Shown here: in pieces, positions 1 through 40,885 of the stretch
Layout: every line of letters begins with the position of its first letter
How positions within the stretch are numbered: position 1 is the first letter of the stretch
DNA from: Rhizaria sp. SCN 62-66
Lineage: Eukaryota
NCBI GenBank assembly: GCA_001724265.1
Contig: MEDY01000294.1
Span: forward strand, 1 to 40,885
DNA: 40,885 nt
Direction: 5' to 3'
Made by a program: the position numbers and the translations under genes
The notes under the pieces: model-generated
The model's database searches: none
The model's input: only the letters and a program-made list of their open reading frames with translations
What the model was told of the DNA's origin: nothing

Positions 1-605
1 GTTTATATGTAAGGATACCAAGGAATATGCTCAATTATGCTGTATATCGAAGACTGTATTGAAGGGAAATAAAAATTAAGTTTGTACTTTCCAAGAATTA
101 TCGAGAGATCAGTTTGAACAGCCGCAGCTTCATCGTCTTCCAGAAAGAGTGTGGAGCTCAATGCACAACCATGTAATTGCATTATGGTTTGACTATATTT
201 ATGGACACAGTGCTTTTATATATTATTGAAATACTAATTCTTCTAATGTAAGTTTCATTACGCTGTGTCTGATTCCTTCACCTGCGTGTTGATGTTCCGC
301 GCGTTCATATCGATCAACATGCCTCAATGCCGTGACAATGAAATGATGTACAATCGTTAGCAACGCTTGGTCATTGCTGGGATCTGTTAACGTTTGGAAA
401 TGTGAGTGTTACCCTGGCCTATGTTTGATATGCCTTCGATTACACTCGGTTTGTGCTTGGTCCTCTGAATGATGTCGATATATATTAATACTAGTAGATG
501 TCCCAACAAGGTCTTATGTTACCGCCGACATTTAGCATAAAATACCAAGTCTCATAGGCTCACACTGGGGCAAACACCACCCACGGTCGTTTCGGGGTGG
601 GTATA

Positions 606-788
606 TAAAGGTGGCGTTCTCCTGTGAACATAGACTTCTGTTTTGTATAAACACAGAGAAAACAATTTATGATATCTTTTACATACATATAATTCGAATT
701 ATATACTTAGTTCTTATTGTTTTCATAGAAATATAACTCTGTGTACATAGAAAACACAAATGTGTGTACACAAGAAACGCCACCTTTA
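606..788. mobile_element. MITE-like hairpin element, copy 1 (~180 bp)
   Basis: Perfect 13-bp terminal inverted repeat TAAAGGTGGCGTT (606-618) / AACGCCACCTTTA (776-788), extending imperfectly to ~25 bp. AT-rich interior with a near-central perfect 18-bp palindrome ATATAATTCGAATTATAT (687-704). TA at both ends. A related copy lies at 40721-40885. Confidence 0.7.
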
Positions 789-2982
789 AATCGCGGCCGG
801 AAATTGCTGTCAGATGGAATTTTATGCAGAATGTCGGCGGTAACATCTTACTAGTAAGTACTAGTATCAGGGCTAACATAAAGTCCCTAACGACAACTGT
901 ACAACAACAATCACGGATGTGCCTGCATTTTACGTGTCACAGTTAACTGTTTGGAATTGTCGTATGTTGAGTGTTGTAACTAGTTTCATCGTTGAACAAT
1001 GTTAATACTAGTACATGTACATATGTATGAACCTAAGGCCCTTTCACTAAAGTTCTGCTTGAGAGCTTCAGCGGCGGTATTATATAGTATATGAACGTGG
1101 CTCTCTGATATTGAGAATGTGTTCTGGCTATATGTGTATGATATTTGCATCATGTCACATGATTTGTTAATTCTGATGCGCAAGAGGAATTCAAAGTCTG
1201 GTTCCAGCATCATAAACAAACTTCTTCAGAGACGAAGCCACAATGGATGACGCAAAAAGAAGATGTTTTTTGCTCATATAATCTGACGAACGTTTAGTTT
1301 ATCTGATCTTCGATGGGTTAAAGCCGCTTTGGCACAATTGACGTCTTACGTGACAGCGTAACAGCAGATATCATGAGTCAGCATAGTCTAAAAGCTAGGT
1401 TAAGAGAACTATTAATATCATAGTTCATGATATCCAAAATGCGAATCAATCAACAAAGTCTGCAAGGATTAAATGCAATTATGAGCGCAAGCAGACAAAG
1501 TAATTACATCGCTCCTCAGAAAACGGAACTTATGAGACAAGCTGTGGCAGCCATTTCAGCAAATTGTTCCAAAATCATGATGAGACGATCATTTCAGGTG
1601 TGACTCAAAAGAGGTCTTAGTTTGAATTTGATTATGTATAAATCGTACAAAACAACATTTTTAACGATAGCTCTGTACGTGCTACACTCTGACTCGCAAA
1701 GCCTGCCAGTCAACATCGATACAGCTAAATACACACTCGTGTTTCAAGCCGCTACAAATAGCGGAAAGAAAACAACGCATGTACTCGCATGCATGATATT
1801 ATAAAGACAATGCACACGTGCCGAAATGCACACAAATTAAAAATCCCTCCCCACGTTGCCCTGGGCTGTAAAAAACCACCGGTTGCTGCGATTGGGCAAG
1901 ACAAACGAGACACCATCGTGACTCCTTCGCTCGTGTCCAACCACTGCACAACGGCAGCAATGGCGTTGCGGAAAAGGGGGGTTGCCCGCGTATAAAAGGG
2001 CACTATGCAAAAACCCACGTGTTACAACGAAACACGTGATGGGTGGAAGCGAACAGACAGAGATAGAGGGATGGACAGCCATCCGCTGGCGAGCCTTGAT
2101 AAAGGCCCGTCGCGTCTAGAGTAAATTTCCTTTTCTTACTGACTGTGAGCGCGCCCGCCTCTCACGTGCACACGCGGTCACACGTGACGCAGTGCTGAGA
2201 TGATGGGTGGAACATCGTTACCAGAGGAGGAGGCGGGGGGGGGGGCTTTGCTGGTACCACTGCTATCATTCACGCGTAGCAACTCTCGTTAATTCGATAG
2301 TGAATGTAAACACACACGAACTCAGAGAAACGAAACGGAAAGACAACAAAAGCAAAGGACGCGCGGTGCGAACCCGCACACTGACGATGAAAAACAAGTG
2401 CTCACTAGGCTTTAGCACTCGTTTGTTTCCCCTAATGTCCTCCACTCAGAGTGACGCCTAACACATTATGCTGAGAGGTGAAACGAAAAAACAAAATAAA
2501 ACACTAAATTGTGTTTAAAAAGAAGATAAAAACAAACTGAAAACAAAAAGAGAATAAAAACAAAGTGATAGCACTCACAAATAGCGCTCTCCAGTTCCTT
2601 TCTAATTCAAATAGAATAGATGAAATAGACCAAAAAGAAACAAAAGCAAAAACGCACTCGGAATTGATAGAAGTCGCGTTTCCTTTTGAGACTCACGGGG
2701 ATCGAGTGTGCGGGTCAACAGACCGTGAGTCAATAAAGCAGCAGAGTGAGATATAAACCAGCATGAGAACGCTTTCGCACTCCTCGGGTCTGGGTCTGTC
2801 CTATCAAAACCACTGATTGCAACACACAAAAACAATAAACTCACACACAAGCATCCAGCCTTGACACACAAACGCACGTCACTAAGTGACACGTGCGTTG
2901 ATTTCCCGCTGCGTTACAAACACAGCATCATAGTCATCAACACACATGAATTACTCAGTCTGTGTACTAAGACGATGGCTAC

Positions 2983-5900
2983 TTAGATCGTGGCGCCATC
3001 CTCCTCGACAGCAACAGCGCCGTCGGCAGTGTCCTCACCGTGGGCGGCAGTGGGCGGAGCGTAGGCCCGAAGCTTCTCGTACGCGGTGAGGACTGCGTCC
3101 TGCTCGTAAGCACCGGCAGAGGCCGGGTTGGCCGAGCACGTGGTGGCGAGGAGCGAGTACATGAAAAAGAGGAAAGGCTTGACAGCGAACATCTCGACGC
3201 CGATGGTGGCGAAGGCAGAGCCGATCCAAGTGCCGAATGTGGTCGAGACAGTGTTCTCGAGCTGGATGCCGAAAGCGCAGATGAGGATCGACAGGCCAAA
3301 CACCCAAGCGACGAGGAAGCCGTAGGAGAAAATGGCGCCAGCGCCGATGGACACGCCCTTGCGGTTGAAGGTCGCGGTGGCGGCGGCCTCGTCGATGACG
3401 ATGCATTGACGCAGGAGAGTGTGGAGCTCAGCCTCGTTGCCGACGACGGCGGCGTTCATAGCCTGAGCGTAGAGGGCGGCGTGGGCGGGGTCGGCGCGGG
3501 CCTTCAGGGCGTTGGCCTCGGCCGTGGTGAAGTAGTCGGAGGAGCCGGTGTGGAAAAGCTGAGCCGCCTCGAACGCGTACTGGTAGAGGAAATCCTTGAC
3601 ACCGTAGGAGCGCGTGTGGGAGAGCACGAAGTGGAGGATGATGGAGACGCCGATCATGACGAGAGCACCGAGGAACATGACGCCACCGAAGTTGTCGATG
3701 TCATTGCGGGCCTGGGAGCCGCCCCAGAACATCACCGTGACCGCGAAAGCAGAGAGAAGGACAATGGAGGAAGCAAGCATGCGGGTGGCGCCACCAATGT
3801 TGGACAGCGGGGAGCGGGCAAAGGCGGAGAAGAAGAGGTGGTTCTCGCAAAGCATCGACTTGGTCATAAGCACCGCGTTAGAGCAGTGCGCGCCCTCGAT
3901 GGCGTCACCGCGCTTGGGAGCCTCACCAGTCGCCCACTGGCCGACAAGCATCTTAAGGCCCTGGACCTTCTTCGAGCCGTCGACGGAGGCGGCGATGATG
4001 ACGAGCACGATCGCGGCTCCGAACCAGACAAGGATCATGTAGATAGGGTTGCGATTGTTGTCGAGGTTGTGGTTGGTGAGCTGGAGCCAGCCGTCGCCAG
4101 CGTAGAGGTCATAGCCAGCGCGGACACGGAACGAGGTGAGGTGAGTGCAGCGGCAGACGGTGTAAGTCTCCTCCTGGGAGTCAACAACGCAGCCACCAGT
4201 GCCCCAGGCAGCGCGCTCGGAGTCGAGAGCGTAGGAAGACTCGTCGAGGAACTGGCAGGTGCGGTAGCGGTGCGCGGACGAAGTCAGGCCGTTGGGGTGA
4301 GCCGCGGTCAGCAGGACACGGGAGATGGACGAGGTGTCGACAGCGGTGTAACCGGTGAAGAAGGCGAGGCCAACAACGCGGGAGACAGCAGACTCTTCGG
4401 TGGCGGCGCCGACAGAGGACGTGAAGGCAGCGTCATCGTGTGTGATCTCGGCAGCGTCAACGGTTGTCAGGCCCTGAGCGGCAAGCGACTGGAAGAAGTC
4501 GGACGAGACACGGACGGTGCGGCCAGCCTGGGCGAACGCGGCCTGGGCAGCGGCGAGAGTGAAACGCTGAGCAGTGACAGTAACCTTGCCGGAAGTAAGA
4601 GAAACGGAGCCGGACTCAGCGGTGGAGGCGCCTAGCAGGTTGTACACGATGAAGGGAAGCTGCGCAGCGAAGGAGCGGGCCGCGAGCGTGATCTCAGTGA
4701 CGTTCTTCTCAACAGCGGCAACCTCGGCGACCTTGGCGAATGTCTCGACGGCGATCTTGGCAGTGTTGGGGGTGGCCTTGGAGCCAGACGTGGCCAGAGC
4801 CTCGATGTGTGCAGACACGGCAGCGAGCGCGGCGGAGCGGACTTCAACCGAGGGCTGGGTGGTGTTGGAGCCAGAGCCGACGAGGGTGGCAACGGCCTCA
4901 AGGACACCGGTCGAGCCGGCGGCGTTGGAGCCCTCGAGACCAGCGAACGAGGACAGCTTCTCGGTGGCGTACTTGATGAGCTCGACGCGGATAGCGTTGG
5001 CAGCATCGGTGTTGTTGCCGAGCAGGTTGGCAGCGGCCGAGAGGGCCTGCATGATGTAGTCACTGGGAGAAGCGGCGGTCAGAGCGGCTTGAGCAGACTG
5101 CTGGGAGTTGCCATTAGTGGAAGTGCCAGAGGGGACGGCGGCAGTCTTGGACGCGAGGGTCATGGCACCATAGGAGTCGACGACCTCGATCTCGAAGGTG
5201 TTGGAGGCCGGGGACGTGAAGTACTTGAGAGCCTTCTGAGTCTGGTTCAGCGACACGGCGATACGGGAAGAACCACGGATAAGGAAGAACGAGTAGAGCA
5301 TGTCCGCATTCGTGACACTGACAGAATTGGCGGTGACGGTGGTGACCGTGGGCTCGACTGCGACGCTCATGGTGACGTAGGGCGGCGTGTGGACAACAAT
5401 GCGCATGTACGCGTAGTGGGCGTCACGGCCGTTGTACGCGACAACCGAGGTATCCGAGGGGATGCCGACGTTGCCCGCGAGGACGGAGATCCGGCACTCG
5501 GCGTCAAAACCCCCGACAAACGCAGCGCCGGAGATAGTGAGCGTGGCAGCGTTGGTGGTGGGGGAAAGTGCGAACTGAGCGAGGTCGATACCAGAGCAGG
5601 ACCAGAAGGAGGTGTAGGTCGAGGACGGCGCCGAGATAACACCGCGGAGAGTCAGGTCCTGGCCAGGGAGCACGGTGTAGCGCTGAGGGCGCTGGCGGCG
5701 GTAGCTGTAGCGGATGGTGTCGGCGCCGAAGGACGCGAGCTGAGAGTCGGGGATCGCGACAGTGACGTACGAGACGACGTGGTGAGCCTCAGAGTCGATG
5801 AGGCGGACCATGGTCGAGACGGTGGCAGGGTTAACATCGTCAATGTCAGAGGACACGGTGAGGTCGTAGCGGATGCGCAACTCGCCCTGGCCGACAAAGA

Positions 5901-8900
5901 GCGCGGCAAGGTCTTCGTTGGAGAGAGTGAGCTTGGAGCCGTACTGAGTGAACTTGCGGCCGTAAGCACGGACTGAGCAGTCAACCCACACGTTGCGGTT
6001 GGTGGAAGAGACGTCGGCGACAGGCACGGACTCCTCCATCGACGTGCCCTGGGAGATGGTCGCGTCGTAGTAGATGTCCATCATGCACTTCCACTGGTAC
6101 TTAAGAGCAGAAGAGTAGGCGCCCTCGGCGTGGGACATGCTGCCGTCGATGACGAGTGAGGCAGTGCGGTCGAAGACGTTGTGTGAGAAAGCGCCGGCGG
6201 CGTCGATGTTGGCCGAGGGATCGGAGGCGGGGCGGTGCTGAGTGTACACGGGGCCAGCGATGATAGGGTGGAGAACGATGGGCTTTATAACTACGTCGAA
6301 GGTCTGAGAGGCACTGCGAGGGAAGCCGTCAACAGTGTAGTAGAGTACGTACGTGGCGGTGGTCGAAGAAGAAACGGCGGTGAATGTGGCGGTGGTCGAA
6401 GAGACAACCTGATTAGCGTACGTCCACACGAAGGAAGTGATCTTGGTGTTGGCAAGGCAGTTCACAGCGGGATTGAAAGCAGCAACCTTGAACTGCTCAC
6501 CAACATACACCTCAACACCATCGTTCTGAAGTTTGGGCACAATGTTACCGTTCGTGGAAAGAGAGAACAGGAGCTGGTAATCCGCGGAGTAACCAAGCCA
6601 ATTGGTCGCCGTGAGTTTGATGTTGACCGAAGTAGCAGCGTACACCATGTTGGGACCAAAGATAGCCTTGTGAGAAAGACCGTTGTGCACGGCCTGGCGA
6701 CTCTCAATCCAACCGTTGTTATTATACTCACCGAGCATGGCGTTAATGTTGGCGACAGCAGCGTTACTAAGAGTATTCGGGGTAGTAGTAGAAGCAGAGA
6801 TCTTAAGGTTACGGCCAGCATAGTGCGAAGCGGTGGTGAAATAGGCAAGGAAGTCAATGTCAACGGTGTCCGTGCACGAGTCGGCAAAGATGCCGTAAGT
6901 GACCTGGCTGGTGGTGGAAGTCAACATGAGCTTGTTCGTGTCGACATCGATCGAGATCATCTCCGTGCGGGGCAAGAAGGGGCCCGATGTGGCACCGTCG
7001 GCAACGAGGCTGGAGAAGATGACATCACCGCGAATATAGACAGGGGAGTTCTTCAGCAGAGTGAAGTCATCAGAGACACGGACACGGATACCCTCGACGT
7101 GGAGAGCGCAGATGGCGGCAGAGCCGAAGCTGTCGGCTGTGACGTCCTCGAAGAAAGCATAGCAGTTTTCGTTAGAAGGGGTCATGAACGCAGTCGTGGT
7201 ACCAACGTTTTTCATCTTGATCTCGAAGGTCATTGCATCAGTCATGCGGAAAACCTTGTTGTCCGTGAACTCAACATCGAATTCGCAAGCAAGCTTTGAC
7301 GGAATCGCCGAGTTGTCCTTGCTCACCCAAGCACCGCCAGTATTCTTGCACGTGCTGAGCTCCTGCTCTGCGGCATGGTAGCCCGGCTTGCACTGCAGGA
7401 AGACGTCCGTACCCGCAGCAACGAAGTTGCCAGGGAAGACGGCCTTGGAGAAGTGAACATTACCGTTGTCGACGGTGAGAGCGGCATCGCAGATGCGTGC
7501 GCAGGTGGGCATCGACTGCCAGTAGCCGGTGGCGACGTCGCACGTGATGGTGGTGATTGACGCGTTGACAATGCCCGTGGTGTCGTACATCGTGTAGTCG
7601 AGGTTGGTGCACTGGACGCGGTAAGACTCGTGGTTGGCTGAGCGGTCGAGGATGTTGAGGCCCGAGGTGCCGATGGGGTGCTCAGGGCACGGGATGGGCT
7701 TGCACAGAGAGCTGGCGGTGACGGCGGAGGCGAGGGCATTGGAAGATGACTGCAGCCAGCGGCCGTTGACGCAGGTGAAGGAGAGCTCATCACGGGAGAC
7801 AGGGTAGTATCCAGCGGGGCAGGAGACAGTCTTGCCATTAAGGTCGACATCATTGACAATCATAGGGTCAGACAGGTTGTTGATAGTGTCCTCCTTAAGC
7901 GCAAAAGTCTCACAGGTACCAGTAGAGTAGTAGCAGTTGGGATCCGCATTGTACGAGGTAGTGAGCTCGAAAACGGAGACGAACTCACCAGTGGACTCGA
8001 AACGTTGCACGCACTTGTAAATAGGCATGTTGACGGGGATCGCAGTGGGATCCTTGCAAATCATCTGGTAGTCAATCCCATGGTCGGTATCCAGGAAGTA
8101 CTCACCGAATACCGGAGCATCAGGGAGGTTTTCCTCTTTGCACTTGTCGTCGCGGTTAAAGCAACGGTAGTCGGCCATAGTGCCATCCGTGCACGTGGTG
8201 GCAAGCTTGGGGTCACCATCAACCATGAGGGTCATCGTGGGCATGTACACAAGCGCATGACTGATATTAACACACTTAAGGTTGTTAGAGACGATCTCCA
8301 CACCGGTGTTGGGGGTGCAAGCTGGGACAGCGCAGACGGGCATGGCCAGAGTGGCCGGGTAGGCAGTGAACTTGCCCTTGGTAGCCGTATCCGCAACGCA
8401 CTTGATGATGAACGACGACGTAGCAGGGATCTCCATATCTGAATCTACGCACTTGACGGAGTGCGTAGTGCCGACAGAGTAGTCGGTGAGGCCTGCGACG
8501 GCGTCGATGCGCTCCATGTTGTACAGGCCAGAGTCCAGAGCGTCGCACTTAACGTCAACCTTGCACAGAGTGGCGGTGGCGGGTACGTCCCAGCCGGCGG
8601 CGGAGCAGCGCGGAGCGACACCCGCGGGGATGTAGCCTTCTTTGCACTCGACCTCGAAGGCATTACCAAGATTAGTCTGGCTTGAACCGTTGTCGACGTT
8701 GGGATCGGAGAAGTACTGATTGTTGCAGTCAGTGTACGTGCAAACGGGCATCGTCTCCCAGCCGTAGAAGTCAGTAGCGCTGGTGACGGTCGCGGCGAGC
8801 CCAAGCGACTTCTGGCCAACGCACAAGGTGGTGAAGTCAATCGAAGACGGAGTACCGATGTTCTCGGGGCACGTGTAGTGGAGCTCATCGCCAGGGGAGG

Positions 8901-11900
8901 CCTTGATGGGACCAGCGACATTGGTGAAATAGTTGAAGCCGTGGATGTTAGATGTCATAATGACAGAGCCTTGCCAGCGGGCGAGCGAAGCAGCTGCCTG
9001 GGTGAGCTCGCAGAACGAGACTGAGCACATAGGGACGTCAGCCTGGGTGCCATCAGCAACGTACGTCTTCCAGACGGAAGTGCCAGTGGCAGCGTTGAAG
9101 ACGCAGACGACGGGGAGACGGACAGCCCGGACTTGGGTAGCATCAAAGTCGCCGCCCTCACTGGTCGCGTAGAGAGGAGTCTCGAAACGAGCGTACGTGT
9201 GGTTGCACGACGCAAACGCAGTGTCACCGGGCTGAGCATCAGCTGAGTCCAGAGCGACCCCACTGTAATCCTTGTAATCAATGTTATCGTCGTTAACAGA
9301 GCAGCCGAGCTCAACGCACGACACGCGGGGGGCGGCACCGTTGTTCCACACGCCGTTGACGCACTTCGACGACGTGGGACCGACGAGGGTCTGAGTGCCG
9401 GGGCACGTGTAGTGGGCAAAGGTGCCGTCGAGGGCGTAGAAAGCGCCGTCCATAAAGAAGCGGTTGACGGTCAGCTCGACACCAGTGGGGATGGAGGGCA
9501 GAACGCAGGACGTGCGGATGCAGAGAGGGTTGGTGGCGGTGAAGCCGGAAGCGAGGATGGTCTTAAAGCCGAAACCAGAGCCCACAGTGTGGGTGCACTG
9601 CAGAGCGGCACCAGTGAGGGCGGCGTGGTTGACGGAGTAGCCAGGCTTGCACGTGACGCGGAGCGAGTCGCCATTTTTGGTGTGAGCGTCAACGGTCGGC
9701 GTTGCCGGGGTCGCGTGGTACAAACCCTCGAGGCCGGGCTCGGAGTGGGCGATCGTAGGGAGGGCGCCATCGCACTGGTCCTTAGAGGAAGCGCAGTAGA
9801 AGTACGAGCCGTGCCACTTGGGGAGGCCAAGGTTGTCGATGCCGCAAGAGTAGTCGGAGTAGACCTTGAAGTCAGCGCACGAGGTAGCGTTGGTAGAGCA
9901 GCAGTTGATACCGACATTGTCCACAAGGTCGGTACGGTTGTAGTACTTCTCAGCGAACGCGACGTTGGCCTGGTTGTAGTTGGGCAAGATCGTGATCGGG
10001 CAGCGAGCATCATAGCACTCAGTGTCGGGGAATGCGACAGCGCCGGAAGAAACCCAAGCGCCGTTGGTGCAAGTATAAGACGTGGCACTCCCGAAGTTAG
10101 AGTAGAGACCAGCGTTGGTCGCGCAGGAAACAGTCACCTTGTCGCCCTCGGTAGCGTTGGCAAAGGCAACGATGGGGTTCGAATGAAGATACGTATAGTT
10201 GGAGGCCGCGTCATACACGAAGTAACTGGCGTTGAGGTGCAGCAGGTTGCTGACAACCTCGGGGTCGCACTTAACAGCCTCACATTCGAAAAGTGTCCCG
10301 ACAGTACGCCACTCATAGTCGAACACGTCAACACCGCCGGAAACAGTCTTGGTGGCAGCACAGAAGACGCCGTAAGCGGCAGTATCGGGGGCTTTGTAGC
10401 CGGCGGGGCAAACAGCTCGGAAGGCATCACCAACCTCGTTATAGGTGATTGAGGGGACGGTCGAGGCGGTGTCATTGGTCAACATGTCCCACTCAGCGTT
10501 GATTGGGGGACTAGGCAGAGCAGTCTCGCACTTCATGGGGACGCAGCGGACGTAGTCAACCATCCAAAGGCCGGTCTTGATGTCGCAAATCTGATCGTAA
10601 GTCTGGTAAGCGAAGTGGTGGTCGGGGCACTCAATGACAGTGGCCACAGTGTTGTAGAACACATCAAGAAATTCACTATCGGTGGTTGAGTTAACGACAC
10701 TCGTGCTGCCGACGTAGAGCGCAGGAGTGCCCTTGATCGGGCCAACGGCCACCAAATTAAGGCAGAGGTAAGCACTAGGTAAGTACTGCTGGCCGGACAC
10801 AGGGGTCGCCTTATAGGTGATGCCACCGATAACAGCAGTCGTACCACCTTCGTTCGTGGTAGCGAGGGAGATGGTAATGGCGTTAGTTCCGGCAGTAAAA
10901 GCGGTGGGAACAGTGCCAATAGCAAAGAAACCAGAGGTAGGAATGGTGTAGTCAGAAAATTTGCCCGCGCAGAAGTAGCGAGAGTCAGTCTCATCAGCCA
11001 CCATAAAAACCTCGGTAGGGACGATAGTTGAGGACGTGGTACGGTCATTAACCATTGCCTTGTAAGCCTCGGGGTCGTAGAACGCTTCAACGTCACCCTC
11101 AATGCACGTGGCAGCGTCAGCAACCTCGAATGGTTGGCCGTAGAAAGACTTGACCTTGCCGAAGAAGTGGGCTGCGGGGACACCGACCGTGCCGACCTTA
11201 AAGTCAATGTAGGGCTGGTCAGCATTGGCACAGTTGAGGGAGATCTTAGCAACAAGGGTGTCGCCAATTTCATCCTCGAAGAAGCCAGAAGAAGTAGCCT
11301 GGCAGTTGTTGGTGGTTACATCAGCGGAGTGAGTAATGGTGAACTGAATGTCGTCGTGATCAAGAACAGTGTTGCTGAAAGTCATCTTAAGGACGAGCTC
11401 GTAGGTGTAGTTGACTGAGAACGTGAAGACAGTGCTCGAGATGTCGCGATCACTGTACACAATACCACCAAGATACCAGGCTACCCTGTCGAGTACGACA
11501 GTCGAGCCCACAACAGCGAGAGTGAGGCACTGCGCGTCCTCAGAAATAGCGCTGTAAAAGTCGGCGGAAGAATACCAGCCACCGGGGACAATGTCACCAT
11601 TGCTGTCATAACTCGGGGGCTTGCAATACTGCACGTAGTCAGGGGAGAAGACACTGTTGAAGCCAAGAGCCATGTTGGAGTCGCACACGAAAGTACGGGA
11701 CTTCTCAGTTGCATTGTACTTGATGTCATCCACAGGGTAAGTAGTGTCGAGGTACGCTGTGGCGTACGTGTCAGCGCAGAAGGTCGACTCAGCGGGGTCG
11801 TTCAGGAAACCAGCTATGATAGGATAGCCGGGCTCACCGCAGGTGATGATCCCAGTGGGGGACATGCCGAAATTGTAATTGTAGATGGCCATACCACTAC

Positions 11901-14877
11901 TGACCACCTGGGTTGCCACTTCATCAAGGCACTGGATGTCATTCTTCGCACGGGAATCAGTAGTAGCAAGGACAAAAGCGAACTCACCAGGCAGTGACTC
12001 ACCCTCGAAGTAAGGGCGTGCAGTAAACTTGTTCTTGTTGATCTCGAACGCAGGATTGGCCACGTAAGGGGCGTCGTCAATGAATGACACGGTCCACTGG
12101 GACACAACAGACTGCACGTGTGAGTAGGCGATAACGCCATTACGCAGAGTGCAGACCACGGAGAACCTACTCGGGAATGTGCCACTGCCATCGAAGTTCA
12201 CGAGGAAGGTCTTAATAGGCGAGTAGGCGGATGCGCTAGCAGTCAAGACTGCAGTCGAAACCTCCCACACGCCAGTCGTGGCATTGGGCTGCTTCATAGT
12301 GCAATCGAACTCGCCACTGAAATCCTGCTTAAAGTTGGTGCCACTGGTGGACTGCTCGAAAAAGTACGGGAGAGTGAAAGCAACCTTTGAGGGCGAGGTG
12401 GAGAGGTCGAACATCGCATCCCAAACCCAGAATGTGGGCTGGTCGAAGGACGAGTGAGTGTACACGGGGTAGAGGGAACCGCAGTGCTGCTCAGCGCCAA
12501 TGAAATAGCTAGCGGCAGAGAACACGCCCAAGATGGTGACACTAGAGATGGGCAAATCGTAGATGCACGGGAAAGGCCCTGTAATATCGAGGTTGTACTC
12601 CATCATGCCAACGAAACCGGACTTAGAACCAGTGTACTGGAACGTGGGACGCATTGCCACCTTAGGTGCCGAAATGTCGGCAAGGTCCTCACCAAGCGGA
12701 GTCGCGATGACAGTGGCGGCACCGTCAATCATAGCCTCCGCGGGGAACTTTCCAGCCCCGAGGTCGCCGTACTCAACGTCGACAATAGTGGTAGTGGTAG
12801 GGGCCTTAGAGGCAGAGTGCACAATAACTGGGTACGCAACAGTCAAGTCCGCAGCATAGATGGTGGGTCGCGTGTCAAGCACGTACTCGGTTGCCGCAAA
12901 AACACCCTGCGTGGCGGCAGGCGCGAGTGCATCATTATCGATGTCGCACGACACGTGGATGAAGACCACACCGCTGGTGCAGATGTCGGGAGCTACCGTC
13001 ACGGAGAACGACTGAGACGCGAGAGTGACCTTCGTGAGAGGGGCAGTCAATTGGGCGTAAGACACGATACGAGGCGCACGGCACTCGTCGAGGATGCCAA
13101 TAGCATTGTTTGAAACGGTCAAAGGAGTACCCGTCTCACCGGCCGCGCATTTAACAATCTGAAGGGCGTTGATGGCGGGCTTGTTTTCCAGGAAAGGATC
13201 TTTGGGAGTGACGTAAACGAATTCTTTGATGGTAAAATCATTAACATCATTGCTAGCAAGAACCAGGGGGAGGACAGGGGCCAATGACTCATCATAAACG
13301 GTAGCAGTCCACATCTTGACAGAGATCTTAGGTGCAACAACAGTAGTGGCAAAATGAACGACGCACTGAACGAACAAGGGGGCAAGACCGCCGAACTGGT
13401 AGATCTCGAGGTTCTTAGCGCTCACGACGTATTGGTTGGCCGTCGAGGTATCAGCACTACCCACAAGCGCACGAACAGCATACTGGTTGTGGCCCAGACG
13501 GCATTCGACACGCGAGATACCGGCAGCCTGGATCGTGACCTCAGCGTTTACACGAATGTCGTCGCCGACGTCGTTCAAACCAGCACCGCGGAGGTAGAAG
13601 GCCTGCTGGCTAAACTGGTCAAACTCGACGCGAATCGCTTCGTTGACGATGATATGATTGTCGTCATCTTCAGAGTGAGCCCCAGTGTTCCAGGACATGC
13701 ATTTCTCGGGGGCGTCCGCGCAAACAAAGTAGGTTGGGTTGAAAATGCGTTCGAGACCCATGTAGTGGGTGGGCTTAATCTGGGCGTTGTACGTGGTCGT
13801 GGGATTGTTCGTGTCGGCAGTGTCAACCGTGATCGCCATGTTGAACGTGGTGGGAGTCGTAGTGCCATGGCGTGCATCATCAATGTTGGACTTATCACAC
13901 TCAACGGTAATCAGAACGTAGTCAACAATGGTTGCGGTCACAGAATAACTGTGAGTGAGACTGTTGATGTCCACAACGATAGGGGTATCAGAACCAAAAA
14001 TGAGAGTAGCCTCAACACTGCAGGAGTCAGTGGTGGTGTCGCCAACAGTGGGATGGTCCTTATCGAATAGCGTGGCACTGGCAGACGCGTGGTCAACCTT
14101 GATAGTGCTAATAGAGAGCTTATAAGCAGCCGTGAGCTCAACATCACGAATGATGAACTCGTACTTGGTGCTCGTACTATCCGCAGCCGCGTCGATGTCG
14201 TCATTGTAATACTTGGCCTTGACACCGTAACCACGGTTCGGGCGAGCCGGAACCTCGAGGTGGCATTGACGCCAATTGGACGAATCAATGTTCTGCATTT
14301 CAAGCGCAGTAGTGGTAGCATTGATGGGGAAGTTGATGTAAGCATCACTGAATGCCTGGTTGGTAGTCTTTTGAGTGGAGACAGGGCCAGTAAGCTCGAA
14401 GTCACACGCGATCACAGTGTTGTAGTCGTCCATAGTGGAGAAGTCGGGCTGGTTGAAGTCAACGTTGGCCTCCCGGAGGTCAACAGTAATCACCCGGCTA
14501 CCGTCGTCCGTAGTTTCTACGAAATCGCTCGAGATATAGCCAGAGAGCTCGGTGCCATTGTGGAGCTTGGAGAAAGAGCACGTCGCGGTCGTCGGCCAAG
14601 TGACGCCAGTAGCCAAAGTGTGCGCGTAGGCATCAACCTTGAAAGAAGCGAAGAAAGAAGTGTTGGTATCGGGGCGCTGGATATCCTTGAGCGTCCACGA
14701 TGCACTTAAGACAGGGTTAGTGGTCGCAGTCAGCGAATACTTGTGCACACAGTAGCCGAAACCGGGCTTACGGGTGGTCTCCGAAAGCGCAGTAGCTTGA
14801 CCCACAAGGAAGAAGAGGGTAATGAAAGCGACACCCCACTGCAACCATCGTTGCGGTGTTGTGTTTTGCCCACTCAT
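2983..14877 (-). CDS. Giant polycystin-1-like (PKD1/REJ family) surface protein with Sushi/CCP array, REJ-like region, GPS/GAIN motif and 5 TM helices, 3964 aa
   Basis: Uninterrupted 11.9-kb ORF, ATG to TAA. N-terminal signal peptide (WGVAFITLFFLVGQATA). Repeated CCP-like Cys patterns (CKPGY..C...W...C). REJ-like LVIDGSMS...KYQWKC. GPS motif WGTGGC...CRCTHLTSF. Five hydrophobic helices with PKD1-like ENHLFFSAFARSP and W...F...VEMFAVKP motifs. Confidence 0.9.
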   Translation of the reverse strand: MSGQNTTPQRWLQWGVAFITLFFLVGQATALSETTRKPGFGYCVHKYSLTATTNPVLSASWTLKDIQRPDTNTSFFASFKVDAYAHTLATGVTWPTTATCSFSKLHNGTELSGYISSDFVETTDDGSRVITVDLREANVDFNQPDFSTMDDYNTVIACDFELTGPVSTQKTTNQAFSDAYINFPINATTTALEMQNIDSSNWRQCHLEVPARPNRGYGVKAKYYNDDIDAAADSTSTKYEFIIRDVELTAAYKLSISTIKVDHASASATLFDKDHPTVGDTTTDSCSVEATLIFGSDTPIVVDINSLTHSYSVTATIVDYVLITVECDKSNIDDARHGTTTPTTFNMAITVDTADTNNPTTTYNAQIKPTHYMGLERIFNPTYFVCADAPEKCMSWNTGAHSEDDDNHIIVNEAIRVEFDQFSQQAFYLRGAGLNDVGDDIRVNAEVTIQAAGISRVECRLGHNQYAVRALVGSADTSTANQYVVSAKNLEIYQFGGLAPLFVQCVVHFATTVVAPKISVKMWTATVYDESLAPVLPLVLASNDVNDFTIKEFVYVTPKDPFLENKPAINALQIVKCAAGETGTPLTVSNNAIGILDECRAPRIVSYAQLTAPLTKVTLASQSFSVTVAPDICTSGVVFIHVSCDIDNDALAPAATQGVFAATEYVLDTRPTIYAADLTVAYPVIVHSASKAPTTTTIVDVEYGDLGAGKFPAEAMIDGAATVIATPLGEDLADISAPKVAMRPTFQYTGSKSGFVGMMEYNLDITGPFPCIYDLPISSVTILGVFSAASYFIGAEQHCGSLYPVYTHSSFDQPTFWVWDAMFDLSTSPSKVAFTLPYFFEQSTSGTNFKQDFSGEFDCTMKQPNATTGVWEVSTAVLTASASAYSPIKTFLVNFDGSGTFPSRFSVVCTLRNGVIAYSHVQSVVSQWTVSFIDDAPYVANPAFEINKNKFTARPYFEGESLPGEFAFVLATTDSRAKNDIQCLDEVATQVVSSGMAIYNYNFGMSPTGIITCGEPGYPIIAGFLNDPAESTFCADTYATAYLDTTYPVDDIKYNATEKSRTFVCDSNMALGFNSVFSPDYVQYCKPPSYDSNGDIVPGGWYSSADFYSAISEDAQCLTLAVVGSTVVLDRVAWYLGGIVYSDRDISSTVFTFSVNYTYELVLKMTFSNTVLDHDDIQFTITHSADVTTNNCQATSSGFFEDEIGDTLVAKISLNCANADQPYIDFKVGTVGVPAAHFFGKVKSFYGQPFEVADAATCIEGDVEAFYDPEAYKAMVNDRTTSSTIVPTEVFMVADETDSRYFCAGKFSDYTIPTSGFFAIGTVPTAFTAGTNAITISLATTNEGGTTAVIGGITYKATPVSGQQYLPSAYLCLNLVAVGPIKGTPALYVGSTSVVNSTTDSEFLDVFYNTVATVIECPDHHFAYQTYDQICDIKTGLWMVDYVRCVPMKCETALPSPPINAEWDMLTNDTASTVPSITYNEVGDAFRAVCPAGYKAPDTAAYGVFCAATKTVSGGVDVFDYEWRTVGTLFECEAVKCDPEVVSNLLHLNASYFVYDAASNYTYLHSNPIVAFANATEGDKVTVSCATNAGLYSNFGSATSYTCTNGAWVSSGAVAFPDTECYDARCPITILPNYNQANVAFAEKYYNRTDLVDNVGINCCSTNATSCADFKVYSDYSCGIDNLGLPKWHGSYFYCASSKDQCDGALPTIAHSEPGLEGLYHATPATPTVDAHTKNGDSLRVTCKPGYSVNHAALTGAALQCTHTVGSGFGFKTILASGFTATNPLCIRTSCVLPSIPTGVELTVNRFFMDGAFYALDGTFAHYTCPGTQTLVGPTSSKCVNGVWNNGAAPRVSCVELGCSVNDDNIDYKDYSGVALDSADAQPGDTAFASCNHTYARFETPLYATSEGGDFDATQVRAVRLPVVCVFNAATGTSVWKTYVADGTQADVPMCSVSFCELTQAAASLARWQGSVIMTSNIHGFNYFTNVAGPIKASPGDELHYTCPENIGTPSSIDFTTLCVGQKSLGLAATVTSATDFYGWETMPVCTYTDCNNQYFSDPNVDNGSSQTNLGNAFEVECKEGYIPAGVAPRCSAAGWDVPATATLCKVDVKCDALDSGLYNMERIDAVAGLTDYSVGTTHSVKCVDSDMEIPATSSFIIKCVADTATKGKFTAYPATLAMPVCAVPACTPNTGVEIVSNNLKCVNISHALVYMPTMTLMVDGDPKLATTCTDGTMADYRCFNRDDKCKEENLPDAPVFGEYFLDTDHGIDYQMICKDPTAIPVNMPIYKCVQRFESTGEFVSVFELTTSYNADPNCYYSTGTCETFALKEDTINNLSDPMIVNDVDLNGKTVSCPAGYYPVSRDELSFTCVNGRWLQSSSNALASAVTASSLCKPIPCPEHPIGTSGLNILDRSANHESYRVQCTNLDYTMYDTTGIVNASITTITCDVATGYWQSMPTCARICDAALTVDNGNVHFSKAVFPGNFVAAGTDVFLQCKPGYHAAEQELSTCKNTGGAWVSKDNSAIPSKLACEFDVEFTDNKVFRMTDAMTFEIKMKNVGTTTAFMTPSNENCYAFFEDVTADSFGSAAICALHVEGIRVRVSDDFTLLKNSPVYIRGDVIFSSLVADGATSGPFLPRTEMISIDVDTNKLMLTSTTSQVTYGIFADSCTDTVDIDFLAYFTTASHYAGRNLKISASTTTPNTLSNAAVANINAMLGEYNNNGWIESRQAVHNGLSHKAIFGPNMVYAATSVNIKLTATNWLGYSADYQLLFSLSTNGNIVPKLQNDGVEVYVGEQFKVAAFNPAVNCLANTKITSFVWTYANQVVSSTTATFTAVSSSTTATYVLYYTVDGFPRSASQTFDVVIKPIVLHPIIAGPVYTQHRPASDPSANIDAAGAFSHNVFDRTASLVIDGSMSHAEGAYSSALKYQWKCMMDIYYDATISQGTSMEESVPVADVSSTNRNVWVDCSVRAYGRKFTQYGSKLTLSNEDLAALFVGQGELRIRYDLTVSSDIDDVNPATVSTMVRLIDSEAHHVVSYVTVAIPDSQLASFGADTIRYSYRRQRPQRYTVLPGQDLTLRGVISAPSSTYTSFWSCSGIDLAQFALSPTTNAATLTISGAAFVGGFDAECRISVLAGNVGIPSDTSVVAYNGRDAHYAYMRIVVHTPPYVTMSVAVEPTVTTVTANSVSVTNADMLYSFFLIRGSSRIAVSLNQTQKALKYFTSPASNTFEIEVVDSYGAMTLASKTAAVPSGTSTNGNSQQSAQAALTAASPSDYIMQALSAAANLLGNNTDAANAIRVELIKYATEKLSSFAGLEGSNAAGSTGVLEAVATLVGSGSNTTQPSVEVRSAALAAVSAHIEALATSGSKATPNTAKIAVETFAKVAEVAAVEKNVTEITLAARSFAAQLPFIVYNLLGASTAESGSVSLTSGKVTVTAQRFTLAAAQAAFAQAGRTVRVSSDFFQSLAAQGLTTVDAAEITHDDAAFTSSVGAATEESAVSRVVGLAFFTGYTAVDTSSISRVLLTAAHPNGLTSSAHRYRTCQFLDESSYALDSERAAWGTGGCVVDSQEETYTVCRCTHLTSFRVRAGYDLYAGDGWLQLTNHNLDNNRNPIYMILVWFGAAIVLVIIAASVDGSKKVQGLKMLVGQWATGEAPKRGDAIEGAHCSNAVLMTKSMLCENHLFFSAFARSPLSNIGGATRMLASSIVLLSAFAVTVMFWGGSQARNDIDNFGGVMFLGALVMIGVSIILHFVLSHTRSYGVKDFLYQYAFEAAQLFHTGSSDYFTTAEANALKARADPAHAALYAQAMNAAVVGNEAELHTLLRQCIVIDEAAATATFNRKGVSIGAGAIFSYGFLVAWVFGLSILICAFGIQLENTVSTTFGTWIGSAFATIGVEMFAVKPFLFFMYSLLATTCSANPASAGAYEQDAVLTAYEKLRAYAPPTAAHGEDTADGAVAVEEDGATI
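4125..4265 (-). other. GPS autoproteolysis motif of the polycystin-like protein (predicted H-L/T cleavage between nt 4138 and 4137)
   Basis: Translates C-QFLDE...W-GTGGC-VV...CRC-THL-TSF, matching the C..W...GC...CxCxHL|TxF GPS consensus, about 30 aa before TM1. Confidence 0.88.
7280..10640 (-). repeat. Tandem array of ~14-15 divergent Sushi/CCP-like modules within the giant protein
   Basis: Recurring ~60-90 aa units with four Cys and a Trp before the last Cys, e.g. CVLPSIP...CPGTQTLVGPTSSKCVNGVW...C and CDAALTVDNG...CKPGY...C...W...C. Boundaries are approximate. Confidence 0.8.
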
Positions 14878-17108
14878 GATGAGCTACTTATTTGGAAAGC
14901 AAGGGCGAATGAAATTAAAGCAAGGATGAAGGCGAGAGCGGAGACAAGGCGAAGAGGCACAGGAGGAAAGAAAGAGGGTGGAAACAAGGGGGAAAGTGCA
15001 TGAGTGAGAAAAAAAGGTACAAAATGGAATAAATCAAGCAAGATCTGAAATAGTGAACCATTGGCAAACGTGTACAGGTGAATGGTAGTGTAGGCAAAGA
15101 GTGAGCCAAAAGAGTTGCCGAAGACCATAAGGACAAGGCGGAAATGAAATGAAACTGGTGTACAGGGCTAGACCTTGCAGCGCATGATAGCTGCCCATTG
15201 CCAAAGCAATATTGAGATCTGGACAAGCACAATGGCGATAGTATCAGTTCAATTACGTTTCTCAGCGAAGCAGGCCAAGGTGCAAATGAAAACGAGCCGC
15301 GCCCAATGGCCCATCCCAAGCGGAATGAGATCAAGCAAGCCTTTAAAGCATACGAACGATAGCATCCAGCAAGGATCGCATATAATTTGGGCAAAGAAGG
15401 CAACTGATTACTTATGTGAATCAATCGCCGAGTCAGTTCGTTGTCTATTTACGCAGCAAAAGGCTCGAAAAGGTTCAAGGGGTTGGCAGAGTCCACGGCG
15501 ACGGCGGCTTAACTTAGTCTATTATATGAGTACCGAAAAATGTCAATGTGATTTTTGTATTTGTATTTAGGCCACTTTTCTAGGTCCATTCTTCTCACAG
15601 TCACAACATTGGCAGGACGACAGGCGGATTGATCATGATACCCCCAATAATATCTTTCTTCGATCCACTAATTTCATTTCGACGTGAAAACGCACATTTA
15701 CCGCGGCCCCATTTGTTCTCTTGCCCCCATTTTCTTACACTCCCCTCTCCATTGCCCATTTATCTCTTCGCTAGCTCGACTCGCCATGTACGTTTTCTAT
15801 CGTTGAGCCCGGTTCTGCCCTACGCATCGCAGGATATCTCGATTTTGTCTTTGAGTTGTAGGGTGCCTGTCCTTTATAGCCACGCCTTTGCTTTTGGCGC
15901 ATTCGTTTTTGTGAATATCACGGCGGTATCCAGTCATTTTTGTCTCAGTGATCAGTTTCGCTGTCTAACTTGAGGCTTTCAATGGCTCACGCCACAACAT
16001 GCTTCGAGCGACTCATCAGTAACTGTCACAGCAGCATATCATGTACGCTCCATGAATAACTGGATGTGGAGAAACATATGTGTGTAAGTAATGCTATGGT
16101 GCATAATCCGCGAACCACAGCCAGAAAGTTGAATGTCTTGCTGGAACCATCAGTGACAAGAAGTCGCACTTCAACCTCTTGCTCTGAGAGACATGTAGCA
16201 TTTCAGGTATGATGACTTTCAATTCAAACATGCCAATGATTTATGACTATATTTGATTTCGATTCACTGTATAGACATATGTTGGTCCATTCAACGCTTG
16301 TTCTTTCCACGTACGTTTTCTGCCACAGGCTTCAATTGCAGTTACAATGCTTCGTTAAGTGTGCAGGACTAGACACACCTAGAGTCTCATAGTGTTTGGC
16401 GGAGGTTCAGTAATGATGTTGCTTCCGGAGACGACACCCAGTTGAGCAGCGGTCGTAAGTACAACAGGCGTTGACGCGTGCTTAATCACGGTCGTGGGTC
16501 TACAGTGAGGCACATTGAAGTCGATAACAATGTCACAAGCATCTATTTTCACTTATCGGATTGGCCCGGCAGATGTGACATCAGTCCAGGATCATGTGTG
16601 GTATCAGTCCAGGATCTCTCGCTGACGCTACTGCGCAGCCGTGATAACAGTAGCGCATTTCCCAGTCTTAACTCTCATCGTTGATGACGACATTCGTCCT
16701 CACACCGTTCACTTCAGGTTGTGTGAGTTGACGTAAGACTTGTCGAAGTGACTCTTTTATTTGTCAGTCATAATGTCTTTTTCTCGCTTGTCGCTCAATA
16801 CAACTCGACGAACTTTTTGGAACAGGATGACACCAGGACACTCGTTCTGCTGCAGCCGGCGGAGATCTTAAGGCATTTTTTGGCCAGACCTGCTAGATTG
16901 AATCGTCGCATCAAATAACCGTAAATCCACATGTCTTTTGAAGTACTTGCTTCTTCTTTGTTTTTTTACATTATATCATAGTTGTATTACTTCATTATCC
17001 AGATATAGCATCAAATCGTCAATTGTTAATATGCCTTTTCACAAGTCAACAGCTCGAAACGTTCTACTACCTTCATCCGATAACGATACACTCTTTTACC
17101 GTTTAGCT

Positions 17109-17554
17109 ATGCCGCCACTGATGTAGTCATAGTGTAATTCCAGTTCCGTTCTACAGCCCCTCCCAGTGCACCCTCTGTCGGGCGTGCTCTTGCCCTTGAC
17201 CAGTGCTACCTTGCAAGAGGCCCCCGCCTATCACGACGAGCCTCCCTGCGCCCGCGACCAAGCCGCCGCGGTTCTCTCCTCACTCGCCCAGGTCTACTCT
17301 GCTATCAGCGCTTACACCGACCCGGCCTCGTGCGTAACCACGGTGAGCGCAGTGCCGCGCGCGTGGTGGGTGCGCTGGGCGCGTGCCTGCGGTCTTTGTC
17401 CCGACCACGCCCACACGCACTCATTCGCCCACTTCGTCGCCACTGTCCGCGCCATTCTCGCCTCGCTTGCTACTGCTAACACCGCCCTTAGGGCCGGCAA
17501 CCCAGACACTGATGCAGGAGTGGCACCTGAATGTCGCAATGCGAATGGTGACTC

Positions 17555-17607
<53 letters not shown>

Positions 17608-20600
17608 TTAGCACGCGGTTTGACGAAGACCCTCTTTCGCAGCCACTGCTATCATTGCCGAGCCTTGTGCTGCCCCAGTGCAAAGGCACCGCCGGGCCTG
17701 ACCCCGCGGCTCCGATGCTCGTCGCGTCCGACCTCATCACCACGCTACCGAGCCCACCGTAGACCCACACAAGCGCCGCTTTCACCGCAACTGCTGCCCA
17801 TGCCGCTCGCGACCGTGACGACGATCGTGTCCATGACAGCTCCACCACGTCAACTACGAGAACACCTGCAGTGGCGCGCGCACCCTCAGCCATTGCCGGT
17901 GCGGTTGCCGCTGCCGCTGCCGCTCTGCGCGCTCAGGCGAACGGCAGCTCAGTCTCTAGCACTCCGGGAGCTGCAAGCGGGAATGTAAGTCTCAAACGCA
18001 TCGCCCGCTGCCGCTGCTGCCGCGCCGCTGCCGCCACACTTGCACAAGGGCCAGTGCCCAACTCCTGTGCGAAGGCATACCAATCTGCTGGCTTTGAGGC
18101 TGTTTCTGCAGACTCTGCGCCTGCTGACAGCGTTGCTCCTGCGCATGCTCCGCTCGTTCTGCCGCCTGCAAGCTGTCTCCACCTCATCTCAGCCGCTCTC
18201 ATGCCGCCGCCCCCAACCGCTGCAGACACTGCCGACCCCTCCGTCCCATCAAACTCTGCTTCTGCGCTGCCGCCAGTTCTGCTGATACCCGGCGCGCGCA
18301 GTCAGCTGCAGTGGCTTCCTGGGTCAACCGCGGCGCTGCTGGCGCGTTGGCACGGCGCCGTGGCCCGCCCGGTCCGCGCCGCCATCGCCTTGCCGCTCCC
18401 GGTTACCGCCGGCGGCTCAGCGCGCAGTGGCCGTGGGAGCGGCAGTGGAGGCGGCACTAGCTGTGCGGGGATGCTGTGGCGTCTGGCGCTGACGCCAGAG
18501 CCCGTGCCGGTGGCCGTCTCGCTTGCGCCGCTGCCCGGGACAACTCGCACTCAGTCGCATTCGCAGTCTCACTCTCAGTCTCAAGCTCAGTCCCAGTCCC
18601 AGTCCCAGCCGCAGCTCTTGCCGGCGGTTCTCGCGACTGTGCTGGCTGCCCCGTCACTGTCTCTGCAAGCCTTGGTTGCCGCCACAGTTAGCACAAGCAC
18701 AGGCGCTGGTGGCAGCCCCAGTCTTAGCACACCTGCCGCCAACGGGATCACTCACGCCTGTGCCGGTGCTGGTAAAGCCGCTGGTTGTGACGCGGCGTGC
18801 GTTATGCTGTTGCCACCAGTCTGGCCTTCGCAGAGCATTTCCACAGTCTCTGGCAGCGGTCAATCTGCTGTGGGTAGCGCCGAGCCCCCCGCCGGGCCCG
18901 GCCGGGTGTACGTGCGCTGCAGTTACGAGCCAACCTTCTTCAGCGCCAGCGCGAATGCGAATGCGAGCGGTGCGTGGGGACGCGACGCAGACGACTCAGC
19001 ACAGCTACCCGATTTGCCTCACGCTACAACCACCGCCGACGACACTGACGCCCTGAACGTGTCCTGTATCGATGAGAATGGCCCTGACGCCGCCGCTGCT
19101 GCTGTTGCTGCAGGTGCTGGTTTGACGACCCCGCCGCGCCGCCGCCCCGCCCCCGCCTCAAGCGAAACCGCTGCCGCCGGCGCCGTTGCTGTTATCGGAC
19201 CCGGCCGGTTATTGAGCGCGACGCCGGCCCTCGCTGGGTACCTCGCCCGTCGGGGGTCGATGCCCACGGTCACAGCCGCCGCCGCCGCTGCCGCCGCGGC
19301 CGCCGCCGCCGCCGCAGCAGCAGCGTCCGGCACGAGCGGTTCGAACAATGCGACCGTGGCGGCGGCGGCGCCGTTCATGACCCCCGGGCCTCGCCTGCCC
19401 TCCGCCGTTACCGCCGCCGCCGCTGGAGCAGGAGCCGGAGCCGGTGCCTCTGCCGCAGTTGTGTTCGCCGCCGGTGCAGGCGCTTGGGCTGACCCAGGCG
19501 CCGCCGCCGCTGCCGCTAGCCGCGTGGACCTCGTTGCGCTCCCGCGCTGGGCCATCGCCCCGCCAGAGATCGCAATTGCACCCCTCGAAGCACTCGCCCC
19601 CGCTGTGGCCGCGGGCGCGGCGGGGGCGGGGATGCGGGAGAGGTGGCGAGGTGCCGCACTCGCGCTGCCGGCGAGGTATGTCCGTGCGGCTGCGGTCGCG
19701 CGGGCGGCGGCGGCGGCGGAGGAAGTGTTGGCTGAGGCTGCGCTCAAGGCGGACGGGTTTGACGATTCGCCCCGTAAACGCTTCAACCATCAGAAAAAGA
19801 ATGCGTGTATGCGGGAGAATGGCGCGAGTGAGAGTGCCAGTGACAGCGATTCTGACGGCGACGACGATGATGACGATGATGATGAGGATGATGGTGACGC
19901 AGAGAGTTCTATTGGCGGAGAGTGGGGCAACACCAGTAGTGCAAGGAGTCCTGACGTCGGCGCGGCCGCCGATGTTGCGATGCTCTGGCTCGCCGTCACC
20001 CCGGTAGCCACCGCTGACTCGAGCACTGACTCAAACTCTGGCTCGGGTGACTGTAGTGCGCAGTTTGCTTCTCACGCTGCTACTGTTTCTGCTGCTGTTG
20101 ACTCTGCCGTTGTGGGTGTTGAGACTGCTGCTGCTGCTGCTGCTGCTGTTGATGGCTGGTGGCTGCGGGCCGGTGCCTGCATCGACATCGACGCCAACGC
20201 TGCTTCCGCACTCGCCAACAAAACATCCTCACTCAACGACAAAGCCACCGCCGCACTCGCGTCGACTGCGACTGCTGCTGCTGCCGACGCTTCTGTTGGC
20301 GTGGAGCATACAGGTGGCCCGGTTGCGACTGCACCGCGGTGGGAGCGCGGCGTCGTCGTCGCCCGCCGCCGGACGCACTCCCCCACCACAGCTGAGTCCC
20401 ATGACCCTGACACTGACTTGGGGTGTGTGCGAGTGTGTGTACGGTGTGTCTCAGCACCGGAGCTGGGTCGCTGGTGGCTTCCGTTATCCGACCCGGCGGC
20501 TGCGGCGGCACTCGCGCCCGCGGGGTCCCGGGCACCAGGTTTGTACGCTGTGGCGCAGACTGGCCCGCTCGCGGTCGCGCCGCCGCTGTCTCTGTCCACG

Positions 20601-23600
20601 TCTCTTTCACGGTCACTCATGCGGTCGCAACTACTCCTACAGGCACAGGCGCAGGCGCAGTAGCAGAGTAATGTGCGTGTTGCGGGACTGCGCAACCTCG
20701 GCAATACCTGTTACGCGAATGCAGCGCTACAGTGCCTGCTGCAGCTGCCGGCCATCGCGCCGTGGCTTGAGGCTGCGCGGTTCACCGTCTCGCTCGACCC
20801 GCGCCGGCCGCTGAAGAGCAAGACCAACGCTAACAGCTCCCCTTGCAACGGCAACAGCAACTGCGGCCACGACAAAAGCGGAGATAACGATGACGCTGAG
20901 AGCAAGTGTGAGCGTGAAGGCAGCGACGACACTGGCGGTATGGTTGCGCTCGCGCTCGCCCGCCTTGCTCGAGACCACGCCTCCGCCTCTCTCGTCTCCA
21001 ACAGCCCACCTCGTAGCGCACACGCTGCGGTGTTGTCGCCGCAGCCGTTGGCGACGCGTCGTGGTGGTCCGATGTCGGCCGCGGTGTCTGCGTCGGCTCT
21101 TCGGCGTGCGCTGTGTGTTGCGCACCCGGCTTTCGGCGGGCATGAGCAGGAAGACGCGTCGGAGTTCTTGATGGCGCTGCTTGACACGCTGCACCAGGAT
21201 CTCAACAGGGCACGCAACAACACCAACGCCGACACGAACCAGAATAAGAGCAGTGCTAACAGTGCCGAGAGCAGCCCCAGCGAGAGTGAGACTGCAAACA
21301 ATGTTGCTGCTGTCAAGACAGCGGGTGTAAGCCTCAGCGACGACGATGCCGAGGACGCCGCTGACGCAGCAGCCGCGCGAGCTGCCTGGTGCAGTCATTT
21401 GCAGTCCCACCAATCCCCCGTCGTCGACGCCACACACGGGCTCCTGCGGCACGCTGTGCGCTGCGGCCACTGCTCTGCGCGCGTTGTGCGATTCGAGCCA
21501 TTCACACTGCTTCCGCTGCCGCTGCCGCCCGCGCGCGCCGTCACAGTGACCACGCTCTACCTGGGCCCACTTGCGCCGCTGGACGACCTCTCGTTCACCG
21601 CTACAAACGCGGCCACTGCGGGTAATCACCGCAACAGCTGCAGCAGCGTCGGTGAGGTCATCGCGAAGCACGCGCAGGCGTGGGCGCGCGCGTGGGGCCG
21701 CTCCCGCTCCACCGGCGTCCGCTCCGTGACCCTCGCACTCTCGCCGACTAGCCCGGTCGCCGCCCTCCGTGCTGCCGTGGCCGCCGCTCTGTGCCCCGTG
21801 CCACTGCTCGATTCCCCCGGCGCCGGGGCCCGCGCGCCGCTGCCACCTGCCGCCGCCGCCGCCGCAGCCGCACGATCCGTCCTAGCGTCGGCACTGGCGG
21901 TCGGCGTTGTGGCGAAACACCGTGTGTGCGCTGTTGTGAAGCCGGGGGCGACGGTGCTTGAGCTTATGAACTGGCTTGAAGACGCGGCGTACGAGGCCAA
22001 ACACAGTGAAACACCAACCTCCACTGTTACCGAGGCTGCTAACGGCTCTGTGAACAGTGTCGGCGCGGCGGAGATTAGTGTCGGCGCGGCGGAGATTGTG
22101 GTTTGGTTAGTTCCTGACGCTGCGGAGGCCGCCGCTGCTGCGATCGCCGCTGCTGCCGCGACGGCGGCTGTTGAAACCGGTGATAATGCAACTGCTTCTG
22201 CCGTTACTGCTGTTGCTGAGTCGAACGCTAATAGTGCCGCTGTTGAGGACGCGTCTGTTTTATCTGATGTTATCAGTGAGTCTGGTGTCGTTACAGTGCA
22301 ACTCACCCACACCGTGCCCGCCGCCTTTGCCTCAACTGCTGTCACCAACGAAAGCAAGGGCGGCGATGACTTGTTCGTGCCTGCGTCGGTGCCTGCCCTG
22401 CTGGCACTGCCACGCACGACGCTGCGCTCCCTGCCTGTGTGCCGCCTACGCCGCGCAGCACGCGCCGCCGCGGCGGCCACTTTGCGTGGCGGCTGGCTCG
22501 GGTCCCTGCTCTCCCAGTCACAGGCGCCGTCTCAGCAAGATGCGACGGTTGCTGTGGTTGTTGCCGCAGAGGCCGCGGGGTGTTTCCGGCTCCGTCTCGT
22601 TCGTCCCCCGGCTTCTGCTTCTGTCAGTGCAACGCTCGGCAATGCCAGTGAATCTAGCATTGCAAAGAGCGATTCGACTGAGGTTCTGTGGAGTGATGAT
22701 GCGCCGGTGACGGTTGCTTGCCGCTGCGACGCCATGCTCCACAACGACTACAGTGACGCTGGCGTTGCCAGTGATGCGGGTGTCGCGGACTGTATCTGCG
22801 ACTGTGCGCGTTGCTCCGAGCGCCTCGACCTCACCGCACTCGCCGCCTCCGCTGACGCCGACAGGAGTCCTCAGGCTGCAACTGCCAGTGACTCGTCCGC
22901 TGACTCACATGGGGACGGTGAGATCGCTCTGGGCGTGGAAGCCCGGCTTGAGTGGCTCTCTCCCGCCGCGGGCGCTGCGGCGCGTGAGGCAGTGCTGTCG
23001 GCGGTGGGCGCGGGGGCGCACGCTCTGGCGCAGAGGCTGCGGAACCACTGCCGCGCGTTCGGCGCTGGCACTGAGCGCCTGCTAACGCACAGCAACAGCT
23101 ACAGCAACGATGACTCTGACGGCGATGCTGCGGGAAACACTGCAAAGATATCAGCAAACAACAACAACAACAATACTACTCCAGCTGAACCTAAGAACAC
23201 TCCTGAGGTGACTAACTCCAACAACAGCGGCGCAGCGCCGTCGTTGCAATTGCCACAGCCCCCCCGGTTGTCAGACTCGCCCCACCCCGACCCCTGTCTC
23301 GACGACGCCCTGGACCTTTTCTCCCGCGCCGAGTCCCTCGCGGGCCCCGATGCCTGGCGGTGCGGCTCCTGCGGCCACCGTGGCCACGGCGAGACCCGCA
23401 CATCGCTCTGGCACGCGCCCGACGTCCTCTTCATCACACTCAAGCGGTTCACTCCAACAGGGAGGAAGTTGCGGCAGCGGCTCCGGTTTCCCCTCTCCGG
23501 GCTCGACCTGGGGCCGTGGGTGCGCGGGCCCAGCGCGGCGGGCTCCGTGTACGACCTCTGCGGTGTCGTCAACCACCAAGGCTCGCTCGCGGGCGGACAC

Positions 23601-24089
23601 TGCACGGCCACGGTCAAGCACATGGGGGGCGCGGGGTGGTTTGCCGCGTCGGACTCTGCGGTCACGCGCGTCGCTGGACCAGTACCCTCCACTGACCACA
23701 CGCCCGCTAACGGCGCTGAGTTCAACGCTGAGGCGGAGACTGAGGCTGAGGCGGAGGCGGTGGAGCGGGCGGTCGTGACAGGCGCCGCGTACGTCTTGTG
23801 TTATGCTCGCAGGCAGACGCTGCGGTACGGCGCGGTGGTCGCGGCGGCGGAGCGGCTCGGGGCCGGGCCCGCGGGGGCGCCGATGCGCAGGCCGCCGCTG
23901 CCGAAGCCGTTGCTTGCCAGCGAATGCGACCACGACGCCGAGGGAGATCGCCGCGACGGCAACGCTCCAACCACCAACAAGGGGATTAAGAGCGGCGAGA
24001 GTGGTGAGTGGGTTGCGGAGCAAGTGTTTGGATTTGCCGCGCCCCCATTAGCGTCGCTGAAAGCGGATGACTATGAACTAATGCACTAA
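17109..24089 (+). CDS. Ubiquitin-specific protease (peptidase C19, USP4/11/15-like: DUSP + Tudor-like + UCH), ~2326 aa if four in-frame TAG codons are read as sense
   Basis: ORFs 17166-17762, 17871-20663 and 20673-24089 share one frame with ATG 17109 and are separated only by TAG (17124, 17130, 17760, 20661); the frame ends at TAA. Cys box GLRNLGNTCYANAALQCL, QEDASEFL, Zn knuckles CGHC/CGSC, His box YDLCGVVNHQG...GGH, AYVLCY. DUSP-like VPRAWWVRW...LARWHG. The 5' end is uncertain. Confidence 0.8.
17556..17606 (+). repeat. (CAG)17 microsatellite encoding polyQ in the USP
   Basis: 17 perfect CAG units in the coding frame. Confidence 0.97.
20685..23811 (+). other. UCH (peptidase C19) catalytic domain with large Ala/Ser/Asn-rich insertions
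   Basis: Catalytic Cys codon at 20709-20711; His box near 23550-23600; WFAASDSAV; AYVLCYAR. Confidence 0.92.
22056..22097 (+). repeat. Perfect 21-bp in-frame tandem duplication (SVGAAEI x2)
   Basis: AGTGTCGGCGCGGCGGAGATT occurs at 22056-22076 and 22077-22097. Confidence 0.95.
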
Positions 24090-24544
24090 GTTCCCCACAG
24101 TAGCTCGTCTCCAACACAGTACCTGACAGCAATTTATCGCGACTTTGAGCGAGTCGCAACAACTGCGCAGACATACCTTTGATCGCTTTTATCTAGACAA
24201 TTAATTCTGTATCAATCAATTTTTATGTTGTATCTCACTTTGCATTTGTGTATCCACACTTTGAATACATCTCTCCATTTCATTAATCGCTGTGAAGATG
24301 TAATATTACAACATTGATGACCAACATAACATTGTCGATCTAGTAATGATATTTTGTATTTATATGGAGAACTAACCTATGTAACAGAATCTAGACTCGC
24401 AACTAGAGAATCTTCGATTGGAAAAAAGTAACGTGACAATAACGTAGCTTCTCCGTCCTTGAAAAGCAAATAACCATGGTAAGAACATTACACAAGCTAG
24501 AACGAGAACACTAAGAGCATCGTCCATATATCGCTTGCGCCGTC

Positions 24545-27500
24545 TTACACAAGGCCCGCAGCGGACGCGGCCGCGCCGACTGCATTGGCAGCCGCGGCCG
24601 CCACTGCGCCCGCCGCGGAGCCAGCGGCCGCCACTACCGCCGCCCCCGCAGCGCCCGCCGCCGCCCCGGCCGCCGCGCCCGCTGCGGCCCCCGCAGAGAG
24701 GACAGCTCCCGACGCAGCCTCAGCGGCCTCGGTCACGGCAGCGGCTGTGTCATTGTTACCGGTTCCATCGCTGTTGCCGGAGTAAAGCGCCGCAAAACTC
24801 GACGCCGCTGAGCTAAGCAGCTCCGTGAGCGGGCCCGTGAACGATCCGGCGGCCCGGTCCGCGTCCCCACCCTCCCCGTGCTCCGTCCCGTACCCGCCGT
24901 GCGGCTTGCGCGGCCCGCTCGAGAGCAGCAGATACAGCAGCGCTGCCTCGGCGACGATAAGCCAGAAGGCGAAGATGTACTCGCGGCTGCACGCGCGGCG
25001 GTACCAGGCCCGCCCCGCGGCGGCGGCGTCGTCGGCGTCTCCGGCAGCCACCGCGCGGGCCACGGCGGCGCTCAGCAGCGACCCTAAGTTCCCTCTAGCG
25101 CTACCATCGCCGCCACCGGTCCCGTCACCACCACCGGTGTTGTTGTTGTTGCGGCCTGACTTGCGGGATTTGCCACGCGTTTCAGCAACTGCAGCGGTCG
25201 TGGTTCTGGCTGTTGCGGTGGCGGCTGCGGCTGCTGCGGCGGCGGCGGTTTGTTGCCGTTGCTGCTCCTGCTGCAACTCCTGAGCCAGAGTCGTCCTGCC
25301 TGGGGCCCTCCCGGGCAGCGTGCCGCCTGCCGGAGGCGCGGGGGTGGGGGCATGCAGCATCGGCATCGGCAGCGACACCGGTGCCGCACCAGCGCCAGCA
25401 GCACGCTGTTGCCCTACCATACCGCCTGAGTTAGATGACGGCAATGATGAGGAGGCAGGGGGCGGGGGTGCGTCGGTGAGCAGAGCGGCGACGTCGACGG
25501 GCAGGCGGCCGCCACTGCCCCGCGTCATGTGCTGCTGTGTTGCTGACTCAGCAGAAACGACAGAAGCAGCGGCGGCGGCGGCGTTGTTGGCGTCCTCCAA
25601 GTCAGCGTCTGCGCCCGCGGCGACCGGACCTGTCGTGAGCGCGCAGGCCGGGGCCAACGCCCTCAGAGCGGCTGCCTCTTGGCGGGCGGCGACGATGGTG
25701 ACGTAGAGGGCCCGCAGCCATAGCCGCGCCACGGGAGGCTCAGCCGAGAGGCGGTAGACCTCGGAGGTGCGTCGGGAGCTGAGGGAAAACACCACGTGCG
25801 CCTGCCTCTCAGTGGCAGAACCGCCGTTTCCACCACTGTTGCTGCTGGGGGGATTATCGTAGCGACTATTACTGTTCGATGAGGGGGAGGCAGAGGAGGC
25901 GGAGAAGCCAGCCCCGGGCAGCGGCGGCTCAGACGCGGGCGGGGTGCGGCGAGGCCTCTCAACGTGCAGAGTGCAGAAGGACAGGTCGAGGCAGCCGCGG
26001 AGGTCGCCCTCGGGCTGGAGGCGGTAGGCGAGAAGACAGCCTGAGAGCTGGAAGAAACGGGGCCGCCACTTGTCTCCCATGATGCCAAACGAGTACTTGT
26101 GGAGGTAGCCGGTTTTCGTGGTCAGGGAGGCCGCTCGGACAAGGACGCCCGAGGCGGGGGTTGCGAGCACTGCTGATGCCGCACCGGGGCCGTAGCCCGC
26201 TGCGCCACCGCCGTAAGAACCGTTGTTATATCCATTGCCACTGCTAGTACCACCACCGCTGATGTTGTTGTGGGTAGGGGTGGCGAGGACGTTGTGAGTT
26301 TGAGTGTTGTAGTACTGAGTCGACGCGGGGGACAGAGCATTTACAGCAAAGGCAGAGGCGGCTGCGAGGTCTGTGTTGTAGCGGGAGAATGACGTGGCAG
26401 ACGCGGCAGAGACCACCGATGCAGAGTCATCGTTGTCATCGTTGTCGTCATCATTGATGTTGTTACTGCTGGAGGTGCCTGACCGCGAGCGTGACCGTGA
26501 CCCTGACGGTGAGCTTGTACCTTCCTCATCGTCGTCGTCATCATCGTAATCACCATTGTCAGGGCCGTTCTTATGGTTATTTGAGCCTGTTGATATGACT
26601 GCGACTGCTGCTGGTGTTGAGACAGTATTAGCATTGGCGCGCGAGGACCGTGAAAAGGATCCAGACCTCACAATTTGACCGCCCGCGTTAACAGCATTCG
26701 CACTGACACTGAAACTGCCCCTCTGCCGTCCCTGCTGATGCTGCTGCTGAGACTGAGACTGAGATTGAGACTGAGATTGCGGGGACGCAGCGTCGGCGAA
26801 CGCGTACACCAAATCCCTCGCCACCCCACTGTTGCTGCCATTGCCGTTGTTTTGGCTACTGTTCTGATTGTGGTGATGAGACGGGGGTAGCCCGGCGGAG
26901 GACAGCCTACGCGCCGACTGTGTCCCCGTGCCCGTGCCCGTGCCAGTGCCCGTGCCGCGTCGCCGCGTCCGCGCTTGCACATGGAGCAGAGCCCAGGAGA
27001 TTCGGTGCGCCAGCAAAGCGCGCAGCGGCCGCGGACCGGCCAGGGCGGGCAACAACCCCGCCGTCGCCGCCGCCTGCGACTGTGCGCCCGTGGCCTGAGA
27101 CTGCGATTGGGGGTACGGCGAGTGTGTGCCTGAGACTGACCGTGAGCGTGCATGGGGGCCGGCCGAGACTGCGCCGTCTGCCGCCGCCAGGGACGCAGAA
27201 ACAAACGCCGCCGTGGCTGCATCTACCCCGGTCGCAGAGTCTGGGAGGTTGATGTCAAGGTCTAGCAGTGGGACAGGAGCGAATGCGACGGCGGTGGCAG
27301 ATGATGAGTCGAAGAACATGCCCCTGAGGGCGCGCGCTAGCTCTGGGGAGGAGAACTGGAGCGAGGAATACGCGGCGGGCGCGGCGGTGGCGCGGCCCTG
27401 GTCGACTTCGACGCGGACGATGGCCTGGCCGTCCATCGAGAAGAGGACGCGGTATCCTGGCTGAAGCGGCGTGCGGGCGAGTGCATCGAGAAATGGCACG

Positions 27501-27913
27501 GCGACGGGGTCAGGGACACCGCAGGCGGTGAGGTCGCGGCGAAAGAGCGCGGCGGCCTCGCCGGGTGACAGCGAGCGCGCGATGACGAGCAAGAACGAGC
27601 AGGGGTAGCCTCCGAAGACGAGCGCTTTGTACAGATACGCGTCCCGCAAGAGATCGGTCTGCGAGGCTGAGAGGAAGGCTTTGTTGACGGCGAGCAGGCG
27701 GGACGCCGTGTTGAGCGGCTCAGAATAAAAAGCAACGGCGTAAAGCGGCGCCGATGACAGCCCGCGGTCCTCCATGACGCACGAAGCGCCGTTGAGCAGG
27801 AAGCCGTTGGGGAGCCGGGCAGCAAACACACTGCCGGTGGCCGAGTCGACCAGGTAGGGCCAGTGCGAGGGGGAGGAATAGTCCTCGGGCGCCCAGGCCG
27901 CTGGCGCGCTCAT
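24545..27913 (-). CDS. Chalcone-isomerase-fold (lipid-binding-like) + PH domain + C-terminal TM protein, 1122 aa
   Basis: ATG at 27913, TAA at 24545-24547. The N-terminal VDSATGSVF...LNG...LYAVAFY...LQPGYRVLF...SPELARALRGMFF resembles the CHI fold. PH domain KTGYLHK...KWRPRFFQL...RGCLDL...YRLSAE...WLRAL (~25695-26117). TM YIFAFWLIVAEAALLYLLL (~24925-24985). Confidence 0.85.
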   Translation of the reverse strand: MSAPAAWAPEDYSSPSHWPYLVDSATGSVFAARLPNGFLLNGASCVMEDRGLSSAPLYAVAFYSEPLNTASRLLAVNKAFLSASQTDLLRDAYLYKALVFGGYPCSFLLVIARSLSPGEAAALFRRDLTACGVPDPVAVPFLDALARTPLQPGYRVLFSMDGQAIVRVEVDQGRATAAPAAYSSLQFSSPELARALRGMFFDSSSATAVAFAPVPLLDLDINLPDSATGVDAATAAFVSASLAAADGAVSAGPHARSRSVSGTHSPYPQSQSQATGAQSQAAATAGLLPALAGPRPLRALLAHRISWALLHVQARTRRRGTGTGTGTGTGTQSARRLSSAGLPPSHHHNQNSSQNNGNGSNSGVARDLVYAFADAASPQSQSQSQSQSQQQHQQGRQRGSFSVSANAVNAGGQIVRSGSFSRSSRANANTVSTPAAVAVISTGSNNHKNGPDNGDYDDDDDDEEGTSSPSGSRSRSRSGTSSSNNINDDDNDDNDDSASVVSAASATSFSRYNTDLAAASAFAVNALSPASTQYYNTQTHNVLATPTHNNISGGGTSSGNGYNNGSYGGGAAGYGPGAASAVLATPASGVLVRAASLTTKTGYLHKYSFGIMGDKWRPRFFQLSGCLLAYRLQPEGDLRGCLDLSFCTLHVERPRRTPPASEPPLPGAGFSASSASPSSNSNSRYDNPPSSNSGGNGGSATERQAHVVFSLSSRRTSEVYRLSAEPPVARLWLRALYVTIVAARQEAAALRALAPACALTTGPVAAGADADLEDANNAAAAAASVVSAESATQQHMTRGSGGRLPVDVAALLTDAPPPPASSSLPSSNSGGMVGQQRAAGAGAAPVSLPMPMLHAPTPAPPAGGTLPGRAPGRTTLAQELQQEQQRQQTAAAAAAAAATATARTTTAAVAETRGKSRKSGRNNNNTGGGDGTGGGDGSARGNLGSLLSAAVARAVAAGDADDAAAAGRAWYRRACSREYIFAFWLIVAEAALLYLLLSSGPRKPHGGYGTEHGEGGDADRAAGSFTGPLTELLSSAASSFAALYSGNSDGTGNNDTAAAVTEAAEAASGAVLSAGAAAGAAAGAAAGAAGAAVVAAAGSAAGAVAAAAANAVGAAASAAGLV

Positions 27914-28520
27914 CGGAGAAGTGGACAAAAACGGACAGGCAGAAGGCTGCTGTTAAGGCTGAAAAGACGCGGGACACGGGCGGGGCAGTCTGCGCGCTGA
28001 TGCGAGAGGTGGGAAAGGAGCGAGGAGAGGTGGAGGAGAACTCTGCGGTGCAAACAAGCAATACAAGGGTCGGGTGAGAAATCAAATAAAGGCAATGATA
28101 TTTACAAGCGCTACTACTAGGAAACAAGTGTTAAATCTCCCTGTGACAGATGTGCATTTCGAAGCAACTGCGCAAAGATACGCTTCTTCGAGATGGTGAC
28201 GACGTGGTTCTGCTCTCTGTCGCTGTGGTTGGTTGGCTGCTGCATGCAGTCCATGCTGATCGTGTGGATCGTTATTTTTCGGGTGAAGAGGTGACATAAA
28301 CAAATGGATTTCTGGTGTTGTTTATCGTTTTCGTGCGTTGATTCTCCGTGTAGTGTAAAATAACAGACTAAATTATTTTGTCGTTTGATTCTTTTCCTCC
28401 CCGAACCTCATAGCAGACCTCTCAACAACATCGTCTAACCGATCACATCTCGGCTCAGCCCTTCTCTGCATTGCCCGCATCTCTCTCGCCGCCGCCGCCA
28501 CTCACGCCCCTCCTGTGCCC
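27914..28520. promoter_or_regulatory. Probable bidirectional promoter region between divergent genes
   Basis: ~600-bp spacer with an AT-rich centre and CT-rich leaders on each coding strand, between head-to-head ATGs at 27913(-) and 28521(+). Positional inference only. Confidence 0.45.
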
Positions 28521-31500
28521 ATGAGTCTTGCGCCGGGGGAGTCGCTCCCGCGTCTCCCCTCGTCCTCGGCGAGCGCGTTCACGAGCGGCCCCGCGCCCTC
28601 GCCGACCCAGCCCCTGCGCCAGGCGTCCCGCAGAGCCAACAGCAGCGCTGGCCCAGGCCCAGGCCCAGGCCCAGCCCCAGGTTCGCCGTCTGTCCCCCTT
28701 GCCACCAGCAGCAGTAATAGCACTTCAGGCGCGGGCGGGTCACCGTCCGCGCTGCCCCCGCTGTCGCACCGCGCCGCCAGCGCAACTGACGCCCCCGGCA
28801 ACAACAGCAGCGGCAACTGTTCATCTTCACATCTGCCCCCGCCGTGCGACGACCGGCATGCACTCCCAGCGACCGAGGACGACAGAGAGTCCACCTACTA
28901 CACCCACGGCAGCCTTAGCAACAACGGCGGCGCGAATGGGGGCGACTTCTCCCTCTCAGATACCGCCAGCGTCGGCTCAGACCACCCGAACCACGGCAAC
29001 TACCACGGCTCGCATCAGCAGCAACATCAGTACCACGCCAGCACAGGCAACCCCTACTACCAGCAGCAGCAGCAGGGGCAGGGGCAGCAGCAGATGCAGA
29101 TGCAGATGCGCGTCGGCAGCGGCGGCAGGCACATTCGCTCGCCCAGTGCCAGCGGTGCCAGTGGTTTCGCCCCGGGGTCGGGCATCCTGCACTCTGACGC
29201 AGACCCCCACAACAACAACATCAACAACAGCAGCGGTAAGCAGCATCAACATACCAACAGCGGCGGTGGCGGTGGCGGTTACGGTTACGGTCACGTACTG
29301 AGAGTTGGCTCCCCTGCCTCTACTGCCTCAGCCTCAGCTCCAGTCGCCACGGGTCTAGCCCCCGTGGCGGTGGCGGTCGCGGCGGCCCCCCGAGGGATCC
29401 GGCTTGTATTCCCACCTCGTGCAGTGTCCACTGCTGCCAGCAACCACAGCATGAACAACAGCAATAATGGTCACTCTGCAAATGATGCTGCTGCTGCTGC
29501 TGGAGCTGCCACGGCGAGTGTTGACCCTTCTCCTCCTACCACTAAGCCCGCGAGTGGTACTGCGACGAACGCAAATGTTGGTGCGAATGCCACTGCTGGG
29601 AGCGTCGAGGCGAAGTCTGACGAAGTTAAGCCGGGAGGCCCCTCTAAGTCCGCCACTGCCCGGCCGCTGCGGATGGTAGTCAAGCCGCGTGACTCGTCAG
29701 TGAACGCCGCCTCTGCTGCCCCCACGGCGGCGACCGATAACAGTAGTAAAGGGGCGGGGGCCGGGGCGTTCACGGCTGACGCAGTGCCAGTTCCGACGAC
29801 TGTAGTGTTACTGAACCCCGTTGCTGCTGCTGCCTCTGTCCCTGCTTCTGCTGCTGCTGCTGCTGTTACTGCTGAGGGTACTACTCCTGTATCGCTTACA
29901 GTCACCGACAGCTCGAGCTCTGACGCTGCCGCCGGCGACACTGGTTCTAACGGCCCTGGGGTAATGCGCATCTACGTCTTCACACTCAACAACAGCAACA
30001 ACAACAATAATGGTGGTAATAGTGTGCATAATGCGAATACTGCGGTGAATGCAGAGCTGGCTCAGGTCGTTCACGTCCCTGTTTCGGCACCTTGGTCCGT
30101 TGCCAAAGACATCCTCGTGTCCGCCGCCACTCTTTCCCCCGCTGCTGCCGCCGCCGCCGCCGCAGCGTCAGCGGCAGGGGTTAATGGGCCTAATGCTAGT
30201 GCGAGCTACCCTAGCTCCTCCTCCTCTTCATCTTCGTCATTACTATCGGCGGCGGCGGCGGCAGCGACTAATAGTGTGAATGCAGTTGCGCGTGTCTGGT
30301 CCTCTGCCAACTTGGCTGAAATCACCGCCACAAGCGGCCTCTCCCACCGCGACCGCGTGCTCGTCACCCTCCCTGGCCAGCCCACCCCCGCCGACTCACT
30401 ATCGGCGACGGCCGGCACGTTGGACCCCGTGGCGGCCGCACTGGCCCTTTTCCCCCCGGCCCCTGCTCCTGTTCAACACGCATACTCTCAGTCGCAGGCT
30501 TCGTCTGCCCAGTCACGGAAGTCCCCGACTTTGCAGCCACGCCGCTCTCCGTCCTCCACCAGCCATAGCAACCATGCGGGGGATGGCGGTGGCCGTGGCG
30601 TGTCGCTTGGAGATGTCTTCTTACCCGGAAGCAGTGGACTAGCCTCGCTTTCCCTGCCCACCGCCGCTCCCCTGGGCCAGACGACCAGCCCTTCCCCCTC
30701 AGCCACAAACAACACCAGCAGCAACGCCTCGGGTCCCAGTGGTAGCGGCGGCGCTGCGAAGGCCCCTGCTGGCATGCGGCGAGCGTCAGCCGTCCTGTTC
30801 ACCACCGGCGGCGTCAACGGACCCTTACTAGCCGCCTCCCCTGCTCCCGCCTCCAACAACAACTCTAACGGGCCCTCATCGACTCCTGATAGCTCAAGCG
30901 CAGCCGGTGGCGGTGCTAGTAGTACCGGGGCCGGAGGCGGCGGTAAGTCCACCGTCTCAGGGTACGGCGCCCGTTTGTCACTGGTCCTCTCGGCCGGCGG
31001 CGGTCTCAGTGGCCTCACCACCGCCCAAGCAGGATCTGGCGATGGCAGTGGCAGTGACCAGCAACAACAACCGGGGGGCGGGGGTCCTCAGTACCACGCC
31101 CCGGGTCGCCGCGCCCACCGTGGCAGCGTGGACCTGTACGTCGTCGCCGAGGGAGGCGGCGGCGACGGGGACGGCGCCGGTCCAGAGGGCGGTGCCGCCG
31201 CCAATGGTCGCTCCCAATCCAGCACCAAGCGGATGGGGACGTCGCTCTCTATGGTCAGTCTTGATGGCAGCAACTCCGGAAATAATATTATTACTAACAA
31301 TAGTGATAATAATCACAACAGCTTTATCTTAGCTGGCCACGGCTCAGTGCCGGGCACTCCGTCTAACCACGGCAACAGCTCCTCGACCCCTATGTACGCC
31401 GCCCGCGGAGGCCGCCACCGCGCCAACCGCAGCATGAGCATGGCCTCCTCTGGCGGCGGGGACGACGCCCATAGTAACGTGGCGGGGGCGATAGCGCCGG

Positions 31501-34500
31501 CCCCTGTTGCGCGGCGCGGCAGCACGACGTCGATGGGCACTGCTGGCGGTTACAACAACCCCAGCAACAACACCGCCTCTTCCTCGGCGAATGCTAATAG
31601 CAGTGGTAGCAGCAGTGGGATGGGTGCTAATGCACGTGGCACTGCTCGCAAGGGCATGATGGCGGCCATCACAGCGCAAATCATCCGTGGAGGCGTGCTC
31701 AAAGACGCCGCCGCCGCCCGCGAAGCCGCTGCCGCCTCGTCCAACAAGGACGGCAGCGGTGGCAAGGACGGTGATCACCCTGCTGCGCCCATGACCGCCT
31801 TCTCCGAGGCTGAGACGGCCCTGGTGACTGAGGCCCGCCGCGCTTTGGCGCCCCTTGTTCCCGCGGACCCCGTCTCCGTGGAGGAGCTGGAGAGACTGTA
31901 CTCTGCCCCCGGTCTCGCACACGTGCCCCGCGACGCCCTTATCGTGCTGCAGGTCTACTCCTCGCGGGGTAAGGCGGCCCGCGGCAGGCCCCTACACCCC
32001 GGGCTGGCGCTGCACACAGCGGGCAAGCCAGGCGCAGCGCTGAGCCATAATCCGCCCCTGTTCCACCTCGTCTTCCCCCTGGCCCAGAGCTGGGAGTCGA
32101 TCATGGCCGCTGTGGCGGAGCGCGCGGAGTCCGCCTCTGCCGTCGCCCTCGCGGCCACCGGCGGCGGCGGGTTGACCGGCGCGCAGGCCACGGCGGCCGC
32201 GAACGCCGCCGCCGCCGCCGGAGCCGGCGGAGCGGTCTTGGACCCAGTCGCTATGGCCGCGGCCAAGGGGCGGCATCTGGCCGTTTCGCAGGCGCTGGCG
32301 GTCGCCAAGTCGAGATTGCTCATGCGCAGGGGGTCGCTCCCCGCCGCGTCCGCGTCCCCCGCTCCCCCGGGCAGCGACCACGGCGGCGACGGAGAGGGGA
32401 CGGCTGCAGACTCAGTTTCCGCCGCCGGTGGTGTTGAAGGTCTTAGTGACGGCCGCGGGTCCCCCGGCCTCCAAGCCCGTCTCCGCCGCTTCGGGCCGCG
32501 GCTTTTCCACCCAGTTTCCGGCGCCGTCATCTCGGACCTCGCAGGGGCGCTCTCAGGCGCCGCGGTCCGCCTGGCCAGTGGCGAGCTCGTCGGCCCGGAC
32601 GCCGCGGGCGCAGCGCTTGCCGCTAAGCGTGCCTCTGCTGCAGCTGCTGGGAATGCCGCTGGCAGAGGCGGCGGCGGCGCGGGGGCCAGAGCGAAATCGA
32701 GAACGTCCAGCGCCAGCGGCAGCGCGGCCGGTGACAACGACGGCGACGAGGACGAGGACGACGATGACGATGAGCCAGAGACGGCGGGCGCTGATGAAGG
32801 CCAGCTGCGGGCCGCTATTTCAGCCCGCATCGTCCGGCCGCTTGAGATGCCGCTGTTGCCGCCGGTGACGGGCACGTCGGCGGCTTTGTTAGACGCTGTA
32901 GTGGATGCGGCGGCTCTGGTCAACACGCGGGCTATGGCAGCTACGGCGGCTCAGGCGGACCGACAGGCCACCGCCTCTGCAGTCGCAGCCTCCTCTGCCG
33001 CCGCCGCCGCAGCCGCCGCCCATAGTGACGAGGCGGGGGCGGGGGACGGGGAGGTTGTTGCGCTGCCTGTCGCGGCGGTCCGCACTGCCACCGAGGCCTT
33101 CGAGTCCGTTGTCACGGCGACGCGCCTCGCCACACGCCCCCGTGTCGTTCTTGATCTCGTCCTCGCACCGCCCTCTGCCTCTGCGAATACCAGCAGTCGG
33201 TCAGCAGTCGCTGCTGCTGCTTCGTCGCTTAGCAACCGCACCTCCCCTGCCCCGGGCTCCCCGCCGCCCGGCGCCACTGCCGCAGGCTACAACAGCAACA
33301 ACAACAGCAGCGGCGGCGGTGTCAGCGGGAGCGGGACTGGATGCGCATTGGAGTGCCTATCCACCGTTGGCACTGCCACTGCCGAGGAGGCCGCCGCGGC
33401 GCTCCGCGAGTGCACCACATGCGGCTGCCTGTACTCAGCTGACCACAGGGCGCGCGCTGTCAAGGTTATCCGGGCTCGCCGCGCCCGCCGCGCTTCGCTG
33501 GCCATCTCGTCCTCGGTTGCAGCCGCAGCCGCGGCCGCCGCTGTTGCTGCCGCCGCGTCCCCGACCGCTGGTGGTTCTGGCAGCGGTCAAATGTCCCCTT
33601 CTGCCGCCGGCGCCGCTGCTGCCGCTGCCGCTGGTATGGGAGGAGGCCTTGTCTTATCTCAGGCGACGGCCGAAGAAGGTACCCGCTTCGAGCCCGGGCC
33701 GGCGCCGCCGCCCCATGCCGCGGGGGCCACCGCCGCGTGGTGCTGGAGGCATGCCGCCGCCCCCGTCTGGGTGCCGGCGGGGCCGGAGGACACCGTGGCT
33801 GCGTTGTTGACCGGCACGACGGCCGACGCAGCGGTCACAACGGCATCGCAGGCCGCCACAAGGAGGAATTCACTCGCCGTGAATACTATTGGTGGCGATG
33901 AAAGCGGCGGTGGTCAGCTGGCGCCTCAGGGGCTGTCAATCCGTATGCCTTCCTCCGGTCCCTTTAACACTGCTAACAACAGCAGCAGTAGTAGTAGTGA
34001 CGGCGCCACCGCTGGTTCCTCCAGCTCTACTTCTACTGCTGGGTGGCGGCTACTTCACCCCTGCTGCGGTGCACCCCCGGCTGACCAGTTAGGCGCGGCC
34101 GTCACGCGCGAGCGTGTCCGCCGCCGCGCCCTCCGCGTTGCCCGGCGGACCGCCTGGGCTGCCCGGGCTGAGGCTAAGAAGGCGGCCGCCACGGCCGCCG
34201 CGGCTGAGGCCGGGACGACGGAATCTGCGGCGGCGGCAGCGGCGGCAGCGACCCGGGCTGCGCTGGCCACTGCCAAGGTCAAGGCTCTGGCGGTGGCGAA
34301 TAAGCAGGGTGGTAAGAACAGTCCTGCCAAGTCCAAGAAAAACCGCAATAGTGGCGGTGATGTTGGCAATGATGATCCTGAGAGCGATGACGACGACAAC
34401 GCTGAGGACGATGACGACGATGATGATGACGAGGAGGAGGAGAATGAGGACGAGGACGAGGACGAGCTTGGCCACTCCGACGACGACGATGTCCGCACCG

Positions 34501-37500
34501 ATGACGAAGCTCTCATCCCGTTCCTCACGTCCCTGGGTCCATGCACTCCGTTTGAGCACGCAGGCCCACTCTGCCACCCGCCCCGTCTCCGCGCTCTGGC
34601 GCCCGACGAAGTCGCCGCGGCGGCCGAGGCCGAGCTGGCCCGCCGCCGCAAGAGGGAGGCCGACCGTGAGCGCCGCGCCCGCGCCCCCCGCGGCGGGGAC
34701 CGTGTCGTTCACTTTTTCGACGCCGAGGGCAAGACCAACGGCTCTACCCGGTTAGACGGCAACGGTGAGCGCGGGACACCGTGGTTCTCGGTCAAATTCG
34801 CCGTCAAAGACAAGCGTAACTGGACCTGGCTCTGGTCCCGCATGCAGACGGGTTTCCGTAAGCTTAACCTTAATGTTAAGCGCAAGGCCGGCGCGCTGGA
34901 GCTGAGGCATGCGCTCACGCAGCGCGCGGTCACCAGTCTGGAGGAGCTGGAGGAGCTGACTCTGCGAGACGGCTCCGTCGACCTCATCATCGTCGACGCG
35001 GGGGCCGCTGTTGTTAACAAGTACGCCAAGGAGGCCGCTGCTGCTTCGAACTCTCTCCCCGCGACGTTTACTCGGCCCTGGCAGCTGGCCGCCTCGTCCC
35101 CCTGGTGGTCGGCTACCGAACTTGCCCGCGTCGTCCGCCGCTGCGGTTTCTGCGGTCAGTTCTTCCGCAACTGCTCCAACTCAGCTGAAGAGAACCGTGA
35201 CCGCGGTGAGGTATGCACTCTCCACAAGGCCAAGCCCGAGCGGGCCGTGTACCTGCCCCTCTTCTGGGAGCCCGACGCCGCGGCACGCCACTGGCGCCGC
35301 ATCGAGGCCGCGCGCGTCGCCGACGACAAGATGGCGCGGGCCAAGGCACTCGATGCGCTTAAACAGCAGCTCATATCGGCGCAGCAACAGCAGGCGTCTC
35401 TCGAGACGGATGAGGACCAGGCGAAGCGCGAGGCCGAGCGGGCCAAACTCGTCGCCGCCGCCGTCGCCCGCCTCCGCTGCGACCAGCCCGGTTCTGGCTC
35501 CGTATCCTCTCTGTCCTCCTTCTCCAGTGGTGGCGGTGGCAACGCTGCTGCCTCTGACGCTCAGACTGCCGCCGCCGTAGCCCGCTGTCTAAGAGCGCTG
35601 CCCGCTGACGTCATCGCCGCCGCCGCCGCGGGCCGCCGCGAGCTGCCCCGCCTCCTCGGCGTCCCCGCGGCAGTTGCTCCTGCCCAGCTGCTGGAGTTGG
35701 CTGCGCTCCGGGCCTCCGGTCTGCCCTGGCGCGTGCTTCGCATCTGGGACGCGGCGGCGGGCGGTGCGCTGGCTAGGGCCCGCGGGGCGGCGCCGCTGCT
35801 AACAGTCCGCTTTCTGCTCCACCCGAGGTTGACCATCGAGGCTGTGCTCGCCCGCGTGTCCCTCGCACTGCTCCACACCGCCGCCCAGGCCACCGGCCGC
35901 GTCTCTGGCTCCTCTAGCGCCGGCTTTAGCTCTAGCTCGAGTCAAACCGCGGGCGTGACGTCTGTGGCACTGCTGAGCGGCGGCGCGGGCGGGCGGGTCG
36001 GCGCGGCGGCGCTGGCGGACCCGCGGGTGGCGCTGCTGCCGCCTCTGCCGCCGGGACTCGGGTGGCCGCTGGCGACTCTGCCGGAGCTGTGGCTGCGGCC
36101 GGCGCGGGCCGTACTCGCCTCGGTCACCTCCAACAGCAGCAACAACAGCAGCGGCAGCGGCGGGAGTAACGCTGCTGGCGGCCTCACAGCTGCCACCCTC
36201 GCCTCCAACGCCAGCGCCAATAGCTCTAGTGGCACGGCCGGGGTGGCGATGGCTGAGCTATGCCCGCCCCCACTCACCGCGGCCGACGCCATAGCCAGCA
36301 TCCTCTCCTCCTCTGGGGGCGGGGGGACAAATACCGGCTCTGGCTCTGCCGCCGCTGTTGCTGCTGCTGCCGCTGCTGCTGCGGGGGCGCCACGACTGCG
36401 GCGCCGCGCCAGTTTGGCCCCCGGTGACGCCGCCTCTATGGCCGCCGCAGCCGACGCCGCCGCCGCCGCCAATGAAGGCGGTTTCACCACTGGCACTAGC
36501 GGCGGTGGCGGTGTGAAGTTGATGGGGGCGTCGTCGTCAATGCCATCTCTGCTGGCCGGCAACTCCTTCTCACTCGTGAACAGCAGCAACGGCGACGATG
36601 CCAGCGCTGCCGCCGCTAACGCCGCCGCCGCCGCCGCCGCCGCGAGCAGTGGGAACAACGAAGAAGCCGCCGCCGCTCTCGCCGCTGCCGCGACTGCAGT
36701 CGCGGGCACGCTTATTGAGCCAGCGCCGGTCCGTGCCGCCGCCGCCGTGTTGGCCGCCGCGCCGTCCTGGTTAGCCGCGCTGCCTAGTCCGGCAGAGCTG
36801 GAGCTTCGGCATCCTGTCACGGGCGAGCTGTTCGTCGCCGTTACTAAGGCCGAGGCGCGTGACTCGCGTGCCTTTGCTCTGGCAGCCGCGGCCCCCGGCG
36901 CGGTCGCTGCGGCGCTTGGTGCGGCCAACAGCCGCCGCAACTCGACTGCGGTGGCGGCGAATTACGAGGCGATGCCGCCTGCGCTGGCCGGTATGCACTC
37001 CCGGACCCACTCGCGGTCACTCTCCCAGTCGCACACCCAGCTCCAGAGCCTCGCCAACGCTCCTAGCGGCGGTTTCCCGGCGACGGCGGCGGTCGGGGGT
37101 CTGGCGTTGATCCGGGCTCTGCTCGCACGCGGATTACCTTCCCTGCCCTGGCCTGGCTACGAGCCGCCCGCCAGCGCCGGAGTCGGCACCGCGGCCGTCA
37201 CGTCCCGCGGGTTGTTGCTGGCCGAGTGCGCTGATGCGCTGGGGCAGATCGACGTGGTGGTGACCCGCGCCCCCGCTGCCGCTGCGCGCGCAGTCACGGC
37301 CAGTGACACTGCCGACGCAGAAGCCCTCGCGCCCACTGCCCTCCGCTCCAGCTCTAGCTCGATCCCGGCAGCGGTGGCTGAGGTATTAGGCGCGGTCGAC
37401 TGCTCTGCCGCCGCTGCCGTCTCGGCCGCCGCGCTGGCCGCCGGCACGTGCGCCCTGGCCGACGGCACCAAAGCTCACCGTGCCAGGGTCGAGTCGCTGC

Positions 37501-37886
37501 TAGTCGCGCGCGCCTGCGTCCACTGCGGGGGCGTCTTCTGCTTGCACGACCAGGCGGCGGCGGGCGCGTGCGGATACCACCCTCAGCGCGCGGTGCCCGT
37601 GTCGGCCGCCGAGTGCGATAGTGAGGAGGCGGGGGGCGCGGTTTTCTGCTTCCCCTGCTGCGGGGTCACCGTCCCCGCTACGGCAGTGCATACGGGCGCG
37701 CTGCCGGAGCGGTCGATCGACTTCGCAGCGCCGCCGCAGCCCATGGCCGGGATCGTGCAGCGCGGCAAGGCGGCCGCGGCGGCCGCGGCGGCGCGGGGCG
37801 GCGGCTACGCGGGGCCTAAGGGGTGTGCGTCGGCGCCCACGCACGCCGGGTCCGCCAAGTCGCCGCCTAAATTCGTCGTTTTTTAA
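28521..37886 (+). CDS. Large low-complexity protein with repeated ubiquitin-like (KHA/DCX-like) and CHORD-like Cys/His Zn-binding modules, 3121 aa
   Basis: Uninterrupted 9.4-kb ORF, ATG 28521 to TAA. Ala/Gly/Ser/Asn tracts and acidic runs. Three CxxCGxxF/Y...CxxH motifs, two of them completed by PCCG...(G/P)C...H. The function call is tentative. Confidence 0.8.
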   Translation: MSLAPGESLPRLPSSSASAFTSGPAPSPTQPLRQASRRANSSAGPGPGPGPAPGSPSVPLATSSSNSTSGAGGSPSALPPLSHRAASATDAPGNNSSGNCSSSHLPPPCDDRHALPATEDDRESTYYTHGSLSNNGGANGGDFSLSDTASVGSDHPNHGNYHGSHQQQHQYHASTGNPYYQQQQQGQGQQQMQMQMRVGSGGRHIRSPSASGASGFAPGSGILHSDADPHNNNINNSSGKQHQHTNSGGGGGGYGYGHVLRVGSPASTASASAPVATGLAPVAVAVAAAPRGIRLVFPPRAVSTAASNHSMNNSNNGHSANDAAAAAGAATASVDPSPPTTKPASGTATNANVGANATAGSVEAKSDEVKPGGPSKSATARPLRMVVKPRDSSVNAASAAPTAATDNSSKGAGAGAFTADAVPVPTTVVLLNPVAAAASVPASAAAAAVTAEGTTPVSLTVTDSSSSDAAAGDTGSNGPGVMRIYVFTLNNSNNNNNGGNSVHNANTAVNAELAQVVHVPVSAPWSVAKDILVSAATLSPAAAAAAAAASAAGVNGPNASASYPSSSSSSSSSLLSAAAAAATNSVNAVARVWSSANLAEITATSGLSHRDRVLVTLPGQPTPADSLSATAGTLDPVAAALALFPPAPAPVQHAYSQSQASSAQSRKSPTLQPRRSPSSTSHSNHAGDGGGRGVSLGDVFLPGSSGLASLSLPTAAPLGQTTSPSPSATNNTSSNASGPSGSGGAAKAPAGMRRASAVLFTTGGVNGPLLAASPAPASNNNSNGPSSTPDSSSAAGGGASSTGAGGGGKSTVSGYGARLSLVLSAGGGLSGLTTAQAGSGDGSGSDQQQQPGGGGPQYHAPGRRAHRGSVDLYVVAEGGGGDGDGAGPEGGAAANGRSQSSTKRMGTSLSMVSLDGSNSGNNIITNNSDNNHNSFILAGHGSVPGTPSNHGNSSSTPMYAARGGRHRANRSMSMASSGGGDDAHSNVAGAIAPAPVARRGSTTSMGTAGGYNNPSNNTASSSANANSSGSSSGMGANARGTARKGMMAAITAQIIRGGVLKDAAAAREAAAASSNKDGSGGKDGDHPAAPMTAFSEAETALVTEARRALAPLVPADPVSVEELERLYSAPGLAHVPRDALIVLQVYSSRGKAARGRPLHPGLALHTAGKPGAALSHNPPLFHLVFPLAQSWESIMAAVAERAESASAVALAATGGGGLTGAQATAAANAAAAAGAGGAVLDPVAMAAAKGRHLAVSQALAVAKSRLLMRRGSLPAASASPAPPGSDHGGDGEGTAADSVSAAGGVEGLSDGRGSPGLQARLRRFGPRLFHPVSGAVISDLAGALSGAAVRLASGELVGPDAAGAALAAKRASAAAAGNAAGRGGGGAGARAKSRTSSASGSAAGDNDGDEDEDDDDDEPETAGADEGQLRAAISARIVRPLEMPLLPPVTGTSAALLDAVVDAAALVNTRAMAATAAQADRQATASAVAASSAAAAAAAAHSDEAGAGDGEVVALPVAAVRTATEAFESVVTATRLATRPRVVLDLVLAPPSASANTSSRSAVAAAASSLSNRTSPAPGSPPPGATAAGYNSNNNSSGGGVSGSGTGCALECLSTVGTATAEEAAAALRECTTCGCLYSADHRARAVKVIRARRARRASLAISSSVAAAAAAAAVAAAASPTAGGSGSGQMSPSAAGAAAAAAAGMGGGLVLSQATAEEGTRFEPGPAPPPHAAGATAAWCWRHAAAPVWVPAGPEDTVAALLTGTTADAAVTTASQAATRRNSLAVNTIGGDESGGGQLAPQGLSIRMPSSGPFNTANNSSSSSSDGATAGSSSSTSTAGWRLLHPCCGAPPADQLGAAVTRERVRRRALRVARRTAWAARAEAKKAAATAAAAEAGTTESAAAAAAAATRAALATAKVKALAVANKQGGKNSPAKSKKNRNSGGDVGNDDPESDDDDNAEDDDDDDDDEEEENEDEDEDELGHSDDDDVRTDDEALIPFLTSLGPCTPFEHAGPLCHPPRLRALAPDEVAAAAEAELARRRKREADRERRARAPRGGDRVVHFFDAEGKTNGSTRLDGNGERGTPWFSVKFAVKDKRNWTWLWSRMQTGFRKLNLNVKRKAGALELRHALTQRAVTSLEELEELTLRDGSVDLIIVDAGAAVVNKYAKEAAAASNSLPATFTRPWQLAASSPWWSATELARVVRRCGFCGQFFRNCSNSAEENRDRGEVCTLHKAKPERAVYLPLFWEPDAAARHWRRIEAARVADDKMARAKALDALKQQLISAQQQQASLETDEDQAKREAERAKLVAAAVARLRCDQPGSGSVSSLSSFSSGGGGNAAASDAQTAAAVARCLRALPADVIAAAAAGRRELPRLLGVPAAVAPAQLLELAALRASGLPWRVLRIWDAAAGGALARARGAAPLLTVRFLLHPRLTIEAVLARVSLALLHTAAQATGRVSGSSSAGFSSSSSQTAGVTSVALLSGGAGGRVGAAALADPRVALLPPLPPGLGWPLATLPELWLRPARAVLASVTSNSSNNSSGSGGSNAAGGLTAATLASNASANSSSGTAGVAMAELCPPPLTAADAIASILSSSGGGGTNTGSGSAAAVAAAAAAAAGAPRLRRRASLAPGDAASMAAAADAAAAANEGGFTTGTSGGGGVKLMGASSSMPSLLAGNSFSLVNSSNGDDASAAAANAAAAAAAASSGNNEEAAAALAAAATAVAGTLIEPAPVRAAAAVLAAAPSWLAALPSPAELELRHPVTGELFVAVTKAEARDSRAFALAAAAPGAVAAALGAANSRRNSTAVAANYEAMPPALAGMHSRTHSRSLSQSHTQLQSLANAPSGGFPATAAVGGLALIRALLARGLPSLPWPGYEPPASAGVGTAAVTSRGLLLAECADALGQIDVVVTRAPAAAARAVTASDTADAEALAPTALRSSSSSIPAAVAEVLGAVDCSAAAAVSAAALAAGTCALADGTKAHRARVESLLVARACVHCGGVFCLHDQAAAGACGYHPQRAVPVSAAECDSEEAGGAVFCFPCCGVTVPATAVHTGALPERSIDFAAPPQPMAGIVQRGKAAAAAAAARGGGYAGPKGCASAPTHAGSAKSPPKFVVF

Positions 37887-38325
37887 ACGTCTTTCTTTCT
37901 ATCTTCTGTTGCGAGTTTGATACTAGTTTAACTTTCTGTGGGCGTCTTGATGGGCGTGGCAGAGAGAGCATGTGTTTATTTTGTATATGCATGCTGTTGT
38001 GTCTTTATTTTTTAGTTTAGTTTAACTCTGTGTATTTTTTAACATGCCGTTGTGACCAAGGTTCGTTTACGTGCACCATTTATAGTGAGTTTTAGTTCCT
38101 TCTCTCTCCGTTGTTATTCTCTTCACTCGGCGGCACAACAAGAGTCACTTTCTTACAATCTTCGGTGGTCTGCCAATTTGCCCAATGTCGTGCTCAATGA
38201 AATCTCCGTCGCTGGCGATGTGACCTCTATTAGATACAATTACTTTTTTTAATCCATATTTCTGCCTAATAATATTTCTTGAATTGATCGTCTTATCTTG
38301 CTATTGCTTCCTTCAGCAGATAGAC

Positions 38326-39232
38326 ATGTCTATCATCGTTGGCGTGGGCGTCTTTGTCCGTCGGGGCACCAGTGTCCTTGTTGGCAAGCGTCTCAACTCC
38401 CACGGCGCGGGCACCTGGTCCCTTCCTGGTGGCCGCGTTGAGTTCGGCGAGTCCTATATCGAGACGGCTGCGCGCGAGCTTAAGGAAGAGACCGGCATCG
38501 ACGTCACCCACTTGGTCCCGGCCGCGCAACGGGCTCCGCTCACTGTTACGCTCACTGGCGAGGCCACATTCCGCCCCGCAACCAACGCCACGTCTCCCGC
38601 TGGTGCGCCCTTTGAGGCCGCGGCCGTGACAGTGTTCTGCCCGGAAGAACGCGCTCATATGGTTGTACGTCTGGTTGTGGTAGACGCGCCGGCAGATGTG
38701 ACGCCCGTTGTGACGGAGCAGGATAAGTGCGAGGTACGTACATCATCAAAGTCCAAATGAACTGTTACCAGATTTTGATTTAATGAAGAATGTGCTGTTA
38801 ATTGTGTATATGTATTGCTTTTTTTTTAATAGTTTTGTCTTCTCTCTCGATATATCTCCCGTTTCTTTCTCAACACAAAAACCTGCTTCCTATAACACTT
38901 CGTTTGCTTCTCTGCTTCTTTGACTTTTGTAACAGAGCTGGCACTGGGTGCCGTGGGACGACATTCGCTCTCTCTCCCGCACCCGTTTTGCTTCCCCTCT
39001 TTCGACTGACGCCATTGCAGTTACTGCTGCCACTTTTGTTGACGGCGAAACTGCTCCGGTGACTGTATGTGATGGCGTTGATACGGCGGCGGCGCGTGAT
39101 GCCGCAGTGAAACTGGGCCCCGATGGGGAATTGTTGCGCGGCGGTAAGGTGTTTGCACCGATGCTTGCGGTTGCGTTGTCGGACTGGAACCCTACTCTGG
39201 CCATCGCGGGGGAGATGATCCGCACCATCTGA
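38326..39232 (+). CDS. Nudix hydrolase, NUDT15/MTH2 (AtNUDT1)-like, two exons (38326-38733, 38936-39232), 234 aa
   Basis: VGVGVFV...VLVGKRLNSHGAGTWSLPGG and Nudix box GGRVEFGESYIETAARELKEETGI. Splicing joins EQDKCE to SWHWVPWDD, restoring the family EPxKCExWxWxxW motif. Ends in TGA. Confidence 0.92.
38734..38935 (+). other. Spliceosomal intron (202 nt, phase 0) in the Nudix gene
   Basis: GAG|GTACGT donor, AT-rich body, pyrimidine tract, TAACAG|AGC acceptor; removal restores a conserved motif in frame. Confidence 0.9.
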
Positions 39233-39743
39233 GGCTACGTATGTACTAATATGGAATCATACGCATTTCGATTCGATTCTTTATTCCGGAGAAGACACTG
39301 TGTAAGGATTCGGTCTGCACTAATTGAGAAGCATGTCAGTGCATCTAGCACGACATTGAGAGCCACGGCAATCTAAGATCTGTCAAGAGTATTATACCGC
39401 ATGTGTGTAACGTGTTTTTCGACACAATTTTAGCTGTTTCAATTCGTTGTATCAAGCGAGTTGTGTCCGCGACGTGAAATAAGACTGTATTGCTGTTTAA
39501 GCACTGCACCGTATTTTGATCCCGCTGTTGCACTTACTCTTGGTTTGTTACATGTAACCTGTCGTGTGCTCGCTACAAACTAAAGCAATTCGCCTGCTGA
39601 ACAATCGACTCAGAGCCTGAACTTAAAACGCTGCATAACCACCAGACATTTCTCAACTAGCGAATAAAACTTTAATTTGAGCAGATAAAATATGTGCTTT
39701 GTGGTTGTGTTGCAGTACTTATGTAATGTTGTGTTTTAGGCAT

Positions 39744-40136
39744 TTACCCGTGGTAGAGCTGTCCGTTACGGCAGGTGAGCTGGTCCGGACTGTAGCAAGC
39801 AGTCCCACACAGCGACGACCGCTCATGCGGGCAGACGAAAAAGTCCTCCAGACAGATCGACGGTCCCGGATTAAAGCAGGCGTCGCCGCAGCGATGCTCG
39901 TGGGTTGCGCAGACGAGTCCGTCGCGGCAGATCTGCGGGCCGTGGCGGTAGCACACGGCGTCGGTGGTGTTGGTGTTGTAGACCGTGATGGGGCAGATGT
40001 GGTCCGTGGGCGGGCAGATTGGCGCGGGACGCTCCATAAAGGCAACCACAGCAAGAACCGCGGCGGAGGTAAGAAAGAGAAAAGCCAGGAGCTGAAATCG
40101 GTGTGCGATGGCGGGGAAGTACAGGAACAACTGCAT
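39744..40136 (-). CDS. Small secreted or membrane-anchored Cys-rich protein with CBM52-like (beta-1,3-glucan-binding) module, 130 aa
   Basis: Hydrophobic N-terminal segment LLAFLFLTSAAVLAVVAF. Repeats CGDACFNP..SIC...F.CP...CGTACYSPDQLTCRNGQL match the CGxxCYxPxxYxC pattern of CBM52. ATG to TAA. Confidence 0.72.
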   Translation of the reverse strand: MQLFLYFPAIAHRFQLLAFLFLTSAAVLAVVAFMERPAPICPPTDHICPITVYNTNTTDAVCYRHGPQICRDGLVCATHEHRCGDACFNPGPSICLEDFFVCPHERSSLCGTACYSPDQLTCRNGQLYHG

Positions 40137-40720
40137 TGGCTAGTTGTCTCTTCAAGTTGCAAATGCATAAAGATGGAAGGGTGATGATAACTCATGTTTT
40201 AAGAAGACTTATGACTTTCAAATAACAGAAATAGATATTCTGTTAGATTCAATAGCTATCTTTAAGTAAGTTTGACGAGTTCAACGAATACACAAGCATT
40301 TATATCCTTGACAATCTCAAGTGCAACATGTCTTAGAAATGACTGTGAGCGCGTTGCAGCTTCCGCCATACAACCGTTACCATTCCTCGCACAAAACAAA
40401 ACATCATTACTACAACAATGCGCATATTATTACAATATTTGTTATAAAACAAGACATCAACAAACATCCGATACTCTTGTGTAACTTGAACAAATCAGCG
40501 CGACTAGAAAAGCCAATTTGTCGTGACCGTTGCAACTCCGCATCCACGATGCGTACATACGTATCAAGAGGTAGCACGTTCGCTAAGCAGTTTTGTCGTC
40601 ATTTGCTGTGAACGAATCGTTAGCAAGCTCGACACCAGATTGTGACGCACGACATTTTACATAAAAAAGCATGTGAGACGGTGACTAAGACGGCCCACGG
40701 TGTATTCCCCTCGCTGTGTC

Positions 40721-40885
40721 TAAAGGTGGTGTTTCTGTGTTCAAAAGTGGTGTTTCTTGTGTAAATTATTAGCATTTAAATACATATAATTCGAATTATA
40801 TTCAGATAACAGATACTTTAAACACAGAAAACACACACTTTAAAGACAGAATCCTTCTGTGTGTGTTCACAGAAAACACCACCCT
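40721..40885. mobile_element. MITE-like hairpin element, copy 2 (right end cut by window edge)
   Basis: Starts TAAAGGTGGTGTTTCTGTG and ends CACAGAAAACACCACCCT (inverted). Shares the identical 22-mer ATACATATAATTCGAATTATAT (40780-40801) with copy 1 (683-704). An extra terminal-like motif lies at 40743-40763. Confidence 0.68.

Follow-up and report, generated by a model that had tools for sequence, protein, structure and literature searches.

In-frame TAG codons in a large deubiquitinase gene of a wastewater protist: UAG as a possible rare sense codon

A stretch of DNA of 40,885 nt (the window) carries at 17109-24089 one gene for a large USP4/11/15-type deubiquitinase, and in the DNA the frame of this gene is genuinely interrupted by TAG codons at 17760 and 20661. 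The interpretation that accounts for most of our observations, which we hold tentatively (probability roughly 0.36), is that ribosomes pass UAG as a rare sense codon. They would most simply insert Gln, with UAA and UGA terminating translation. The change from CAG to TAG would be one transition, here within a QA repeat. UAG would then be a rare and strongly counter-selected codon, leaky or only recently captured, and not an ordinary sense codon. Taken alone, the window could reflect either TAG as an amino acid or the recent death of a gene. The features of the gene are as follows.

17109-17111, plus strand: first candidate ATG, in AT-rich surroundings
17124-17126 and 17130-17132, plus strand: two in-frame TAGs (codons 6 and 8), on which the X3 and X4 DNA contigs agree
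17157-17759, plus strand: block 1, 201 stop-free codons including a polyQ run, best score in frame 0
17352-17462, plus strand: weak DUSP-like motif (VPRAWWVRWARACGL...), located with a small HMM trained on 4 DUSP segments
17760-17762, plus strand: in-frame TAG at the border of blocks 1 and 2 (PSPP*THTS)
17763-20660, plus strand: block 2, 966 stop-free codons, Ala/Ser-rich and of low complexity
20661-20663, plus strand: in-frame TAG (QAQAQAQ*Q), 16 codons upstream of the catalytic Cys
20664-24086, plus strand: block 3, 1141 stop-free codons
20682-23804, plus strand: USP (UCH, PF00443) catalytic domain, Pfam E 3.7e-38, profile positions 1-254 of 254
24087-24089, plus strand: terminal TAA, the end of the frame

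The first-pass annotation had described a single frame of 2327 codons with TAGs at 17124, 17130, 17760 and 20661, the last in a Gln-Ala repeat, and a terminal TAA at 24087-24089. The translation agrees in each respect. It had also called the flanks of TAGs 17760 and 20661 GC-rich, and the only 60-nt windows below 45% GC within 17100-24089 are those at 23130-23160. Frame 0 holds one TAA (the terminal codon), four TAGs and no TGA, and there is no frameshift across the 2327 codons. The remaining two frames contain 29 and 115 stops. The three stop-free blocks share one frame, with single TAGs between them, and the stops per block in the other five frames number 3-9 (block 1), 8-42 (block 2) and 10-64 (block 3). 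Given the base composition, a block of 966 codons would lack both TAA and TGA with probability 1e-5, and one of 1141 codons with probability 1e-7. Thus, the frame is open far beyond chance. Frame 0 also has the top codon score nearly throughout 17109-24089. A frame-1 ORF that spans TAG 17760 (17383-17988) was rejected, its codon score being below that of frame 0. Translation with NCBI table 15 (TAG = Q) opens the frame. The first in-frame ATG of block 2 is about 147 codons in, and we did not find family matches to this block.

The UCH domain begins 7 codons past TAG 20661. The catalytic Cys codon is at 20709-20711 and the His codon at 23598-23600. Among PDB entries the domain matches USP15 and USP4 best, and all four boxes (Cys, QQD, His and Asp) align. 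The Cys box (GxxNxGNTC) is present as GLRNLGNTCYANAALQCL at 20685-20738 and aligns with USP15; GGHEQEDASEFL, NHQGSLAGGHCTA and WFAASDSAV represent the QQD, His and Asp boxes and align with the corresponding USP15 segments. Judged from the sequence, the catalytic motifs of block 3 are intact. The catalytic domain contains an insert of about 585 residues (the alignment ends at residue 291 and resumes at residue 877 of block 3). The protease domain had been said to lack an ATG of its own, and it does: the Cys follows the TAG by 16 codons, and no further in-frame ATG occurs until 20940, past the Cys box. Under the standard code, we did not find an open frame that leads from a start codon into the Cys box. 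All six homologues scanned have 156-1032 residues N-terminal to the UCH domain, and four of the six have a DUSP domain. The open blocks, the intact motifs, the lack of TAA, TGA and frameshifts, the missing start after 20661, the best codon score in frame 0 and the long extensions in the homologues favour translation of UAG.

The DUSP-like motif in block 1 scored 4.9 bits with the DUSP HMM, a score reached by 7/1000 shuffles, and hhalign gave 47% probability against DUSP over just 18 columns. We did not find a Pfam match to the DUSP domain (PF06337) up to an E of 10. The AlphaFold2 single-sequence model of block 1 has a pLDDT of 44.7 and is unusable for the DUSP fold. The protein may be laid out as an N-terminal block with a DUSP-like motif, a long disordered linker and an intact catalytic domain. 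Human USP15, USP4 and USP11 (DUSP-UBL deubiquitinases; PDB 6crn, 2y6e, 8oyp) likewise have the core boxes, a large insert between the two halves and a long N-terminal extension, the DUSP-like motif of the window being weak. They differ in that the linker in the window is 966 residues of low complexity, the frame has TAGs, and a DUSP domain is confirmed by neither Pfam nor the fold model.

In wastewater reactors the organism is abundant and close to clonal, and it occurs in 6 studies dated 2015-2025. One contig of X3, a run from another study, covers 16034-17547 and a second covers 20378-21906, with 0 differences, and a 2025 contig (X4) covers 16557-17547. The TAGs at 17124 and 17130 match letter for letter in both X3 and X4, and TAG 20661 does so in X3 only. 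TAG 17760 is covered by none of the contigs listed, and its support is the end of a 190-aa ORF (P0010) in another assembly, which has a shorter polyQ and the same end residue (...LPSPP). The TAGs are carried by other assemblies and are therefore not errors of the source assembly. The first-pass annotation had suggested looking for CAG in place of TAG; the other assemblies keep the TAGs, and no alternative letter occurs at any of them among the variants listed. Sequence errors, or minor (heterozygous) alleles chosen by the assemblers, are thus a very improbable source of the TAGs, even with a run depth of just about 5 and with rare variants dropped from contigs.

Contigs from a polyA-RNA library (X5) are colinear on all three blocks, including 17163-17347 in block 1 and 19757-19995 and 20234-20608 in block 2. 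The X5 contigs listed leave 17004-17162, all four TAGs and most intergenic bins uncovered, and absence in regions without RNA cover is unusable as evidence. The presence of the TAGs in other assemblies and the colinearity of X5, including across a potential donor at 20439 (see below), favour translation of UAG.

The codon use of the window points the other way. The other three long ORFs (3964, 1127 and 3123 codons) had been described as lacking in-frame TAG, and we count 0 in 8,214 codons. Two of the three are equally low in complexity. About 64 TAGs would be expected in these codons if TAG/CAG tracked TTG/CTG. The in-frame total is 4 in 10,544 codons (0.04%), and TAG is avoided as strongly as TAA and TGA; the ratio TAG/CAG is 0.017 vs 0.35 for TTG/CTG and 0.38 for AGG/CGG. 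In-frame UAG is neither spread over many genes nor as frequent as a sense codon would be. It occurs in one of four long ORFs, which bears out an earlier caveat that the codon would be rare or gene-biased and that the evidence comes from one gene. All four TAGs would fall in a single gene with P 0.03; Fisher's test (4/76 vs 0/221) gives 0.004. A search with ARAGORN and Rfam found no tRNA genes of any kind in the window, and there was no Rfam match within it. The absence of TAG from the 8,214 codons elsewhere and within each block, its confinement to a single gene, the lack of a tRNA in the window and the nature of the SNPs in the gene (2/2 amino-acid-changing) argue against translation of UAG.

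The terminators lean towards the opposite inference. Six genes had been said to end in TAA (five) or TGA (the Nudix gene) and never in TAG, which our count reproduces; the sixth gene in this count, a Cys-rich ORF at 39744-40139 on the minus strand, was our own choice. With a TAG share of 20-30%, the standard code would give no TAG among six terminators with P 0.12-0.26, which makes their absence weak evidence. A purine follows all six true stops and one of the four TAGs (TAG-T, TAG-T, TAG-A and TAG-C; P 0.033). The lack of TAG terminators, the contrast in purine context and the lack of intron-like segments inside the gene favour translation of UAG. Only two of the TAGs, 17760 and 20661, are safely coding. 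Both lie in unconserved linkers, and therefore no conserved column names the residue; the alignment at TAG 20661 moves by one residue between matches. Our tentative inference is translation of the TAGs, with Gln as the inserted residue. Several parts of the first-pass case for UAG as sense stand. There is one gene, its TAGs are real in the DNA, its protease has no start under the standard code, no AT-rich intron surrounds 17760 or 20661, and none of the genes in the window has TAG as its terminator. The step from there to decoding as sense is tentative, and the avoidance of in-frame TAG points in the opposite direction.

A serious competing possibility, short of being probable, is a standard code combined with a recent inactivation of the deubiquitinase gene. 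A near-clonal population would have fixed two nonsense changes (CAG to TAG in the simplest case), the gene would still be transcribed and its death would be too recent for further decay. The 5′ TAGs would belong to a leader or an intron, with the true start in an upstream exon. This would agree with in-frame TAG being as rare elsewhere as TAA and TGA and with the TAGs being confined to one gene. Among one-step nonsense changes in the gene, 53-58% yield TAG, the commonest outcome, so that TAG-only interruption is weak evidence for a variant code; two TAGs out of two would arise with P ~0.3. The population is also near-invariant, with 2 SNPs in 10 kb (runs from 3 studies, 2017-2025); both are between-sample differences in the deubiquitinase gene and alter a residue (one S to N, the other R to C). 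Loss of a non-essential, paralogue-type enzyme would be plausible. An acceptor-like site at 17156 and possible donors upstream of it would accommodate the missing exon. Against this, nonsense changes are 2.2% of the point mutations in the gene, so that about 90 neutral substitutions and several indels would be expected to accompany two of them. The decay signs are two to four premature TAGs; the 2327 codons contain no frameshift, TAA or TGA (P would be roughly 0.005-0.05), and every catalytic motif is kept. Contigs of the polyA-RNA library lie on all three blocks. Inactivation would also need a hypothetical upstream exon; failing that, four nonsense hits would have to be assumed, with two inside a span of 8 codons (P 7e-5). 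In general terms, the gene resembles a unitary pseudogene in its fixed nonsense codons, in their restriction to one gene and in the avoidance of the codon elsewhere. It differs from one in its lack of frameshifts, TAA or TGA and motif loss, and in its RNA-library contigs.

The 5′ end bears on how many TAGs have to be explained. A second in-frame ATG is at 17121, and this and 17109 are the sole in-frame ATGs 5′ of block 1. Two further features are relevant here.

17149-17156, plus strand: splice-acceptor-like site, ttctacag followed by CCC, at the switch from AT-rich to GC-rich DNA (read from the sequence only)
16684-16722, plus strand: speculative first exon of 13 codons, opening with ATG and bordered by a GTGAGT donor at 16723

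An exon may start at 17157, in phase 0, from the candidate acceptor at 17156. The implied 5′ intron (16723-17156) would be 434 nt long with 40% GC. The 13-codon exon is not significant, because such an ATG accompanies three of the six sites in 14900-17156 that resemble donors. The stretch with TAGs 17124 and 17130 may be leader or intron rather than coding, because it is AT-rich and 5′ of the acceptor-like site. The leaders of the 1127- and 3123-codon genes are GC-rich or CT-rich, unlike the AT-rich surroundings of ATG 17109. The probability that at least 2 of 4 random TAGs fall within the first 8 of 2327 codons is 7e-5, which likewise makes a leader or intron the likelier identity of 17124-17132.

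Under the standard code, the TAGs might instead be spliced out in GC-rich introns with lengths that are multiples of three, e.g., 20439-20666 (228 nt, donor GTACGG), a putative intron near 17760 and a 5′ intron ending at 17156. We consider this improbable. The neighbouring Nudix gene provides a reference intron.

38734-38935, plus strand: Nudix intron, 202 nt, 33% GC, GTACGT...polypyrimidine-AG

The Nudix frame and its SWHWVPWD motif pick up again at 38936. The donor GTACGG shares 5/6 letters with the Nudix GTACGT, the lengths are similar (228 vs 202 nt), the codon score falls in all frames at 20409-20708, and the acceptor-like ttctacag at 17156 lies at an AT/GC boundary. However, the GT..AG candidates that flank the TAGs are 62-69% GC with weak, purine-rich acceptors, whereas the verified intron is 33% GC and has a pyrimidine tract. 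The X5 contig at 20234-20608 is colinear and runs over the donor at 20439, and none of the 15 joints listed (of 72) has GT..AG ends around a TAG. Near 17760 the best donors are GTGCGT or GTGAGC, and their use would remove the DUSP-like block. Two frame-keeping introns, both without TAA or TGA, would also be unlikely. Tiny introns ending in ...TAG, checked by eye, were rejected for frame-breaking lengths or poor donors. Joints that skip kilobases were rejected as well; they have sides of just 20-28 letters at GCC or CAG repeats and are therefore read as repeats of other organisms.

Gene-specific recoding, through programmed UAG readthrough or U-to-C editing of the mRNA with an otherwise standard code, has a small chance of being correct. 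The restriction of the TAGs to one gene would suit it. CAR-YYA is a readthrough context, and the CAG after TAG 20661 is a partial match to it. However, the 100 nt 3′ of the TAGs fold no better than shuffles (z +0.77, +0.17 and +0.12), and the four TAG contexts have nothing in common. The RNA contigs listed contain no altered letter at the TAGs, though none of them covers a TAG.

To our knowledge, nuclear reassignments of UAG only are few (Iotanema, one rhizarian and some ciliates), and all described cases are mature, with the codon widely used. In the portion of the literature drawn on here, Iotanema spirale (UAG = Gln) and the sainouroid rhizarian exLh (UAG = Leu) both have UAG-only nuclear codes, with 384 UAG in 71 exLh genes and genuine stops of UAA (56) and UGA (15) (PMC5304391). 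The window resembles them, as far as that account extends, in that the in-frame stops are TAG only and the genuine stops are UAA and UGA (here 5 TAA and 1 TGA). The same account places their UAG in most genes and at conserved columns, with supporting eRF1 changes (PMC5304391), whereas the window has its 4 TAGs in one gene, none at a conserved column. In Blastocrithidia, UAG makes up 1.4-1.7% of codons according to the part of the report cited (PMC12153298), compared with 0.04% here. About half of the transcripts of Amoebophrya sp. ex Karlodinium veneficum are described, in the section relevant here, as lacking reassigned stops (PMC6394959). This gene-biased spread of reassigned codons is a precedent that favours translation of UAG, but Amoebophrya has an AT-rich genome, and its reassignment extends to all three stops and to many transcripts. 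The ciliate accounts, likewise in part, describe UAG reassignments in phyllopharyngeans and a split UAA/UAG code in an oligohymenophorean (PMC11687900, PMC10553269), and UAG is uncoupled from UAA there as in the window. The window is not ciliate-like, being GC-rich with 0.5-2 kb spacers and canonical GT-AG introns.

A more specific form of UAG passage, rather unlikely in our estimate, is an early capture of UAG in a deep-branching wastewater protist without sequenced relatives, with UAG read as Gln and an inefficient stop. Being costly, UAG would persist at just ~0.04% of codons, in the disordered linkers that a gene under weak constraint encodes. If ribosomes pass UAG while the codon is nearly absent from coding sequence, this would be a reassignment in progress. 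It would represent a natural intermediate of UAG-only reassignment in a GC-rich genome and would make the 'codon capture' and 'ambiguous intermediate' models testable on a living organism. If the gene is dead, it is a useful warning that a frame interrupted only by TAG is weak evidence for a variant code, because more than half of nonsense changes in GC-rich genes give TAG.

We did not find an orthologue over the TAG sites among 1.84 billion representative proteins; the search gave 17 matches, one being the window's own piece and 16 being distant USPs around the Cys box. An exact 42-mer had 0 matches in the genome contig and viral contig collections. In a word-index search of shorter proteins, the junction region had no match. 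Our literature searches gave nothing relevant on a wastewater eukaryote with a reassigned stop. The clusters of P0010 and P0009 are singletons. In viral contigs, the UCH piece had 0 relatives and the Nudix exon matched 9 loci, with likeness limited to the Nudix box. The word-index protein search returned only a self-match for the 3964-aa protein and 8 distant matches among 8000 candidates for the UCH block, low-complexity words probably swamping the search. Among the metagenome matches listed for the C-terminal UCH piece, which do not include the window's own contig, is a distant USP locus (L001) with 27% identity.

The candidate gene, for a USP4/11/15-type deubiquitinase, lies in a frame at 17109-24089 that runs for 2327 codons and is interrupted by TAG at 17124, 17130, 17760 and 20661, with neither TAA nor TGA ahead of the closing TAA, as the first-pass annotation had read it. 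The TAGs at 17760 and 20661 delimit three blocks of 201, 966 and 1141 codons (17157-17759, 17763-20660 and 20664-24086), each stop-free in frame 0; the remaining five frames contain 3-64 stops per block. For block 2, base composition gives a 1e-5 chance of finding neither TAA nor TGA; for block 3 the figure is 1e-7. In nearly all 150-nt windows from 17259 to 24000, frame 0 came out best on a codon-usage score that had been trained on the window's three other long ORFs. We tentatively propose, with a probability of roughly one in three (0.36), that UAG is read through in this organism. With a rare or leaky sense UAG, the open frame, the absence of start codons and the pattern of stops would all be explained.

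Block 3 matches the full profile of the USP catalytic domain (PF00443, E 3.7e-38), and the domain begins 7 codons past the TAG at 20661. In alignment, its four motif boxes (Cys, QQD, His, Asp) match USP15 and USP4, and it carries a large internal insert, as in the USP4/USP15 subfamily. All six homologues scanned have 156-1032 residues ahead of the UCH domain, including a DUSP domain in four of the six. Pfam detected no DUSP domain in block 1 and the fold model was unusable; a weak DUSP-like motif sits there in the expected place (4.9 bits with a small HMM, a score reached by 7/1000 shuffles; 47% by hhalign). The three blocks are one gene. The first in-frame ATG past the TAG at 17130 is 15 codons ahead of the TAG at 17760, and the next past 20661 is, as previously noted, at 20940, downstream of the catalytic Cys codon at 20709. 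Under the standard code, then, no active protease is possible without splicing.

The window is a eukaryotic contig with GC-rich coding sequence (55-73%), AT-rich spacers (38-50%) and long intron-free ORFs on alternating strands. The intron used for reference is that of the Nudix gene:

38326-39232, + strand: Nudix hydrolase gene with a single intron; the sole gene with a TGA stop.
38734-38935, + strand: Nudix intron, 202 nt, 33% GC, GTACGT...polypyrimidine-AG (TAACAG end); the only verified intron in the 40.9 kb.

No AT-rich stretch resembling this intron occurs inside the candidate gene, where the in-frame GT..AG candidates are 62-69% GC with purine-rich acceptors. At the top candidate, 20439-20666 (228 nt, donor GTACGG), the coding score dips, but a polyA-RNA library contig is colinear with the DNA over 20234-20608, spanning the donor at 20439. 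Removal of the TAGs by splicing at 17760 and 20661 is unlikely. Gene-specific recoding or RNA editing is more improbable still; we found no RNA structure downstream of the TAGs (z +0.8, +0.2 and +0.1).

The two 5' TAGs, codons 6 and 8 of the frame, sit in AT-rich DNA immediately upstream of ttctacag|CCC (17156), the boundary at which GC-rich sequence starts. Under random scatter, two of four TAGs would fall inside 8 codons with P 7e-5. Because of the AT-rich setting, the acceptor-like site and this P value, 17124 and 17130 probably belong to a leader or intron under every hypothesis. They are therefore set aside, and two TAGs count (17760 and 20661). The start codon of the candidate gene is expected in an upstream exon, for which there is one candidate:

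16684-16722, + strand: candidate upstream exon; not significant.

Met-Ser opens four of the six genes (ATG AGT, ATG AGC or ATG TCT, at 14877, 27913, 28521 and 38326), and a C/T-rich leader of ~100 nt precedes the three long ORFs. Both features are missing at the candidate start codon, 17109.

The TAGs are not assembly errors. DNA contigs from a different study (run X3) cover 16034-17547 and 20378-21906 with 0 differences, and one from run X4 covers 16557-17547. A 190-aa ORF from another assembly, with a shorter polyQ, terminates at the same ...LPSPP as the TAG at 17760. A sequence error or minor allele is accordingly very improbable. The polyQ at 17545-17600 has 17 Q in the window vs 9 Q in that ORF (53-kb ENA contig), which may be a true polymorphism or an assembly collapse. 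The source organism is uncultured; 10 of the 12 runs listed, from six studies (2015-2025) of bioreactor, wastewater, activated-sludge and fuel-cell samples, carry part or all of 16600-24300. Over 15000-25000, runs X3-X6 show two single-letter differences in 10 kb, G>A at 21337 and C>T at 22722, both altering the amino acid, and in run X4 a TT is inserted at 16960. Across the studies compared, the organism is nearly clonal. Sequenced relatives of it are lacking: among 1.84 billion representative proteins, the N-terminal two thirds of the gene matched only a piece of their own, and the 3964-aa neighbour matched only itself in a word-index protein search.

The caveat raised in the first-pass annotation stands, in that the three other long ORFs, 8,214 codons in all, contain no in-frame TAG; nor do the three blocks internally. 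The TAG/CAG ratio is 4/241 = 0.017, against 0.35 and 0.38 for the comparable first-position pairs TTG/CTG and AGG/CGG, which predict ~64 TAGs in the three other ORFs. The UAG-sense rhizarian exLh has 384 UAG in 71 genes (PMC5304391) and UAG makes up 1.4-1.7% of codons in Blastocrithidia (PMC12153298); the codon is thus common in these described lineages, whereas here it is rare. A sense UAG must assume unprecedentedly low codon usage. That all interruptions are TAG is weak evidence, since 53-58% of the nonsense codons that a single change can produce in the candidate gene are TAG. TAG indeed terminates none of the six genes, an outcome with P 0.12-0.26 under the standard code. The genuine stops (2983, 24545, 37884, 24087, 39230 and 39744) form a strong and uniform termination context, TAA in 5/6 although third codon positions are 72% GC. 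A purine follows all six vs 1/4 TAGs (P 0.033), which says that the TAGs lack the form of a terminator, although this context cannot tell sense from a recent mutation.

Alternatively, the gene may be dead through a recent double nonsense under the standard code, a history almost as probable as readthrough, and one that accounts for the rarity of TAG. Nonsense is, however, 2.2% of point mutations in this gene, such that two would be accompanied by ~90 neutral substitutions along with several indels. Frameshifts, TAA, TGA and motif loss are nevertheless all absent, and RNA-library contigs are present on all three blocks. A dead gene depends on luck (both changes TAG, no frameshift) as well as on an upstream exon that is so far unseen. 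We infer this weighing of the readings with odds assigned under comparable priors, a remainder of which falls to none of them.

The intron-free 3964-aa ORF (2983-14877, - strand) has an adhesion-GPCR or polycystin-like layout: it encodes a signal peptide, Sushi repeats and a GPS motif (GPCR proteolysis site), and its C-terminus is a multi-pass membrane region. The nearest in-frame stop upstream of its ATG is a TAG two codons away (14884-14886, - strand); were TAG sense, the frame would stay open 50 codons further, to 15033. A small Cys-rich, secreted-looking ORF with a signal-peptide-like N-terminus and a TAA stop (39744-40139, - strand) is overlapped by a 158-aa ORF in another frame.
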